A program made the position numbers and the translations under genes. Shown piece by piece: positions 1 to 64,000 of a stretch of 64,000 nt of DNA (the first letter of the stretch is position 1; every line of letters begins with the position of its first letter). Source of the DNA: Acidimicrobiia bacterium. GTDB lineage: Bacteria; Actinomycetota; Acidimicrobiia; IMCC26256; PALSA-610. Under the pieces are notes generated by a model that saw nothing but the letters and a program-made list of their open reading frames with translations, searched no databases and was not told the DNA's origin. The stretch is from positions 177 to 64,176 of the forward strand of contig JBBQER010000004.1 of the NCBI GenBank assembly GCA_038320885.1, in the 5' to 3' direction.

Positions 1-28
1 GCGGCCGGCGAAACGGGAACCTGATTCG

Positions 29-1627
29 ATGGAGCCGCAGCAGATCCTTTCAATGCTCCGTCGCCGGGGCTGGTTGATCCTCTGTTGGACCCTTGCACTC
101 GGGGCAATTGTCGGCGTCGTAAGCGACGCCATCCAAACGCCGGTGTACGAATCGGGCGCGCAGGTTCTCCTGCGACCGAACGACCCGACTCAGTCACTCA
201 GCCCACCCGCGGCCAATCAGACCGATCCGACGAGGTACGCCGGGGCGCAGGTTGCCATCATCCGTAGTCTCGCTGTCGCACGCGGAGCATCGGCTGGGAT
301 CCGAGGTCATCCCTCGCCGGCGGCGCTGTTGGGTCACGTACGCGTCGTCACCAGCTCCACCAGCAGCATCTTGACGATCGTCGGTTCGGCTGAGCAACCC
401 GCGCAGGCTCAGGCGATCGCGAACGCTTTCGCGAATGCCTACGTCGCGAACCGGCGCGGTCGCGCGCTTTCCAACCTGCGATCCGCGATCGACGACATCA
501 CTCATCGGTTGGACGTGCTGCAAACCCAGATGACGGCAGCCACGACGAAGGCAGAGCGTGACGCCGCCGCGCAGCAGTACCAATCTCTCTTCTCCAAACG
601 AGAGGAGCTCAACGTCAATGTCGAGTTGACGCGCGGCGATGCCGAGCTCGTGGGCGAAGCCGGTCTTCCCTCCGCGCCCGTTTCGCCGAAGCCGAAGCGA
701 GACGCGGCACTGGGCGCCACCGCAGGCCTCCTCATCGGACTCGGCATCGAGCTGCTGAGACTCAAGTTCGGTGACAAGGTCCGCACGGCCGAAGAGCTCG
801 AGCAGATCACAACCCACCAGGTCCTCGCCGAGTTACCCGAGGACAGCACCGTCTCCTCGGCCGCTACCCCTGACCTCAAGAGGGCGAGTGCGTTCTCCGA
901 GGCATTGCGAACGCTGCGAACCAGCCTGCAGTTCCTCGGCATGGAACATCCCGTTCGTCGAATCGTCGTGTCGAGCGCAAGTCCCGGTGAAGGCAAAACC
1001 ACCGTCGCGGCGCATCTTGCCGTCGCCTACGCCGCCGCCGGTCTCGTGACGGTGCTGGTCTCGGGCGACTTGCGTCGACCCCAGGTCGAGAACCTGTTCG
1101 GCGCGCCGCGTACCGCGTTGGGATTGAGCACGCTCCTCGCGACGACTGATCTGTATGCGTCCTCAGCCCCGAACGGCGAGGGCGAGCTCCTCGAAGATAT
1201 GCGCGCGGCGCGCAGGCTCAGGCTGGCCGAGTTCCTACGCGCCCAGACCGTCAACACGGCGATCAACAATCTCACCGTGCTTCCCGGCGGCCCGCCGCCA
1301 CCGAATCCCGCCGAGCTGTTGGGGTCCTCCCGGATGTTCGAGATCCTCGACCTGCTGGAGGCACAGGCGGACATCGTCATCATCGATACTCCGCCCGCGC
1401 TCGTCGTCACCGATGCAGTCGTACTCGCTCGCATCGCGGACGGCGTGCTGATCGTCGCCGCGGCGGCTCAGACGAGACGCCGCGATCTCAAGCGGCTCGT
1501 CGGCTTGTATGACTCTCTTGATGTGCCTGTTCTCGGCACCGTACTCAACCGGGCCCGCTCCGGGCGCCGGTCGGCCTCGTACTATGAGTACTACGCGGCA
1601 CCGAAGCGACGCGCTGTGCGGCGCTAG
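29..1627 (+). CDS. Polysaccharide co-polymerase / tyrosine autokinase (Wzz-CpsD/Wzc-like BY-kinase)
   Basis: N-terminal TM and Wzz-like domain with PVSPKP motif; Walker A SPGEGKTT, A' DLRRP, B IIDTPP; C-terminal Tyr cluster SYYEYY. Confidence 0.92.
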   Translation: MEPQQILSMLRRRGWLILCWTLALGAIVGVVSDAIQTPVYESGAQVLLRPNDPTQSLSPPAANQTDPTRYAGAQVAIIRSLAVARGASAGIRGHPSPAALLGHVRVVTSSTSSILTIVGSAEQPAQAQAIANAFANAYVANRRGRALSNLRSAIDDITHRLDVLQTQMTAATTKAERDAAAQQYQSLFSKREELNVNVELTRGDAELVGEAGLPSAPVSPKPKRDAALGATAGLLIGLGIELLRLKFGDKVRTAEELEQITTHQVLAELPEDSTVSSAATPDLKRASAFSEALRTLRTSLQFLGMEHPVRRIVVSSASPGEGKTTVAAHLAVAYAAAGLVTVLVSGDLRRPQVENLFGAPRTALGLSTLLATTDLYASSAPNGEGELLEDMRAARRLRLAEFLRAQTVNTAINNLTVLPGGPPPPNPAELLGSSRMFEILDLLEAQADIVIIDTPPALVVTDAVVLARIADGVLIVAAAAQTRRRDLKRLVGLYDSLDVPVLGTVLNRARSGRRSASYYEYYAAPKRRAVRR

Positions 1628-4600
1628 CCGCCCGCGACGTGCTCGTACGCTTCGATCTCTTCGATCACGGTCGGGCCGCACCACGGTTGCTGCAAGGCTT
1701 GCGAACCCGCCGTTGACCAAAAGTAGGGCTTGGTACCGTTCGCCATGCCGCCGTAGTTCACGGCCGTCGCAGTCACTCGCAACGCCACTGCGACGACAGG
1801 AGCGAATGAGCTCTGGCGCCGCCGTGCGGTGAACTGGCCAACCACGCGATCAACTGCCCGCCAACTCCCATCGCGCAGTTTGATCGCTACCGAGTAGTCG
1901 CGCATGCCCGGCACGATGCTTGCGATGCTGTGACTCGTCGTGATGATCCGGTCCAGCACCTTCGGCCCGGCGAGGTCGACCGTGAGCGTCGGCGACGGGT
2001 CGCCACATGCCGATGCCCAGGCAGGTACCCCGGGGAGATCGCCCGCTGAGTTGGCGTCGCTGATGCCGTCGATGGCGGCACCGGGCCGGTTCGTTGCCAG
2101 CGCGGATGAAGCTTGGGCAACTGCACCCTGACTGGCAAGGGCGACGTCGGTTCCGAACTCCTCGATCGGCCCGATGACGAGGTTCGCGGCGGTCCCGGCT
2201 CGGACGTAGTGCGGCGCCGGTCCCACGCGTAGCGGATACGGCGCGCCCGGACTGATAGCGACCGATTGGGATGCGCCGTACTCGTTGGTCACAACGACCG
2301 CGGCCGGCGTGGTACCGACGTTCGAAACGAGGACGGTCGTCGGCAAGTCGTCGCTCCACACCGCGGTCATGACATCGGGTGCAGATCCTGCTCGCGGTCC
2401 GAACGCGGCTGCATACACGTGCGGCCGGCCGATGTGATCCTGACCGCGGTACGAACGGCCTTCGAGCTGCGCGGCGGCAGTCATTGCCGCCAGCGCGGCG
2501 GGCTTGACGAAGTCATCGGGCTGCGAAGCGGACTGGATGAGGCTGTAGCTGAGTCCGTAGTCGCCGTAGCCACCCTCGATGGTGAAGTAGTTCCATGGGC
2601 CGAGTCCGAGGATCTTCGTCCAGATCATCGCTCGTGCGGCGGAGTCGCCCTGGGTGTAGATGTTCGCGGGCCCATCCGACCACCAGGCTGATTCGGTGTC
2701 CCACAGCGGAATATACGAGTGCCCGGATTCGGCGAGAACTGATTGGAGCAACGCGATTGCGCGTTGCGTACCTTCCTCCTCCCAGGAGCGGTTGTGGCCG
2801 GTATACGGATGAATTCCGGCGACGTCCAACAACGCGAGCCCTCCGGCGGAGACAATGCCGCGCCAGTAGTTGAGGTCGACGCCGAGGGTGGAACCGCCGA
2901 TCACTCGGTTGCGCGGGTCGCTCCGTCGCACGGCGCGCGCGAACGGTGCGAGCACCTGGCTGACGTAGCTGGAAGCGGATCCGAAATTGTTGTTGGGTTC
3001 GTTCCATGCCTCCCACAGGGTGACGACACCTCGGTAGTGGGCAGCGAGCTCGACGATGCGGCGCTCCCAGGTGCCGTTCGCAACGAGAGCTCGGGCGATC
3101 GGGTCGGAGCTCCCGACCAAGACCCACCAAGTGACGCCTCGCCGCGCCGCTTCCGACGCCGCGGCCGAGAACGAGGCGTCGGTCGCCGACCAGTTGAACG
3201 GGCCATTGATATCGGGCAGTAGGCGTGCCCACGGGATCACCGCGCGCATTCCATTGGTGCCGAGCTCGTCGGCAAGCGCGACACCGCGCGCCGCGGAGGG
3301 ACCTCCGTAGTCGGCGCGGCCGGGAAGCGATGCGAGGTCGAGCCGGGCACCCGGCGCGCCAACGGAGTAACGCAGGCAGGTCGCGCCGACAACCGCGCCC
3401 GACTGATCGACGAGACGTACGTCGACTTCGTAGGGCCCCGGGACCGCGGCAGGGAGGCGAATCGGGATGTCTGCCAGTGCGGTGGGACTCATCGGCATCA
3501 TGACCGAGGTCGACGAGGGCCAGATGTTTGCGTTCGCGAGAGATCTCGAGCGCACTCTTGTGACGAGTCGCAAACCTGGTGCGACGCTCGACCACCACGG
3601 GTCGAAGGTGGCGTGCAATGACGGTGTCACGCCGGCGGGGAAGTACTGACCGATCCGGTTGGTCACGAGTCCGGCTCCGAAGCCCAAGATCTGTGAGGCG
3701 GGCCGCGGCGCCGCGGCGACAACCGCGACATCGGACAACGAGATCGACGAAAGGTTCTGGTGCGCGCCAAACGGGCCACCGGCGGCGAAGTAGAGCGTGT
3801 CGCCGAGGATCGCCAACGGCGACTGCTGTGTGAGCAGGCCCAGCGTCTGATCGGGAGCCACGCCGTCCCAAAAGCCCTGGTGCGTGACCGCCTCGAGTCC
3901 GCGGCCGCTGTCGGCGACCCAGTAGCGACCATCCGGCGCAAGCACTGCTCCGCCCTGCAGGTAGAAATGAAGCGCTCCACCGGTGGGCTGGGAGTCGTTT
4001 TGTTGGTGTCCGTCGCCGAAGACAGCCCGCTGATTACCCGCCGAGTCGTAGCGCCGAACATACCGACCGTCGGTCGCCAGAAGTCCGCCATCAGGGGTCG
4101 GGCTGAACAACGAACCCGTCACGTTCGCGAACCCAGCACTCCCTCCGGTCGGGTCGAGGAGGACTGACCGGCCGCCACCCCGCGGGACGACACCGACACG
4201 CCAGCCCATCGCGCTCCGAAGCGCGAAGACGCCGTCGATTTGCCCGGAGATTTGGGTGCCGATGACGTGAGGGCGTGACCACTCGAGGTGGCCCGTTCGG
4301 CTGAACTTGACCAGACCATTGGGGTACGCGGCGACGTAGACGTTCCCGAGCGGATCGACCGCGACGGACGGCACCGTCACTCGGAAGCCCACTCGAAACG
4401 AGCCGAGCACCTGGCCGCTCGCCGCGTAGTGGCTGACAACTCCCGCGCCCTCGTCGATCGCAACGAGCCCGCCGCCCCACGCGACGAGCGACGACACCCG
4501 CACGTCGGTGGCGAGCACGTGAACTGGAGCGACCGGCGCCGCTTGCGTCGGGAGACCGATTTCTCGAAGCGATCGCTGGCCGCATGCGAGCGCCGGGGTG

Positions 4601-4749
4601 ATCGAGGTCGTCGCCGGCACGGCCGCGCCCGCGGGAGAGCCGGTACGCGAGCGTTCGAGGCCGGCCGCGGCCGGGACACACAGGGCGACGACGATGCAGA
4701 GGACCGGAAAGCGAAGCCGGCTCCGGCTCGCGCGGAGAGTGGCAATCAT
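1624..4749 (-). CDS. Secreted multidomain clan GH-A glycoside hydrolase (beta-propeller + GH39/GH5-like barrel + discoidin/F5-8-like module)
   Basis: Signal-peptide-like N-terminus; WEAWNEPN acid/base motif, GIHPY, WDTES nucleophile; C-terminal AQASS..AAIDG..WAS..LTVDL..IEEIEAY discoidin pattern. Confidence 0.75.
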   Translation of the reverse strand: MIATLRASRSRLRFPVLCIVVALCVPAAAGLERSRTGSPAGAAVPATTSITPALACGQRSLREIGLPTQAAPVAPVHVLATDVRVSSLVAWGGGLVAIDEGAGVVSHYAASGQVLGSFRVGFRVTVPSVAVDPLGNVYVAAYPNGLVKFSRTGHLEWSRPHVIGTQISGQIDGVFALRSAMGWRVGVVPRGGGRSVLLDPTGGSAGFANVTGSLFSPTPDGGLLATDGRYVRRYDSAGNQRAVFGDGHQQNDSQPTGGALHFYLQGGAVLAPDGRYWVADSGRGLEAVTHQGFWDGVAPDQTLGLLTQQSPLAILGDTLYFAAGGPFGAHQNLSSISLSDVAVVAAAPRPASQILGFGAGLVTNRIGQYFPAGVTPSLHATFDPWWSSVAPGLRLVTRVRSRSLANANIWPSSTSVMMPMSPTALADIPIRLPAAVPGPYEVDVRLVDQSGAVVGATCLRYSVGAPGARLDLASLPGRADYGGPSAARGVALADELGTNGMRAVIPWARLLPDINGPFNWSATDASFSAAASEAARRGVTWWVLVGSSDPIARALVANGTWERRIVELAAHYRGVVTLWEAWNEPNNNFGSASSYVSQVLAPFARAVRRSDPRNRVIGGSTLGVDLNYWRGIVSAGGLALLDVAGIHPYTGHNRSWEEEGTQRAIALLQSVLAESGHSYIPLWDTESAWWSDGPANIYTQGDSAARAMIWTKILGLGPWNYFTIEGGYGDYGLSYSLIQSASQPDDFVKPAALAAMTAAAQLEGRSYRGQDHIGRPHVYAAAFGPRAGSAPDVMTAVWSDDLPTTVLVSNVGTTPAAVVVTNEYGASQSVAISPGAPYPLRVGPAPHYVRAGTAANLVIGPIEEFGTDVALASQGAVAQASSALATNRPGAAIDGISDANSAGDLPGVPAWASACGDPSPTLTVDLAGPKVLDRIITTSHSIASIVPGMRDYSVAIKLRDGSWRAVDRVVGQFTARRRQSSFAPVVAVALRVTATAVNYGGMANGTKPYFWSTAGSQALQQPWCGPTVIEEIEAYEHVAGG

Positions 4750-4910
4750 TGACCGTCATATCGACACGGAGCGTGGCGAACACAAGCCGCCATGGCCCGA
4801 TATGGGCGTCTGTTGCGTTGCGTTCGGCGGCTTCGCCGAGGTCAATCCATGCTCGTACACTTCGCCGACCGGCGTCTACCACCCATCACACGTTCTTTCA
4901 GGAATCGCCC

Positions 4911-6122
4911 GTGGACCTCCTGCCCTTCTACCTGGTGGTCGCGGCGATCGCCTTCTTGGGCGTTGCGCTCGCCCTCGTCGATCCGATTCTCGTTCTCTGG
5001 CTGGCGGTACCGGGCGTGTTGGTCTTCCAGCGTGTCGGTGGCTCCGGCCTGAATCTGAGCGGCTCCGACTTCCTGACCACCGCCGCGGCGGCGCTCGCGT
5101 TGCCACTTCTGCGGTCCGACATGCGTGCGACCCGGCGCCTGCTATGGATCGCAATCGCTTTCGAGGCCCTGCTCTTCCTCGCTGTCGTCGTCCACCCGAA
5201 CGCGAAGGGCATCCTCGAGTGGTTGCATCGACTAGTGCTCGTCGGCGGGGCGATCGCCGTCGGCGGAGTCATCGGGAGATCCCGAAGGGCGACCGGGCCG
5301 GTACTGATGTTTCTCGCGGCGACGGCGGTGCTGGGCGTGATCGCCACCGGGTGGACGGTGGCGCACGGGCTCGAGCCGGCGAGCCCGTTCGGTATGGCGA
5401 AGAACTTCGTCGGCTCGATGATGGCGTCCGCGCTGATCATCGCTGTTCTCCGGCCGAGCTGGCTGCAGATTTCGCGCGGCTGGTTGGCCGTGATCGGGCT
5501 GCTGTGTTCGGTTGGACTCATCGCTTCGCAATCGCGGGGAGCGATGCTCGCCCTCGCGGTCGCCCTGGTGGTGGCGAGCACGCGGGAAGGTCGCATCGGG
5601 CGTCGCGGAGCGTTTGCGCTCATCGCGGTGACCCCCCTCGTCGCGTACACGGTGGTCTCGCTCCTGCACGAGAGCGATCAACTGCAGGAGAACAGCTTGA
5701 CGTATCGCGCCGGCTACAGCGCGCTCGCGTTCCGCGAGTGGCATTTGTCGCCGGTATTCGGTCAAGGACTGCGCTTCTTCAACGAGCCGGGAGCACTTCT
5801 CCAGTCCGACGCCCACAATGTGGTCGCGACGACGCTGGCCGAGAGCGGCGTCGTGGGCCTCATTGCGCTCGCGGTGCTCATCGGTTCGGCACTCTTCGCA
5901 CTCTGGCGCCTCCCGCCCGAGATCGGGGCTATTGCCGTCGCGTTCGTCGCCGCGCGCTTCGTGCACGGCCTGTTCGACATCTATTGGGTCGCCGCCACGA
6001 CGACGTTGCCGTGGCTCATCGTCGGTATGGCGTGCGGAACCGCGGACGCCGATGCCGCCGAACACGTGCCGGGCGCGGCGCCGCCCCCTCAGATGTCGAG
6101 AGCCGGATCCGACCGGCGTTGA
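4911..6122 (+). CDS. O-antigen ligase/Wzy polymerase family membrane protein
   Basis: Many TM segments; SQSRGA, PVFGQG and DAHN motifs typical of Wzy_C; GTG start after AGGA, chosen inside ORF 4749..6122. Confidence 0.85.
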   Translation: MDLLPFYLVVAAIAFLGVALALVDPILVLWLAVPGVLVFQRVGGSGLNLSGSDFLTTAAAALALPLLRSDMRATRRLLWIAIAFEALLFLAVVVHPNAKGILEWLHRLVLVGGAIAVGGVIGRSRRATGPVLMFLAATAVLGVIATGWTVAHGLEPASPFGMAKNFVGSMMASALIIAVLRPSWLQISRGWLAVIGLLCSVGLIASQSRGAMLALAVALVVASTREGRIGRRGAFALIAVTPLVAYTVVSLLHESDQLQENSLTYRAGYSALAFREWHLSPVFGQGLRFFNEPGALLQSDAHNVVATTLAESGVVGLIALAVLIGSALFALWRLPPEIGAIAVAFVAARFVHGLFDIYWVAATTTLPWLIVGMACGTADADAAEHVPGAAPPPQMSRAGSDRR

Positions 6123-7267
6123 TGCGACTCGGCCTCGTCTTCTCGGGTTGTCATCGTCGGGGTGGCGTCGAGCGCGTCATCTGGGAGGCGGCGAACCACC
6201 TCGCGACTCACCACGATGTCGTCGTCGTCACCGCTGAGGCCGATCCTCTTCCTGCGAACGTGACCGTCGAGATCGTCGAGGCGCGCCGCGGAGGGTCGAT
6301 GGAACCCTTCCGCTTCCGCGCCGCCGCGTCGAAGGCTTTGGCCCGCCACCGGGTCGACCTGACCGTCAGCTTCGGTTCCAACTGCCCTCCCGGCGACGTG
6401 CTCGTCGCACAAAGCGTGCATCGGTCGTGGGTCGATCACGGCACCCCCGTACACATCGGCCCCGTATCGGTGCCCGGCGCCGTCCGGCGCCTGATGCCCA
6501 GGCACCTCGCGATGCTGCGGAGCGAGTCGCAATGGTTCCGTCGCTCGAGCGGCGCAACGATCGTCGCCGTCTCCGACGGCGTCGCGCGCGACGTACAGAG
6601 CTCTTACGGCGTCGCGCCGTCGGCCATCCGCGTGATACCCAACGGATTCGCTCCGGCGCAGTGCTCCCCGGAGCGGCGCCGAACACTGCGCCCCGCGCAG
6701 CGCGAACGCCTCGGCCTCCCTTCCGACGACATCGTCCTCCTGCTGATCGCCAACGAGTGGCACCGGAAAGGTCTCGGCGTTCTGCTGCGCGCCATCGCCC
6801 GTATCGCCGATCCGCGATTACGGCTCCTCCTGGTCGGCCGGCGCGCCCCAACCGCGTATCAACGCCTGATCAATCAGCTCGGATTGCGCGATCGAGTTCA
6901 GTGGTGTGGCGCGACCGACGATGTCGCGATGTACCACGCGGCCGCAGACCTGTTCGTGATGCCCACCGCGTACGAAGCGTTCGGGTCGGTGATCGTCGAG
7001 TCGTTGGGCAGCGGCCTCCCGGTGATCACCACGGCGATCGCCGGCGCCGCGGTGGCAGTACAGGAAGATCGCAACGGTCTGCTCCAGCGTGATCCGACCG
7101 ACGATGTGGAACTCGGCCGGTTGCTCACGCGCGCGTTGCTCCCCGGGGTGCTCGACCGTTGGTCGGCGGCAGCGGCGCAGTCCGTCGTCGACTACACCTG
7201 GCCGCGCGTCATGGACCGCTTCGAAGGCGTGTTGCTCGAACGTGCCGGTCAGCGCGACCGAGCTTGA
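6122..7267 (+). CDS. Glycosyltransferase family 4 (GT-B)
   Basis: GGVER, VIPNG, RKG and EAFGSVIVE (EX7E) motifs; TGATG coupling with the upstream gene. Confidence 0.9.
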   Translation: MRLGLVFSGCHRRGGVERVIWEAANHLATHHDVVVVTAEADPLPANVTVEIVEARRGGSMEPFRFRAAASKALARHRVDLTVSFGSNCPPGDVLVAQSVHRSWVDHGTPVHIGPVSVPGAVRRLMPRHLAMLRSESQWFRRSSGATIVAVSDGVARDVQSSYGVAPSAIRVIPNGFAPAQCSPERRRTLRPAQRERLGLPSDDIVLLLIANEWHRKGLGVLLRAIARIADPRLRLLLVGRRAPTAYQRLINQLGLRDRVQWCGATDDVAMYHAAADLFVMPTAYEAFGSVIVESLGSGLPVITTAIAGAAVAVQEDRNGLLQRDPTDDVELGRLLTRALLPGVLDRWSAAAAQSVVDYTWPRVMDRFEGVLLERAGQRDRA

Positions 7268-8355
7268 ACGGCGCGGCGATACACGGCAGCGGTCAGCGCC
7301 GCGATCTCCGACCACACGGGAAGCCCACGGCTCGGCACCGATTCAGAAGGACCTTCGACAAGCGCGACAATCGCGTGTTCCCACGCGTTCTCGTCGGCGA
7401 CGTCGAGGTGAAGCGCGGAGCCACCGCTCACCTCCACGAGGGCATCATCGCGGCTCGTAATCAGATTCGCGCCGAACTGCCGAGCCTCGACCGCGGGCAG
7501 GCCGTATCCCTCCTCGAGCGACGGTATGAGCACGACGGTGGCGTGCTCGTAACACCAGCGGAGGGCGCCGTCACTGATGCTTCCCACCCGCGCCACCGCC
7601 CCGTTTCGTTCCAGCTCGTCGATGCGGGTGGTCATCGCCGCGCTGCGACTCCGGTCAGGGCCGACGATCGCGAGAAGGAGATTCGTGCGGCGATATACCG
7701 CGGGCCAAATACGCAGGAGCAGGCCGACGTTCTTGCGAGCCGATAGATCACCGACGCAAAGTGCAAACCGACGATCGGCGAGCGTGGGAACAACGTCGGG
7801 TGTGCCTCCGGTCAGGACTGTCGACGGTGCGGCCGGGATCACCTCTACCTTCGCCTCGTCCACCAATCCGCGTGTAGCCAGCGCGCGACGAACGGATCTG
7901 GTCATCACGATGATCCGATCGGCCTGCGCCATCGACTGCCGGTAGACCGCCGGCAACAACGCGCGTTTCGACCACCGGTAGTCGCCGCCTCTCGTGAACA
8001 CGAAGAGGTCGTACACGGTGAGAACGGTCGGACACGGTACGTCGCGAGGGAGAATGTGCTTGGTGCCGTGCACGACATCGATGCGAGCCCGAGCGAGCCG
8101 ACGCGCGAGGCCGTAGCGCTCCTCGATACTCCGCTGAAGCCCGTGACTCGCTTTCGTGATGATGAGATCTGCGATACCGGGTATGGACTCGCGCAGCCAT
8201 GCCGCGTCCGAGGCGGACGTGACCGGTACGACCGCGAGGTCCTTTCGTTTGACCAGCTCGCGCAGCAAGTCGCTCGTGTACCGGTCGATGCCGCTGTGCC
8301 CGCGCAGGTTGTCCGTCGTGAGAAACCCGACACGAAGCGGCGCGCGGTTGATCAT
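7249..8355 (-). CDS. Glycosyltransferase family 4 (mannosyltransferase-like)
   Basis: SGIDRY, TVYDL, RKN and PSLEEGYGLPAVEA motifs; ATGA coupling with the upstream gene. Confidence 0.88.
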   Translation of the reverse strand: MINRAPLRVGFLTTDNLRGHSGIDRYTSDLLRELVKRKDLAVVPVTSASDAAWLRESIPGIADLIITKASHGLQRSIEERYGLARRLARARIDVVHGTKHILPRDVPCPTVLTVYDLFVFTRGGDYRWSKRALLPAVYRQSMAQADRIIVMTRSVRRALATRGLVDEAKVEVIPAAPSTVLTGGTPDVVPTLADRRFALCVGDLSARKNVGLLLRIWPAVYRRTNLLLAIVGPDRSRSAAMTTRIDELERNGAVARVGSISDGALRWCYEHATVVLIPSLEEGYGLPAVEARQFGANLITSRDDALVEVSGGSALHLDVADENAWEHAIVALVEGPSESVPSRGLPVWSEIAALTAAVYRRAVQARSR

Positions 8356-9458
8356 CGGCCATGACTCTCGAGGACTGCACCGAATGAGCGAACCGCGGCC
8401 GTCCATGTCCACAGGTCGGCGGGTGGAGGGACCCGACCGGCATCGTGCAGCGCCTCCGAGAGAGCGCGCGCGAAGTTACGCGGCGTCGCGACACGTATCG
8501 GCGGGCCCAACTCCCGGAATCCCGCAATCGGCGTGACGACCGTGGGTTTGCCCACCGCCAAGCACTCGCGTGCCTTGATCGGATCGAGGCTGTCCGTGAA
8601 CGGGGACACGACATGCGGAATCATGATCGCATCGGCGTGTTGCAGATACGCAGGAACTATCTCGTACGGACGCGGCCCGAGCAGTTGCACATTCGCACGA
8701 TGCGACAGCTCACGCCGAGACTCCGGACGCAACGAGTCCGGTCCCACGAACACGAAACGAACGCCGGCCATCTCGTCGGCCAAGGCGCACGCCAGGCCGA
8801 CGTCGAGCCGCTCGTCGTGGAGGGTCCCGACATATACGGCGACCGGGCCTTCGCCGAGATCTGCGGGCCTCACCTGCGGCTTCGTGAAATGGCCCAGGTC
8901 GACGCCGTTGGGGATCACCGTTACCTCCCGCCGCGTGCCCCGCGAGGCCGCCAACGCCGGCGAACACACCACGACGGCATCGGCGCCGCGCATCAAGAGG
9001 TCGTCGTCGAGCTCGGCGCGCCTCCGCTTCGCGGACGGCAGTTCGGCGAGCAGCCAGTCGTCGGTGATGTCGTACACGATCGGCCATCCGGTGCCGAGGG
9101 CGAATCGTGCGAGCGAATGGTCGTTCACCCAGAGCATGGGCGTGTCGAATCCGAGATCGCGCGCCGCGCTGCGAACGGCTCGGCCGGAGAGGGGCGCGAC
9201 CAAGGGCGAGAGTCGATCCGGCACCCATTCCACCGGGCGCAACACGGAAACGTGTCGCACACCGGCAGCACTTCGCATCGTCGGCCGCGGCGGCCGGCGT
9301 CGCCGGACATTGCGGAGCGCGGCAAGCGGGGGTTCGACGTACAACACGCGCAGCTCGCTGTGCTCGGCAACCAACCCCTCCACGAGGAGCTGGTTGCGCC
9401 GGCGCACGGTGTCCCATGGTTCGAGCGAGAGGACGACGAGCTCGCGCAGAGTCGTCAT
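8352..9458 (-). CDS. GT-B glycosyltransferase (TuaH-like)
   Basis: W..RRRNQLL, VYDITDDW, IPNGVD and DPIKARECLAVGKP motifs; ATGA coupling. Confidence 0.85.
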   Translation of the reverse strand: MTTLRELVVLSLEPWDTVRRRNQLLVEGLVAEHSELRVLYVEPPLAALRNVRRRRPPRPTMRSAAGVRHVSVLRPVEWVPDRLSPLVAPLSGRAVRSAARDLGFDTPMLWVNDHSLARFALGTGWPIVYDITDDWLLAELPSAKRRRAELDDDLLMRGADAVVVCSPALAASRGTRREVTVIPNGVDLGHFTKPQVRPADLGEGPVAVYVGTLHDERLDVGLACALADEMAGVRFVFVGPDSLRPESRRELSHRANVQLLGPRPYEIVPAYLQHADAIMIPHVVSPFTDSLDPIKARECLAVGKPTVVTPIAGFRELGPPIRVATPRNFARALSEALHDAGRVPPPADLWTWTAAVRSFGAVLESHGR

Positions 9459-10477
9459 CGGCGGATCTCGGCGTACACCCGTTCCAGCTGATCGACGTGG
9501 GTCTCCAGAGAGAGGTGCGTACGTTGCCACTCCTGCAGTGTGGCTCCGTACCGTCGCCGTTCCATATCGTCGGCTCCCAAGGTGTCGAGTTTGGTCGCGA
9601 CCGCGCGCTCGTCACCGATAGGGAAGAGCCAACGATCGCCTACCGCCCCGACCGTCTCGAGGTGGGCTCCCCCCCGTGCCGCGATAACGGGAACTCCCGC
9701 GGCCATTGCCTCGACCACGCTCAGCCCGAACGGTTCGGCCGGTGCGGTCGCAAGGAAGATGCCGGCCCGTTTCATCAACGCCGTCACGTCGGGCTGGGCG
9801 CCGACGAGATCGACGGACTCGCCGAGACCGAGGCTCTCCGCGAGGCGGGCGAGCTCCCATGCCTGCGAACCGGTGCCCGCGACAGTAAGCGTCCAACCGG
9901 CGAGGCGAAGCTTCGACCGCGACCACGCCCGGATCGCGACATCGGTGCGCTTCTCGTGCTCGAGCCGTTGCGCGAGAAGGACCATCGGCCCGGGCGCGCC
10001 TTTCTCATCATTGCGCGGGACACCGTTCAGGATGATCGTCGCCGGTTCGTGAATCGATTCGGCGACGAAACGGCTGATCGCGATCTGGCGATCGATGGCG
10101 TGCGCGATGAACCGTGCCCCGAGCCGCCCGGCAGTCGACGCCCCTCGAGGCGCGGCAAAATGCCGGGTTGTTACCAACGCAAATCGGCGCACTGCCCGCG
10201 CGGTTACCGCGGCCGCTTCCGCCGCCGTCATGTGCGCGTGAACCAGCGTGTGGCGACCACACCCCAGCAGCTGGCGCGTCACCGCGCGGGTTGTCGACGC
10301 CGGGACATGAGGGACCGCACCCAACTCCGCGCTCATGCGGGCCGGATCCCCACCGACGACTTGCACATCCCAACCCCGGCGAGCGAGCTCCGGCGCGACG
10401 GTGGCGACGTAGCGTTCGACTCCCGCGAAGTTGTCCGAACTGATGCAGTGGACCACCCGATCCGGTCGAACGCTCAC
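9455..10477 (-). CDS. Glycosyltransferase family 4
   Basis: AGVERY, ILNGV, EKR and EPFGLSVVEAMAAGVPVIA motifs. Confidence 0.9.
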   Translation of the reverse strand: MSVRPDRVVHCISSDNFAGVERYVATVAPELARRGWDVQVVGGDPARMSAELGAVPHVPASTTRAVTRQLLGCGRHTLVHAHMTAAEAAAVTARAVRRFALVTTRHFAAPRGASTAGRLGARFIAHAIDRQIAISRFVAESIHEPATIILNGVPRNDEKGAPGPMVLLAQRLEHEKRTDVAIRAWSRSKLRLAGWTLTVAGTGSQAWELARLAESLGLGESVDLVGAQPDVTALMKRAGIFLATAPAEPFGLSVVEAMAAGVPVIAARGGAHLETVGAVGDRWLFPIGDERAVATKLDTLGADDMERRRYGATLQEWQRTHLSLETHVDQLERVYAEIRR

Positions 10478-11331
10478 GCTTGACCGATGGCCGCGGCGCA
10501 GCGCACCGGCCCGCGCAGGTAGCGGGAGAACCTATCCCGGTGCCGGCTGCGTTGATTCGTGGCGACGCATCGGATCGCAGCGCCGACGAGCACGCCGGCC
10601 CGAAATGTCTGCCAGCCCGCCCGGCCATACCACTTGCGGATGTAGCGCTCGACCGACGCGTGGAAGGCCGCCTCTCGCCGACGACTGTCCGCGCTGGTTG
10701 CGGCGCCGGTGTGACCGGCCACCAGGTCAGGGCAGTATCGAACTGACCATCCTGCGCGCATCGCCCGCCGCTGCCAATCGGTTTCTTCCGAGTAGAGGAA
10801 GAACCGCTCGTCGAAGCTCCCTACCGCGTCGACGGCTTCGCTGCGAAGCAGCAACACGGCTCCGATGAGAAACCTGCTGCGCGCGGGCACCGAACCCAGC
10901 CCGATCGCGTCGAGCCACGCCCGGCCGGGCGATGGAAAGGGCCACTCGACCGTTTCCGCCGTACCGTCATCGCGACGAAGCGCAGGTGACGCGCACGCCA
11001 CCCGCTCCCGCCCGACACCTCGCATTGCCATCTGCAGAGCGTGCGCCACCTCATCCCCGAGTTGCGCGTCCGGGTTCAGGAGCAACACGTCTCCGTGCTC
11101 CGTCCCGAGCTCGGCCAAGGCCCGATTCACTCCGGCCCCGAAGCCGAGATTGTGACCCGGGTCGATATAGCGACATCCAGGACGGGTAGCGATCGCACGA
11201 ACGTCGTCGTTCGACGAGTTGTCGATCACGAGCACCCGCAGGCCGTCACCGAGCGCGTCGAGACATCGAGCCAACAACGCCGGCGACCCGTACGCCACGA
11301 CAACAACGTTGAGCGGCGGGCGACCGGTCAC
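10474..11331 (-). CDS. Glycosyltransferase family 2 (WbbL/rhamnosyltransferase-like)
   Basis: VIDNSS, NLGFGAGVN, LLLNPD and FDERFFLYSEETDW motifs; GTGA coupling with the upstream gene. Confidence 0.88.
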   Translation of the reverse strand: MTGRPPLNVVVVAYGSPALLARCLDALGDGLRVLVIDNSSNDDVRAIATRPGCRYIDPGHNLGFGAGVNRALAELGTEHGDVLLLNPDAQLGDEVAHALQMAMRGVGRERVACASPALRRDDGTAETVEWPFPSPGRAWLDAIGLGSVPARSRFLIGAVLLLRSEAVDAVGSFDERFFLYSEETDWQRRAMRAGWSVRYCPDLVAGHTGAATSADSRRREAAFHASVERYIRKWYGRAGWQTFRAGVLVGAAIRCVATNQRSRHRDRFSRYLRGPVRCAAAIGQA

Positions 11332-12416
11332 CGTGCGATCGCGTCGTAGAACCGGTGCTGATTCTCCGCGATGCACGACCACGCGAACCTTCGAGACCGC
11401 GCCCGCGCGGCCTCGCCCAGGGCCCGCCGCCGTGCAGGGTCCGAGGCCAGGTCGAGGAGCGCGTGGTGTAGCGCGGCGGCATCGCCTTGCGGCACCAAGA
11501 CGCCGCCATCTCCGACGACTTCCGGCAACGCGCCCGAGTCGCTCGCGACAACGGGCACCCCGGAGGCCATTGCCTCGACTGCGACCCGGCAGAACTGCTC
11601 GATCCATCCCGGCGTTTCGAGCGAGGGCACCACTACGACGTCGAACTTCCGGTACACCGCGGGCAAATCATCAGTGGGTACGAAACCCGAGATCGCGACG
11701 CGTTCGCCCAGCGGCGCCGCCCGGCGACGGATCTCCTCGCGCGTCGGCCCGTCGCCCACGATGTGCAGGGTCCAATCCGGCTGCGCCGCCACCGCGTCGA
11801 TCAGGACCTCGACACCCTTGTGCGCTTCAAGGCGACCGACGTAGCCGATCTCGAGCCGGCCGGTGCTTGTGCTCGGCTGCTGTCCTGGATGAAATCGCTC
11901 GATGTCTACCCCAAGAGCGAGCACGTCGATCCTTCCCGTGAATCCTTTGCGACGAAGAACGCGCCCTGCTTCCTCATTGCACACGTGGACGCCCGAGGCC
12001 GCACGCAGTGCGCTCGATTCCATCCAGCGAAATGGCCACGGATAGCGCTTGTAGATGTTCTGAGCTGAATAGAGCGTTACCGGCGCGGTCGAACGGGCCA
12101 GCCGGCGCAGAAGGAGGATCTCGAACGCCGCCAGGCTGCACGGCTCCTGGTGCGCGTCGATGAGGTCGAAGGGCCCGCCGCGAAGCGCTCGCCACAACGG
12201 GAGCGGCGAATACAAGAACAGGTTCGGCTTGTGGCCGAGTGTTCCCGCGATGGAAATGAAGTCATCCGACCCTGGGTCGCACTGAACATCGCGGCCGCCT
12301 TCATTCCACCGCGCCGCGCTCACGAGCAGCAGGTCTACCCCGCGTGCCCGAAGCTCCCGATCGCGTGCTCGCCAGGCGCTTACGACCCCCGACTGATAGA
12401 TCCGCAGCACACGCAT
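11328..12416 (-). CDS. Glycosyltransferase family 4
   Basis: YVGRLEAHKG and EQFCRVAVEAMASGVPVVASDSG motifs; ATG at 12416 chosen inside the longer ORF. Confidence 0.88.
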   Translation of the reverse strand: MRVLRIYQSGVVSAWRARDRELRARGVDLLLVSAARWNEGGRDVQCDPGSDDFISIAGTLGHKPNLFLYSPLPLWRALRGGPFDLIDAHQEPCSLAAFEILLLRRLARSTAPVTLYSAQNIYKRYPWPFRWMESSALRAASGVHVCNEEAGRVLRRKGFTGRIDVLALGVDIERFHPGQQPSTSTGRLEIGYVGRLEAHKGVEVLIDAVAAQPDWTLHIVGDGPTREEIRRRAAPLGERVAISGFVPTDDLPAVYRKFDVVVVPSLETPGWIEQFCRVAVEAMASGVPVVASDSGALPEVVGDGGVLVPQGDAAALHHALLDLASDPARRRALGEAARARSRRFAWSCIAENQHRFYDAIAR

Positions 12417-12436
12417 TCGTCGACTCGCAGGGCGCG

Positions 12437-13168
12437 TCAGCGACGGTAGTTCACGGCGGCGCGCGTCGCGTCCGGCATCAGTTTCAACAGCTGCCGCAGC
12501 GTCAGCGTCGGCTGCGACGTCAGTGTGTACGTCCACGCATCCGGGTGGACAACATCGAAGGGCATCGACGATCGCTCGAAGCCGCACAGGCGGTCGGCGC
12601 GACCGCCACGCGCATACAGAATCGTGTTCTGTCGATACCACCACTCCACCGTCTTGTCGCTCCACAAACGCGGCCGTAGCAGGTCGAACGCCTGGAATCC
12701 CAGGGCCTCGAATCGCTCGTGCCAGTACGAGGGCCACTGCTCATTCACATGACCTTCGCCACCCTGGAGAGGAATCGCCGCCGAAAACAGGATGACGTCG
12801 CTGTTCCGCGAGAGCAATTCGACAAATTGGCGATCCCTCTCGGAAGGCAAATGCTCCGCGACCTCGAGGCTCATGGTGAGGTCGTGAGCGGTTGTCACAA
12901 CAGCAGTCGGCTCGCTCAGGTCGGCGGTGAGGAAATCGCCCGGAGGGATTTGCAGTTGCTCGCGACCGACATACTCGCCGTCGACTCCCGTTACGCGCTG
13001 AACGCCCAACTCCTTCCAAACCGCGAGCCAGGTTCCCACTCCACATCCGATGTCGAGTACCGACTCCACTGGACCGATGAGCTCGCGAACCAATGGCAGG
13101 ACTGCCAGCGCGGACTGTCGGGAGCCCGCCGCGTGCAATCTGAAGAAGTCGGGGGAGTACTCGCTCAT
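12437..13168 (-). CDS. Class I SAM-dependent methyltransferase (polysaccharide-locus type)
   Basis: VLDIGCGVG motif I, SLEVAEHL and FSAAIP.QGG..HVNEQ. Confidence 0.88.
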   Translation of the reverse strand: MSEYSPDFFRLHAAGSRQSALAVLPLVRELIGPVESVLDIGCGVGTWLAVWKELGVQRVTGVDGEYVGREQLQIPPGDFLTADLSEPTAVVTTAHDLTMSLEVAEHLPSERDRQFVELLSRNSDVILFSAAIPLQGGEGHVNEQWPSYWHERFEALGFQAFDLLRPRLWSDKTVEWWYRQNTILYARGGRADRLCGFERSSMPFDVVHPDAWTYTLTSQPTLTLRQLLKLMPDATRAAVNYRR

Positions 13169-13309
13169 GGGAGAACCCGGGGGTGTGGCTCGCAGGGATC
13201 CGTGTCCACCCCCACGATACGGCGACGGACCGCTCAAGCATCGAGCCGCAGAAAACTCAACTCCGCTCGAGGACCGCGAGCGAGAAGGCACGACTACGAT
13301 CCTACCGGC

Positions 13310-13921
13310 ATGACGCCGTCGTCGACCCTTGCGAACATCGCGGGCGAGCACAGCGGCACCGTGATGACCTATCCCTGGGCCGTACGACTCGCGGGGTATC
13401 TACGGCGACGCGCTTGGTTGGCGACCCTCAGAGTCCGTCATCCTCGCGCCACGTTCGGAAAGCTCTGCGACATCAGACGCGGCTTCCGACTCACGATGGC
13501 GCCCGGTGCGGTCATGCGTTTCGGACCTGGTTGCTCAGTCGATCGCTCGCTCACCCTCGAGACGAGCGGCACGATCGACGTCGGCGCCCGCACGATAATC
13601 GGGCATCACTGCACCATCGCTGCGCGATCGAGGGTCGAGATCGGCTCCGATTGCTTGATTGCCGAGCTGGTGTCGATCCGCGATCACGATCACTCGGCGG
13701 CGCGGACTTCGGTCGCGACCAGAGCGCAGGGCGAGGTGGTCGCACCCGTTCGGATTGGGAACAATGTCTGGCTCGGCGCCAAAGTGACGGTGCTCAAAGG
13801 CGTGACGATCGGCGATGGCACCGTCGTGGGAGCCAATGCCGTGGTGACCGACGATCTCCCGAGCCACTGCGTCGCGGTCGGCATCCCCGCTCGCATCGTG
13901 AAGCAGCGACCGCATGGCTGA
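13310..13921 (+). CDS. Hexapeptide-repeat (left-handed beta-helix) O-acyltransferase
   Basis: IRDHDH and VRIGNNVWLGAKVTVLKGVTIGDGTVVGANAVVT..AVGIPAR; start may be 13361 or 13364. Confidence 0.88.
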   Translation: MTPSSTLANIAGEHSGTVMTYPWAVRLAGYLRRRAWLATLRVRHPRATFGKLCDIRRGFRLTMAPGAVMRFGPGCSVDRSLTLETSGTIDVGARTIIGHHCTIAARSRVEIGSDCLIAELVSIRDHDHSAARTSVATRAQGEVVAPVRIGNNVWLGAKVTVLKGVTIGDGTVVGANAVVTDDLPSHCVAVGIPARIVKQRPHG

Positions 13922-15461
13922 GGCTGAGCTCGATCCGTCGCTGAGCTCGGAGACCCTCGGCAACTCAGCTCGAGTGGCCTCTGCCACGGCATTCAATGCG
14001 GTGGTGTCGGGCGCATCGACGATCATCGTGGCCCGCGCGCTAGGTACTTCGAAGTTCGGCCTGTACACCTATTGGATCTTCTTGCTGATCCTCATCGCAG
14101 GCCTGTCAGACCTCGGAGTGAACACGAGAGGCACGAACATTCTGGTACGCGCCTGGGCCAGCGGAGAGACAAAAACCGTCGCCGCAGAGATGCGTCGAAT
14201 GCTGCGATTGAACGTCGCGAGAGCCCTGATTCTCGGAGTCGGTACGACCGTCGTGTTCCGCGCCCATCCCGCGGCGGCCGCGTTGATCACAACCGCAGTC
14301 ATGCTTCGCGCCGTAAGCGCAGTCTTCAGCATCTCGTTGGTTGCGCGGCGTCGGTACCGCGCATTGGCGATGAGCTCCATCGGAACCACAATCGCGCAGA
14401 GCATCGCCACGTCGTGGGTAGCTGTCGCGACCCACGACGCCGCGCTCACCGTCGCAGTCTTCGTCGTGGGACAACTGATCGACGTCGCGGTTGCGTTCGC
14501 GCTCGCCCCGTGGCCGCTCTTGCGGAAAGCCTCCCAGCCTGCAACTCGGCTACAGCGTTTGCAGTTGAGAACGCTGCTCGCGTTCTACTCGCTTGGCCTG
14601 TGTCAGCTCGTGATATTCGGACGGAGTGAGTCTCTCGTTCTCCATCAAACCGATCAAGCCGTTGCCCTCGGCCTGTTTGCGATCGCTACCACACTGGCCG
14701 CGCGGGCGACGTTGCTCACCGACGCTCTCTACAGCGCGCTGGTCCCGAGTCTCGGTGCCGCCTCGACCCGAGATCACGAGGGCGCCGCGCGCGCCTACTC
14801 GACCGCGCTGCGATTCTCGTCCTTGCTCGTACTCTTGACAGCACTCGTGTTAGGGCCTGCGATCGTCGTCGTCGGTCCGGTGGTCCTGGGCGCGTCGGGC
14901 GGAGCGGTACGAGTTGCGACTGCCGTCATACTCGGGGGAAGCCTCCTGCAAACGTTCGTCTACCCGCTTACTGCGATCGCGTCGCTCGAGATGCAGCGGA
15001 GGGCAGTGGCGTTCCCTGCGCTCGTCGGTGCTGTGCTCGACATCGGCGCCGCACTTATCCTCATACCCGGCCACGGCCTCTCCGGCGCCGCGGTCGCCTC
15101 GCTCATCGGAGCCTTGGGCTTCGCTTTCGGGTTCTGCACAATCGTGCGGCTCCGCGGACCGACGGTCCAAACGCTGCGTGCACAGTTGCTTCGCGTCATA
15201 ACCATGATCGCCGCCCTGATCGCGGCGGGGATCGCGACGCAGAACGCCTCAGCTGTCATCGCCTTTGCAGCCATATGGGCGACGACGATCACCGTCTACT
15301 TCCTGTGCGGCGCCGGCCACGGTGTTCTCACCGGGGAGGATCTCACACGTCTTCGAGCCGCAGCGCCGCGGTTGGCGATCCGGGTGCCGCGCGCGGCCCG
15401 AGGATACGTCAATCGCGCGTTGCTCGTCGCTTCAGACGGCGCATTGGTTCCCCCGTCGTGA
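13914..15461 (+). CDS. Oligosaccharide flippase (Wzx-like, MOP superfamily)
   Basis: About 12-14 TMs; ARALG...FGLY and LSDLG motifs; position within the GT cluster. Confidence 0.8.
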   Translation: MAEAELDPSLSSETLGNSARVASATAFNAVVSGASTIIVARALGTSKFGLYTYWIFLLILIAGLSDLGVNTRGTNILVRAWASGETKTVAAEMRRMLRLNVARALILGVGTTVVFRAHPAAAALITTAVMLRAVSAVFSISLVARRRYRALAMSSIGTTIAQSIATSWVAVATHDAALTVAVFVVGQLIDVAVAFALAPWPLLRKASQPATRLQRLQLRTLLAFYSLGLCQLVIFGRSESLVLHQTDQAVALGLFAIATTLAARATLLTDALYSALVPSLGAASTRDHEGAARAYSTALRFSSLLVLLTALVLGPAIVVVGPVVLGASGGAVRVATAVILGGSLLQTFVYPLTAIASLEMQRRAVAFPALVGAVLDIGAALILIPGHGLSGAAVASLIGALGFAFGFCTIVRLRGPTVQTLRAQLLRVITMIAALIAAGIATQNASAVIAFAAIWATTITVYFLCGAGHGVLTGEDLTRLRAAAPRLAIRVPRAARGYVNRALLVASDGALVPPS

Positions 15462-16633
15462 CCCACGCGGTCGCCCAGTTCGCGAGCGCTTTCTCCCCGC
15501 ACGTCGGGGGCGTCGAGCAGGTCGTAGAACAACTCGCTCACCAGCAACTCGCGCTCGGTGACAACCCCCTCGTGATAACCATGCGGTGGCCCAAGGACTT
15601 GGCGCAGGCCGAAGTCGTCCGGGGCATCCCAGTGCGCCGCCACATCTTCCGCTTGCCCGAAAAAGCGATGCGCTCAAAGCTCGCGTATTTCGTCGAGAAC
15701 CAGCGCGTTCAACGCGCCGTGGAGCGTCAGCTCAGAGCTCACGCCGCGACGATCATCCACATTCAATGTGTGAGTAGCAACGCGCTGTACGCGATGAGGG
15801 CCGCCCGATCCTTGCAGCTCCCACTCGTCGCCACGCTGCACGGTGAGTTGACTATGGATGCGACTGGTATCTATCAGCGGTCAACGACTCTTCCCAGTCT
15901 CCTGCGGCGGTTGATGCTCGAAGCAGACGCGGTAACCGCCTGCTCGACCCATACGCTCGACCAGGCGCAGCATTTCACCGGGGTCGACACGGGAGCGCGT
16001 GGTTCCGTCATTTGCCCCGGGGTGACGCTCGCGGAATTCGAGACCGCCGAACCGGAGCGACGCGCGCGGCCGTTTCTGCTTGCCGTCGGCAGACACGTTC
16101 GGGCCAAAGGCTTCGACGTTCTCATCGAGGCATATGCCGCGGTCCGGTCCCGCCTGCCCGACGCCCCAGACCTGGTAATAGCAGGAGACGGCGAGGAGCG
16201 AGACGCGCTCACTCGACTCGTCGACGTTCTTCGTTTGCGCGAGAGCATCGAACTCGTCGGAGAGTGCGACCGCGCGCGAACCGCGGGACTGTTCCGCGGC
16301 TGTAGTGCCTTCGTGCTTCCGTCGCGCCATGAGCCGTTGGGCATCGTCAACATGGAAGCGATGGCTGCTTCGAAGCCCGTGATCGCCAGTCGCGTGGGAG
16401 GCGTGCCCGAGATCGTCGCTGACGATGAGACCGGGCTGCTAACCGCGCCAGGCGATCCGGCGGGATTGGCCGACGCGATCCTCCGAGTCATCACGGATCC
16501 GATCCTGGCGAAGCGCCTGGGCGAATCGGGACGCCTTCGCATGACGGCATTCGACTGGCGCGAGGTCTCCGCGCAGTACGACGACGTGTACCGACGCGCG
16601 ACCGCGAGCGCGGCTCAGCGCATCGACCAATAG
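15458..16633 (+). CDS. Glycosyltransferase family 4
   Basis: PHVGGVE, KGFD and EPLGIVNMEAMAASKPVIASRVGG; GTGA coupling with the flippase. Confidence 0.9.
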   Translation: MTHAVAQFASAFSPHVGGVEQVVEQLAHQQLALGDNPLVITMRWPKDLAQAEVVRGIPVRRHIFRLPEKAMRSKLAYFVENQRVQRAVERQLRAHAATIIHIQCVSSNALYAMRAARSLQLPLVATLHGELTMDATGIYQRSTTLPSLLRRLMLEADAVTACSTHTLDQAQHFTGVDTGARGSVICPGVTLAEFETAEPERRARPFLLAVGRHVRAKGFDVLIEAYAAVRSRLPDAPDLVIAGDGEERDALTRLVDVLRLRESIELVGECDRARTAGLFRGCSAFVLPSRHEPLGIVNMEAMAASKPVIASRVGGVPEIVADDETGLLTAPGDPAGLADAILRVITDPILAKRLGESGRLRMTAFDWREVSAQYDDVYRRATASAAQRIDQ

Positions 16634-17475
16634 TCCGCTCGCCGGCCGACATGTTGCAAGAACCGGGCGCTGTCCTCGGCGATCTGCGCCGTCGCCCACT
16701 CCAACGCCACCTGACTCCACTCGAAATTCGGCGGCGCGGGTCTGGTGAGTCGATCCGTGAACAGCGATTTCACCGATTGCGGAACGAATCGCTTGAATCG
16801 TTCATATCCTGGAATCATTCGCACAGAGTCAACCGCCGGCCAACGTACACGTTTGCCGACAGATGCGTTCCGGCCGTGTGCGTGGGGAATGTCTATCGAC
16901 GATAGAGGCGGCAACTCGAGGAACGAGAGACACTCGGCAACGACACGCGATTCTTCGGCGATGAACTCGTCGAAGAGCTCGATGTGAATTTGCTCGTCCG
17001 GAAAGACATTTCGGTACTCGCTCAACTGACGCCAGTAGAGGCTCGGGTCAACGAGCAACGGCGTCTCGATCAAGGTTCGTTCGAACCCCCGGAACCCGTT
17101 GGCAAGGCCGACGGACAACAGCTGCACCCACGCAGATTCGATGCGTCGCAACGGATGCCGCACCAGATAGATGATCTTCGCCTGCGGATTGAACTCGTGA
17201 AGACGCTGCGCAGTACCTGGGTAGATTCCGCACATCGAGTAGTAGGTGCTGCCCTCGCCGCGAGCTGCCGCATGTCCGGCTTGCGCGAAAAGATTCCGAT
17301 ACCAGTCTGCTTTGGCGGTCATGTCTTTTTCGGACTGAAAGAACATCGGCTCCTTTGTCGGGATCACGACCTGCGGGTGGCGATCGAGGAGCGCGCAGAG
17401 ACGAGTCGTGCCTGCCCTTTGTGCGCCGATGACGAAGAAGTTCGGTCCGGTCAACGACCGGCCGTCGCTGCTCAT
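16615..17475 (-). CDS. PAPS-dependent sulfotransferase
   Basis: PNFFVIGAQRAGTT (5'-PSB loop), KEPMFF, GEGSTYY and RHPLRRIES (3'-PB) motifs. Confidence 0.88.
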   Translation of the reverse strand: MSSDGRSLTGPNFFVIGAQRAGTTRLCALLDRHPQVVIPTKEPMFFQSEKDMTAKADWYRNLFAQAGHAAARGEGSTYYSMCGIYPGTAQRLHEFNPQAKIIYLVRHPLRRIESAWVQLLSVGLANGFRGFERTLIETPLLVDPSLYWRQLSEYRNVFPDEQIHIELFDEFIAEESRVVAECLSFLELPPLSSIDIPHAHGRNASVGKRVRWPAVDSVRMIPGYERFKRFVPQSVKSLFTDRLTRPAPPNFEWSQVALEWATAQIAEDSARFLQHVGRRADYWSMR

Positions 17476-17479
17476 TGCA

Positions 17480-18388
17480 CTAGTGCCTGCCGATTCCCTC
17501 GAGACTGGTCGCCAGGAGCGGCACCAGCCTCGGGTCGTCGACAAGCGCTCGCAAGCCAAGAGCTACGGCTTTCGGATAGCACCGGCGCACGCGTAGGTCG
17601 TGCATCTGGGGCACGAGCATCGAGTAGTAGCACCATTCCCTCCAGCGAGCCACGCCGTCTCGATATGCGCGCCGGCACTCCGAGCAATGTCCGTGCGTGC
17701 GCTTCGCTCGATCGAGAACCGTGGTCCCACTTCGCCACATGCGCCGGTGGTTCTTGGACATCGACGTCGAGTAGTTCCGATAGCCCGCGCGGGCTTCCGG
17801 GACCGTCACGAACCCGAAGCCCGCGGCAGCCATCCGCATCCACATGTCCCAATCTTCGCAACTCTGGAGACCAGCGTCGAAAAGTCCGACCCGGGCAAAA
17901 GCGGCCCGGCGCACGAGGTAGCGGCAGGGCGGACCGACTGCGATGGGATCGAAGAGGGCGTGGAACGGGTGGAATGGAAGATGCGGCGCGTCCACATGGT
18001 TCATCGTGCGACCCCGCTCATCGATCTCGTCCCAGCTCCCTACAAAAACTGCTCCATGGGGTTCGTTGAGCGCCGCGGCAGTGGACCGTTCCAGCGCGTC
18101 CTCCCGGAGAACATCGTCTGAATCGAGTAGCTGGATCAGTTCACCGCGAGCCGCGAGTACGCCCGCATTGCGAGCCGTCGAGAGTCCTTGATTCTCCTGG
18201 CGGAGCAGCACGATGGCGTCACCGAAATCCGCCGCGACGGCGGCACTGTTGTCCGTCGAACCGTCGTCGATCACGATGATCTCGACGCGGTCGCGCGTTT
18301 GGCTCAATGCGCTGTTGACCGCGTCGCCGAGAAACGGCGCGTGATTGAAGCAAGGAATAACCACACTCACAAGCGGCGCGACTGCCAC
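17480..18388 (-). CDS. Glycosyltransferase family 2
   Basis: VSVVIPCFN, IDDGSTD, NQGLSTARN, LDSDD and EDWD motifs. Confidence 0.92.
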   Translation of the reverse strand: MAVAPLVSVVIPCFNHAPFLGDAVNSALSQTRDRVEIIVIDDGSTDNSAAVAADFGDAIVLLRQENQGLSTARNAGVLAARGELIQLLDSDDVLREDALERSTAAALNEPHGAVFVGSWDEIDERGRTMNHVDAPHLPFHPFHALFDPIAVGPPCRYLVRRAAFARVGLFDAGLQSCEDWDMWMRMAAAGFGFVTVPEARAGYRNYSTSMSKNHRRMWRSGTTVLDRAKRTHGHCSECRRAYRDGVARWREWCYYSMLVPQMHDLRVRRCYPKAVALGLRALVDDPRLVPLLATSLEGIGRH

Positions 18389-18396
18389 GGCTGCCC

Positions 18397-19518
18397 TTAC
18401 AACATCGATGAGGTCTCGGCGTATGTCGCCGAGCGCATCCGCGCATGGAAGACCGCCTCGGAGTATTTCTCGGCTCGCTTCAACAAGGTTTCGGGAGCGA
18501 ATGACGTCTGCTGAAACTGCCGCACCGCTCGTGCGATCGCGGCGCCAGTCGGTTGGTCGAAGAAGACTCCGGTCTCTCCCTCGATGACCGTTTCCAGAAA
18601 GCCGCCATACCGCAGCACCACCGACGGCTTGCCGAACGCCATAGCCTCAACCGGCGTCAGGCCGAAATCCTCGTACGATGCTGCGAGCAGGGCCTGACCG
18701 TGTGCGTACAACCAACGCAGCTCGCCTTCTCGGACGCCGCCAAGTAATTCGACGTTGCGAGGCAGCATCGACCGCAGGTGCCTATCCATCGGGCCGCGCC
18801 CGACTACCACGAGACGCTCGTGCGGAAGGCTGCCGAAGGCCTCGATGATCGCTTCTACGTTCTTATAGGGAAGCAGCCGCGAAACGCAGAGAAAGAAGCC
18901 GTCGGAGAGTCCTTGGATCGGCTCCTGTGCGCCGTCCGGGGCCACCGTGGTCGGAGGATTGAGAACGTCGGCCCGAATGCCATACGTCGTGTCCACGCGG
19001 CGCCGTACGGCGTGAGAGATGGCGAGATACGCATCGGCCGAGTGTGCGGCCCGATGGTCCCACCGTCGCAGCGGCTCTCCGACGGTCTGGATCGCCGCGG
19101 CAGAGGCCGACACACGCCGCCCGGTGTACTGCGCTGTCTGGTAGAGCCATCTCGCCGGGTTATAGCAGTACACGACTTTGCGACCTTCGGTCCGCGCGCC
19201 GTGCGCCCATCCACTCGAGCTGCACAGAATCACGTCGGCGTCGATCTCGAGCCGGGAGAACGCCCGGGCGAACAGCGGTAATGCCAGTCGATGGCGACGT
19301 CGAAAAGCCCGCACGCGGTTCAACGCGGTAGTGCGGATGTCGAACTGTGCGAACTCGGGGAACGTCAGATCGGGCTCGTAGAGCGACGTGTAGACCGGAG
19401 CATCGGGAAATGCCCGGCACATCGACAGAAAGACTCGTTCCGCTCCACCCCGCTGGGTCAGGTAGTCATGAACCAGCGCGACCTTCGGTCGACCCCCGGA
19501 CGCCGGTGCATTTTCCAC
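18397..19518 (-). CDS. Glycosyltransferase family 4 (WbaZ-like)
   Basis: VHDYLTQRGGAERV, SRLLPYKN and EDFGLTPVEAMAFGKP; start uncertain (GTG 19518; ORF extends to 19620). Confidence 0.88.
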   Translation of the reverse strand: MENAPASGGRPKVALVHDYLTQRGGAERVFLSMCRAFPDAPVYTSLYEPDLTFPEFAQFDIRTTALNRVRAFRRRHRLALPLFARAFSRLEIDADVILCSSSGWAHGARTEGRKVVYCYNPARWLYQTAQYTGRRVSASAAAIQTVGEPLRRWDHRAAHSADAYLAISHAVRRRVDTTYGIRADVLNPPTTVAPDGAQEPIQGLSDGFFLCVSRLLPYKNVEAIIEAFGSLPHERLVVVGRGPMDRHLRSMLPRNVELLGGVREGELRWLYAHGQALLAASYEDFGLTPVEAMAFGKPSVVLRYGGFLETVIEGETGVFFDQPTGAAIARAVRQFQQTSFAPETLLKRAEKYSEAVFHARMRSATYAETSSML

Positions 19519-19537
19519 CTGCCGTACGATTTGCTCG

Positions 19538-20098
19538 GTGGAGCCACCCGAAGTCGTCGCGACGGTGCTCTTCGTCTGCACCGCCAACATCTGCCGATCA
19601 CCCATGGCGGCAGCCATCATGGAGAATCGGTTGCGCAGGATCGACGCGCCGGCGCACGTGGGTTCCGCCGGTCTGCGAGCGGTCGGCGGGCCGCCAGACG
19701 AGCTCGCTCAACAAGCTCTCGCAGCCCGGGGCTTCGACCGTTACCGACACGAGCCGAACGGAGTTACACCCGAGCTGATCGCTGACGCGACCGTGATCCT
19801 TGCGATGGAGCGTGCGCACGTTGCCGAGATCGCAATGACCATGCCGAACGCCTTCGCCAAGACCTTCGGCCTCACCGAGATCGTCGCCCTCGGGGCCATT
19901 CACGGACCGCGCCGCGACGAGGAGACCGTGAGCGCCTGGCTGGCCCGCCTGCAGGCGGGCCGACGTCCGGTCGACGTGTTGCAAGCCGATGCGACGTACG
20001 ACATCGCCGATCCTCACGGCGGCAGCACTGCCGGCTACGAGCGCTGTGCCAACGAATTGACGCGACTCATCGACGCGCTGATCGTTCTGCTCAATTGA
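19538..20098 (+). CDS. Low-molecular-weight protein tyrosine phosphatase (Wzb-like)
   Basis: P-loop VCTANICRS (CX5R), SAG and DIADP general-acid motif. Confidence 0.9.
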   Translation: MEPPEVVATVLFVCTANICRSPMAAAIMENRLRRIDAPAHVGSAGLRAVGGPPDELAQQALAARGFDRYRHEPNGVTPELIADATVILAMERAHVAEIAMTMPNAFAKTFGLTEIVALGAIHGPRRDEETVSAWLARLQAGRRPVDVLQADATYDIADPHGGSTAGYERCANELTRLIDALIVLLN

Positions 20099-20493
20099 AC
20101 AGGCGGGACTCGGATTGCTACCGATGTGAGTCGCGTTGCTCGATTTTGGACGAGTTGCGGCGATCCTTGCCACGAAACAGTTCCTCCTCCGCTCCACGCG
20201 CATGCTCGCACGGCCGTCAAACGCGAACGGCACATACCTGTTTCGAAAGCACCAAATAGACCTGCGAATGCGTCGCGATTTTCCCAAAACGCCTTGGCGA
20301 TACCCCGCGAGGCCAAAGCTTCACCGTCTTGTTACACGGATGAGCGCCGACTGTCAGATCGCTACAAGGTCTTCGACGATCAGTGTTCTCACTCGGCGCC
20401 GCTCTTCACACTCCAAACGGACGTGGAGTTCAGGGTCGCCGCTGATCCGGAGACTAGCGGCACGACCCCCGGGCACGTCTAAGTTGCTAGGAG

Positions 20494-22743
20494 ATGTCGG
20501 AATTGCGTCGCGCAACCAGTCCGCCGCGCGGGAGTCACCGCCGGTCGCTCGTCGCGGGCGCGGTGCTCGCAGCACTGCTTTCGAGCGTCGCGGTCACGCT
20601 GGTGACCCACCTCTGGAGCGCACGCGTCGACAGCGTCCCGTTCGAGTACACGCACTCCCCCGGCGACGATCAGCAGGACGCCACGCTCGACCTGATGCTG
20701 ATCAAGGACATCCACGAGACCGGTTGGTTCAACCGGAACCCCGCGCTCAACGCGCCGTTCGAACAGCGGTGGGCCGAGTGGCCGATGGGTGGCGATCTGC
20801 TCGCCTACACGGTGAAGAAGGCGATCGTCGAGACGACCGGCAACGTCCCGCTGACCTTCAACCTGTTCTGGCTCCTCACGTTCCCGCTGACGGCGCTCGT
20901 CGCGTTCCCGGCGTTGCGGTCGCTGCGGTGCTCGTGGTGTTCGGCGCTCGCCGGCGCCATTCTCTTCTCGCTGGCGCCGTACCACTTCCGAAACGGTGCC
21001 GCGCACGAGAACCTCGCGTTCTACGTCGGCATACCCGTGATCGTGCTCCTCTGCGCGAGGATCCTCGGCCCCGATGCGGCGCTCCCGACCGTCGCCGACT
21101 TGCGTCACCGCGCCGCGTGGTGGCAGCTGCGGTGGCTGTTGCTCGGCGTCGTCCTGATCGCGGTCACCGGGATCTACTACCTCGCGTTCCTGCTCTCGAT
21201 GCTCGCTATCTGCGCGACCGTGAGCGCGATCGCGCGGCGCCGGCCCGGTCGCCTGCTGATCGCGCTGCCATTCGCCGCGATCGGGCTGCTCGCATCGTTC
21301 CTCGCGAACCTGCCGACGCTGCTGTTCCGCTGGGACCACGCTCCCAACCGGCTCGGCGTGCCCGACCGGCTCGTCGGCGCGGCGGAGGCGTATCCGCTCC
21401 GGCTGGTCGAGTTGCTCAGCCCGGTCACCGCGCACCGCTTCGGTCCGTTCGCGGCCCTGGCCGACCACCTGTACGAGCCCGGCCGCGAGGGCTTCGGGAG
21501 CGCCCAGCTCGGGCTTGTCGCCGCGATCGGCTTCGTCTGCGCCGTCGTGACGGTGCTGGTGCGCGCGGTGCGCGGCACCGAACGCCGCGGTTGGTCGTTG
21601 GAGTCGCGTCTCGGCGTCATCATCGTCGCGGCGCTGCTGCTCGGCATGAAGGGCGGCGTGAGCCGCGCGCTCGAGTTCGCGGGGCTCCAAGGCGTGCGCG
21701 CGTGGTCCCGCATCGCGATCGTCGTCGCGTTCGCGAGCATCGTCGTGTTCGCCCGCCTGCTCGACCGGCTCCGCGTCGTGCTCCGCCGACGTCACTGGCC
21801 CCGATTCCGGCTCGTGTACTCGTCGTTCCTCGTGTTCGTCGTCGTGCTCGGTGTGCTCGATCAGGCGTCGCCCCTCCTCATGCCGAGCGCCGGTGCGTCG
21901 GCGCGGGCGGAGTCGTGGCGCGCCGACGACGCGTTCGTCGCATCGATGCAGCGGCAGCTCCCGCACGGCGCCATGGTGTTCCAGCTCCCGGTCGTCGACT
22001 TTCCCGAGCACGGATCAGTCGGCCGCATGTCGTCCCACGACCTGATCAAGGAGGGGTACCTTCACTCCCGGACGTTGCGGTGGAGCACAGGCGGCGTCCG
22101 CGGTCGCGACGGCGAGTGGCAATGGCCCGCGGCGGCGCTCCCGATGCGCGACCTCGTGCGGGGCGTGACCGCGATGGGCTTCTCGGCGCTGATGCTCGAC
22201 CGCTACGGATACGGCAATCACGCCGACAAGGAGCTGCGCGAGCTGAACGCCGTGCTCGGCGATCCGATCGCGACCAGCGAACGCCGTCTCGTCGCGTGGG
22301 ATCTGCGTCCGGCCCGCGCGTCCCTATTGCGCGGCTTGAGTGCGGCCGAACGGCGCGCGCTCGCGCAGCGGATACTCGACGCGCCGCGGCTCTACATGTC
22401 GACCGACGCCGATCCGCTCACGGGTCGCGGCGAGAAGCACGAGATTTGCGCCCACGCCTCGATCACGCTCGTGAATCCGGGCGCGCACGCAGTGGGTTCC
22501 GCGCTCGAGATCACGTTCCGACAGCGGGAGTCGGCGGCGACGGCCGGCCACGTGGAGATCCGCGGGCGGAGCATTCGGATCTCCGTCGACAAGCACGTCA
22601 ACACGATCCCGCTCCGCGTCGCGCCCGGGGTGACGGATATCAAGGTCTCGGTCGGTACGCCCCACGTGCGCTGCCGGTCGGTACCCGACGACTCCTTGCC
22701 CTCGATATCCGTGAAACTGGTTCCCGACGGCGCGGCGGAGTAG
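20494..22743 (+). CDS. Large polytopic membrane protein, GT-C/YfhO-like, with C-terminal extracytoplasmic domain
   Basis: RBS AGGAG; acidic GDDQQD loop after TM1, LAPYHF, GIYY, RAW.R and WSTGGVRGR; many TMs. Confidence 0.6.
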   Translation: MSELRRATSPPRGSHRRSLVAGAVLAALLSSVAVTLVTHLWSARVDSVPFEYTHSPGDDQQDATLDLMLIKDIHETGWFNRNPALNAPFEQRWAEWPMGGDLLAYTVKKAIVETTGNVPLTFNLFWLLTFPLTALVAFPALRSLRCSWCSALAGAILFSLAPYHFRNGAAHENLAFYVGIPVIVLLCARILGPDAALPTVADLRHRAAWWQLRWLLLGVVLIAVTGIYYLAFLLSMLAICATVSAIARRRPGRLLIALPFAAIGLLASFLANLPTLLFRWDHAPNRLGVPDRLVGAAEAYPLRLVELLSPVTAHRFGPFAALADHLYEPGREGFGSAQLGLVAAIGFVCAVVTVLVRAVRGTERRGWSLESRLGVIIVAALLLGMKGGVSRALEFAGLQGVRAWSRIAIVVAFASIVVFARLLDRLRVVLRRRHWPRFRLVYSSFLVFVVVLGVLDQASPLLMPSAGASARAESWRADDAFVASMQRQLPHGAMVFQLPVVDFPEHGSVGRMSSHDLIKEGYLHSRTLRWSTGGVRGRDGEWQWPAAALPMRDLVRGVTAMGFSALMLDRYGYGNHADKELRELNAVLGDPIATSERRLVAWDLRPARASLLRGLSAAERRALAQRILDAPRLYMSTDADPLTGRGEKHEICAHASITLVNPGAHAVGSALEITFRQRESAATAGHVEIRGRSIRISVDKHVNTIPLRVAPGVTDIKVSVGTPHVRCRSVPDDSLPSISVKLVPDGAAE

Positions 22744-22749
22744 CCGCGC

Positions 22750-24147
22750 TTACGACGCTTTCTTCAGGAGCGCCTGGTGCGCGTCTTCCACCGCGTGCGC
22801 CATGTCGTGCAGCCGCGGTGCGAGCTCACGGCAGGCGATGAAGCCCCAGTCGATCCGGTCGATGTAGCTCATCACGGTGATGTTCAATCCGGCACCTTCG
22901 ATCGGCGGACCGAGCGGCACCATCGAAACCAGGCGCGCGCCTCCGAGGTAGAGCGGGAACGGCGGTCCGGGCACGTTGGAGATGACGAGGTTGATCGGGA
23001 CCGCCCCCCGGCTCGCGAGCCCACCCAGCAGCCGGCTCGCCAAGCCGAAGCTCCGCGGACCGGCGAGCTCGCCGAGCTCGAGCAACGTGCGCGCGCCCAT
23101 GGCCTGGTGCTCCTCCTTCGCGCCTTTCGTCGTGTCACGAATGTGCGCGATCTGTTCCTCGGGATCTTCGAGATGCGTCGGCAGTGATACGAACATCGCC
23201 GAGACCTTGTTCGCGCTCTCGATGTCGGCGGTCTCGTCGTTGCGAACCGACACCGGGCACGCGGCGATCAAGGGTCGATCGGGCAACTCGTCGAGATCCT
23301 TCAGATACTGGCGGAGCGCGCCGGTCGCCGTCGCCAGCACGATGTCGTTGACCGTGCAGCCGAACGCGTTCTTCATCGTCTTCACTTCGTCGAGCGGGAC
23401 CGAGGCGAAGGCGACGCGCCGGTGCGGCGTCAACGGCGCGTTCCAGGGCGCGCGCGGCGTGTCGAACGGAGTCCCTCCGGAAGGACTGCTCGAGCGACGT
23501 GCACGCGTGATACCAATCGCACTGCGCAAGAGGTTCGGCGTTGCCATCGCCAGCGCGAGCGGCATCGGCCGGCGCAGTCGCGACACGATCGCGTGGCGCA
23601 CCAGCTCCACGTCGGAGGGCTTGTGCTCCGGCACCCAGGCGTCGGGTGCGGGCGATTCCTCGGCCGGCGCGGCCTCGAGATCGAGGATGTTGGTGAGCAG
23701 GCTCGATCCGGAAACTCCGTCGATGGTTGCGTGATGCATGCGCGCGAGCACCGCGACCGCGCCGTTCTCGACGCCCTCGATGATCCAGAACTCCCAGAGC
23801 GGTCGCGCCCGATCGAGCGGACGGCTCGCAATGTCGCCGACGATGTCGGCCACCTTCTCGGGCGTTCCGGGCGACGGCACCGCGATGTGGCGAACGTGGT
23901 AATCGAGATCGAAGTCGGGGTCGTCGAACCACACCGGCCGGTGCAGATCAAAGGGAACGTGGGCCAGCCGCCGGCGAAACTCCGGGAGCCGGGGCAGGCG
24001 CGACGCAAGGTGGGCCTTGATCTTCTCGAACGAATAGCCGCCCGGCACGGTCGACGGATCCAGGAGCATCACGGCCTGGACCTGCATATGACTGGTCGGT
24101 GTCTCCAGATAGAGAAACGCCGTGTCGATCCCGCTCAAACGCCGCAT
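22750..24147 (-). CDS. Wax ester synthase/diacylglycerol acyltransferase (WS/DGAT)
   Basis: MRRLSGIDTAFLYLE N-terminus, catalytic HHATIDG, TVND and NLVISNVPGP. Confidence 0.95.
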   Translation of the reverse strand: MRRLSGIDTAFLYLETPTSHMQVQAVMLLDPSTVPGGYSFEKIKAHLASRLPRLPEFRRRLAHVPFDLHRPVWFDDPDFDLDYHVRHIAVPSPGTPEKVADIVGDIASRPLDRARPLWEFWIIEGVENGAVAVLARMHHATIDGVSGSSLLTNILDLEAAPAEESPAPDAWVPEHKPSDVELVRHAIVSRLRRPMPLALAMATPNLLRSAIGITRARRSSSPSGGTPFDTPRAPWNAPLTPHRRVAFASVPLDEVKTMKNAFGCTVNDIVLATATGALRQYLKDLDELPDRPLIAACPVSVRNDETADIESANKVSAMFVSLPTHLEDPEEQIAHIRDTTKGAKEEHQAMGARTLLELGELAGPRSFGLASRLLGGLASRGAVPINLVISNVPGPPFPLYLGGARLVSMVPLGPPIEGAGLNITVMSYIDRIDWGFIACRELAPRLHDMAHAVEDAHQALLKKAS

Positions 24148-24237
24148 TGCTCTCCCTCGACCGTGACCAGTCTGTGGCATGAGCGTGCCCGCTGCAACGC
24201 TGCGAGAAACTGCGGGAAGGCGCGCGAGCATGCAGGT

Positions 24238-25389
24238 GTGATCTCAGGCTTCGTCCATCCCGACTTCGGCGGCGTCACCCAGGCGCTGCGGAGGGTCGCA
24301 ACGCACAAGCGCGGGGGCGGCGCGGCAGTCGCCGTCTACCACCGGGGCGAGCTCGTAGTGGACGCCTGGACGGGGGCGCACGACGCGTTGGGCACGCGGT
24401 GGCAGTCGGACACGATGGCCATGAGCTTCTCGACGACGAAAGGCGTCATCGCGACCACGGTGCACCGTCTCGTCGACCGGGGCCTGATCGACTACGACGA
24501 GCCGGTCGCGACGTATTGGCCGGAGTTCGCCGCGGCCGGCAAGGAGCGCATCACGGTTCGCCAACTCCTCAACCACTCTGCCGGGCTCCACCACCTCCGC
24601 GATGTGATCCCGGACGCGTACGAGATGCTCGATTGGGATCTCGTGTGCTCGAAGCTCGCGGCCGAGGCGCCGCGCTACCCGCCCGGCACGCGCCACGGTT
24701 ACCACGGCATCACGTACGGCTTTCTCGTCGGTGAGGTCATCCAACGGGTGACGGGCTCCTCGGTTCACGACGCGGTCGAAGCCGAGATCGTGAAGCCGCT
24801 CGGACTCGACGGCATGACGATCGGCGCGCCGCCCGACCAGCGCGGCCGCGTGGCGGATCTCATCGTGCGCTTCGGCAACGCGGAGCGGGCCGAGCGTTTC
24901 GCCCGCCGCGCGTCACGACTGGCGTGGATGCGACCGGCAATCGACACCTTCGTGGTGCCCGAGTCCGACCGGTTCTACGCGTCGAGCGAGATCCTCGACA
25001 GCGCGGTTCCCGCGGTCAACGGTTGCTTCACCGCGCGTTCGCTGGCGCGGATGTACGCGGCGCTCGCCGGCGGCGGCGTGCTCGACGGCGAGCGCTTTCT
25101 CTCGACCGAGACGCTGCGCCGCGCCACCGAGATCCAGGCGACCGGCATCGACATCGTCGTCGGCTTCCGCATGCGGTGGCGGCTCGGCTACCACCTCGCC
25201 GCGACCACACGGGGCATCATCCCGAACGGCTTCGGGCACTTCGGCTTCGGCGGATCCGGAGCGTGGGCCGATCCCGACAACGACCTCGCGGTTGCGTTCG
25301 TGTGCAACCGCGTGGCCGGTACGCCGTTCGGCGACACCCGTTTCCTGCGCATCGGCGCCCAAGCGCGCGTGGCGGCGACCTCGCGCTGA
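24238..25389 (+). CDS. Serine hydrolase, beta-lactamase-related (EstA/family VIII esterase)
   Basis: SxxK (FSTTK), LLNHSAG, GYH and FGHFGFGGS; divergent from WS/DGAT. Confidence 0.9.
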   Translation: MISGFVHPDFGGVTQALRRVATHKRGGGAAVAVYHRGELVVDAWTGAHDALGTRWQSDTMAMSFSTTKGVIATTVHRLVDRGLIDYDEPVATYWPEFAAAGKERITVRQLLNHSAGLHHLRDVIPDAYEMLDWDLVCSKLAAEAPRYPPGTRHGYHGITYGFLVGEVIQRVTGSSVHDAVEAEIVKPLGLDGMTIGAPPDQRGRVADLIVRFGNAERAERFARRASRLAWMRPAIDTFVVPESDRFYASSEILDSAVPAVNGCFTARSLARMYAALAGGGVLDGERFLSTETLRRATEIQATGIDIVVGFRMRWRLGYHLAATTRGIIPNGFGHFGFGGSGAWADPDNDLAVAFVCNRVAGTPFGDTRFLRIGAQARVAATSR

Positions 25390-25481
25390 CGATCGGGTAC
25401 GAGCACTACCTCCGCGTGAACAGTCGGAGAAGTCCCGCCCGCGACGCGTCCTATCCGGCAACCCCGGGGTACAACGCCGGG

Positions 25482-25694
25482 ATGGAACCGCGCCCGCCCG
25501 ACGAAGAGACCATGGTCAAGGTCGCCGTCGCCGATCTGGACGATCGATTCGAGTCGATCGACCGGTCCAGGATCGAGACCACCGTCCGGAGACTCGTGCA
25601 CGAATTGCTCGCCCGGGCCCGGGTGAAGACGTTCGTCGGCATCCTCGCCGAACGCCGCGCGCACGACGAGCTCGAGCGGGTCGTCGACGGGTGA
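25482..25694 (+). CDS. Small three-helix-bundle protein (DUF3562-like)
   Basis: 70 aa; ARVKTFVGILAERRA pattern recalled for this family; C-terminal part of ORF 24924..25694. Confidence 0.7.
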   Translation: MEPRPPDEETMVKVAVADLDDRFESIDRSRIETTVRRLVHELLARARVKTFVGILAERRAHDELERVVDG

Positions 25695-25710
25695 CGAGGC
25701 CCGCAAGCAT

Positions 25711-25745
25711 GAAGGACCCCCGCCTCGAGGAGACGGGGGTCCTTC
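25711..25745. terminator. Hairpin terminator between convergent genes
   Basis: Perfect 12-bp inverted repeat GAAGGACCCCCG/CGGGGGTCCTTC between two convergent stop codons. Confidence 0.75.
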
Positions 25746-25780
25746 GGCACACACACGACGTGACGTGGTGATCCTGAGCG

Positions 25781-25972
25781 TCAGTCGCGCTGGAGCTTTT
25801 CCTTCACCTTGTCGATCACGTCTTCGGCCTTGTCCTTGACGTCGTCGACGAATTCCTTGGCCTTGCCGCTCGCGCGATCGACCTTGCCCTCGTTCTTGAG
25901 ATCCTGGTTGTCGGTGAGGTCGCCGACGGCTTCCTTGGCGCGACCCTTGAGGTCGTCGGTGTTCGGTTCCAT
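25781..25972 (-). CDS. csbD: CsbD-family general stress protein
   Basis: 63 aa; [35 protein letters not shown] is a typical CsbD pattern. Confidence 0.9.
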
Positions 25973-26046
25973 GAGTCGTCTCGTTTCGAATCGGGGGGAC
26001 ATACAGGGGGAAGTGTCAGACGGCACGAGATGCCGACCCCCGGTTT

Positions 26047-26073
26047 GTACCCATTTGCCGGCCGGCCGACACC
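26047..26073 (-). promoter_or_regulatory. Putative SigB/SigF-type promoter of csbD
   Basis: Minus strand GGTGT-N16-GGGTAC, one mismatch from the actinobacterial SigF-type GGWWT-N16/17-GGGTAY; lies upstream of a classic general-stress gene. Confidence 0.55.
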
Positions 26074-26252
26074 TCCCGCCGAACCGGCTGTGTCGCAGTC
26101 TCCTGGCGAAGGGCGAATCTCGAGTTGTCCAAATGTTGTGCAAACCAACATGGATTCACGAGCGAGATTCGCCGATACAAAAGCCGCCCGGGTCAACCGG
26201 GTGGGCGATATCCCTGTCCCGGACAAAACGGGTGACAGGGCTGGGAGATTGC

Positions 26253-27761
26253 ATGCCTACCGACGATCGGCCGCTCGTGCCCTTCGGTGAGGTTCAACCG
26301 CGCGCGCTCGTCGTCGACGACGACGTCGCCGCGCGGCATCTGTTCGCGCGGATCCTCCGCCAGGCCGGAATCGACACCGTCGTCGCCTGCGACGGCAAGC
26401 GCGCGCTCGAGATCCTCGAGCACGACTCGATGCACCTGTTGATCATCGATCGCCACATGCCCGGGCTCAGCGGTCTCGACGTGATCGAGCGCCTGCGGGC
26501 CGAGCCCGCGACCGCGCACCTTCCGGTGATCCTCATCACCGCCGACACCGATCTCACCGACCGTGTGTACGGGCTCGAACACGGAGCCGACGATTACCTG
26601 TCGAAGCCGGTCGAAGCCGACGAGCTCGTCGCCCGGGCCCACGCACAACTGCGCCGCCGATCGCCCGACGACGGCATTCGCCAGTTCGTCGAGGAGGCCA
26701 ACGACGCGTTCGTCTCCTGGAATGCCTCGGGCACGATCACGGAGTGGACGGCCCACGCCGAAGCGCTCTTCGGCTGGTCACGCGACGAGCTGCTCGGCGA
26801 GTCGTTCGCCATGACGATCCTGGCTCCCGGACACCGGATCGTCCACGCCCTCCGAATGGAACGGTTCCTCGGTGACGGCACACCGCCGCTGCTCGGAAAG
26901 TGGTTCGAGCTCGCGGGCCTCCGAAAGGATGGGATCGAGATCCCGATCGACATGACGGTATGGCTCGTCTCCGATCACGGGCACCGCACGTTCCACGCGT
27001 TCATCCGCGACATCTCGAAGCGGAACGAGATCGAGAACGCGCTCCGAGAGCGCGCGCGACTGCAAACGGTTGTCGAAGGCGTCACCGACGTGATCGTCCT
27101 CACGGATCTCGCCGGCGTGATCGTCTACGCCTCGCCGTCGGCGCGCAGCGCGTTCGGATTCGAGCCTCACGAGCTCTACGGCCATGTTCTCGACGAGTTC
27201 GTGCACGTCGACGATCAGCAGATCTTCGACCGGACGCTCGGTCGCGCGGTCACGATCGGCTCGGGACTCGTGAAGGCGCAACGGATCCGCACCCGGGACG
27301 GCCGTTACGTCTGGATGGAAGGGGCGACGGGCGTCGTGCGCGACGGAGCATCGGGCGAGGTGACCGGCCTCGAGATCGTGTTGCGTGACATCACCAGCCG
27401 CAAGCTCGCCGACGTGGCGCGCAAGCGCGCAACCGGCGAGCTCACCACCATGATCAAGGACCTGCGCGCCGACGTCGACCGCGAGCACGAAATCGTCGAG
27501 CACCTGCGAGCACGCGATCGCGTCAAGACCGATCTCGTGTCCACCGTGTCGGCCGAGCTGAGGTCGCAGCTGACCGGCATCTGCGGCTATGTCGAATTGC
27601 TGGGCGATCCCGACATCGATCTGCGAACGACCCGCGAGCGGACGATGCTCGACAACGTGGAACGCAGGATCAACGGGGTGCTCTCCATGATCGAGAGCCT
27701 GTCGGCGATCGGCAGCGCCGAATCGGCCGCGCTCATCCCCGCGCGGTTGTCCCGGGAATAG
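26253..27761 (+). CDS. REC-PAS-PAS signalling protein with a degenerate HisKA-like helix and no HATPase domain
   Basis: REC (VVDDD, IIDRHMPG, LSKP), two PAS domains, then VSAELRSQLTGICGY (H-box-like with His replaced by Ala) and a stop about 70 aa later. Confidence 0.85.
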   Translation: MPTDDRPLVPFGEVQPRALVVDDDVAARHLFARILRQAGIDTVVACDGKRALEILEHDSMHLLIIDRHMPGLSGLDVIERLRAEPATAHLPVILITADTDLTDRVYGLEHGADDYLSKPVEADELVARAHAQLRRRSPDDGIRQFVEEANDAFVSWNASGTITEWTAHAEALFGWSRDELLGESFAMTILAPGHRIVHALRMERFLGDGTPPLLGKWFELAGLRKDGIEIPIDMTVWLVSDHGHRTFHAFIRDISKRNEIENALRERARLQTVVEGVTDVIVLTDLAGVIVYASPSARSAFGFEPHELYGHVLDEFVHVDDQQIFDRTLGRAVTIGSGLVKAQRIRTRDGRYVWMEGATGVVRDGASGEVTGLEIVLRDITSRKLADVARKRATGELTTMIKDLRADVDREHEIVEHLRARDRVKTDLVSTVSAELRSQLTGICGYVELLGDPDIDLRTTRERTMLDNVERRINGVLSMIESLSAIGSAESAALIPARLSRE

Positions 27762-27848
27762 CGGTCTCGTTTGGCGCAGTAGTCAACTTGTGTCTACGCC
27801 GGATCGGCGCGTTAGTCTCGAGTTGACTATGACGAAGGGGATCAATCC

Positions 27849-28625
27849 GTGCGCCAACTCCGTATCTTCGGCATCCTCGCCGCGCTCGCGACACTCCTGC
27901 TCGCCGGTTGCGGGTCGAGCAGCAAACCCACGTCGACCGGTGGATCGGGGAAGCTCACCGGCAGTATCACCGTGCTCGCGGGTTCATCGTTGACGACGAG
28001 CTTCACCGCGCTCGGTGAGGAGTTCCAAACGGCACACCCCGGCACGACGATCGAGTTCAGCTTCGGTTCGTCTTCCGACCTGGAGCAGTCGATCGAGCAG
28101 GGCGCGCCCGCCGACGCGTTCGCGTCCGCCGACGAGAAGAACATGACGAAGCTCGTCGCGGCCGGCGACAACTCGGGCGCGTCCGTGAACTTCGCCAAGA
28201 ACCGGCTCGAGATCGCGGTCGAGAAGGGCAATCCCAAGCACATCGCCACGCTGAACGACCTGACGAAGCCGGGACTGGTGGTCGTGCTGTGTGACCCGTC
28301 GGCGCCGTGTGGAAAGTATGCGGCACAGGTCTTGGACAACGCCAAGGTGAAGCTCACGCCGAAGTCCCTCGAGGCGAACGTGAAGTCGACATTGTCGAAG
28401 GTCGAGCTCGGCGAGGCCGACGCCGCGATCGTGTACGTCACCGACGTCGCCTCGTCTGGCAAGGTGGACGGCGTCAAGATCCCCGACAAGGTGAACGTGT
28501 TGACGACGCTGCCGATCGTGGCGCTCAAGGACTCCAAAAACGCGGCGCTGGCCAAGGCCTGGGTCGACTTCGTCGTCTCTCATCAGTCGGAGCTCGTGAG
28601 CAAGTACGGATTCCTTCCTCTGTGA
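27849..28625 (+). CDS. modA: Molybdate ABC transporter substrate-binding lipoprotein
   Basis: Lipobox LAGC, AGSSL, FGSSSDL and GEADAAIVYVTD. Confidence 0.93.
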   Translation: MRQLRIFGILAALATLLLAGCGSSSKPTSTGGSGKLTGSITVLAGSSLTTSFTALGEEFQTAHPGTTIEFSFGSSSDLEQSIEQGAPADAFASADEKNMTKLVAAGDNSGASVNFAKNRLEIAVEKGNPKHIATLNDLTKPGLVVVLCDPSAPCGKYAAQVLDNAKVKLTPKSLEANVKSTLSKVELGEADAAIVYVTDVASSGKVDGVKIPDKVNVLTTLPIVALKDSKNAALAKAWVDFVVSHQSELVSKYGFLPL

Positions 28626-29458
28626 GTGCTCCGCGGCGAGGGCGCGTCGCGGGCAACGAGCCGCCCATCGCCGCCGTCGTCGTCGGTCTCGTCGGTCTCG
28701 TTGTCTTCTTCGTTCTCCCCCTCGCCGGTTTGCTCTGGCGCGCGCCCTGGAGTGACGTCGTTTCGGTGCTGCGCGATCACCGAGCTCGCGACGCGCTCCG
28801 CCTGTCGCTGATCTGCTCGCTGTCGGCGACCGGCCTGTCGGTGCTCTTCGGAATTCCCATCGCCTGGCTCCTGGCCCGGGGCCGCTTCGCGGGTCTCAAC
28901 ATGATCCGGGCCCTGGCCATGCTCCCGTTGGTTCTTCCACCCGTCGTCGGTGGCGTCGCGCTGTTCTACGCATTCGGGCGCCGAGGGCTGATCGGGCAAT
29001 GGCTCGACCACTGGTTCGGCATCCGGCTGCCGTTCACGATCTGGGCCGCGATCATCGCCGAGACGTTCGTGGCGATGCCGTTCTTCGTCATCACGGTGGA
29101 AGGAGCGCTGCGCAGTCTCGACACCCGTTACGAGGACGCGGCCGCGACGTACGGCGCGGGAGCGTGGACGATCCTGCGCCGGGTGACGTTGCCCATGATC
29201 GCTCCTTCGATCGCCGCGGGAATGGCGCTCACGTGGGCGCGCGCCCTCGGAGAGTTCGGCGCGACGATCACCTTCGCCGGAAACACCCCCGGGAAGACGC
29301 AGACGCTTCCACTCGCGATCTATCTCGCGTTCGAAGCCAACGAGCCCGCCGGCATCATCTTGAGCATCGTGCTGCTCGCGATCTCGATCCTCGTGCTCGT
29401 CATCGTGGGCAGCCGGGTCTTCGGCGATCGCCGGCGGGCGCGGGAGGCGGCCCAATGA
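28622..29458 (+). CDS. modB: Molybdate ABC transporter permease
   Basis: LPLVLPPVVGG, EDAAATYGA and ARALGEFGATITFAGN. Confidence 0.93.
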   Translation: MSAPRRGRVAGNEPPIAAVVVGLVGLVVFFVLPLAGLLWRAPWSDVVSVLRDHRARDALRLSLICSLSATGLSVLFGIPIAWLLARGRFAGLNMIRALAMLPLVLPPVVGGVALFYAFGRRGLIGQWLDHWFGIRLPFTIWAAIIAETFVAMPFFVITVEGALRSLDTRYEDAAATYGAGAWTILRRVTLPMIAPSIAAGMALTWARALGEFGATITFAGNTPGKTQTLPLAIYLAFEANEPAGIILSIVLLAISILVLVIVGSRVFGDRRRAREAAQ

Positions 29459-30522
29459 GCGTGGTTGGCCTCGACTGCGACGTTCGCCTGCAGATCGGCA
29501 CGCTCGATCTCAACGCCGCGTTCGTGGTGGCGCCCGGTGAGTTGATCGTCCTGGTCGGCCCCAACGGCGCGGGCAAATCGACGTTGCTGCGGGCGCTTTC
29601 GGGACTACTGCCGATCGACGCCGGACGTATCACGCTCGACGACGACGTGCTCGACGATCCCGGCACCAACACGTTCGTGCCGGCGTCGCAACGGTCGGTC
29701 GGCGTCGTGTTCCAGGACGGCCTGCTCTTCGAGCATCTCAGCATCGTCGAGAACGTCGCGTTCGGCCTGCGCAGCCGGAGCGTGCCGGCGCGGGAGGCCC
29801 GGCGCGTCGCCGAACAGTGGTTGACGCGCCTCAGGTTCGACAACCACGCGGCGTTGCGCCCGCGCGAGCTGTCCGGCGGCCAGATCCAGCGGGTGGCGCT
29901 GGCCCGAGCCCTCGCCTTCGAGCCCCGACTCCTCCTGCTCGACGAGCCGTTCGCGGCACTCGACGCGACGACTCGGGTCGAGGTACGGCGCGAACTGCGG
30001 CGCCACCTCGACTCGGTCGGCGCGCCGAAGATCGTGGTCACGCACGACCCGATCGAGGCGATGGCACTCGCCGATCGCATCATCGTGCTCGAAGACGGGC
30101 ACGTCAGCCAGGAGGGAACATCCGACGATGTCAGAAGCCACCCTCGCACGAGCTACGTCGCCGACCTCGTCGGGATCAACCTCCTGCGAGGCAGTCTGCA
30201 GGGTGGGATCGTCACCTTGCCGGGCGGCCGGCAGGTGGTCGTCGCGACGGACCAACTCGCCGCCGGACCCGTCATCGTCACGATCCACCCTCGGGCCATC
30301 GCGCTGCACAGCCGCCAACCAGACGGGGCGGCGCGCAATGTCTGGGAGACCACCGTCGCCGAAGTCGACGACGAGGGCGACCGCGTCCGGATCGTCCTGG
30401 CGGAACCCGCGCCGCTCGTCGTCGAGATCACGCGCGGCGGAAGCGCGGCGCTTTCGTTGCAACCGGGCGCACGCGTCTGGGCGTCGCTCAAGGCAACCGA
30501 GATCACGGTGCAACCCGACTAG
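29455..30522 (+). CDS. modC: Molybdate ABC transporter ATP-binding protein with TOBE domain
   Basis: GPNGAGKS, LSGGQ, LLLDEP and VTHD; C-terminal TOBE (EIT..S...L.L.PG..VWASLKA). Confidence 0.9.
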   Translation: MSVVGLDCDVRLQIGTLDLNAAFVVAPGELIVLVGPNGAGKSTLLRALSGLLPIDAGRITLDDDVLDDPGTNTFVPASQRSVGVVFQDGLLFEHLSIVENVAFGLRSRSVPAREARRVAEQWLTRLRFDNHAALRPRELSGGQIQRVALARALAFEPRLLLLDEPFAALDATTRVEVRRELRRHLDSVGAPKIVVTHDPIEAMALADRIIVLEDGHVSQEGTSDDVRSHPRTSYVADLVGINLLRGSLQGGIVTLPGGRQVVVATDQLAAGPVIVTIHPRAIALHSRQPDGAARNVWETTVAEVDDEGDRVRIVLAEPAPLVVEITRGGSAALSLQPGARVWASLKATEITVQPD

Positions 30523-30532
30523 GACCGCTCGG

Positions 30533-31642
30533 TCAGTCCTGCAACCCACTCTCGAGTCGCTCGATCGTCTCGATGTACTCCTCGACCAACCCGTACATGA
30601 CGTCGCGCACCGACTGGACCTCGTTCATCCGACCCACGATCTGGCCGACGGGCGCAAACGCGAGATCCTTGCGCCCGGAGCGCGCGATCCGCGCGTTGGC
30701 CTCGGCGGTGAGGATGTTCTGCAGCGGCATGCCCAACGGTCCCGGGCCGGCCGGATCCTCCCACGCATCGGTCCAAGTGTTGCGCAACATGCGCGCGGGC
30801 TTGCCGGTGTAGCAGCGCGAGCGCACGGTGTCGGCCGACGTCGCTTCGAGATAGGCCTGCAGCACGGCGGGGCCGGAGTTGCTCTCCGCGGTGGTGAGCC
30901 AGAGCGAGCCCAACCACGCGCCCTGCGCGCCGAGCGAGAGAGCCGCCGCAATCTGGCGGCCGCTTCCGATCCCACCCGCGGCGAGCACGGGAACGGGAGC
31001 GATCGCGTCGACGACCTCGGGAACGAGCACCATGGTCGCGATCTCGCCGGTGTGACCGCCCGCCTCGTAGCCCTGGGCGACGATGACGTCGACGCCGTTG
31101 TTCGCGTGGCGTTGCGCGTGTTGCGCTTTGCCCGCGAGCGCCGCGACCTTCACGCCGTGCTCGTGGGCCTGGTCGATGACGTCCTTGGGCGGCGAACCGA
31201 GCGCGTTGGCGATGAGCGCGATCGGGTGCGCGAGCGCGATCTCGACGTGGCGGTGGGCGACGTCGTCGGTCCAGCCCAGCACCCCGTGCGGTTCGTCGCC
31301 TTCGGGAAGGGGCGGCAACTCGAGCCGCTGCATGAGCTCGTCGACGTAGCGCCAATGGTTGGCGTCGATCATCGAGCGGATCTGGGCGAGCATCTCCTCG
31401 GCGTTGCCGCCTTCCACGTCGACCGACTTCTGCGGCATGACGGTATCGACCCCGTAGGGCTTGCCGTCGACGTGGGCATCGATCCAGTCGAGCTCGATCT
31501 CGAGTTGCTCGGGGCTGAAGCCCACGGCGCCGAGCACGCCGATACCGCCCGCCTTGCTGACCGCCGCGACCACATCTCGGCAATGCGTGAAGGCGAAGAT
31601 CGGGTACTCGATGCCGAACACATCGCACAGTGGAGTTCGCAT
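30533..31642 (-). CDS. Nitronate monooxygenase/FabK-like flavin oxidoreductase
   Basis: AQGYEAGGHTG and VLAAGGIGSGRQ. Confidence 0.9.
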   Translation of the reverse strand: MRTPLCDVFGIEYPIFAFTHCRDVVAAVSKAGGIGVLGAVGFSPEQLEIELDWIDAHVDGKPYGVDTVMPQKSVDVEGGNAEEMLAQIRSMIDANHWRYVDELMQRLELPPLPEGDEPHGVLGWTDDVAHRHVEIALAHPIALIANALGSPPKDVIDQAHEHGVKVAALAGKAQHAQRHANNGVDVIVAQGYEAGGHTGEIATMVLVPEVVDAIAPVPVLAAGGIGSGRQIAAALSLGAQGAWLGSLWLTTAESNSGPAVLQAYLEATSADTVRSRCYTGKPARMLRNTWTDAWEDPAGPGPLGMPLQNILTAEANARIARSGRKDLAFAPVGQIVGRMNEVQSVRDVMYGLVEEYIETIERLESGLQD

Positions 31643-31701
31643 GGTGTCCCCTCGGATCTCGGCGCCGGAACCTGTCCGCACCAAAGGTAACTTGCCGATC
31701 C

Positions 31702-31863
31702 ATGACCGCACTCAACGACGCCGCCCGCAACGCCATCACGGCGGGGAGGCTTGCCCACGTCGTCACGATCAATTTCCCGGCATTCGACAATCCCCCACCC
31801 GGTCACGTCATCCGCATCAAGGTCGATCGGGTCGGCGGCGTCGGACCTTGGACCGAGAGTTAG
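31702..31863 (+). pseudogene. Internally deleted PPOX-class F420-dependent oxidoreductase remnant
   Basis: 53 aa joining a family-typical N-terminus (L.DAAR.AI.AGRLAHVVTIN) directly to the C-terminus (FP.FDNPPPG.V.RI..DRVGGVGPW); the central PDGSPQ...K.RN..RDPRV core is missing. Confidence 0.65.
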
Positions 31864-31883
31864 CGCGAGCCCGGCGATCTGTT

Positions 31884-33236
31884 CTATTCCGTGTAGTACC
31901 GATCCGTCACCTTCAACGCGCCGTCGAGCGCGTCGATGCCCTCGTCCACTTCTGCTTCGTTGACGGTGCACGGCGGGACGAAGTGCGTGCGATTGAAGTG
32001 CACGAACGGCCAGGCGCCGCGCTCGCGCATGGCGCCCGCGAACTCGACCATCGGCTGCGCAGCCTCGCCGGCCGCGTTGTACGGCACCAGCGGCTCGCGC
32101 GTCGTGCGGCTCCGGACGAGCTCGAGCGCCCAGAACACGCCGAGTCCCCGCACCTCACCGACCGACGGATGCCGACTGGCGAGATCTCGGAGCTTGGGAC
32201 CGATCACGTGCTCGCCGATCGAGCGGGCGTGCTCGACGATGCCCTCGTCCTCGAAGATCTTGATGGAGGCGACCGCGGACGCGCACGCGAGCGGGTGGCC
32301 CGAGTACGTCAGACCGCCGGGGAAGGACTGCCGGGCGAACGTCTCGGCGATCGCGCGCGAGATGATCACTCCACCCAACGGGACGTAGCCGGAGTTGACG
32401 CCCTTCGCGAACGTGATGAGGTCCGGTGTGACTCCCCATCGATCGACGGCGAACCACTCGCCGCACCGACCGAAGCCGGCCATGACCTCGTCGGCGATCA
32501 TGACGACGCCGAACTCGTCGCAGATCGCGCGGATCCCCGCGAGATACCCGTCGGGCGGAACGAGGATGCCGTTCGTGCCGACCACGGTCTCCAGCACGAT
32601 GGCGGCGACCGTGTGGGGCCCTTCGAACGTGAGGACCTCGCGCAGATGCGCGAGCGCGCGCTCGCACTCATCCGCTTCGGTCTCGGCGTGAAAGGAGGAA
32701 CGGTAGAGGTACGGACCCCAGTAACGAACGACGCCGGGAATGCCGGGTTCGCTGGCCCAGCGTCTCGGTTCACCGGTCAGCGCGATCGAACCCGCGGTGG
32801 CCCCGTGGTAGCTGCGGTACGCCGCGAGCACCTTGTGCCGGCCAGTGTGGATGCGAGCCATGCGGATCGCGTACTCGTTGGCTTCCGCGCCGCCGTTCGT
32901 GAAGAACACGCGATCGAGGTCGCCGGGCGCGCGCTCTGCGATGAGTCGCGCGGCTTCGCCCCGTACGTCGACCGCGAACGCGGGCGAGACCGTGCAGAGC
33001 TTGCCCGCCTGTTCCTGGATCGCGGCAACGAGTCGCGGGTGCTGATGGCCGATGTTCAAGTTGACGAGTTGCGAGCTGAGATCGAGGTATCGCTTGCCGT
33101 CGGCGTCCCAGAAGTAGGAGCCCAGGGCCCGCGAGATCGGGAGCGGGTCGATCAGCTCCTGCGCCGACCAGGAGTGGAAGACGTGCGCGCCGTCGTCGGC
33201 CCGCACCGCGTCGCCGGGGTTCCTCGTAGCGGCCAT
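31884..33236 (-). CDS. Class III PLP aminotransferase (omega-amino acid/taurine-pyruvate-like)
   Basis: HVFHSWSAQ, FTNGGAEANE, SYHG, ADEVMAGFGRCG and TFAKG (PLP lysine). Confidence 0.92.
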   Translation of the reverse strand: MAATRNPGDAVRADDGAHVFHSWSAQELIDPLPISRALGSYFWDADGKRYLDLSSQLVNLNIGHQHPRLVAAIQEQAGKLCTVSPAFAVDVRGEAARLIAERAPGDLDRVFFTNGGAEANEYAIRMARIHTGRHKVLAAYRSYHGATAGSIALTGEPRRWASEPGIPGVVRYWGPYLYRSSFHAETEADECERALAHLREVLTFEGPHTVAAIVLETVVGTNGILVPPDGYLAGIRAICDEFGVVMIADEVMAGFGRCGEWFAVDRWGVTPDLITFAKGVNSGYVPLGGVIISRAIAETFARQSFPGGLTYSGHPLACASAVASIKIFEDEGIVEHARSIGEHVIGPKLRDLASRHPSVGEVRGLGVFWALELVRSRTTREPLVPYNAAGEAAQPMVEFAGAMRERGAWPFVHFNRTHFVPPCTVNEAEVDEGIDALDGALKVTDRYYTE

Positions 33237-33365
33237 CGGTGCATTGTTGCGCAAGTCCTCGACCAGCCGTGCCTCCCGAAAACTCGGCCGCTTCTTGCCC
33301 TCCTCCGAGCTTCGACTCAGGCGCGTCCCCGACACTCGAGGCAACGAGGGAGCAAAGGACGCGTC

Positions 33366-33779
33366 ATGGACGGAACTCCGGCTGCGGTTCGCGGCGTCGT
33401 ATCCACTGTGAACCAGGCGAGGACGGCGTCGGACCGAGGTGGCTCGAACCGGGCGATCAACGTCGTCGTGCTCTTCGCGCCACGCGGTGGTCCGCTGGCG
33501 CCGTTCGAGCGCTCGGTCGCCGAGTGGAGCCTGCGCGGGCGCGCGGTGCTCGTGGTCCTTCCCCGCGCGGTCGATGCCGAGACGCTCGCTCGACTCGCGG
33601 CGCTGGGCGCGGACCTCTGTGTCATCGCCCCGACGTCGACCGAGCTCTTCGCCAGTGTGGAGCAGGCGCGATCAATTCACCGGCGCCGCGGTGCCGAGCC
33701 GCCTACGGTCGCGCCGTGGGAGATCTCGCGCGGGATACCGCGGTCGTCGGCGGCGACGGTCGGTACCGGGGGACGCTGA
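33366..33779 (+). CDS. Hypothetical protein, possibly a degenerate receiver-like fold
   Basis: GGAG upstream; VLVVL..A.DAE.LARLAALGADLCVIAP.S.EL resembles REC beta4-alpha5; overlaps the next gene by 64 bp. Confidence 0.4.
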   Translation: MDGTPAAVRGVVSTVNQARTASDRGGSNRAINVVVLFAPRGGPLAPFERSVAEWSLRGRAVLVVLPRAVDAETLARLAALGADLCVIAPTSTELFASVEQARSIHRRRGAEPPTVAPWEISRGIPRSSAATVGTGGR

Positions 33780-34543
33780 GCGGCGACTGGGAAATTTGGG
33801 GACCGATGGGCGGCTACGTCGCCGGCGTCGCGTTGCGCGCCGCGGCCGAGGAAGCGCCACCCGGCCTCGAGCCCGCGACCTTCACGTGTCAGTTCCTGTC
33901 GACGGCGCGCTTCCAAGCCGTCGACATCGACGTGACAGTTCGGCGCGCGTCACGGCGAACCGCCGCCATCACGGTGCACCTCTCCCAGGAGGGCACTCCG
34001 GTTCTCGATGCGCAGGCGTGGTTCGCGACGCCGAGTGACGTCGTGCGGCACGATCACGCGAAGGCCCACCGTTACGGCCACCCCGACGACCACGCACCGA
34101 TCTCGACGTACACCGACGAGCAACCCAAGTTCGCCTTCTGGAACAACTTCGAGGTCAAGTCGCTCTACTGGGTCGAGGATTGGGACACGTTCGAGGGCGA
34201 CGAACCGGAGTGGGCGCAGTGGGTCCGGTTCGTTCCGACGTCGGAATTCGCCGATCCCGTGCTCGAAGCGGTCCGGCTGGTCCTGCTCGCCGATCTGCCG
34301 TCCTTCCCCGCGGCCGTACGCGCGCATCCCGGTCCGCAGACGTTCGTGTCGCCGAGCCTCGATCTGGCGGTGCAGTTCCATCGCCTCGCGGACCTCGGCG
34401 AGTGGCTCCTCGTCCAAGGCGTGGCTCCGATCGCGGATCGGGGTCTGATGGCATTCCGATCCGAGGTGTGGAGCGCGAACGGTCGCCAGGCCGCGAGCGG
34501 TAGCGGCCAGCTCCTCCTGCGCGCGGTGCCGCCGCAGGCCTAG
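33716..34543 (+). CDS. Acyl-CoA thioesterase (double hotdog, TesB-like)
   Basis: WEIWGPMGGYVA, LLADL and PSLDLAVQFH. Confidence 0.85.
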   Translation: MGDLARDTAVVGGDGRYRGTLSGDWEIWGPMGGYVAGVALRAAAEEAPPGLEPATFTCQFLSTARFQAVDIDVTVRRASRRTAAITVHLSQEGTPVLDAQAWFATPSDVVRHDHAKAHRYGHPDDHAPISTYTDEQPKFAFWNNFEVKSLYWVEDWDTFEGDEPEWAQWVRFVPTSEFADPVLEAVRLVLLADLPSFPAAVRAHPGPQTFVSPSLDLAVQFHRLADLGEWLLVQGVAPIADRGLMAFRSEVWSANGRQAASGSGQLLLRAVPPQA

Positions 34544-34574
34544 CTGGCCCAGCCGGCCGCGTTCGCGACGGCGG

Positions 34575-35579
34575 CTACGACGCGTCGACCGAAGTCGTCG
34601 CGAATCGATCGGTCTCGCGCGCGTGCAAGGGATCGTCGGCCGGCCACGGCCAGCGGCCGAAGCCCGTCTCCCGGTAGTCGGCGAAGGCCCGCTCGATACC
34701 CGCTTCGTCGTTCATCACGAACGGTCCGTATTGCGCGACGGGTTCGCCGATCGGGCGGCCCTGCAATACGAGCGCCTCGGTACCGGCCGCGCCCGCGACG
34801 AGCTCGATGCTCTCGTCGACGCGCACGACGACGGCGGTCGGCGCGTCGATCTCGCGGTCGTCGATCCGTACCGATCCCTGGAACACATACAGGGTGCGCA
34901 CGGTTTCGGCGCCCGCGGTCGACGGGAGGGTCCAATGCGCGTCGGGTTCCGCGGCGATGTGCCAGATCGCGAGGTCGGAACCCGGTTGCGACGCCCACGA
35001 ATCGGGTGGTGGCGGCGGCGGACGCAGCCCGTCCAGCTCGCCGGCGATCACGGTGATGTCGGTGGTGCGGCCGTCGGCGTCGCGAACCACGTGGTGCGGG
35101 AGGTCCTCGCTCCACAACATCGTGAAGTACGGGTCGACCATCTTGTTGGCGGCCGGCAGGTTGAGCCAGATCTGGAACAGCTCGGTCCGGTTGGGCCCGT
35201 CTCGATCGAGCAGCGGGAACATCTCGCTGTGCACGATGCCCTTCCCCGCGGTGAGCCATTGCACGTCACCTCGACCGAAGCGCGCGGTTGCACCCAAGGA
35301 GTCGGAGTGATCGATGAAACCGCTCCGAACGAAGGTGACGGTTTCGAATCCGCGGTGCGGATGCTGCGGGAACCCGGGCACCGTCGTCCCGTGATACATC
35401 CGCCAGCCGTCGATCCCGGCGAAGTCGTTGCCGATCTCGCGACCGGTGAGAGTGGCCGCCGGACCCATCCGATCGTTACCGGCGGGATAGTCGTCGACGT
35501 GGTGGACGCAGAACAGGAACGGGTCCGCGGTCGGCCACCGAAAGCCGAGCGGAACCGTCTGGAGCACCGAATCGGTCAC
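34575..35579 (-). CDS. Pirin family protein
   Basis: GFPQHPHRGFETVT, DHSDS, TAGKGIVHSEM, FQIWLNLP and GPFVMN. Confidence 0.95.
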   Translation of the reverse strand: MTDSVLQTVPLGFRWPTADPFLFCVHHVDDYPAGNDRMGPAATLTGREIGNDFAGIDGWRMYHGTTVPGFPQHPHRGFETVTFVRSGFIDHSDSLGATARFGRGDVQWLTAGKGIVHSEMFPLLDRDGPNRTELFQIWLNLPAANKMVDPYFTMLWSEDLPHHVVRDADGRTTDITVIAGELDGLRPPPPPPDSWASQPGSDLAIWHIAAEPDAHWTLPSTAGAETVRTLYVFQGSVRIDDREIDAPTAVVVRVDESIELVAGAAGTEALVLQGRPIGEPVAQYGPFVMNDEAGIERAFADYRETGFGRWPWPADDPLHARETDRFATTSVDAS

Positions 35580-35650
35580 GCATCGAGGCTACCGAGCGCG
35601 ATGTCAGCAGCGAAGCGCCGAGCGACGCCGCGTCTCCAGAGCTGCCTCGG

Positions 35651-36988
35651 GTGCTCGTATGCTCCCGCCGTCACCGCGCGCAGGGGGCAGCATTGTGTAG
35701 GGCACGCCGGATCGTCGTCGTGTTGGGACTCGCCGGCCTCGGCGCGCTGCTCGGCGCGGGTCACGCGAGCGCCGCCACCAGCACGACGACCGCACCCGCC
35801 GCCTCGATCGGTGGCACGCTCACCGTCGACGGTCATCCGGTTCCCGGCGTTCGCATCACGACCGTGCAGGGCGCCAAGGAGGTCGGGCGCGCGGTCTCCG
35901 ATCGGCGCGGCGTCTGGCGGATCGTGGTGCCGGGCCCCGGCACGTACAAGGTCAAACTCGACGTGTCGACCCTGCCCTCGGGCGTGCACGCCGAACGCCC
36001 CGAGCTCCCGGAGTACCGCGTGTTCGGATCGTTCGCGCAGAGCGCCGGGTTCACCCTGACGTCAGGGCGATCGGCTACCGGCGGTGGCCAGTCCCGCTTC
36101 GATCTCCTGCTCAACCTGTTCGTGAGCGGAATCCGGTTCGGGTTGATCGTCGGTCTGTGTTCCGTCGGGCTCTCGCTGATCTACGGAACCACCGGGCTCG
36201 TGAATTTCGCGCACGGCGAGCTCGTCACCTTCGGCGCGTTGATCGCATGGTTGTTCAACACGATGACCTCGGGCCCAAAGCTTCCGCTCGCGCTGGCCGC
36301 GGTGATCGGGATGCTCGCGACCGGTCTCCTGGGCGCTGGGCTGGAGCGCGAGCTGTGGCAACCGCTCACGCGCCGCCGGTCGGGGGCGATCGGTCGCATG
36401 CTCGTATCGATCGGGCTCGCGCTCTTCCTACGATACCTCTACCAGGTGATCTTCAAGGGCGCGCCGCGTTCCTTCCGGCAGTACGCCGCGCCCAGCCCGG
36501 TCAAGATCGGGCCGCTGGAATCGCCGGTCCGTGATTACGTGATCATGGGCATCTGTCTCGTAGTGCTGCTCGTCGTGGCTGCGATGCTGCAGCGATCGCG
36601 GCTCGGCACTGCGATCCGCGCCGTGTCCGACGAGCGCGATCTCTCCGCGGCATCCGGCATCAACGTCGCGGGAGTGACACTCCTCGTGTGGATCGGTGGC
36701 GGGATGCTGGCCGGACTCGGGGGTGTGATGCTGGGTATGGGATCGCAGGGCGTGCAATGGAACATGGGATTCCGGCTGCTGCTCACGATGTTCGCAGCCG
36801 TTGTCCTGGGCGGTCTCGGCAATCCGTATGGCGCGATGGCCGGCGGTCTGGTCGTCGGGGTGGCATCGCAAGTCAGCACCTACTGGTTGCCGTCCGACCT
36901 CCAGTTCGCCATCGCGCTCGTCATCCTCATTCTCGTGCTGCTCGCGCGACCGCAGGGCATTCTCGGCGTGCGAGAACGGATCGGCTGA
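35651..36988 (+). CDS. livH: Branched-chain amino acid-type ABC permease (LivH-like) with N-terminal extracytoplasmic Ig-like domain
   Basis: GLSLIYGTTGLVNFAHGE and AAVVLGGLG; start codon uncertain. Confidence 0.88.
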   Translation: MLVCSRRHRAQGAALCRARRIVVVLGLAGLGALLGAGHASAATSTTTAPAASIGGTLTVDGHPVPGVRITTVQGAKEVGRAVSDRRGVWRIVVPGPGTYKVKLDVSTLPSGVHAERPELPEYRVFGSFAQSAGFTLTSGRSATGGGQSRFDLLLNLFVSGIRFGLIVGLCSVGLSLIYGTTGLVNFAHGELVTFGALIAWLFNTMTSGPKLPLALAAVIGMLATGLLGAGLERELWQPLTRRRSGAIGRMLVSIGLALFLRYLYQVIFKGAPRSFRQYAAPSPVKIGPLESPVRDYVIMGICLVVLLVVAAMLQRSRLGTAIRAVSDERDLSAASGINVAGVTLLVWIGGGMLAGLGGVMLGMGSQGVQWNMGFRLLLTMFAAVVLGGLGNPYGAMAGGLVVGVASQVSTYWLPSDLQFAIALVILILVLLARPQGILGVRERIG

Positions 36989-36992
36989 CGCG

Positions 36993-37988
36993 ATGGACTG
37001 GACGGGCATCCTCAGCGACGGCGTCCGGGCCGGTCTCGGCATCAACGCCGCGGTCTACGCGCTTGCGGCGGTTGGCCTGAACGTGCAGTTCGGATACGCG
37101 GGATTGTGGAACTTCGGCCAGGCCGGGTTCTTGCTCGTCGGTGGCTACGGCACTGCGATCGCCGTGAACAGCTGGGGGCTGTGGCTTCCATTGGCGGTGC
37201 TCGTCGGCATCGCCGCGTCGATCCTGCTCGCGCTCCTGCTCGGCATCCCGACACTGCGCCTGCGCGGCGACTATCTCGCGATCGTCACCATCGCCGCGGC
37301 CGAGATCCTCCGCATCGTCGTGAATTCCACGAAGGTGCAGTCGGTGACCGGAGGGCCGCAGGGCATCGGCGGGTTCGCGAACTGGTTCTTCGACCACAAC
37401 CCGATCGCGAAAGGCCGTTACGGATTCGGCACGATCACCTTCGACCAGCGCCAGCTGTGGGTGACGCTGGTGACCTGGGTGCTCGTCGCGCTCGCGTCAC
37501 TGTTGGTTGCGCTGCTCGTCCACAGCCCGTGGGGCCGCGTCGTGCGGGGAATCCGCGAAGACGAGGACGCGGTGCGCTCGCTGGGCAAGAACGTGTACGC
37601 ATACAAGATGCAGGCATTGGTGCTGGGCGGTGCGATCGGCGGCGTCGCGGGGATCATGCTCGTGTTCGACCAGCAATTCATCCAGCCGGATCTCTTCCAG
37701 TCGGCCATCACCTTCTACGCGTTCGCGGCGTTGATCCTCGGCGGGACCGCGCGCATCTTCGGTCCGATTCTGGGCGCGATCGCGTTCTGGTTCCTCGTCG
37801 AGGGCGCCGACAGCTTCCTCGGACACGCCGTCGACCACAACTTCCTCGGATTCGGCCATCTGATCGACCCGACCGAGATCGGCACGTTCCGCTTCGTGCT
37901 CGTCGGGCTCATCATCATGCTGCTCGTCATATTCCGCCCGCAAGGATTCCTCGGGTCTCGCCGGGAGGTGATGCTCGGTGAGCAATAA
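36993..37988 (+). CDS. livM: Branched-chain amino acid-type ABC permease (LivM-like)
   Basis: GLNVQFGYAGLWNFGQ, LRLRGDYLAIVTIA and IREDEDA. Confidence 0.9.
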   Translation: MDWTGILSDGVRAGLGINAAVYALAAVGLNVQFGYAGLWNFGQAGFLLVGGYGTAIAVNSWGLWLPLAVLVGIAASILLALLLGIPTLRLRGDYLAIVTIAAAEILRIVVNSTKVQSVTGGPQGIGGFANWFFDHNPIAKGRYGFGTITFDQRQLWVTLVTWVLVALASLLVALLVHSPWGRVVRGIREDEDAVRSLGKNVYAYKMQALVLGGAIGGVAGIMLVFDQQFIQPDLFQSAITFYAFAALILGGTARIFGPILGAIAFWFLVEGADSFLGHAVDHNFLGFGHLIDPTEIGTFRFVLVGLIIMLLVIFRPQGFLGSRREVMLGEQ

Positions 37989-38772
37989 GCCCGACGGTTC
38001 GGCACCGATCCTCGTCGTCAACTCGGTCGTACGACGCTTCGGAGGCTTGGTCGCGGTGTCCGTCGATCACCTCGAGGTCGAGCGTCACACGATCACCGCG
38101 CTGATCGGGCCCAACGGCGCCGGCAAGACGACGTTGTTCAACGTGCTGACCGGGTTCGATCATGCCGACGGCGGACATTGGACGTTCGATGGCGTCGACG
38201 TCTCCGGCCGGCCCGCGTACCGCATCGCCCGCCAGGGCATGGTCCGGACGTTCCAGCTCACGAAGGCGCTATCGGGATTGACCGTGCTCGAGAACATGCT
38301 CCTCGGTGCATCCGGTCAATCGGGCGAGCGCATCGTCACCGCGCTGTTCCGCTTCCGCTGGCGCGCCGAGGAGCACGCGGCACGCGAGCGCGCGCTCGCG
38401 CTGCTCGACGACTTCGGATTGTCGGCGCTACAGAACGATCTTGCTGCGACGTTGTCAGGGGGCCAACGCAAGCTGCTCGAGATGGCGCGCGCGCTCATGG
38501 TCGAACCCCAGCTCGTGATGCTCGACGAACCGATGGCGGGTGTGAACCCGGCCCTCGTGCAATCGCTGCTGCACCATGTGCGGCGACTGCTTGACGAAGG
38601 CCGGACCGTCGTGTTCGTCGAGAACGACATGGACGTGGTCATGTCGATCGCCGATCGCGTCGTGTGCATGGCGGAGGGCCGGGTGATCGCCGACGGCACC
38701 CCCACGGAAGTTGTCCGCAACCAGGCCGTGATCGATGCGTATCTCGGACAGCGCCACGCGCGAGCAACATGA
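37978..38772 (+). CDS. livG: ABC ATP-binding protein (LivG-like)
   Basis: FGGLVAV, GPNGAGKTT, RTFQ, LSGGQ and LDEP; H-loop reads VENDMD. Confidence 0.9.
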   Translation: MSNKPDGSAPILVVNSVVRRFGGLVAVSVDHLEVERHTITALIGPNGAGKTTLFNVLTGFDHADGGHWTFDGVDVSGRPAYRIARQGMVRTFQLTKALSGLTVLENMLLGASGQSGERIVTALFRFRWRAEEHAARERALALLDDFGLSALQNDLAATLSGGQRKLLEMARALMVEPQLVMLDEPMAGVNPALVQSLLHHVRRLLDEGRTVVFVENDMDVVMSIADRVVCMAEGRVIADGTPTEVVRNQAVIDAYLGQRHARAT

Positions 38773-39539
38773 ACACCGCGGACGCACTGCTGCTCGACGC
38801 ACGTGATGTCGTCGCCGGCTACCTACCCGGCGTCGACATCTTGAACGGTTGCAGCCTCGAGGTGCACGACCGCGAGATCGTCGGGATCATCGGGCCCAAC
38901 GGTGCGGGGAAGTCGACGCTGTTGAAGGCTGTGTTCGGGCTCTTGCCGCTCCGGGGGGGCTCGGTGCACCTGCGGGGCGAGGACATCACCGTTCGCCCGC
39001 CGCACGAGCTGGTACAGCGGGGCGTCGGCTACGTGCCGCAGCTGCACAACGTGTTCCCGGCGCTGACCGTCGAAGACAACCTGCGCATGGGTTGCTACCT
39101 CCGCCCCCGCGATTTCCCCGAACGTCGCGACGAGATCGTAGGGCTGTTACCCAGCATCGGCGACCGCTTGCAGCAGCGCGCCGGTTCGTTGTCGGGCGGT
39201 CAACGCCAACTGCTGGCGATGGCCCGCGCGCTCATGATGCAACCGTCGGTCCTGCTGCTCGACGAGCCCTCGGCGGGCCTCTCGCCGGTGATGCAGGACG
39301 ACGTCTTCGACCGCATCGTCGGCGTGAACCAGACGGGCGTATCGGTGTTGATCGTCGAGCAGAACGCGCGCCGGTGCCTCGAAGTCGCGCACCGCGGCTA
39401 CGTGCTCGATCAGGGCCGCAACGCCTACACCGGAACCGGCGCCGAGCTGCTCGACGACGAGAAGGTCGTGCAGCTCTATCTCGGCACGCTCGCACGCGCC
39501 GGGGCCCGAGGTGATCCCCCGGGCCCCGCGGACATGTGA
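38769..39539 (+). CDS. livF: ABC ATP-binding protein (LivF-like)
   Basis: GPNGAGKS, YVPQ, LSGGQRQ, LDEPSAGL and VEQNA. Confidence 0.9.
   Translation: MNTADALLLDARDVVAGYLPGVDILNGCSLEVHDREIVGIIGPNGAGKSTLLKAVFGLLPLRGGSVHLRGEDITVRPPHELVQRGVGYVPQLHNVFPALTVEDNLRMGCYLRPRDFPERRDEIVGLLPSIGDRLQQRAGSLSGGQRQLLAMARALMMQPSVLLLDEPSAGLSPVMQDDVFDRIVGVNQTGVSVLIVEQNARRCLEVAHRGYVLDQGRNAYTGTGAELLDDEKVVQLYLGTLARAGARGDPPGPADM
39500..39528. terminator. Probable hairpin terminator at a convergent junction (inside the livF tail)
   Basis: Perfect 9-bp inverted repeat CGGGGCCCG/CGGGCCCCG just before the convergent stop codons. Confidence 0.4.
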
Positions 39540-39546
39540 ACTTCGG

Positions 39547-40851
39547 TCAGCCGTTGATCTTGATCTGCGCAGCACCCGGAACGTTGGCGTAGCCACCCTT
39601 CGCGTCGTACTGCCAGATGTCGTACACGCCATTGCCGGGCTCGTGCTGGTCGGTGAGGTCCACGGGACCGGATGCACCGTCGTAGTCGATGTCCGTTCCG
39701 GCCTTCAGGAGGGTGGAACACTCCTTGAAGTTCTGGCACTTGGTGCCGCCGGAGCTCACCTCGATCATCTTGTCCTTGATCAGGGCGGGATCATCGGACC
39801 CGGCCGCCTGCGCGGCCAACGCGATGAGGTTGGTGCAGTCGTAGTAGTACGACGAGAAGATCGTGTCGATCTTCGTTGCCGCGAACTTGGCGATGAACGG
39901 ATTGGTCACGCCCGAGGGCGCCGCGGCCGGTGCCGTGCCCTTGATCCCCTGGATGGCTGCCGGGTTGCTCGGGTCGACCGCCTTGAAGAACTTGGAGCTC
40001 TGCATGCCATCGGCCGTGTACACCTGCTCGTTCTTCGGCCCGACGTTCTGGGCGATCATCTCCTTGAGCACCTTGCCGCCGTCGTCGTTGAAGCCGATGA
40101 GGACGATGGCGTCGGCACCCTTGCCGGCCACCTTGGCAACGTCGGCCCGGTAGTCGGACGACTTCGGGTCGTAGGGGACGTTGGCCACCACGTCGGCGCC
40201 GCCGTCGGTGAGCGCCTTCGACAGGGAAGAACCGAAGCCCGTGCCGTAGGAATCATTGCGGGTGAGGATCGCAATCTTGTGCTTGTTGTCGCTCAGCACG
40301 AGCTGCGCGAGGGCAGGCCCCTGCAGGCTGTCGGGCGGCGCGGTGCGGAAATAGAACCCGCCGGCGGCGCCACCGGCGACCGAGAGCGCGGCCGTCGTGT
40401 TCGAACCCGAGCACTCGAGGACACCATTCGTCTTGATCTTGTCGATGATGCCGAGCGCAGTTGTCGACGAGGCCGGGCCGACGATGGCGTCGACCTTGGC
40501 GGATGTGAGCAACGTGTCGAGCGCGCTCGATGCGACGTCCGCACTCGTGCCGTCGTCGGCGTTCTTGACGACGACCGGCTTGCCGTTGACACCGCCGGCG
40601 GCGTTGATCTCCGCCACCGCCATCGTCACCGGCGTGATGAGCGACTTGTAGATCGCAGAGAGATCGCCGGACTGCGGGAGTAGCGCGCCCAGCACCAGCT
40701 GGCCGTTGACGTTTCCACGCGCTCCCGGCGACGGAGCCGTCGAGCTCGTCGATCCCGCGCCTGTCGGCTTGCTGCTGCTGCCACATGCGGCTGCAGTGAG
40801 GGCGAGTATCACCAAGATCGTGATCGCACCCAACTTGTTGCGTCGAGCCAT
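39547..40851 (-). CDS. ABC transporter substrate-binding lipoprotein (LivK/Leu-binding family)
   Basis: Lipobox AAAC, LLPQSG, EINAAGGVNG, FFRTAPPDSLQG and DYDGASG; RBS GGAGG. Confidence 0.9.
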   Translation of the reverse strand: MARRNKLGAITILVILALTAAACGSSSKPTGAGSTSSTAPSPGARGNVNGQLVLGALLPQSGDLSAIYKSLITPVTMAVAEINAAGGVNGKPVVVKNADDGTSADVASSALDTLLTSAKVDAIVGPASSTTALGIIDKIKTNGVLECSGSNTTAALSVAGGAAGGFYFRTAPPDSLQGPALAQLVLSDNKHKIAILTRNDSYGTGFGSSLSKALTDGGADVVANVPYDPKSSDYRADVAKVAGKGADAIVLIGFNDDGGKVLKEMIAQNVGPKNEQVYTADGMQSSKFFKAVDPSNPAAIQGIKGTAPAAAPSGVTNPFIAKFAATKIDTIFSSYYYDCTNLIALAAQAAGSDDPALIKDKMIEVSSGGTKCQNFKECSTLLKAGTDIDYDGASGPVDLTDQHEPGNGVYDIWQYDAKGGYANVPGAAQIKING

Positions 40852-40917
40852 GTGACCTCCTCGGTCCGATCGGCGAGGCGAACCTAGCGCCGCGCGGGCA
40901 CCCGCACGTGCCAGCGT

Positions 40918-41841
40918 TCAATATGGCGCCTCCCCGAGGGCCGACGCTACGCCTTCGACGTTGGCGACGAGCAGGGGACCTCGAGCGCGAGTCGCGAGCC
41001 AGCAGCCGGAGATCACGAGCACGAAGCCGCCGATCGTTGCGAACGTGATGCTCTCGTCGAGCAGGAGCGCTCCCAGAACAACGGCTATCGCGGGATTCGC
41101 GAACGTGATCAGGGTCGCGCGGGCCGGTCCGATCTCGGCGATCAGCGCGAAGAAGATGACGAACGCCAACCCAGTACACACCGCAGCCAGTCCGAGAACT
41201 GCGAACAACGCGGATGAGGGAGGCGCCTGCGCCGGGCGTCCCATCCACGCCAGCGGCGCGACCGCGATCGCAACCACCGCGAGTGAGAGGGAGAGGACAC
41301 CGATGCTCGGCACGTCGCCAAGGCGGCGGGACACGATGAAGGGCCCGACGGAGTAGCCCACGCAGACCAGCATCACCTCTCCCACGCTCAGCCATGGAAT
41401 TCCGTGCCCGCCGCTTCTCAGATCGCCGCCGACGAGGAGCGCAACCCCGCCGAGTCCGATCGCGATCCCGAGCAGGCGCACCGGGCGCAACGCCGCATGA
41501 TCGCCGAGCGTGTATGCCGTCAGCGCGCCGAAGAGCGGGACGCATGCGACGAGAAGGCCGGTGAGGCCTGAGGGCAATCGCTTCTCGGCGTTGGTCAACA
41601 AGAGCCAGGGCGCGCCCATCTCGATCGCGGCGAAGAGGAGTACGGGGCGCCAATGACGCAGCGCGGCGCGCAAGGCGTCCGAGCGCGCGGCAACAAGTAA
41701 TAGGACCGCGCTTGCGATGGACGTACGCCCGAACACGATGACCGACGGCTCGAGGTGCTTCACCGCGACTTTGATGAGCAGGTACGGAATACCCCAGATC
41801 ACGCTCATAAGCGCGAAGAGCAACCACCCCCGGCGCGTCAT
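40918..41841 (-). CDS. DMT/EamA family transporter
   Basis: IWGIPYLLIK and GPARATLITFANP; about 10 TMs in two repeats. Confidence 0.9.
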   Translation of the reverse strand: MTRRGWLLFALMSVIWGIPYLLIKVAVKHLEPSVIVFGRTSIASAVLLLVAARSDALRAALRHWRPVLLFAAIEMGAPWLLLTNAEKRLPSGLTGLLVACVPLFGALTAYTLGDHAALRPVRLLGIAIGLGGVALLVGGDLRSGGHGIPWLSVGEVMLVCVGYSVGPFIVSRRLGDVPSIGVLSLSLAVVAIAVAPLAWMGRPAQAPPSSALFAVLGLAAVCTGLAFVIFFALIAEIGPARATLITFANPAIAVVLGALLLDESITFATIGGFVLVISGCWLATRARGPLLVANVEGVASALGEAPY

Positions 41842-41949
41842 CGGTTCGTGCACACGAGTCAACGTAGCGGCGACCAAACGCCGTCCGGCCGGACGTCGCG
41901 AGTCCGTCCGAATACGTCTCGTGCCTCGAGCGGTAGGACTGTGCGCTCG

Positions 41950-42444
41950 TCAGCAGCGACCGCGCAATTCGGTGGTCAGCCGAGCGGTCAAGGTGTCAAG
42001 GGCGCGGTGGCCGCCAATGAAGTAGCGACGCCCGATGCGCACGTGTCGTTGCGGCTCGAGGGTGACCTTGGTCCACGCGCCGAGACAGGGCCAGAGCTGC
42101 AAGTCGACAGGAATCCATCGCCGGAGCCACGGGCTGCGCAGGGACCCGCGCAGCTGCCACGCGCCACCCGATGCGAAGCTGGGTGCCTCGAGTACGAGCC
42201 GGCGACCCACGCGCACGCGCGCGTCGTCGGCTCGTCGCCACCACCAGTTCGGAAGATCCTCGAGGAGATCCGGATCCAGGTCGGTCATGCGGGTGAACGT
42301 CGCCGAGAACCGCCGAATACGGACCGCGCTGCGAGTGGGGGAAACGCCTCCGAAGCGGCGATCTTCGTCCCCGTGTCTTGATGGAACCGGGGTGGTGTGC
42401 TCGTAGACCGGGAGCGGTTCGAGGTCGTCGTCCGACTCGTTCAC
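41950..42444 (-). CDS. Hypothetical protein
   Basis: 164-aa ORF filling the gap between genes; no motif recognised. Confidence 0.45.
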   Translation of the reverse strand: MNESDDDLEPLPVYEHTTPVPSRHGDEDRRFGGVSPTRSAVRIRRFSATFTRMTDLDPDLLEDLPNWWWRRADDARVRVGRRLVLEAPSFASGGAWQLRGSLRSPWLRRWIPVDLQLWPCLGAWTKVTLEPQRHVRIGRRYFIGGHRALDTLTARLTTELRGRC

Positions 42445-42553
42445 GCGCGCTTTACGCTAGCTGTCGAGGGGAGGGTCGCCGACCGTGGGTAGTGGCTCAG
42501 TTTGCCGATCCGGGGAGGTTCCTGTGCAGGCGATCGTGGATACTCGTAACGGA

Positions 42554-43198
42554 ATGAGGGCTGCACGCGAGAGATTCGCAAGCCGGGCCGAGGCGGGCCG
42601 CCGCTTGGCGGAACGACTCGCGCAGTCATTGCCGCCCGAGCCGGTCGTCATCCTCGGCCTCCCCCGTGGCGGCATCCCGGTCGCGTACGAGGTTGCGACA
42701 GCACTCGGAGCACCACTCGATGTCATCGTCGTCCGCAAGCTCGGCGTGCCGTTTCAACCGGAGCTCGCGATGGGCGCGGTCGGCGAAGGCGGCATCCGCG
42801 TTGTCAACCAGGAGGTGATACGCGGGGCCGGCGTGAGCGCCTCGCAGCTCGCCGCCGTCGAGGCGCGTGAGCGAGATGAGGTGGTCCGACGGGCGACCCG
42901 TTTTCGCGGGGACCGTGAGCGCGCGCCGCTGACCGGGCGTACCGCGGTGATCGTCGACGACGGCATCGCGACGGGCTCGACCGTGCGCGCCGCGTGCCAG
43001 GTGGCAAGGGCGCAGGGTGCGGCGCGCGTGATCGTGGCCGCCCCGATCGCGCCGCCGAGCGCGACCGACCGCCTCCGCGATGTCGCCGACGAGGTGATCG
43101 TGCTGCGGACGCCCGAGTACTTCTCCGCAATCGGCCAGTTCTACGACGACTTCACGCAGACCTCGGACGCAGAGGTGCTCCGGCTGCTCGAGCGCTGA
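42554..43198 (+). CDS. Type I phosphoribosyltransferase family protein
   Basis: F..R.EAGR.LA, GLPRGG, VRKLG.P.QPELAMGA and PRPP loop VIVDDGIATGST. Confidence 0.9.
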   Translation: MRAARERFASRAEAGRRLAERLAQSLPPEPVVILGLPRGGIPVAYEVATALGAPLDVIVVRKLGVPFQPELAMGAVGEGGIRVVNQEVIRGAGVSASQLAAVEARERDEVVRRATRFRGDRERAPLTGRTAVIVDDGIATGSTVRAACQVARAQGAARVIVAAPIAPPSATDRLRDVADEVIVLRTPEYFSAIGQFYDDFTQTSDAEVLRLLER

Positions 43199-43274
43199 TG
43201 ACAGGCCCGGGCCCACGCCCGCGGGAAAGCCACATAGGCTGCCTGGACTCGGCTGACGAACGGAAGCGGTAGCT

Positions 43275-44057
43275 ATGCGCGCATCGGTAACCAGCGGAAC
43301 ACCTCGAAGCAAGGTCCGCATCGTGCGGCGTTCGCTCGCGGCCGTCGCATTCATGCTCGTCGTCGGGGCCTGCGCGAGCTCCTCGCCGAAGGCGACTCCG
43401 AAGGCGACCTCGAAGGCGCCGGCTCCCACGACGATCGCGACGACCACCACGACCGTTCCCACGGTGCCCGGCGTCGGCCCGATCAAACTCGTGAGTGAGA
43501 CCGGTGTCACATCTACACAGCTCCACCGGGCCGAAGCGCTCATCGCCTCGACCTTCGCCGGCCTCAAGCGCTTCAAAACGCCGCAGGACGCCTACGCGTT
43601 GGGGTACCGATCGATCGGTGACGCCGTCACCGGCGACGAGCACTACGTCAATTGGTCCTACGCGAACGACGGTCACATTCTCGACCCGAACCGACCCGAG
43701 TCGGTCGTGTACGAAGTCAAGAATGGTCAGCAGACCGCGGTCGCCGCGATGTACGCGCTGCCGCTCGGGAGCTCCTTCGCCGACGTGCCCGACGTCGGTG
43801 GCGCGCTCACGCAATGGCACGTGCACCGGGACCTCTGCCTCACCGACGATCCGCAGCAGCGACTCGTCGTGGGCGTCACCTCCGAGGGCGGCGCGTGTCG
43901 CCCGGGCACCACGAAGGCGGGCGACACTCCGATGCTGCACGTGTGGACGTTCCCGAATCCGTGCGGACCGTTCGCCGCGCTCGAGGGCATCGGCGCCGGC
44001 CAGGTTCCCCAGGGTCAGACCCGGAACTGCGACACGACCAACGCGTCGGTTCCGTAG
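43275..44057 (+). CDS. Uncharacterised lipoprotein with His/Cys motifs
   Basis: Lipobox VGAC, Thr/Pro linker, EHYVN, DPNRPESVVY, WHVHRDLC and MLHVW..NPCGPF. Confidence 0.75.
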   Translation: MRASVTSGTPRSKVRIVRRSLAAVAFMLVVGACASSSPKATPKATSKAPAPTTIATTTTTVPTVPGVGPIKLVSETGVTSTQLHRAEALIASTFAGLKRFKTPQDAYALGYRSIGDAVTGDEHYVNWSYANDGHILDPNRPESVVYEVKNGQQTAVAAMYALPLGSSFADVPDVGGALTQWHVHRDLCLTDDPQQRLVVGVTSEGGACRPGTTKAGDTPMLHVWTFPNPCGPFAALEGIGAGQVPQGQTRNCDTTNASVP

Positions 44058-44175
44058 CCGGGCGGGGCGCTACGCGGGTCGCGGCCTGCGAATGCCCGCA
44101 GGGTGCAGATCAGTCGATCCGAGCCGATGGATAACGGTGACAGACGACGCCGGAAGCCAACGTCGGGAGGCCGAA

Positions 44176-44934
44176 ATGCATAGGGCGCGCGTTGCCGTGA
44201 TCGTCGGGCTCGCGCTTTCCGTTGCCGGGTGCAGCGGCGGGAGCGACAAGAGCAGCCACCCCTCGTCGCAGACCTCCCGGACGTCGACGACGCCTTCGGC
44301 TCCGACGTCGACGACGGTCGGCGATCTCAGCAACCCGGCGGTGCTGCGCCGAGTCTCCTGGCAGAACGGCGACCTGCGCGCGCCGTATCACCCCGTGCTC
44401 TTCCTCGGCGGCGATCAAGTCGGCGAGCAGGTGACCTTGGACATGTGCGGAGCGACCTTTCCGAGCGAGGTGCGTCGACGCGCTCGCCATCAGGTCGGTG
44501 TCGAACGGGCGCAGAAACGCTTGAGCGACATCTCCATCGAGGCCGTGCTGTACGACTTTCCCGCCGGCGCCGGTCAGGCAATGCGTGAGATCCGTGCCGC
44601 GAAGGCAAGCTGTCCGAGCGACTACGTGAATTCGCGCGTCGCCGGTGTTCCCGCGCTGCGATTCCGGTTCGCGCCCGCGCCCGACTCATCCTGGCCCAAG
44701 GTCGACGGTGTGGACCGGTTCGCAATAGACGCCACGGTCAACGACCAGGCGGGTACCACCAAGCACATCGACCTCGTGTACCTGCAGCGCGGCCGTTTGC
44801 TCGTCGCGTTCTACTCCGATCCGCAAGCCCGGGCCACCGCACTGACGCGCTCCCTCCGGGCCTTCACCAGGGTCCTCGCCCAGCGCATGGCCGCGCTCCC
44901 CGCGAAGGTCGTCAACAACACTGTCGAGGCGTAG
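44176..44934 (+). CDS. Hypothetical lipoprotein
   Basis: RBS GGAGG, lipobox VAGC, Ser/Thr linker and two further Cys. Confidence 0.7.
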   Translation: MHRARVAVIVGLALSVAGCSGGSDKSSHPSSQTSRTSTTPSAPTSTTVGDLSNPAVLRRVSWQNGDLRAPYHPVLFLGGDQVGEQVTLDMCGATFPSEVRRRARHQVGVERAQKRLSDISIEAVLYDFPAGAGQAMREIRAAKASCPSDYVNSRVAGVPALRFRFAPAPDSSWPKVDGVDRFAIDATVNDQAGTTKHIDLVYLQRGRLLVAFYSDPQARATALTRSLRAFTRVLAQRMAALPAKVVNNTVEA

Positions 44935-44964
44935 CCACGTCCATTCGCCTCATCAATTCCATCG

Positions 44965-47469
44965 TCAGTCGAGCGCGGTGCGCGCGACCGCTGACGGTTC
45001 CCGTCCGCTGACGACCCAACCGGCGGCCGCCGCGAGGAGCGGGAGGCCGATCAGCATCACCGTGAGGTGGCTGAGCGGCACGTGCTTCAGTGGGTCGAGA
45101 TCGCTGAGGTAGCCCGCGACGAGCGCGAGGTAGGCGGCCAGCGCGCCGAGCAGAACACCGAGCAGGGCGAGGGCGCCCGCCGTAACGGCCGTGATCATGC
45201 GGCGCGTGTTGCTGGTCGCGCCGGTTGCGGTCAGCGTGCGCAGGTCGCGCCCGGATTCGCTGCGGATCAGGCCGACCGTCATCGCGAGGATGGCGAGCGC
45301 GAGCAGCATCCCGGCCAGCGTGGCCACGGTGCGCGTCGTCCCCAGCCCGCGTTGGGTGTCTCGGGCTTCGATCGTGAGCCCGGCGTGCGCCGCGACGTCG
45401 CGCGCGGCCGCGAGCTGAGCGTTCGTGAGGGGCTTCGTCGTCTCGACGAGCCACCCCATGGTCACCTGCGTCAAGCCGAGGCGCCGCATCGCCTCCCGCG
45501 TGATGAACGACCGCGGAACCGAGCTGTAACCTGATGTCTCGATGTGCGCGACGCGGATGCTCGCCGTCACGCGCGGCGCGGGGCGCGCACTCTTGCCCGG
45601 GGCGGTGCCGGCGAAGACCTTGCCGGCGCCGACATAGAGCGTCCCGCGTTGCGCGGTGAGCACGTCGGCATTCGGCACGATTTCGGAAGACTTGACGCCG
45701 GCATACGCGAGCAGCTCCGGCGTCGCGACGTACAGCGGCCCCTGGCCGCGGACTGTGTGGGCGTCGATCGGACGGACCAGCTCCGCCGGCGGGCGAACGA
45801 CGGTGCCGTCGTCGAGTTGTTCCGTCGCAGACGAAGCCGCGACGTCGAGGCGCAGAACAGTCTTGGGGTCGAGCGCGCGCGTGATGCGGTCGACGTCATT
45901 GCGCCGGGCGGCAACGTCGGCGGCCGCCGGCGGCGTGGGCGCGAATCGGGCACCGGCCCTCACGACGAGCTGCCGGTTCGACAGATTGCCCTCCGCGGCG
46001 GCGTGCTCGGCCCCCGTCGCGATGACGATGATCGCAACGGCGATGCCAAGTCCGACGCCGATCGCGGCGAGTGCCGATGCCGACCGGGCCCGGTACCGGC
46101 TGAGATCGCGGAGCGCGAGCCGGGCCGCGATCGGCAACCGCGAACCCGCGGCGGCCAGCGTCCGGATCGCGAGTGGACCGATGAGCAGCACCGCCAGGAC
46201 GATCGCCACGACACCGGCGAGCAGCAGCGGCAGGTTCGCGTGATCCTGCTTGGTGTCGACTCCCGTGGCGAGACAGACGAAACCGACGAGGGCGAAGAGC
46301 GCGGCCACGGCCGCGGGCCGGCGCGTCGACTTCGCGATCGGAGGTCGCGCCGACAGCGCGTCGGTGATCGGCACGCGCGCGGTCGTACGGGCGGGCCACC
46401 ACGCCGCGGCCGTCGCGGTGGCGACCGCCAGCAGCATGCCGGCCGCGATGAGCCACCAGGGAACGTCGAACCGCTCTATCCGGTGGCCGGCCGGCGTCTC
46501 CAGCCACGCGGCGGACCCGAGCCACGCGACGAGCGCGACACCCGCACCGATCGCCGCGGAAACGACACCGACCACCGCGCCGTTGATCAACATCACCAGT
46601 CGGAGGTGACGCGCCGTCGCGCCGATCGCGGCGAGCATGCCGAGTTGACGGGTTCGGCGCTGCGCGACGGCGACGAACCCGGCCGTCGCGACGAGCCCGA
46701 CCAGGAGGAGCGCGACCGTCGACATCCCCAGCACCAGTGCGGCCCCGGCCGTGCGTTCGGTTGCGCCGCGATACTCGAAGCGACCGCCGCCGACGCTCCG
46801 GCAGATGTCGCACTGCCGGCCGGCGTCGCCATGACGTGTGCCGGCGCTGGTATGAGCCAGGACGGTCACGGTGGAGATGCGCGCGGGTGGAGTCGACACC
46901 AACGCGAACTCGTCGTTCAGATCGGCCGGGTTCTCCACGATGCCGACGACGGTTCGGCGCACGCCCCCGAGATCGACCGCGTGCCCGAGGCTCGCACGGA
47001 ACAGGTCGGCGACGTGATCGGTGACGGCAACTTCTCCGGAGCGGTCCGGATAGCGACCGGCGCGCAACGCGACCATCGCCGCGCCGTACCGCCCGTGCGG
47101 GTTTTGGTCGCGAACCTCGACCGTGTCGACCGAACCGGGAAGGGGAACGTTCGCGCGCTCGATGACGTCGACCGTGCCGAACATCTTGGTGAGCGTCGCG
47201 ATGTCGTGCCGCAACGTGGCCGGATCGGAAACCGTGAGTTGGACGCGAACATCGGCGGTTCCGAAGTCGGCGTTGTTCGACGGAATCATGTTGTAAGCAG
47301 CCGTGGCGCCGAAGATGACCGCGGCGATCGCGAAGGTCAGCAGCGCGAGCACGAGAACCTGTTGGCGCCATTCGCGCCGGAACAGCCGCCATGCCCATCG
47401 GGCAATCGCGCGCCGGGCCGGCACGCCCCCGTTCGCGGATCTTTCGCCCGGCGGTCTCTCACTCGCCAT
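44965..47469 (-). CDS. FtsX/MacB-like ABC permease (two permease domains)
   Basis: RREWRQQ.LV, QRRTRQLGMLAAIGAT and RDLRTLTATGAT repeats. Confidence 0.88.
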   Translation of the reverse strand: MASERPPGERSANGGVPARRAIARWAWRLFRREWRQQVLVLALLTFAIAAVIFGATAAYNMIPSNNADFGTADVRVQLTVSDPATLRHDIATLTKMFGTVDVIERANVPLPGSVDTVEVRDQNPHGRYGAAMVALRAGRYPDRSGEVAVTDHVADLFRASLGHAVDLGGVRRTVVGIVENPADLNDEFALVSTPPARISTVTVLAHTSAGTRHGDAGRQCDICRSVGGGRFEYRGATERTAGAALVLGMSTVALLLVGLVATAGFVAVAQRRTRQLGMLAAIGATARHLRLVMLINGAVVGVVSAAIGAGVALVAWLGSAAWLETPAGHRIERFDVPWWLIAAGMLLAVATATAAAWWPARTTARVPITDALSARPPIAKSTRRPAAVAALFALVGFVCLATGVDTKQDHANLPLLLAGVVAIVLAVLLIGPLAIRTLAAAGSRLPIAARLALRDLSRYRARSASALAAIGVGLGIAVAIIVIATGAEHAAAEGNLSNRQLVVRAGARFAPTPPAAADVAARRNDVDRITRALDPKTVLRLDVAASSATEQLDDGTVVRPPAELVRPIDAHTVRGQGPLYVATPELLAYAGVKSSEIVPNADVLTAQRGTLYVGAGKVFAGTAPGKSARPAPRVTASIRVAHIETSGYSSVPRSFITREAMRRLGLTQVTMGWLVETTKPLTNAQLAAARDVAAHAGLTIEARDTQRGLGTTRTVATLAGMLLALAILAMTVGLIRSESGRDLRTLTATGATSNTRRMITAVTAGALALLGVLLGALAAYLALVAGYLSDLDPLKHVPLSHLTVMLIGLPLLAAAAGWVVSGREPSAVARTALD

Positions 47470-48200
47470 CAGGGGCGGGGACTCCGGCTCGGCTCGAGGA
47501 GCGACTCCGGGCCCGGCGGCGGCGCCGTCTGGTCGACGACGTGGCCGTCGCGCAGGAACACGACGCGATCGGCCCACGACGCGAGTTGCGCGTCATGCGT
47601 CACGACGACGCCCGCCACCCCGTTCTTGCAGGCCGCGCGCAACAGACGCATCACCGCCTCGCCGTTGATCGAATCGAGCGCGCCCGTGGGCTCGTCGGCC
47701 AGCAACAAGCGGCGATCGCCGACGATCGCCCGCGCGATCGCGACGCGTTGCCGCTCGCCACCCGAGAGCTCGTCGGGAAACCGATCGGCGAGCTCGGCGG
47801 CGTCGAGCTTCCCCAGTGCCTCGAGACCGGCCGCGTGCGCAGATTTGATGCCGACACCGTCGAGCTCCAATGGCAGCGCGACGTTCTCGACGGCATTGAG
47901 CCCGGCGAGGAGGTTGAAGTCCTGGAAGACGTATCCGATGGTGCGGCGCCGCATCCGCGCCCGATCGTTGCGCGACATCGACGAGAACACGGAGCCGTCC
48001 ACCACCACCTCGCCCGAGCTCGACTCCTCGAGACTCCCGGCGATCGTCAGCAGCGTGCTCTGTCCCGAGCCGCTCGGGCCCATGATCGCCACGAGCTCGC
48101 CGGCGCGGACCGAAAGATCGACGGCTCGAAGTGCATGCACCTCGAACGGCTCCTCTCCGTAGACCTTCGACACCTGTCGCATCTCGAGGAGACTGCTCAT
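47469..48200 (-). CDS. LolD/MacB-type ABC ATP-binding protein (Walker A Lys to Gln)
   Basis: GPSGSGQST, GYVFQ.FNL, LSGGERQR, LADEPTGALD and VTHD. Confidence 0.9.
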   Translation of the reverse strand: MSSLLEMRQVSKVYGEEPFEVHALRAVDLSVRAGELVAIMGPSGSGQSTLLTIAGSLEESSSGEVVVDGSVFSSMSRNDRARMRRRTIGYVFQDFNLLAGLNAVENVALPLELDGVGIKSAHAAGLEALGKLDAAELADRFPDELSGGERQRVAIARAIVGDRRLLLADEPTGALDSINGEAVMRLLRAACKNGVAGVVVTHDAQLASWADRVVFLRDGHVVDQTAPPPGPESLLEPSRSPRP

Positions 48201-48805
48201 CGCCGCGCTCGCGTGGACTGCGGTTGCGTGGGCTCCCGTTGCGCGGGCTCGGCGATCGGAGCCGGTTCGAGCCTTCGAGCCCTGGCGCCGGGAGCGGGCT
48301 CGCGCTGCAGACGGGCGTCGGCCGAGTCGAGCCAACGGATGACGCTGTCGAGCCGGTAGATCTCGGCGTCGGCCACGAGCGTCAGCGCGAGATCGTCGTC
48401 GGCCGCGTCTTCCTTCAAGCGCGTGTAGCGCTGCATGAGCTCGATCAGATGCCGGCGGTGAGCCTGGACGAGCTCGGAGACGTTCACTCCCGGAACGCGC
48501 AACGCCACGAGCACTTTGATCACCAGCTCGTCGCGCGGCGGCGCCGTGTCGCTGGGGGTGCGGAGCCAGGTCGAAAGCTCCGAGCTCCCCGCGGCCGTGA
48601 TCCGGAAGTGCTTCTGCGGCCCGGGCTCGTCACCGCCGTCGGACTCGACGAAGGTGTCGCGTTCGAGACGTTGGAGCGTCGTGTACACCTGGCCCACGTT
48701 GAGGGGCCACACGTCGCCGGTTCGAGCCTCGAACTCGTCGCGCAGCTGGAGCCCGTACTTGGGCCCCTCGCTCAACAGCGCGAGCAGGGCATGACGCACG
48801 CTCAC
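48197..48805 (-). CDS. PadR family transcriptional regulator
   Basis: VRHALLALL...PKYG.QLR..FE...WPLNVGQVYTTLQRLE, plus C-terminal RDEL..K domain. Confidence 0.92.
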   Translation of the reverse strand: MSVRHALLALLSEGPKYGLQLRDEFEARTGDVWPLNVGQVYTTLQRLERDTFVESDGGDEPGPQKHFRITAAGSSELSTWLRTPSDTAPPRDELVIKVLVALRVPGVNVSELVQAHRRHLIELMQRYTRLKEDAADDDLALTLVADAEIYRLDSVIRWLDSADARLQREPAPGARARRLEPAPIAEPAQREPTQPQSTRARR

Positions 48806-48877
48806 CGGGAGGATCCTGAGAACATACGCAGTATGCTACTCGGTATACCGCGTCTCGTAAACCCCCGGCTCGGGCGG

Positions 48878-49765
48878 TTACCCGAAGCGAACGATCGAGA
48901 GCAAGCCTGCGGCTAGGCAGTAAATGGCGAAGGGCAGGAGGTTGCGGGTCTCGAAGAACCGCATGAGGAACCGGACCGATGCGTAGGCCGCCAGGCCGGC
49001 GAAGACACTCCCGACCAGGGCCTGACTTCGGATCCCGTCGCCGAGGGGGCCGGTGAGGTCGGGGATCTTGTAGACGCCGGCCGCGAAGATGATCGGCGTC
49101 GCCAGGAGGAACGAGAAGCGCGCCGCGTCTTCGTGGTCGAGGCCGCGCAGGAGTCCGGCCACCATCGTGATGCCCGAACGGCTGATGCCCGCGAACAACG
49201 ACCCGATCTGCGCGACGCCCACCGCGCCCGCTTCCTTGAAACCGAGCGTGTCGAGGCGCCGGCCTTCTTCGCTCTCGCTCCGCACCGCCGGATGTTGCGC
49301 GACGAGGTTGCGGACCGCACCTCGGCGGCGAATTCGTTCTCCGCCGAGCAAGATCACGCCGTTGACCGTCAAGAAGATCGCGGCGGCGAGGGGCTTGGCG
49401 AAGAGCGTCCGCAGCGAATGCTCCAGCGCGAGGCCGGTGAGTCCCACGGGGACAGTCGCCACGATCAACAGCCACGCCATGCGTTCGTCCGGCGTCTCGA
49501 GTCGGCGCGTACGCAGCGTGCGCAGGAATCCGCGAATGAGGCGGACCCAGTCTTCCCGGAAGTACACGGTCAGCGCGATCGCGGTCGCGACGTGCAACGC
49601 GACGACGAACGCAAGGTAGAATGACTCACCGGCCGACTGCGCGGTCACGAGGTGATCCCAACCGAGCCAGGCCGGCACCAACACCGAATGGCCCAGGCTC
49701 GAGATCGGGAACAGCTCGGTGACGCCTTGCAACAGGCCGATCACGATGGCCTGGAAGTAGCTCAC
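48878..49765 (-). CDS. uppP: Undecaprenyl-diphosphate phosphatase (BacA/UppP)
   Basis: QGVTELFPISSLGH, GISRSGIT and ARFSFLLATP motifs. Confidence 0.93.
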   Translation of the reverse strand: MSYFQAIVIGLLQGVTELFPISSLGHSVLVPAWLGWDHLVTAQSAGESFYLAFVVALHVATAIALTVYFREDWVRLIRGFLRTLRTRRLETPDERMAWLLIVATVPVGLTGLALEHSLRTLFAKPLAAAIFLTVNGVILLGGERIRRRGAVRNLVAQHPAVRSESEEGRRLDTLGFKEAGAVGVAQIGSLFAGISRSGITMVAGLLRGLDHEDAARFSFLLATPIIFAAGVYKIPDLTGPLGDGIRSQALVGSVFAGLAAYASVRFLMRFFETRNLLPFAIYCLAAGLLSIVRFG

Positions 49766-50013
49766 GCGTGTTCGCCGGTCGGCTTCTCCGAGGACTCGAG
49801 CGCCTCGAGCCGGCGATGGACTCGCAGCGCCCGCCACAACGACGCTCCCAGCGCGCCGGCCACGCAGGCCGGCAGCACCGGCCACGCGTTCCACCCGTTG
49901 TGCGATACGAGCGCGGTGAACGCGACCGCGACAACGACGGCGACCGCGATCGTCCAATCGTCGCCGACGACGAAGTCGTACCAGAATCGTCCGAAGTTCC
50001 CGAGAAATTTCAT
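49762..50013 (-). CDS. Small two-TM membrane protein (FWYDFVVGDDW motif)
   Basis: 83 aa, translationally coupled on both sides (ATGA/GTGA); two hydrophobic segments. Confidence 0.75.
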   Translation of the reverse strand: MKFLGNFGRFWYDFVVGDDWTIAVAVVVAVAFTALVSHNGWNAWPVLPACVAGALGASLWRALRVHRRLEALESSEKPTGEHA

Positions 50014-50750
50014 GTTGCGGCCATCGCGAACGACGCGTCCGCTCGGCGCAGAACTGCGACGAAAGCGAACGACATGGCGACGACGAACGCGATCAACGCG
50101 ATCAATGCCAAGTCTTTCCCCGGCCACGAGACGCCCGCTCCCTCCGCGCTCCAGAAGATTCCGAACGCGGTCAACATCACGCCGACGCCGAACTTCAAGG
50201 TGTTCTCGGGTACGCGCGTGAGCGGACCGTGCACGACGACACCGGCGATCAAGACCATGACCAGCGACGCACCGGCGCCCAGCGCGGCGACTCCGACGTT
50301 GTGCTGCGCTCCGCCGAACGTGACGATGATGAAGGCGACCTCGAGACCTTCGAGAAACACGCCCTTGAAGGCGACGGTGAAGGCGTACCAGTCGAGCCTC
50401 GGACCCTTCTCGCTCGTCCCGAGCAACGCGATCTCGGCCTCGTAGATCGCTTCCTCGTCGTGCAGTGCTTTCAGGCCGCTCGCGCGCAGAATCGCCTTGC
50501 GCAACCACTGCAACCCGAAGATCAACAAGAGCGCGCCGACGGCGACCCGCAGTGAGTCGATCGGAAGCTTCGCTAGCGCGGGACCGAGGGCGCCGATGAT
50601 CGCAGTCAGCCCGCCCAGCGCGGCCGCGATCCCCCACGCTGCCGATCGCCATCCGCGCGTGACCGCGACCGCGAGCACGATCGTGAGCGCCTCGACCATC
50701 TCGACTGCGCACGCCAGGAAGGCGGCGGAAAAGAGCAGGAATGTATGCAT
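50010..50750 (-). CDS. COG4280-type membrane protein (duplicated ExxE motif; Ftr1/LysE-superfamily-like)
   Basis: AVEMVEALTIV and FLEGLEVAFII in two halves, QWLRKAILR and VPENTLKF. Confidence 0.78.
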   Translation of the reverse strand: MHTFLLFSAAFLACAVEMVEALTIVLAVAVTRGWRSAAWGIAAALGGLTAIIGALGPALAKLPIDSLRVAVGALLLIFGLQWLRKAILRASGLKALHDEEAIYEAEIALLGTSEKGPRLDWYAFTVAFKGVFLEGLEVAFIIVTFGGAQHNVGVAALGAGASLVMVLIAGVVVHGPLTRVPENTLKFGVGVMLTAFGIFWSAEGAGVSWPGKDLALIALIAFVVAMSFAFVAVLRRADASFAMAAT

Positions 50751-50792
50751 ATTTGGCGCCTCGGGAGCGGCTTCGTAGCGTACACTACAGGA

Positions 50793-51671
50793 ATGCAGCC
50801 TGAGGTAGCAAGTGCTACCAGCGAGCTCGAGGAGCGGCTGGCCCGCAGCGGGAACCTCGCGCCGGCCGAACGACGGGTCGCCGAGGGCCTGATCGAGTTC
50901 GGGCCGGAGGAGGCACTGCTGTCGGCGGCCGCGCTCGCGGTGCGGCTCGGGACGAGCGACGCAACGGTCGTTCGCACCGCGAAGGCGCTCGGTTACCGCG
51001 GGCTGGCAGATCTCCGCCGCGCGTTGGCTGTCCGCTCCCCCGAACCGCCGCTGGGCGAGCGACTGCGGCGCACGCTCGAGCAGGCGCCATCGGAAGAGAT
51101 CCTCGCGGCCTCCATCGACCGCCACCTCGTGGCGCTCGACGCGCTCAGCCGTGATGTGTCGTCACAACAATTCCAGGAGGCCGTCGCCGTGCTCGCGAGC
51201 AGCCGGCGCGTCGTGTGGCGCGGTGTCGGACCCTCGGCGCATCTCGCGTCGTACGCCGAGATTCTCAGCCAGAGGATCGGCAAGCCGAGCATCGCGCTCG
51301 TCCACACCGGCACGTCGTTCGCCGACGAGCTCCTCGCGGTCGCGCCCGACGACGCGATCGTCGTGTTGGCGTACGGGCGATTCCAGTCACACGTGCGCGT
51401 GCTCCTCGACCGCGCCGCCGAGCTGGGCGCGCCGGTGATCCTGATCACCGACGCGCGTGGTCGGGTGCCCAACGGTGTGCACACAACGCTGCGCTGCGGT
51501 CGGGGTGCACCCGGGCTCTTCGCGAGCCACGGCGTCACACTCGTCGTGATCGAAGCGCTCGTGCTCGCGGTCGCCGCCAGCGACCGCGAGAAGTCAGACG
51601 CCGCCCTCGCCGTTCTGAACGAGCTGCGCGCGGAGCTGGCCGGACGGCGCATCGACGTCGACACGCCGTAG
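50793..51671 (+). CDS. MurR/RpiR family transcriptional regulator (HTH + SIS)
   Basis: L.PAERRVA, GTSDATVVRTAKALGYRG HTH, SIS GVGPS and ILITD. Confidence 0.9.
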   Translation: MQPEVASATSELEERLARSGNLAPAERRVAEGLIEFGPEEALLSAAALAVRLGTSDATVVRTAKALGYRGLADLRRALAVRSPEPPLGERLRRTLEQAPSEEILAASIDRHLVALDALSRDVSSQQFQEAVAVLASSRRVVWRGVGPSAHLASYAEILSQRIGKPSIALVHTGTSFADELLAVAPDDAIVVLAYGRFQSHVRVLLDRAAELGAPVILITDARGRVPNGVHTTLRCGRGAPGLFASHGVTLVVIEALVLAVAASDREKSDAALAVLNELRAELAGRRIDVDTP

Positions 51672-52991
51672 CGGCCCGCTTCGGGCCGGTTGCCTCACGA
51701 CCAGCACCACGAGCGTTGCGACGGTAAGGACCGGGAGACCGACCGTCAGCATTCCGTGGGAAAGTCGTCCGGCCTCGGGGCCAGTCCCCACCTGATACGT
51801 CGCGCAGAGGATCCCGCCGTGCAGCGCGGTGACCACGGCAATGGCGCGGCGAGACGACATCGCAGCAACCGGCATGCTCCACAGCGCGTACCACGGCAAC
51901 ATGTATCCGGCCACGACCGCGTACGAGGCGAGCGTGAGTGCAACCGGCGCGGCGAGGTCGGACGTGTAGCGGTTCCTGCGGCCGACCTCGGCGATGATGA
52001 GCAACGCCGCGACCAGGCCCAGCGTCGAAGCCGCGCCCGACGAAACCAGACCCGGATTCACGACAAGCCGCCACGGCGACGCGCGCGAGATGATGCCGTG
52101 CGTCGCGTGCGCCGCGGCAGTGAACGACGACGGCGCGACGACGAGCGCGATCACCATGAACGCGCTGACACCGGCCGTGAACCGAAGCGCGTCCCGAACG
52201 CGCCGCCGGCCCAGCAGGACCACCACGACGACGGGGAGCGCGAACAGTGCCGCGACCTTGACCAGCGCGGCGAGACCGATGGCCGCCGCCGCACCGAACA
52301 CGCGGTCACGTCGCAACAGCGCCACTGCGGCGACGGCGCCAAGGGCCACGTAGACATCCGCGTGGGCGCCGTTCACGACCGAGACCCACACCATCGGCTG
52401 GAGTCCCACCAGCACCACGACGGCGCGTCGCTTTGTCGTGCGGGCGACGATCCAGACGCATGCGAACATCGTGAGCGCGGCCGGGATCTGGAACGCGAGG
52501 CGCACGATCAGCAGATGCGTGCCGGCGAGCCGGCTGATGACAGCCGCGACGCCGACGAAGAGCGGTCCGTACGCGCTCGGCGTATGCCACCAGCCGCGCC
52601 CGACGAGCCGGACGATCGGATCACCGGCGAATCGGGCGATGATGACGTGGTACGGATTGGCGTGGTAGTGCTCGATCAGCCGGCCGTAGCTCGCGTAGGC
52701 CCACATGTCGTGCGACCCGAGTGGCGCGCGAGCCACGGCAATGACCGCCGGCACCGCCATCGCGGCCCACGGCGTCGCGCGCCCGACATGCAGTGTCTCC
52801 CGGGTACCGACCCAGGTCGCCGCCGCGGTCCCGATCCCGATGAGCACGACGCTCGCGACACCGCGAAGGTTCCCGAGCAGGATGATCGCCGTGCACGCGA
52901 CGGCCACCGCTATCAGGAGCCGTTCGATCGCGCCGTCACCGGGCAACCGCCGAGGCGTGCGCCCCTCTCGCTCGCGCGAGAGGAGACTCAC
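51594..52991 (-). CDS. GT-C glycosyltransferase, MptB/GT87-like (polyprenyl-phosphate-sugar dependent)
   Basis: SHDMWAYASYG, NPY, PSAYGPLF, NGAHAD and LPWY; many TMs. Confidence 0.8.
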   Translation of the reverse strand: MSLLSREREGRTPRRLPGDGAIERLLIAVAVACTAIILLGNLRGVASVVLIGIGTAAATWVGTRETLHVGRATPWAAMAVPAVIAVARAPLGSHDMWAYASYGRLIEHYHANPYHVIIARFAGDPIVRLVGRGWWHTPSAYGPLFVGVAAVISRLAGTHLLIVRLAFQIPAALTMFACVWIVARTTKRRAVVVLVGLQPMVWVSVVNGAHADVYVALGAVAAVALLRRDRVFGAAAAIGLAALVKVAALFALPVVVVVLLGRRRVRDALRFTAGVSAFMVIALVVAPSSFTAAAHATHGIISRASPWRLVVNPGLVSSGAASTLGLVAALLIIAEVGRRNRYTSDLAAPVALTLASYAVVAGYMLPWYALWSMPVAAMSSRRAIAVVTALHGGILCATYQVGTGPEAGRLSHGMLTVGLPVLTVATLVVLVVRQPARSGPLRRVDVDAPSGQLRAQLVQNGEGGV

Positions 52992-55645
52992 AAGTCGCGC
53001 AGCACCGTCACCGGTGCCCGTTGTGCTCGCCGGATCGTCATCATTCCCGCGACCAGAACGGCGGCGATCGCGACTCCCGCGACAACCGCGAGATATCCCC
53101 AGGGCACCGAGAGGGCCGCGGGCGGTGGGTCGAAGACGCCGGTAAGGACTTTGACGAGCATCTCGGCGAGCACCCAGCCGGTGAGTGCACCGGCCGCGAG
53201 ACCGCCGGCGGTGACGAAGGCCGCCTCGCTCCAGACGAACCCACCCAGCTGGCGGGGCTTGGCGCCGAGCGCCGTGGCGATCGCGAACGTGCGGCGCCGT
53301 TCGGCGAAGCCGAGTGCGAGGACGAGACCGGTCGCCGCCGCGGCGAGCGCGAGCGCGAATCCGAGCTCGACTCGCGTGAGGCCCGACAGATCAACGGCGG
53401 TGAGGCTGGTGCCGATGAGCTTGCGCGTCTTGGAAATGTCGGTGACCGATGCCGTGGTGCCGACTTGGCGGCGGATGTTCGCGGCGACGGCCGCCGGCGA
53501 CGAGCCGCCGGTGTCGATCAGGAAGGCGCCGACCGCGTCGCTGCCTGTCTTCTGCGCGATATAGCTCGCGTTCGCCAGCATGAAACTGTCTCTGGGTGCA
53601 GTCGGAAACTCGGTCGCGACGCCGATGTAGCGAAACGGTACTTCGGTGAGTTGCTTGGTGCGGCCGTTCTGGAGGCGCAGGCGCAGGGTGTCGCCGGGCT
53701 GGAGCTGGAAGTCCTTGACAGTCTCGGCGCTCACGAGCACGCCGTTGGGCTCGCGTCCGAGCCGGGCCATGAGCGCGCGGGCGGTACCGCCCTTGAAATA
53801 CGCGTCCTGGAGCTTGGTCGCACCGACGATGGTCGAGGTCCGAACGCCGAACATGTCTTGCAGATCGGCGCCGACGTACGCGTAGCGGTGCTGGAGCGGC
53901 TCGACCGACTTGACGCCCGCCACTGCCGCGAGCTTCGCGCTCGCGGCCGGTCCCACGTTGCTGCCCGGCGGCTCGGTGACGGTGACGTCGTTGCCGTTGG
54001 TGAGCCGCGCGTCGATCTCGGCCTGGGCGCGGTACGTGCTGTTGAACACGGCGGTCGACGCCGCGAACGCGGTGGTGAGCGCGACGAGCACGAGCGCGCC
54101 CGCGAGGAGACGACGCTGCCGGCGCATCGTCGCGCCGACGGTGCTCGCGAGCCGTCCCGAGAACGGGCGCGCCAGCCGGCGCGCGAAGGATCGCCCGGAT
54201 CCGAGCACGAGGTACGCGACCCGCCACGCGAGGAGACCCGCGCCCGACCACAACAGCGCCGGGCCCGCGAGCGCCCAGTAGCTCACCGAGATCGCGGGAG
54301 TGCCTTCCGGCGCGAGGACAAGTTGGTAGCCGTTGCGGCTCGTCAGGCGGAACACAAGGGCGGAGCCGGCGAGGAGCAGGAGATCGAGTCCGAACCGCAG
54401 CCAACGAGGTGCACGGGCGCGGCCGACGACGCGGCGCGCGCCGACGACGGTGAGCGCCCGCGCGTCGCGCCATGCGGGGACGGCCACGGCGAGCCCGGCG
54501 ATGCCGAAGCCGACCGCGGCGGCGCTGACGGCCCAAACGATCGCCGCCCCGGTTGTCGCGCCGAACGACGCGGTGCCGAACGCCCAGGTGCCGACGAGTG
54601 CCGCGGCACCGAGGCCAACCAGCGCGCCGATAGCGCCGACCACTGCGGCTTCGAGGAGCGAGAGGCGCACCAGCGTTGTCGTTGTCGCACCGCGCGTGCG
54701 GAGCAGAGCCTGCTCGCGGCGGCGCCGGTCGGCACCGGATGCGGCAACTGCCGCCGTCAGCAGTCCGGCGAGAACTGCGCCGGGTACACCGAGGAAGAGG
54801 AACACGACCTGCGCGTACAGGCCGTCGCTCCGAGCCGCGGCGAGCGTCGAACCCAAGTTGTCGCCGACCAGACCGGCACCGGCGAGCAGCACTTCGAGAC
54901 TGCGCGCCGAACCGGTTACCCGCGTGTACGCGGCCGCCGGGTCACCGGGCAGCGCGTGTGAGAGGCGGGCGTGCACCTGCATGGTTACCTGATCGGGACG
55001 CGACGCCGCGAGCCGGTCGAACCGCGCGTGCCACGTTGCGGCCGGCAGGAAGACCACGTTGTCGGGCGGCGCGTGCGCCTGGGCGCCGATCGGCGCTCCG
55101 ACCTTCTGGAAGAACGAGTCGGCTTGCGGGACGTCGACGACGCCGTCGATACGCACCCTCGTGGGCGCGAGACCGGCGCGGCCGATCATGACCGTGTCAC
55201 CCGGCGCGACGTGCAGGTTGGCCGCGGTTTGCTGGGCAATGAGCACGCCGAGGGGCGCACCCACGAGGTTCCGGATGACGCCCGGGAAGGTCCGGGAGTA
55301 CGAGACGGGAAGACCGACGACGACGCCCGGTCCGGTGGACTGCGTGGACGCGCCGGTGGTTGCCTGGAGACCCGGCGTCTTCGCGAACTCGACGGGCAGC
55401 GCGCTCGTCGTGCGGGACGAGACGCCGGCGAGCACCTTCGCCGGATCGGCACCCGGTTGCGCCTCGACCTGCCAGTCGACAGACACGTTCTGGACCGCGC
55501 GGCGGGTCATCGTCGCTTTCGACCCGGCGAGGAACGTGCCGATCGAAGCCAGCAACGCCACTGCGATCGCGACGCCGCCCGCGGTCGCGAGGAAACGTCC
55601 GAATCGGCGCGTGATGGCGCCTCGAACCCAGGTCAGGCCGAGCAT
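52988..55645 (-). CDS. Large FtsX-like ABC permease
   Basis: RRREQALLRTRGAT and ERRRTFAIATALGA repeats with two large extracytoplasmic domains. Confidence 0.88.
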   Translation of the reverse strand: MLGLTWVRGAITRRFGRFLATAGGVAIAVALLASIGTFLAGSKATMTRRAVQNVSVDWQVEAQPGADPAKVLAGVSSRTTSALPVEFAKTPGLQATTGASTQSTGPGVVVGLPVSYSRTFPGVIRNLVGAPLGVLIAQQTAANLHVAPGDTVMIGRAGLAPTRVRIDGVVDVPQADSFFQKVGAPIGAQAHAPPDNVVFLPAATWHARFDRLAASRPDQVTMQVHARLSHALPGDPAAAYTRVTGSARSLEVLLAGAGLVGDNLGSTLAAARSDGLYAQVVFLFLGVPGAVLAGLLTAAVAASGADRRRREQALLRTRGATTTTLVRLSLLEAAVVGAIGALVGLGAAALVGTWAFGTASFGATTGAAIVWAVSAAAVGFGIAGLAVAVPAWRDARALTVVGARRVVGRARAPRWLRFGLDLLLLAGSALVFRLTSRNGYQLVLAPEGTPAISVSYWALAGPALLWSGAGLLAWRVAYLVLGSGRSFARRLARPFSGRLASTVGATMRRQRRLLAGALVLVALTTAFAASTAVFNSTYRAQAEIDARLTNGNDVTVTEPPGSNVGPAASAKLAAVAGVKSVEPLQHRYAYVGADLQDMFGVRTSTIVGATKLQDAYFKGGTARALMARLGREPNGVLVSAETVKDFQLQPGDTLRLRLQNGRTKQLTEVPFRYIGVATEFPTAPRDSFMLANASYIAQKTGSDAVGAFLIDTGGSSPAAVAANIRRQVGTTASVTDISKTRKLIGTSLTAVDLSGLTRVELGFALALAAAATGLVLALGFAERRRTFAIATALGAKPRQLGGFVWSEAAFVTAGGLAAGALTGWVLAEMLVKVLTGVFDPPPAALSVPWGYLAVVAGVAIAAVLVAGMMTIRRAQRAPVTVLRDL

Positions 55646-56337
55646 GATTCGGCCTCCGCGGCATCGGGGTCGGCAGGGACGGTGAGGCGACCATCGCTGA
55701 CCGTCCAGCGGCGAACGAGCCGCTCGCCGATATCGGGGTCGTGGGTGCTGATCACGAGGGCGGCGCCCAGCGCGGCCGCGGCCTCGAGGAGCACGTCGAT
55801 CACCACCGCGCCGGTCGTGTGATCGAGCTGCCCGGTCGGTTCGTCGGCGAGCAGCAACTGCGGGCGCTGCGCGAGCGCGCGCGCGATCGCCACTCGCTGG
55901 GCCTGTCCGCCCGACAACTCCTCGGGCAACTTGTCGCCCACGCCGAGCAGGTCGAACCGGTCGAGTGCGTCACGGGCGCGTTCGGTTGCTTCGCTCGGGT
56001 CGACGCCACCGAGAACGAGCGGGAGCGCAACGTTCTCGGTGACGTCGAGCGGCGGAAGCAGGCTGGGGCCCTGCAGGACGAGCGCGATCGGTCCGGGTCG
56101 AAGCGTTGCCCGCTCGCCAAGGGCCGGCCAACTGACTGTGCCCGCGGTCGGGGTATCGAGACCCGCGATCAGGTGCAGCAGGGTCGACTTGCCCGAGCCC
56201 GACGGGCCCATGATCGCGATCTGCTCGCCGGCGCCGATCTCGCACGACAGCCCGTGCAGCGCGACGACGGCCGAGCGTCCCGACCCGTATGTCCGCGCGA
56301 CCTGTTCGCAGCGGACCAATGGTTCCGCGTTCGTCAT
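55633..56337 (-). CDS. LolD-type ABC ATP-binding protein
   Basis: GPSGSGKS, LSGGQAQR, LADEPTGQLD and STHD. Confidence 0.92.
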   Translation of the reverse strand: MTNAEPLVRCEQVARTYGSGRSAVVALHGLSCEIGAGEQIAIMGPSGSGKSTLLHLIAGLDTPTAGTVSWPALGERATLRPGPIALVLQGPSLLPPLDVTENVALPLVLGGVDPSEATERARDALDRFDLLGVGDKLPEELSGGQAQRVAIARALAQRPQLLLADEPTGQLDHTTGAVVIDVLLEAAAALGAALVISTHDPDIGERLVRRWTVSDGRLTVPADPDAAEAESCSA

Positions 56338-56993
56338 TGCACAATCCCGTCACGAAGCGCAATGACGCGATCGGCTTCGTCCGCCAGCGCATCGCTGTGG
56401 GTCACGACGACGACCGCGGTTCCCGCGTGCGCGCGTTCGCGCAGCAGGGTGATGAGGTTCGCGGCGTTGGCGCGGTCGAGCTCGCCGGTCGGCTCGTCGG
56501 CCAACACCACGCTCGGGTTGTTGGCGAGCGCGACGGCAAGGCCGGCGCGCGCGAGCTCGCCACCGGAAAGCTCGGAAGGGTGCGAGCGCGAACGCTGCTC
56601 GATGAAGACTTCGCCCAACAACTCGGCGACCGGTGTCGCCCGACGGTTGGGGGACAGCCGTTGCGCGAGCCGGATGTTCTCGCCGACCGTCAGGTGCTCC
56701 AGGAGGTTCGCGTTCTGGAACAGGACGCCGACGTGTCGCGACCGCATCGACGCCCGCTCCGGTTCTGATCGCCGCGAGAGCGCCTCGCCTTCGATCGTCA
56801 CCATTCCGCCGTCGGGTTCGTCGAGCCCGGCGAGACACGCCATCAAGGTCGACTTCCCGGAGCCGGACGGGCCGGTCACGGCCACGATCTCGCCGCTCTC
56901 GACCGAGATCGAGACCCCGCGCAACGCCAGGGTCTCGTCGTCGCCCGCGTGGTAGAAGCGGTAAAGATCGCGCGCCTCGATCGCGGCGGTCAT
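56334..56993 (-). CDS. LolD-type ABC ATP-binding protein
   Basis: GPSGSGKS, LSGGE, LADEPTGELD and VTHS. Confidence 0.92.
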   Translation of the reverse strand: MTAAIEARDLYRFYHAGDDETLALRGVSISVESGEIVAVTGPSGSGKSTLMACLAGLDEPDGGMVTIEGEALSRRSEPERASMRSRHVGVLFQNANLLEHLTVGENIRLAQRLSPNRRATPVAELLGEVFIEQRSRSHPSELSGGELARAGLAVALANNPSVVLADEPTGELDRANAANLITLLRERAHAGTAVVVVTHSDALADEADRVIALRDGIVQ

Positions 56994-57607
56994 TTCGTCC
57001 ACGTGAACGAGTTGGTGACGGTCTTCCAGGGATCGACGTTGTCGGAGCCGCGCGCGCCCGAGAGCGTCAGTGTGACCAGGGTGCCGCTGCGCCAGAACTC
57101 ATATCGCTCGACGTCGATCGCGACGCGCTTGCCGGTCACGGGGTCGCGCGCCGATCCGGCTCGGTAGGAAACCAAGACCGCCGTCCCCGCCGCGCGCGTG
57201 ACCGTCGCGACCTTGACGAGCTCGAAATTGGGAATGCTGCGACGTAGGCGCGGGACTTCCGTCGTCTGTACACTCGCGGCGGTCGGTGCGGTCACGACGC
57301 GGGTGGCCGTGGCCATGACGCTGTTGTAGTGGTCGGTCAGCGTGACCGAGCTCCCGGCGATCTTGCGGGCCCAGCCCTCGGGGACCTTGATGGAATAGCG
57401 CCCGCCGGGACCGGCGAGGGCGACGTACACCTGCGTGTCGGGGATGTCGCCGGGAGCCACGACCTCGGGCGCGTTCGGATCGACACCGCCCGGAGCCGAC
57501 GTGGTGGTCTTCGCCGAGCTCGCGCCTTTGCCCGACGAGCCGCACCCCGCGGCCAGGAGCGTGAGCCCCACACCGGCCACGACAAGTCTCGCCGTGATGC
57601 GTCGCAT
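56990..57607 (-). CDS. Uncharacterised lipoprotein (possibly PsbP/Mog1-like fold)
   Basis: RBS AGGAG, lipobox AAGC, PGDIPD, YSIKVPEGW and DNVDPW. Confidence 0.8.
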   Translation of the reverse strand: MRRITARLVVAGVGLTLLAAGCGSSGKGASSAKTTTSAPGGVDPNAPEVVAPGDIPDTQVYVALAGPGGRYSIKVPEGWARKIAGSSVTLTDHYNSVMATATRVVTAPTAASVQTTEVPRLRRSIPNFELVKVATVTRAAGTAVLVSYRAGSARDPVTGKRVAIDVERYEFWRSGTLVTLTLSGARGSDNVDPWKTVTNSFTWTK

Positions 57608-57745
57608 CGGGATCTCCTCGGGTCGTGAACCTGACCCGGCGAAGGTAAGGAAACCGCCGGAAGCGAGCGGTTGGCCCGGGGTGAGCGAACGGCAAAACCT
57701 CGTCGGAGGGCGGGCGGCCCCACCCTCCGCTCCTAGCCTCGCGCC

Positions 57746-58432
57746 ATGGCTCCCGCCGTGCTGCTCGTCGAGGACGACCTCACGATCGGACGTTCACTCG
57801 AGCAGGCGCTCACGGCCGAGGGATACCGCGTCACACTCGCGGCCGACGGCGTCGCGGCGCGCGCGGCGTTCACTGCCGACTGTCCCGACCTCGTGTTGCT
57901 CGATCTCGGTCTTCCGGACGCCGACGGGGTCGAGCTCTGCCGTGAGATGCGCGCCGCGAGCCCCGGAAGCTCGATCATCGTGCTCACGGCCCGGCGAGAG
58001 GAAGCAGACATCGTCGTCGGCCTCGACGCCGGCGCCGACGACTACGTCACGAAGCCGTTTCGCCTCGCCGAGCTCCTGGCTCGGGTGCGCGCCCACCTCC
58101 GCGGACCGAAGACGGAGCAAGTATCCGAACGGATCGACGCCGGCGACCTGCACATCGACGTCGCGGCGCGCCGCGCCTGGGTCGGCACCCACGAGCTTGC
58201 ACTCCGGCCGCGCGAGCACGATCTCCTCGTCCTGCTCGCGTCGGAGCCCGGGCGAGTGATCACCCGGGAGCGGATCATGGAGGAGGTCTGGGACGAGCAT
58301 TGGTACGGCTCGACGAAGACCCTCGACGTGCACATCTCGTCGCTGCGGCGCAAGCTCGGCGCGCACCCCGGCCTGGCCGCGCCCAAGATCGTTGCGCTGC
58401 CGCGCGTGGGATACCGGCTCGATGCTCCATGA
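57746..58432 (+). CDS. OmpR-family response regulator
   Basis: LVEDD, LLDLGLPD, GADDYVTKPF and winged-helix TKTLDVHISSLRRKL..VGYRL. Confidence 0.95.
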   Translation: MAPAVLLVEDDLTIGRSLEQALTAEGYRVTLAADGVAARAAFTADCPDLVLLDLGLPDADGVELCREMRAASPGSSIIVLTARREEADIVVGLDAGADDYVTKPFRLAELLARVRAHLRGPKTEQVSERIDAGDLHIDVAARRAWVGTHELALRPREHDLLVLLASEPGRVITRERIMEEVWDEHWYGSTKTLDVHISSLRRKLGAHPGLAAPKIVALPRVGYRLDAP

Positions 58433-59706
58433 GGCGGCGCATCGTCTGGTCGATCGTCGGCGTCTCGGTCGTCGTGCTGCTCGTGCTCGGCATCCCGCTC
58501 GGAATCGCGGTCGGGCGCCTCTACCGGAACGAGGCCGTGTTGCGCCTGGAGCGGGAAGCCAGCGAGACCCGACGCGTCATCAACGTCGCCGAGCTCATCC
58601 GCGGCGACCCCGTCGAACTTCCCAAGGACGGGCCGATCGGCTTCGCGCTGTATTCGAGCGCGGGCAGGAAGATCGCGGGCGTGGGTCCGGCCCGGGCCGA
58701 CGATCCGGTGCGCCGAGCGCTACGCGGCGACGTGCACGACGCGCGCGAAGGTGGGCGCATCGTCGTCGCCATCCCCGTCGACGGCAACGAACGCATTGTC
58801 GGCGCGCTGCGCGCCAGTCGACCCGCCGCGAGCGTCACCGACCGTATCCGCAACGCGTGGCTCCTCATGGTGCTCGCCGCCGGTGTCGCGCTGGCGATCT
58901 CCGGCCTCCTTGCCTGGTGGCAGGCGCGGCGGCTGACTCGTCCCGTCGACGCGCTGGTCGAGTCGGCCGAACGACTCGGCGCCGGAGACTTCTCGGTGCG
59001 CAGCACCCGTTCGGGCCTCAAAGAGCTCGACGAGCTCGGCGCCGCCGTGAACGCAACCGCGCAGCGCCTCGGGGAGCTGCTGTCCCGCGAGCGTGCCTTC
59101 AGCGCCGATGCGTCGCATCAACTGCGGACGCCCATCGCGGGCATTCGGGTCACGGTGGAGAACGCGCTCCTGACGCCGCAGACCGACGCGCGAGCTGCAC
59201 TCCGAGATCTTCTCGATCCCATCGACCGGCTCGAAGCCACCGTCGACGATCTGCTCGATCTGGCGCGCGACACGCACGGCGATCGCACCGAGCTCGACGT
59301 CGCCCGGCTGCTCGACGACCTTGACGCCGAATGGCACGGACGCCTCGCCGCGGCCGCGCGGCCGCTGCGGATCGAGGTCGAACCGCAGCTGTCCCGGCCC
59401 CTGGTGTCGGCGTCCGCGGTTCGCCAGGTTCTCGACGTCATGCTCGCGAATGCGTTCGAGCACGGAGCCGGCTCGGTGACGGTTCGGGCCCGTCGCACGC
59501 CGGGCGCGATCGCGATCGACGTTGCCGACGAAGGCCCCGGTGTCGTCGATACCCGCGCGCCGTTCGAGCGGCGTTCGGGCGACGGTCACGGAATCGGGCT
59601 CGCGTTGGCGCGGGCGCTCGCGGAGGCGGAGGGTGGCCGCGTCGTGCTCGAGCGGCCGGGCCCCGGCCCCGTGTTCTCTCTCTTCGTGCCGATCGAGTCC
59701 AGCTAG
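58429..59706 (+). CDS. Sensor histidine kinase (HAMP-HisKA-HATPase)
   Basis: Two TMs, HAMP, H-box ASHQLRTP, N-box NAFEHG, D-box DEGPG and G-box GIGL. Confidence 0.95.
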   Translation: MRRRIVWSIVGVSVVVLLVLGIPLGIAVGRLYRNEAVLRLEREASETRRVINVAELIRGDPVELPKDGPIGFALYSSAGRKIAGVGPARADDPVRRALRGDVHDAREGGRIVVAIPVDGNERIVGALRASRPAASVTDRIRNAWLLMVLAAGVALAISGLLAWWQARRLTRPVDALVESAERLGAGDFSVRSTRSGLKELDELGAAVNATAQRLGELLSRERAFSADASHQLRTPIAGIRVTVENALLTPQTDARAALRDLLDPIDRLEATVDDLLDLARDTHGDRTELDVARLLDDLDAEWHGRLAAAARPLRIEVEPQLSRPLVSASAVRQVLDVMLANAFEHGAGSVTVRARRTPGAIAIDVADEGPGVVDTRAPFERRSGDGHGIGLALARALAEAEGGRVVLERPGPGPVFSLFVPIESS

Positions 59707-59781
59707 ACCATTCGACGTCTCGGGCTGAGCGAGTGACGAGATCTCGGCCGTGAGCCGTCGCGTCGAGCATGATGGCCTCAG

Positions 59782-61080
59782 ATGAGGTCGCGCACACTGG
59801 TCCTGACCGCGATCCTCTTGGGCTGCGTCGTCGGGCGCGGCGCGTACGTCCTCTACCTCGCGCATTCGGACAAGATCGTGACGACGGTCGGCGATGTCCC
59901 GACGTATCTCGGACCGGCCCACGAATTGCTCGACCACGGCCGCTTCGACAGCGCCGGCCCCCCGCCGGACCAGCCCGAGTTCCTCCGCACCCCGGGCTAT
60001 CCCGTGTTCATCGCCGCGGTGTACCGCGTCTTCGGCGAGAACAACACTGCGGTGCTGCTCGTGCAAGTCGCCCTCAGCGGGCTGACGGTCTTCCTCGCGT
60101 ATCTTCTCGCGGCGCGGATGTGGTCGGCAACCATCGGTGTGCTCGCCGCGTTGTTCACCGCGCTCGACCCGTTGCAGAGTACGACCGCGGCCACGCTCCT
60201 CACCGAGAGCCTCGCCGCGTTGTTGTTGATCATGGTCGCCGCAGTCGCTTTCGCGGCGTTCAGTGAAAAGCGGCCGCGACCCGGGCTCTGGGTGTTGCTC
60301 GGCGTGACCATCGCAGTCGCGACGCTCGTACGACCGGTGACCTACTACCTGCCGCTGCTGGTCGTGCTCCTGCTGCTCGTTCGACACGTGCGACGTCGCG
60401 CTCGATGGCCGGATCTCGCGAAGATGATGGCGGCGTTCATGGTGCCACTCGTGTTGCTCCTCGGCGGTTGGCAGCTGCGCAATCATGAGCGCGTCGACTC
60501 GTGGCGCATCAGCGGGATCGAGGCCAAGAACCTGTACCTGTTCCGCGCCGCGGGGGTTGTCGCCCGCGACTCGCACCGCCCATTCGCCGACACGCAACAC
60601 GAATTGAGGGTCGAGTTCGGGCGGCTCGGCTCCGAGAGCCAGGGTTCGTACTACGGCCGCATGTATCGAACCGGAATTCACATCCTGGCGAAACACCCCG
60701 TCGACGCGGTCATCGGCACCGTCGACGGCTTGTGGAGCGAGCTCTTCAGCGTGAAGCTGAAGATCGTGTCGCATATCGGGCCGGATCCCGATTCACCGGC
60801 CATGAGAGGTGTCGCCATCGTCTTGTTGGTCGGCTTCTACGCGCTCTGCGCGTACGGGATGGTGCTCGTCGTGCGACGCCGGCGAAACCTGTTCGCCCAC
60901 ACGTTCGTCGCAGGCGTCGCGTTCTACGTACTGCTCGCGTCCGCCGGCCCCGAAGCGCTCGGCGCGCGCGGGGAGCGCTTCCGCGCCCCGATCGTGCCCA
61001 TCCTGATCCTCTATGCGGCCGGAGGCGCCTGGGCGCTGTGCACCTCTATCCGTCGGAAGACAGCCGGAGAACGCTCATGA
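59782..61080 (+). CDS. GT-C glycosyltransferase (ArnT/PMT_2-like)
   Basis: D..TY loop, RTPGYP, LLTESL, LVRP and ERFRAP; many TMs. Confidence 0.78.
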   Translation: MRSRTLVLTAILLGCVVGRGAYVLYLAHSDKIVTTVGDVPTYLGPAHELLDHGRFDSAGPPPDQPEFLRTPGYPVFIAAVYRVFGENNTAVLLVQVALSGLTVFLAYLLAARMWSATIGVLAALFTALDPLQSTTAATLLTESLAALLLIMVAAVAFAAFSEKRPRPGLWVLLGVTIAVATLVRPVTYYLPLLVVLLLLVRHVRRRARWPDLAKMMAAFMVPLVLLLGGWQLRNHERVDSWRISGIEAKNLYLFRAAGVVARDSHRPFADTQHELRVEFGRLGSESQGSYYGRMYRTGIHILAKHPVDAVIGTVDGLWSELFSVKLKIVSHIGPDPDSPAMRGVAIVLLVGFYALCAYGMVLVVRRRRNLFAHTFVAGVAFYVLLASAGPEALGARGERFRAPIVPILILYAAGGAWALCTSIRRKTAGERS

Positions 61081-61820
61081 ACGGCACCCTCGCGCACCGG
61101 CACGGTCCGTACCGTCACGAGCACCACCACCATGGTCCCCATCGCCACAAGCCGATGCCATTCCGGTCGCGTGAGCACACCGATCACGAGCAAGAGCACC
61201 ACCACGAACACGGACACACGCACGGCCGCGTCGATCGTTCCATCGTCCGATCCCGCGCCGGCGTGCGAGCCGTTTCGATGAGTCTCGCGATACTCGCGGT
61301 TACCGCGGCGTTGCAGGCGATCGTCTTCGCCATGTCCGGTTCGGTCGCGCTGCTCGCGGACCTGATCCACAACGGAGGCGACGCGCTCACCGCGATCCCG
61401 CTCGGCATCGCCTTCCTGCTCAGAAGCGAACGCGGAGAACGGTGGTCTGGATACGCGGTCGTGCTCACCATCTTGGCCAGCGCCATGATCGCCGCCGGGG
61501 AGGCGGTCGATCGCCTCTTCCACCCCCAGAACCTTCACCACTTGATCCCGCTCGCGATCGCGGGATTGATTGGATTTGCCGGGAACGAGCTCGCTGCCAG
61601 AGTGCGGCTACGAGCCGGGGCCCGGCTGGGCAGTCCGGCGTTGATCGCCGACGGTCATCACGCCCGAGTAGACGGCTTCGTTTCGCTCGGCGTGATCGCA
61701 TCGGCGGCCATGGTCGGGCTGGGCGTGACGGTGGCGGACCCGCTCATCGGGCTCGCGATCACCGCGCTCATCTTGCGGATCACCGGGCAGGCATGGCGCA
61801 CCGTTCGCGCCGGGGCCTAG
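61077..61820 (+). CDS. Cation diffusion facilitator with His-rich N-terminus and no C-terminal domain
   Basis: SGSVALLADLIHNGGD (TM2 HxxxD) and SPALIADGHHARVD (TM5 HxxxD); stops right after TM6. Confidence 0.88.
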   Translation: MNGTLAHRHGPYRHEHHHHGPHRHKPMPFRSREHTDHEQEHHHEHGHTHGRVDRSIVRSRAGVRAVSMSLAILAVTAALQAIVFAMSGSVALLADLIHNGGDALTAIPLGIAFLLRSERGERWSGYAVVLTILASAMIAAGEAVDRLFHPQNLHHLIPLAIAGLIGFAGNELAARVRLRAGARLGSPALIADGHHARVDGFVSLGVIASAAMVGLGVTVADPLIGLAITALILRITGQAWRTVRAGA

Positions 61821-62962
61821 CCGGGCCGCACCGAGAACTGGTATCCGCTCCGGAAGACCGGCTGGAGCTTGACGAAGTCGCCGGTCTGCGTCGCCGAGAT
61901 CGTCATGCCGTCGCCGACGTAGATGCCGACGTGGTGGTGGTCGGCGTAATAGATGGACAGGTCGCCCGGCTCGAGCGCGCCGTCGGGCACTTGCGGGAAC
62001 ATCGATCCTTGCGCACCGGAGTAGTGCGGCATCGACACTCCTCCTTGGGCCCAGGCCATCATCGTCAGTCCGGAGCAATCGAACGAATCGGGCCCGGTGC
62101 CGGCGTATTGATACGGCTTTCCGAGTTGCGCCTTGGCGTACGCGACTGCCGCGGCGGCACCCGCCGACGGTGCCGGGACATCGGGAACGGGCGCGTTGCC
62201 GGGATCGACACCGGGGGTGCCGCTCGTCGCTGAGGGTTCGCTTGCGACACCTTGCGGAGCGACCGTCGTCGACGTCGACGTCGCAATGAGGTGCAGACGC
62301 GCCGCCTCGGCGTCACTGCGCGCCTTCTCGGCCGCGGCCTGCCGCTGCTCTTCCTGCGCGATCAGCGTCGCGATCTCGCCGTTGACCGACGCGAGCAGGT
62401 CAGCCTGCTTCGCGTTGGCGGCTTCGACGTCGCGCTGACTGGCGGCGATCGCGTCGATCTGGCTTTGTGCGCGTTGCTTCGCATCCTCGAGCTCGCTCTT
62501 CTTCACGCGCAGGTCAGCGCGCGCCGCCGAGAGCTGCTCGAGTGACGATCGATCACGATCGGCGGTCGCGGCTCCGTACTCGGAACGGCTGCCGGCCTCT
62601 TTCACACTCGAGACGTCCATCCAGGCGATCGGCGATTGGCTGCCGGCAGTCATGTACAGCGCCGCGGCCCGGCGCTCGACGATCGCGCTGGTGCGCTCGG
62701 TCTCCGCCTGCGCCACCGATATCCGGCTCTCGATTCCCGAGATGCTCCGCGTCACGGCATCGAGCGCGATCTTGGCTCCGTTGTACTGCTCGGCCAGTAT
62801 CGAGATCTTCTCGCCGTTGGCGTCGATCTCGGCCTTCAACTGCCGCGCTTGCGCCACCTTGTCGGCGATCGTCGCACCGGAAGCGAGCGACGGCACGAAC
62901 GCGCCGGCGAGCATCGCGATGCACACGCCCATCAAGGTCATGCGCGCGAATCGTTGCTTCAT
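61817..62962 (-). CDS. Secreted NlpC/P60 (C40) peptidoglycan endopeptidase with coiled coil (RipA/CwlO-like)
   Basis: Signal peptide, coiled coil, QLGKPY..G.GPDSFDCSGL and HHVGIYVG; start may be 62980. Confidence 0.92.
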   Translation of the reverse strand: MKQRFARMTLMGVCIAMLAGAFVPSLASGATIADKVAQARQLKAEIDANGEKISILAEQYNGAKIALDAVTRSISGIESRISVAQAETERTSAIVERRAAALYMTAGSQSPIAWMDVSSVKEAGSRSEYGAATADRDRSSLEQLSAARADLRVKKSELEDAKQRAQSQIDAIAASQRDVEAANAKQADLLASVNGEIATLIAQEEQRQAAAEKARSDAEAARLHLIATSTSTTVAPQGVASEPSATSGTPGVDPGNAPVPDVPAPSAGAAAAVAYAKAQLGKPYQYAGTGPDSFDCSGLTMMAWAQGGVSMPHYSGAQGSMFPQVPDGALEPGDLSIYYADHHHVGIYVGDGMTISATQTGDFVKLQPVFRSGYQFSVRPG

Positions 62963-63113
62963 GGGGACTCCCGTGGACATGGTCCGGGTCGGGTCCTTGC
63001 GGAGCGCTGGTTCGCGCAAGTGGCTAGCTGCGGGCGCGCGTCGAACGAGCCCGTGTGAGATTGGATCCTACGACACTAGGTCGTCGCGATCTGGAATGCG
63101 ACTCGACGCGACG

Positions 63114-64000
63114 CTAACGGGAGATCGCGACCAACGTCACGTCGCTCGTGAAGGTGTTGCGCGTGAACGAGATGCCGCGGTTCGTGAGGTTCGCGCCGTT
63201 GTCGGCCGCTACGCCCGACTTGCCCGCGCCGCTCACGAGGTTGTCGTGGATGTTCAGGTTCTCGAGCAGGCCGGGCCTGCCCTCAGGGCGATCCTGTTGT
63301 GTACCGGTGATCCCGTTGCAGTTGTCGGTCACGATGTTGTCCGCAACGACGGCCCGGTCCGACGAAGCGAGCGTGATGCCCCCGCCCCACAACCACGCGC
63401 AGCCCGACCCGTCCTTCTTGGTGTGCATCCCGTTGCGGGTTACCACGTTGTTGGTGACCGTCGCACCCGAGCTGATCTCGATGAAGATTCCCTCGGCCCA
63501 GTTGTCGGCAACCCGATTGCCGGTAATCGTCGCGCCGCTGGCGTTGAGGTCGGCCCACAAGCCCTTGCACGCGTTGTCGTGGAGGTAGCTGTTCTTCACG
63601 GTGACGTTCCGCGCGGTCCACTTCACCCCGCCGCCCTCGTAGCCGCAGCTGGTGTGTGCGGTCGTGTACGTGTCGTCGGTGAAGTTGTTGTGGTCGACCT
63701 CCGCGCCGTCGATCACCCAGCCGTGCGCGCCCCCACCGCCACCGATGCCGAGGCTGCGGTTGTTGTAGTAGCGCCCGCCGCGAACCACGGAGTCGACGCC
63801 GAGGTTCGCGCCGGTACCGCCCTCACTCGTGCCGTTGTCGTGGACCTCGAGGTTCAGGAACTTCCAGCCGGTCGTGCCGTGCGCATTGATCGCCGCCTTC
63901 TGATTGCCGCCCACGTAGTTGCGCACTTCGAGAGAGGTGAGTGTCACGTTGCTCGTCCCGTCACCGACGAATGCCGACACGGTCGCGTGGTTGCCGTCGA
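63114..64000 (-). CDS. Right-handed parallel beta-helix repeat protein (5' end beyond the window edge)
   Basis: Asn-ladder repeats (HDN, GLWAD, GIFIEIS, VTNNVVTRN); the frame stays open to the window end. Confidence 0.8.
   Translation of the reverse strand, partial: DGNHATVSAFVGDGTSNVTLTSLEVRNYVGGNQKAAINAHGTTGWKFLNLEVHDNGTSEGGTGANLGVDSVVRGGRYYNNRSLGIGGGGGAHGWVIDGAEVDHNNFTDDTYTTAHTSCGYEGGGVKWTARNVTVKNSYLHDNACKGLWADLNASGATITGNRVADNWAEGIFIEISSGATVTNNVVTRNGMHTKKDGSGCAWLWGGGITLASSDRAVVADNIVTDNCNGITGTQQDRPEGRPGLLENLNIHDNLVSGAGKSGVAADNGANLTNRGISFTRNTFTSDVTLVAISR

Follow-up and report, generated by a model that had tools for sequence, protein, structure and literature searches.

Do the genes between positions 48878 and 61820 of this stretch of Acidimicrobiia DNA (64,000 nucleotides; hereafter, the window) form a single envelope system? 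The initial annotation had read them as one signal-induced unit coupling lipid-carrier recycling, surface glycosylation and cation handling. We find that this holds for a part of the region: Six genes, namely an OmpR-type regulator and its kinase, divergent from an operon of lipoprotein, ATPase A, ATPase B and permease, make up a conserved core that is a real, widely conserved actinobacterial unit with a conserved operator, so far uncharacterised. The 13-kb layout as a whole, in contrast, is not one fixed cluster and not conserved as a single system. As the annotation had supposed, literature searches turned up no characterised pathway with this layout. Window ORFs were taken from the called ORF list, family matches from Pfam and NCBIfam profiles, and internal start codons were picked from translations and profile matches. 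All genes named by the annotation were recovered in place:

48878-49765, minus strand: uppP, UppP/BacA undecaprenyl-diphosphate phosphatase (NF001395, 444.9 bits against a cut-off of 394)
49762-50013, minus strand: 83-aa single-TM protein, partner of the OFeT_1-like gene
50010-50750, minus strand: 246-aa OFeT_1/GDT1-like membrane protein with two ExxE motifs (PF16955, 23.9 bits against a cut-off of 26.9)
50793-51671, plus strand: RpiR/MurR-family regulator (HTH_6 and SIS)
51594-52991, minus strand: GT87-like GT-C glycosyltransferase (PF09594, 25.1 bits against a cut-off of 25)
52988-55645, minus strand: 885-aa FtsX permease (FtsX matched twice)
55633-56337, minus strand: ABC ATPase B (ABC_tran)
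56334-57002, minus strand: ABC ATPase A, LolD/MacB/FtsE-like (ABC_tran)
56990-57607, minus strand: 205-aa lipoprotein (no Pfam family; PsbP/Mog1 fold in the model)
57680-57696, minus strand: direct repeat, predicted operator TTTGCCGTTCGCTCACC, TTTRCC-N6-TNACC (conserved in the intergenic alignment)
57746-58432, plus strand: OmpR/PhoB-family response regulator (Response_reg and Trans_reg_C)
58429-59706, plus strand: sensor histidine kinase (HAMP, HisKA and HATPase_c in Pfam)
59782-61080, plus strand: PMT_2/ArnT-like GT-C (PMT_2, 56.8 bits)
61077-61820, plus strand: CDF cation exporter with a His-rich N-terminus (Cation_efflux; TIGR01297, 89.4 bits against a cut-off of 82.35)

The genes for lipoprotein, ATPase A, ATPase B, permease and GT87 each overlap the next by 4 to 13 nt, bearing out the annotated coupled minus-strand run divergent from the OmpR/kinase pair; overlaps in the same range join the OFeT_1-like gene, the 83-aa gene and uppP, regulator and kinase, and GT-C and CDF. 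In the window, the ABC operon carries the GT87-like GT-C as cargo, with a 4-nt overlap between the permease stop and the GT87 start. The second GT-C and the His-rich CDF do follow the kinase, and are probably cargo too: The PMT_2 gene begins 75 nt after the kinase stop, with no terminator-like site found in this gap, and is possibly read through from the sensor operon, a membership suggested by its position, while the CDF start overlaps the PMT_2 stop by 4 nt. The CDF profile match ends at position 192 of 285, so the protein has no C-terminal cytoplasmic domain. Two labels of the annotation apply only weakly, at the family level: "MptB-like", as the GT87-like enzyme scores far below the cut-offs of both the MptA and MptB equivalog models, and "COG4280" for the OFeT_1-like protein. 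The latter falls into Atlas clusters OFeT_1/GDT1 (score 0.98; 73-86% of members carry OFeT_1) and is a putative divalent-cation permease.

How widespread is the core? At least 589 matches were confirmed among species genomes, 3032 proteins matched, and the module is present in 21 of 401 phylum-sampled genomes (~5% of sampled species). Thirteen of 41 relatives match at E ≤ 0.001, with strong matches in nine only, G000 included. Synteny was followed in 80 phylogenetically related loci, the best of the at least 589 matches, with ORFs called by a rough custom script. The order lipoprotein, ATPase A, ATPase B, permease was kept in 60/60 related loci with room for all four, and the lipoprotein gene came first in every locus with room for the operon genes. 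Response-regulator orthologues adjoin the ABC operon in related loci; regulator and kinase both do so in 38 of the 49 loci that have flanking sequence, and their occurrence in three different arrangements speaks for function over an inherited gene order. The gene-neighbourhood comparison proposed with the annotation supports the core.

The direct repeat, its half-sites 11 bp apart, lies in the 138-bp divergent promoter region, upstream of both flanking genes at a distance of 72 nt from the lipoprotein start and 50 nt from the regulator start. It is conserved within an otherwise divergent intergenic alignment (18 loci) and is the sole exact copy in the window; near the uppP triplet, RpiR, the PMT_2 GT-C and the CDF of the window none was found, even with two mismatches. 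The host genome contains three exact copies, as against two for a reversed control, and the two copies elsewhere fall inside coding sequence. Within 37 divergent intergenic regions, the pattern occurs exactly in 20 and with at most one mismatch in 30 (shuffled controls average 0.015 and 0.335, respectively); among the 19 regions outside the pattern definition, 4 have it exactly and 12 within one mismatch. Across the 80 loci (1.25 Mb), 32 of 41 exact sites are located 70-250 nt upstream of a lipoprotein gene; 32 of the 80 loci have the repeat in this place. The remaining nine are all between picked ORFs, 45-360 nt upstream of the downstream ORF, which is DUF347 (at four sites, one of which precedes a DUF347-UppP operon), a GT87-type gene (L027), an LPG_synthase_TM-like gene, UbiA, an esterase or an unnamed ORF. 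One of these nine sites, at position 5865 of L043, is oriented the opposite way. Judged from sequence, the regulator would bind this repeat and act as an activator.

Do the flanking genes belong to the same system? The annotation let the minus-strand run continue after RpiR; a coupled OFeT_1-like/83-aa/uppP triplet is indeed there, with uppP as its last gene, but RpiR is divergent from the triplet, which has its own divergent promoter region, and convergent with GT87 (3′ ends overlapping by 78 nt). Of 29 order-level loci, 28 have the 83-aa gene next to the OFeT_1-like gene and one ends at a contig edge; at the phylum level, 11 of 18 have it there. RpiR accompanies this pair in 11/29 of the order-level loci. 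By tblastn, no RpiR was detected near the module across the 80 loci. The RpiR/OFeT_1-like/83-aa/uppP unit is a separate cassette, merely adjacent to the module here, and the annotation's inclusion of RpiR and of the uppP triplet is not upheld. The genome has two uppP copies, the second (62% identical) on contig C53. An unrelated HTH_6 and SIS regulator is encoded upstream of the module in a Streptomyces locus (L101). It is very unlikely that all fourteen genes of 48878-61820, including RpiR, the triplet, the second GT-C and the CDF, are co-regulated. The window genes are contiguous, each of UppP, GT-C, CDF and OFeT_1-like genes is found again close to the module in certain other genomes, and one genome (G140) combines an OFeT_1-like/83-aa pair with UppP and a PMT_2 GT-C orthologue within 10 kb; yet the operator is confined to the core promoter, RpiR travels with the OFeT_1-like pair rather than the module, UppP or RpiR occurs within 1.5 kb of that pair in 0/18 loci phylum-wide, and PMT_2 GT-C orthologues adjoin a CDF or kinase in 0/9 loci elsewhere.

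What kind of machine does the core encode? The lipoprotein has a lipobox Cys22, a disordered tether with an invariant GDIPDxQ and a C-terminal GSDNVDPW motif in alignments. Its model (pLDDT 84.2) adopts a predicted PsbP/Mog1 fold, matching PsbP (2xb3, E 3.9e-6), LpqN (6e5d, 1.3e-4) and DcrB (6e8a, 3.6e-3) in Foldseek. ATPase A retains Walker A, Q-loop, LSGGE, Walker B including its catalytic Glu, and H-loop across 76 sequences; ATPase B, a distinct paralogue that is 35-41% identical to ATPase A in cross-hits, likewise keeps the canonical motifs across 74 sequences. A TM scan gives the permease 10 helices, and large extracytoplasmic domains separate TM1 from TM2 and TM7 from TM8. According to its model (pLDDT 82.3), it is a type VII ABC protein of YbbP architecture: The best Foldseek match is E. 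coli YbbP (9ge6_A, E 2.7e-21 over 928 columns), as compared to 9.4e-11 for LolE and 3.0e-10 for BceB. On the sensory side, the regulator reaches no NCBIfam equivalog (best MtrA, 201.5 bits against a cut-off of 300). The kinase has two TM helices (9-27 and ~140-164) flanking a ~110-aa extracytoplasmic loop with a DPxELP motif conserved among 50 aligned kinases. As this loop sets the kinase apart from Bce kinases, transporter-mediated sensing is not implied.

The genes recruited by the module elsewhere bear on its substrate. BacA, PAP2 and DedA together account for 15 of 227 ORFs within two ORFs of the module and 1 of 150 distal ORFs (Fisher p = 0.003, an enrichment overstated because the 80 loci, the best of at least 589, are related). 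DUF347 (9/227 proximal, 1/150 distal) and YncE-like propellers (8/227 and 0/150), which score weakly against a "MmpL3/TtfA stabilizer" model, also recur, as do GT-C enzymes. A carrier-cycle gene (UppP, PAP2 or DedA) is found within two ORFs of the module in 14 of 69 loci, most loci being without one. Against curated family models, the best matches were undecaprenyl-diphosphatases for the PAP2 neighbours and DedA/UptA for the DedA neighbours, none reaching its cut-off. Operonic orders include permease, UppP, GT87 (L025); regulator, kinase, UppP (L030, L033); regulator, kinase, PAP2 (L038, L039); kinase, PAP2 (L065); DedA, regulator, kinase (L042); and PAP2, DUF347, lipoprotein and onward (L092). 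A GT87-type gene comes after the permease or UppP in L025, L030, L031 and L033, and after the kinase in L026 (= L018). The link to lipid-carrier recycling and GT-C enzymes drawn in the annotation is thus seen in other genomes, often within one operon.

Based on these recruited genes and the operator, we infer that the core serves the polyprenyl-(pyro)phosphate carrier cycle, and see an even chance that it is a type VII ("mechanotransmission") ABC machine under two-component control, forming a signal-induced guard of this cycle. The kinase, through its sensor loop, would phosphorylate the regulator, which would bind the repeat, centred roughly 45-60 bp upstream of the presumed lipoprotein-operon start, and switch on that operon and probably its own genes. 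The resulting machine would consist of the tethered PsbP-fold lipoprotein, two catalytically competent ATPases paired as a heterodimer, and the permease with its two MacB/LolC-like extracytoplasmic domains. Like other type VII ABC systems, it would act on the membrane's outer face rather than move a solute across, extracting or unmasking outer-leaflet carrier lipid, e.g. from a carrier-binding antibiotic as the putative inducer, with the lipoprotein as the likely extracytoplasmic partner of the permease. The regulon might meanwhile raise carrier dephosphorylation, return and use. Precedents exist: BceAB-BceS is described to sense and resist UPP-sequestering antibiotics and YbbAP to hand membrane lipids to a periplasmic partner (PMC12646458), and Bce modules are presented as type VII ABC transporters paired with two-component systems (PMC11009047). 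Counting against a carrier guard, the uppP of the window lies outside the module operon and is without an operator, and the neighbouring CDF and OFeT_1-like genes point to metals.

Might the core respond to divalent metals of the Pb/Zn type instead? The kinase would then sense metal, C55-PP phosphatases would be raised and the phosphate they release would precipitate surface metal, in line with the proposal for PbrB, with DUF347, CDF and OFeT_1-like transporters co-raised and the ABC machine and lipoprotein handling metal-damaged or metal-bound envelope parts. DUF347, the most frequent accessory gene and the one behind four of the nine non-canonical operator sites, is linked to lead/zinc rather than antibiotics in the work of Furnholm and Tisa (PMC4531530), where three paralogous UppP-DUF347 operons are reported to be up-regulated in Frankia under lead stress; the export-precipitation role given to them there is, however, a proposal from expression data. 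The cation handling of the annotation also recurs in part, with a CDF at the module in the window, L054 and L061, OFeT_1-like genes in the window, L071, L102 and L190, a P-type ATPase and ZIP transporter at L031 (= L019), and ArsR-type regulators at L084 and L095. Still, metal transporters are common genes, the kinase alignment revealed no family-wide conserved His, Cys or ExxE motif in the sensor loop (an EASE is kept among the closest relatives only), and cell-wall chemistry accounts better for the DedA, GT-C, UbiA, MurT/GatD, beta-lactamase and BlaI/BlaR neighbours, so that we consider a metal response rather unlikely. Housekeeping envelope assembly, in the manner of Lol or YbbAP-TesA, appears distinctly improbable. 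Here, the permease would extract an outer-leaflet lipid, glycolipid or lipoprotein for the PsbP-fold lipoprotein to deliver to the wall zone, and the two-component system would only tune the level. The YbbP-type fold with LolC/LolE-like outer domains, the invariable first place of the lipoprotein gene, the frequent GT-C and YNCE neighbours, and the structure titles under which the PsbP/Mog1-fold proteins LpqN and DcrB were deposited (envelope biogenesis) would all agree with this. Yet the patchy distribution is unlike that of an essential assembly pathway, having a sensor and an operator of its own makes it look like an induced system, and the UppP, PAP2 and DedA operons are left unexplained.

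Directly adjoining uppP, outside the region of the initial annotation, lies a second system at 44965-48805, comprising PadR, an ATPase and an 870-aa FtsX protein.

What kind of machine is encoded here? Six genes at the centre of the region (G+C ~66-74%), for an OmpR-type regulator, a kinase, a lipoprotein, two ATPases (A and B) and an 885-aa permease, form a module that we read as a type VII ABC machine under sensor control, in which the lipoprotein is the likely partner. ORF calls, Pfam and NCBIfam place it among the following genes, and all those listed in the initial annotation are indeed present:

48878-49765, minus: uppP
49762-50013, minus: 83-aa single-TM protein
50010-50750, minus: OFeT_1-like protein
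50793-51671, plus: RpiR, divergent from the OFeT_1-like triplet
51594-52991, minus: GT87-like GT-C
52988-55645, minus: FtsX permease, 885 aa
55633-56337, minus: ATPase B
56334-57002, minus: ATPase A, overlapping the lipoprotein gene (junction read directly)
56990-57607, minus: lipoprotein, first gene of the minus-strand run
57746-58432, plus: OmpR-type regulator, divergent from the lipoprotein gene across 138 bp
58429-59706, plus: kinase, 4-nt overlap with the regulator
59782-61080, plus: PMT_2 GT-C, 75-nt gap after the kinase
61077-61820, plus: His-rich CDF, 4-nt overlap with the PMT_2 GT-C

From the lipoprotein to the GT87-like gene, the minus-strand run is held together by successive overlaps of 4-13 nt, and the OFeT_1-like, 83-aa and uppP genes are joined into a triplet via 4-nt overlaps. 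A promoter and terminator scan of 47500-63500 was uninformative (0 promoter-like and 6 terminator-like sites, shuffles giving 0.8 and 6.2), and the sequencing-run listing for the stretch comprised one sediment-metagenome DNA run and no RNA run.

It had been proposed that all genes from 48878 to 61820 constitute one signal-induced envelope system. Across genomes, the core of sensor pair, lipoprotein and ABC transporter is conserved as a unit, whereas the full arrangement of these genes does not recur as a fixed set. With the lipoprotein, which has no Pfam family, as anchor for a first synteny sample, matches were obtained in 13 of 41 related genomes (9 strong, the window's own genome included), and in all nine fetched loci, as far as the contig permitted, regulator and kinase stand divergent from lipoprotein-ATPase A-ATPase B-permease. 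A scan of one genome per species yielded at least 589 confirmed loci. Our locus statistics rest on the best 80 of these—from Acidimicrobiia, Streptomyces, Pseudonocardia, Amycolatopsis, Actinomadura, Actinotalea, Solirubrobacterales and others—with ORFs picked by a GC3-minus-GC2 score across loci of varying GC. Among these best 80, the four ABC-operon genes are present and ordered in 60 of 60 loci with room, and cognate regulator and kinase are both close in 38 of the 49 loci whose flanks reach 2.3 kb or more on each side: both upstream in 21, kinase upstream and regulator downstream in 12, both downstream in five. The remaining 11 loci hold one sensor gene only (3) or, at the thresholds used, neither (8). 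That the partnership of sensor and ABC transporter is kept through three gene orders argues for a functional link. At the level of the phylum, the lipoprotein occurs in 21 of 401 sampled genomes and 19 of 249 genera (a count that takes in the window's own genome and an unpublished one, G251), so the module is widespread but patchy. A complete copy, with 48-67% identity to the window proteins, also sits on a contig titled uncultured Burkholderiales (locus L039, CAZJSY010000001.1), which may be mis-binned or mislabelled.

The permease carries PF02687 in two stretches (82.5 bits against a cut-off of 25.5) and, according to TM scan and structural model, ~10 TM helices and two large outer domains. 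The model (pLDDT 82.3) contains alpha/beta domains at residues 58-262 and 554-749, and Foldseek matches the outer domains to the isolated periplasmic domains of LolC, LolE and MacB (5udf, 6f3z, 5naa, 3ftj). The best overall fold match is E. coli YbbP (9ge6_A, E 2.7e-21 over 928 columns at 17% identity, with 9ge7_A also at the top), far ahead of LolE (9.4e-11), BceB (3.0e-10) and MacB. A PDB search with the permease sequence alone returned nothing, and one with its profile only YtrF (E 0.017) and HrtB (E 0.099). By its FtsX domain and modelled outer-domain fold, the protein falls into the type VII ABC (MacB/FtsX/LolCE) superfamily, and the transporter would then be expected to act by mechanotransmission, performing work outside the membrane with no transport across it.

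The two ATPases are paralogues, encoded by separate genes in all 60 loci with room among the best 80 of at least 589. Walker A, Q-loop, signature, Walker B with the catalytic Glu and H-loop are intact in both (76 sequences of ATPase A, 74 of ATPase B), and we therefore read the pair as a heterodimer with two competent sites; the idea of a degenerate site was dropped on the same grounds. The top NCBIfam model for both is LolD (TIGR02211), whose cut-off of 307.75 bits lies above their scores of 181.8 and 184.6. Complex predictions in which two permease segments (residues 1-405 and 484-885) were combined with residues 40-205 of the lipoprotein stayed under the mark of 0.32, at 0.20 and 0.25, and are neutral on binding.

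The lipoprotein is modelled (pLDDT 84.2) as a PsbP/Mog1 sandwich. Foldseek retrieved PsbP (2xb3, E 3.9e-6) as well as LpqN (6e5d) and DcrB (6e8a), and PsbP structures matched with probability 1.00 and target-normalised TM-scores of up to 0.71. The window protein does not reach the Pfam threshold for PsbP; one homologue carries PF01789, and one source calls its copy 'PsbP-related'. A PDB search with the lipoprotein profile gave a chance nanobody match only. By its predicted structure, we classify the protein as a PsbP/Mog1-fold lipoprotein akin to LpqN and DcrB. In alignments, conservation of the lipobox Cys within L-x-A-C is 90% or higher, and an invariant GDIPDxQ lies in a low-confidence tether and a GSDNVDPW motif at the C-terminal side. 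The kinase, in turn, has a conserved ~110-aa extramembrane loop with a DPxELP motif between TM1 and TM2, for which an Atlas search returned unnamed clusters at 0.90, weak sCache/CusS leads and nothing else. PmrB-like metal sensing through an ExxE motif in this loop was considered and dropped, since EASE is conserved in the closest relatives only.

How might the module be controlled? Alignment of the divergent intergenic regions of 18 loci defined three conserved elements: a direct repeat, TTTRCC-N6-TNACC, with half-sites 11 bp apart, and two TAnnnT hexamers, one ~32 nt downstream of the repeat on the lipoprotein-gene side and one immediately before the regulator start. The repeat, hereafter the operator, is probably bound by the regulator. 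It is exact in 20 of 37 divergent regions and within one mismatch in 30 (shuffled means 0.015 and 0.335); in the 19 regions outside the pattern definition, 4 copies are exact and 12 within one mismatch. The sole exact copy in the window is at 57680-57696. Genome-wide, three exact copies compare with two for a reversed control, and the two further ones, which fall within the coding sequences of an SDR and a PNPOx-like protein, were set aside as chance matches. The best 80 of at least 589 loci (1.25 Mb, both strands) hold 41 exact copies, 32 of them 70-250 nt upstream of the lipoprotein gene on the same strand and nine between picked ORFs, 45-360 nt upstream of the downstream ORF; one of the nine, at 5865 in L043, faces the opposite way. 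In loci fetched from related genomes (L-numbers), these nine copies lie upstream of:

L043: DUF347, twice
L092: DUF347 heading an operon that runs into the lipoprotein gene
L037: DUF347 heading a DUF347-UppP operon
L027: a GT87 gene
L033: an LPG_synthase_TM-like gene
L053: UbiA, an esterase and an unnamed 400-aa ORF

As for the gene neighbourhood, Pfam families were counted in the two nearest ORFs on each side of the module (104 downstream ORFs from 54 loci and 123 upstream from 62; together 227 ORFs from 69 loci among the best 80 of at least 589) and, as a distal control, in 150 ORFs out of 198 that are located in the same loci at distances of 6 kb or more upstream, or 4.5 kb or more downstream.

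Accessory families proximal to the module and in the distal control
PAP2: proximal 7/227, distal 0/150
BacA/UppP: proximal 3/227, distal 0/150
DedA (VTT): proximal 5/227, distal 1/150
DUF347: proximal 9/227, distal 1/150
YNCE propeller: proximal 8/227, distal 0/150

For BacA, PAP2 and DedA pooled, Fisher's test gives p = 0.003, a value that overstates the enrichment because the loci are related to each other. One of the three lies within two ORFs of the module in 14 of the 69 loci, and UppP lies within 10 kb in 7 of the best 80 of at least 589. Several share apparent operons with module genes or flank them:

L025: permease, UppP, GT87 (35-nt gap)
L030 and L033: regulator, kinase, UppP
L038 and L039: regulator, kinase, PAP2
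L065: kinase, PAP2 (8-nt gap)
L042: DedA, regulator, kinase
L092: PAP2, DUF347, lipoprotein operon
L041: PAP2, DedA, divergent from the lipoprotein gene

The PAP2 neighbours score best as undecaprenyl-diphosphatases (SepP, PRK11837) and PgpB, and the DedA neighbours as DedA and UptA, all under curated cut-offs. DUF347 is the commonest accessory gene of the module; it was not found in the window's own genome (89% complete), a result that does not establish absence, the control having been silent in its 14 genomes as well. Further recurrent neighbours are MurT, GatD-like proteins, a class A beta-lactamase, BlaI with an M48 peptidase, a polysaccharide deacetylase and GT2. A secreted YncE-like seven-bladed propeller, absent from the window, often follows the permease or GT87 gene (L030, L031, L032, which equals L020, L033, L037, L056, L081, L085, L103 and L021, the last fused to Kelch repeats).

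Which known systems does this resemble? E. coli YbbAP-TesA (PDB 9GE6-9GE8), a type VII ABC that works with a periplasmic lipid hydrolase, is described in PMC12646458: its 10-TM permease has periplasmic domains at TM1-2 and TM7-8, and the complex contains two copies of YbbA and a single partner in the periplasm. The window permease shares the 10-TM topology, the outer domains at TM1-2 and TM7-8 and the TM5-6 linker, and in both systems an extracytoplasmic partner is encoded next to the transporter genes. However, identity is only 17%, with no sequence-level PDB match for the window permease; one ATPase gene (two YbbA copies) contrasts with two distinct ones, and an SGNH/GDSL hydrolase partner with a PsbP-fold lipoprotein; and the window module has a dedicated two-component system with an operator and resides in a monoderm actinobacterium. 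A GDSL-like lipase lies downstream of the module in one locus only, L070, where it accompanies a YceI-like gene just downstream of the permease (7991-9472) and recalls TesA. Bce modules, the textbook example of machines that sense and protect, are described as a Firmicutes feature in the review PMC11009047, with BceAB acting on UPP-antibiotic complexes (PMC12646458 and PMC11009047). Like BceRS-BceAB, our module ties a 10-TM type VII ABC genetically to an OmpR-type two-component system and touches on undecaprenyl-pyrophosphate chemistry, its relatives carrying UppP and PAP2 in the same operons. Yet BceB has one outer domain (TM7-TM8) where the window permease has two, the intramembrane-sensing kinase BceS lacks an outer domain whereas the window kinase has its loop, and the Bce module contains one ATPase gene and no lipoprotein. 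The module combines YbbP architecture with Bce-like sensor coupling, and it lacks defining features of both families.

LolCDE shares the outer-domain fold (Foldseek E 9.4e-11 to 1e-7), and LolD tops the scores of both ATPases, albeit under its cut-off; LolC and LolE, however, are two individual proteins with 4 TM helices each and share one ATPase gene, whereas the window permease is a single fused protein, and LolCDE works with LolA and LolB for an outer membrane, which the window organisms are not known to have. Bacitracin-resistance loci (bcrABD; BacRS-BcrABC) group a UPP phosphatase gene with those for a regulator and an ABC transporter. They share the logic of combining sensor, ABC transporter and C55-PP phosphatase at a single locus, but their transporters are of the ABC-2 type rather than FtsX/type VII and have no lipoprotein partner. 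In Corynebacterium, loci composed of a two-component system, a 10-TM FtsX ABC and an S41 peptidase confer nisin resistance, as described in PMC8003753. These, too, are actinobacterial pairings of such a sensor with a 10-TM FtsX ABC, directed against a lipid II-binding peptide, but the permeases lack large outer domains, the kinases have no predicted TM helices, and there is one ATPase and no lipoprotein. That no characterised pathway has the layout seen here, as had been surmised, agrees with our literature search, which covered a minority of subscription journals and found no description.

What, then, could the module respond to? Both the accessory genes and the operator hint at a role in the polyprenyl-phosphate carrier cycle on the membrane's outer face, and the explanation we rank first, with a roughly even chance of being correct, is a response to carrier stress, for which carrier-binding antibiotics would be the likeliest trigger. 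Actinomycetota produce many antibiotics that hit lipid II or the undecaprenyl-phosphate cycle, while actinobacterial sensing and survival of such attack are known mainly from a few model systems. The main rival is a metal response, because Furnholm and Tisa state that UppP-DUF347 operons are lead-induced in Frankia (PMC4531530), because a later review restates the proposal, and because CDF and OFeT_1-like genes recur near the module. In L037 a DUF347-then-UppP pair carries the module operator. In the available part of PMC4531530, however, metal precipitation is proposed and no ABC transporter, lipoprotein or two-component system is mentioned, and the literature on DUF347 and Frankia, searched with the same partial coverage of subscription journals, yielded the lead proposal only. 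We consider a metal response unlikely; if true, it would reveal a new metal-stress pathway using carrier-lipid phosphatases. Ranked third is a constitutive role in envelope assembly.

It is conceivable, if on balance doubtful, that the module is an actinobacterial counterpart of the Bce modules that arose independently and uses a YbbP scaffold. Its type VII ABC, driven by heterodimeric ATPases, would work with the PsbP-fold lipoprotein, and both together would act at the outer leaflet, freeing or extracting the polyprenyl-(pyro)phosphate carrier lipid there. Carrier-binding antibiotics or metals could pose the threat, the dedicated two-component system would read the stress, and the shared operator would co-induce UppP or PAP2 phosphatases, DedA flippases, DUF347 and GT-C enzymes. 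If true, this places DUF347 and the PsbP-fold lipoprotein among the players of the lipid-carrier cycle, as new members. It would also add a third partner type to type VII ABCs, namely a PsbP-fold lipoprotein with a heterodimeric ATPase pair, and supply a first functional context for DUF347 and the YncE-like propellers. With its defined operator and genome-readable regulon, the module is a candidate for Bce-equivalent function in Actinomycetota, and its culturable carriers include Streptomyces, Amycolatopsis, Pseudonocardia and Actinotalea.

Turning to the outer genes of the proposed set, the OFeT_1/GDT1-like protein (labelled COG4280-type in the initial annotation; Pfam 23.9 bits against a gathering threshold of 26.9; Atlas neighbours are OFeT_1 clusters at 0.98) and the 83-aa protein occur together in 28 of 29 order-level loci, the 29th being cut by a contig end, and in 11 of 18 phylum-level loci. 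RpiR adjoins this pair in 11 of the 29, a GT87-like gene is near it in 5, and UppP follows it in only 3, all from a single genus; in the 18 phylum-level loci, neither UppP nor RpiR was found within 1.5 kb. The pair lies near the module in L071, L102 and L190. In the window, the 42-bp gap between the OFeT_1-like and RpiR genes (50751-50792) contains a palindrome-like GTAGCGTACACTAC, a candidate RpiR operator, and the 3' ends of RpiR (plus) and the GT87-like gene (minus) would overlap convergently by 78 nt (51594-51671) if both ORFs reach their stop codons. The GT87-like protein is probably a GT-C of the GT87 type, judging by its profile scores (PF09594 25.1 against 25; TIGR03459 45.5 against 439.4; MptB 22.8 against 40). 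Neither a CDF nor a kinase was found beside PMT_2 GT-C orthologues in nine loci. The CDF scores at superfamily level (TIGR01297, 89.4 bits against 82.35), and its match spans positions 3-192 of the 285-position profile. The protein starts with a very His-rich N-terminal extension of ~60 aa and stops at the point where the C-terminal cytoplasmic domain of the profile would follow, a domain that it therefore lacks.

Beyond the CDF, an NlpC/P60 endopeptidase (61817-63019, minus; RipC-like, 99.3 bits against a cut-off of 425) with a long Ala/Glu-rich N-terminal half overlaps the CDF stop by 4 nt in convergent orientation. FtsEX-like control of this hydrolase by the module was dropped as an idea, since tblastn found no NlpC/P60 homologue in the best 80 of at least 589 loci. 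At 63114-63998 (minus), an ORF cut by the edge of the window codes for a protein with a repetitive, Asn/Gly-rich sequence, from which we take it for a putative right-handed beta-helix. On the other flank, a second, unrelated system (44965-48805, minus) directly adjoins uppP:

44965-47577, minus: 870-aa permease with two FtsX stretches and ~10 TM segments
47469-48335, minus: ABC ATPase, true start further in
48197-48805, minus: PadR regulator

It is reminiscent of the PadR/ADOP pairing of Acidobacteria, with TIGR03433 far under its cut-off (30.6 bits against 101.8), and was not found near the lipoprotein module in the best 80 of at least 589 loci.

The window UppP itself scores as a UppP/BacA equivalog (NF001395, 444.9 bits against 394; PF02673, 240.2 bits) and is one of two copies in its genome. 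The second, 62% identical (contig C53, L191 1122-6205), is the first gene of a same-strand row; behind it come a 284-aa ORF that matches no Pfam family, an OmpR-type regulator and a kinase. The row is divergent from a BlaI (Penicillinase_R) gene and an M48 peptidase gene, and the same pair also adjoins the module in L096. Finally, the OFeT_1-like pair, UppP and the PMT_2 GT-C also cluster with one another: in L168, a locus from another family (genome G140, contig C3, 225000-244900) that has no lipoprotein module, the OFeT_1-like/83-aa pair, a UppP (66% identical), an orthologue of the PMT_2 GT-C (52%) and a UppP fragment all lie within 10 kb.
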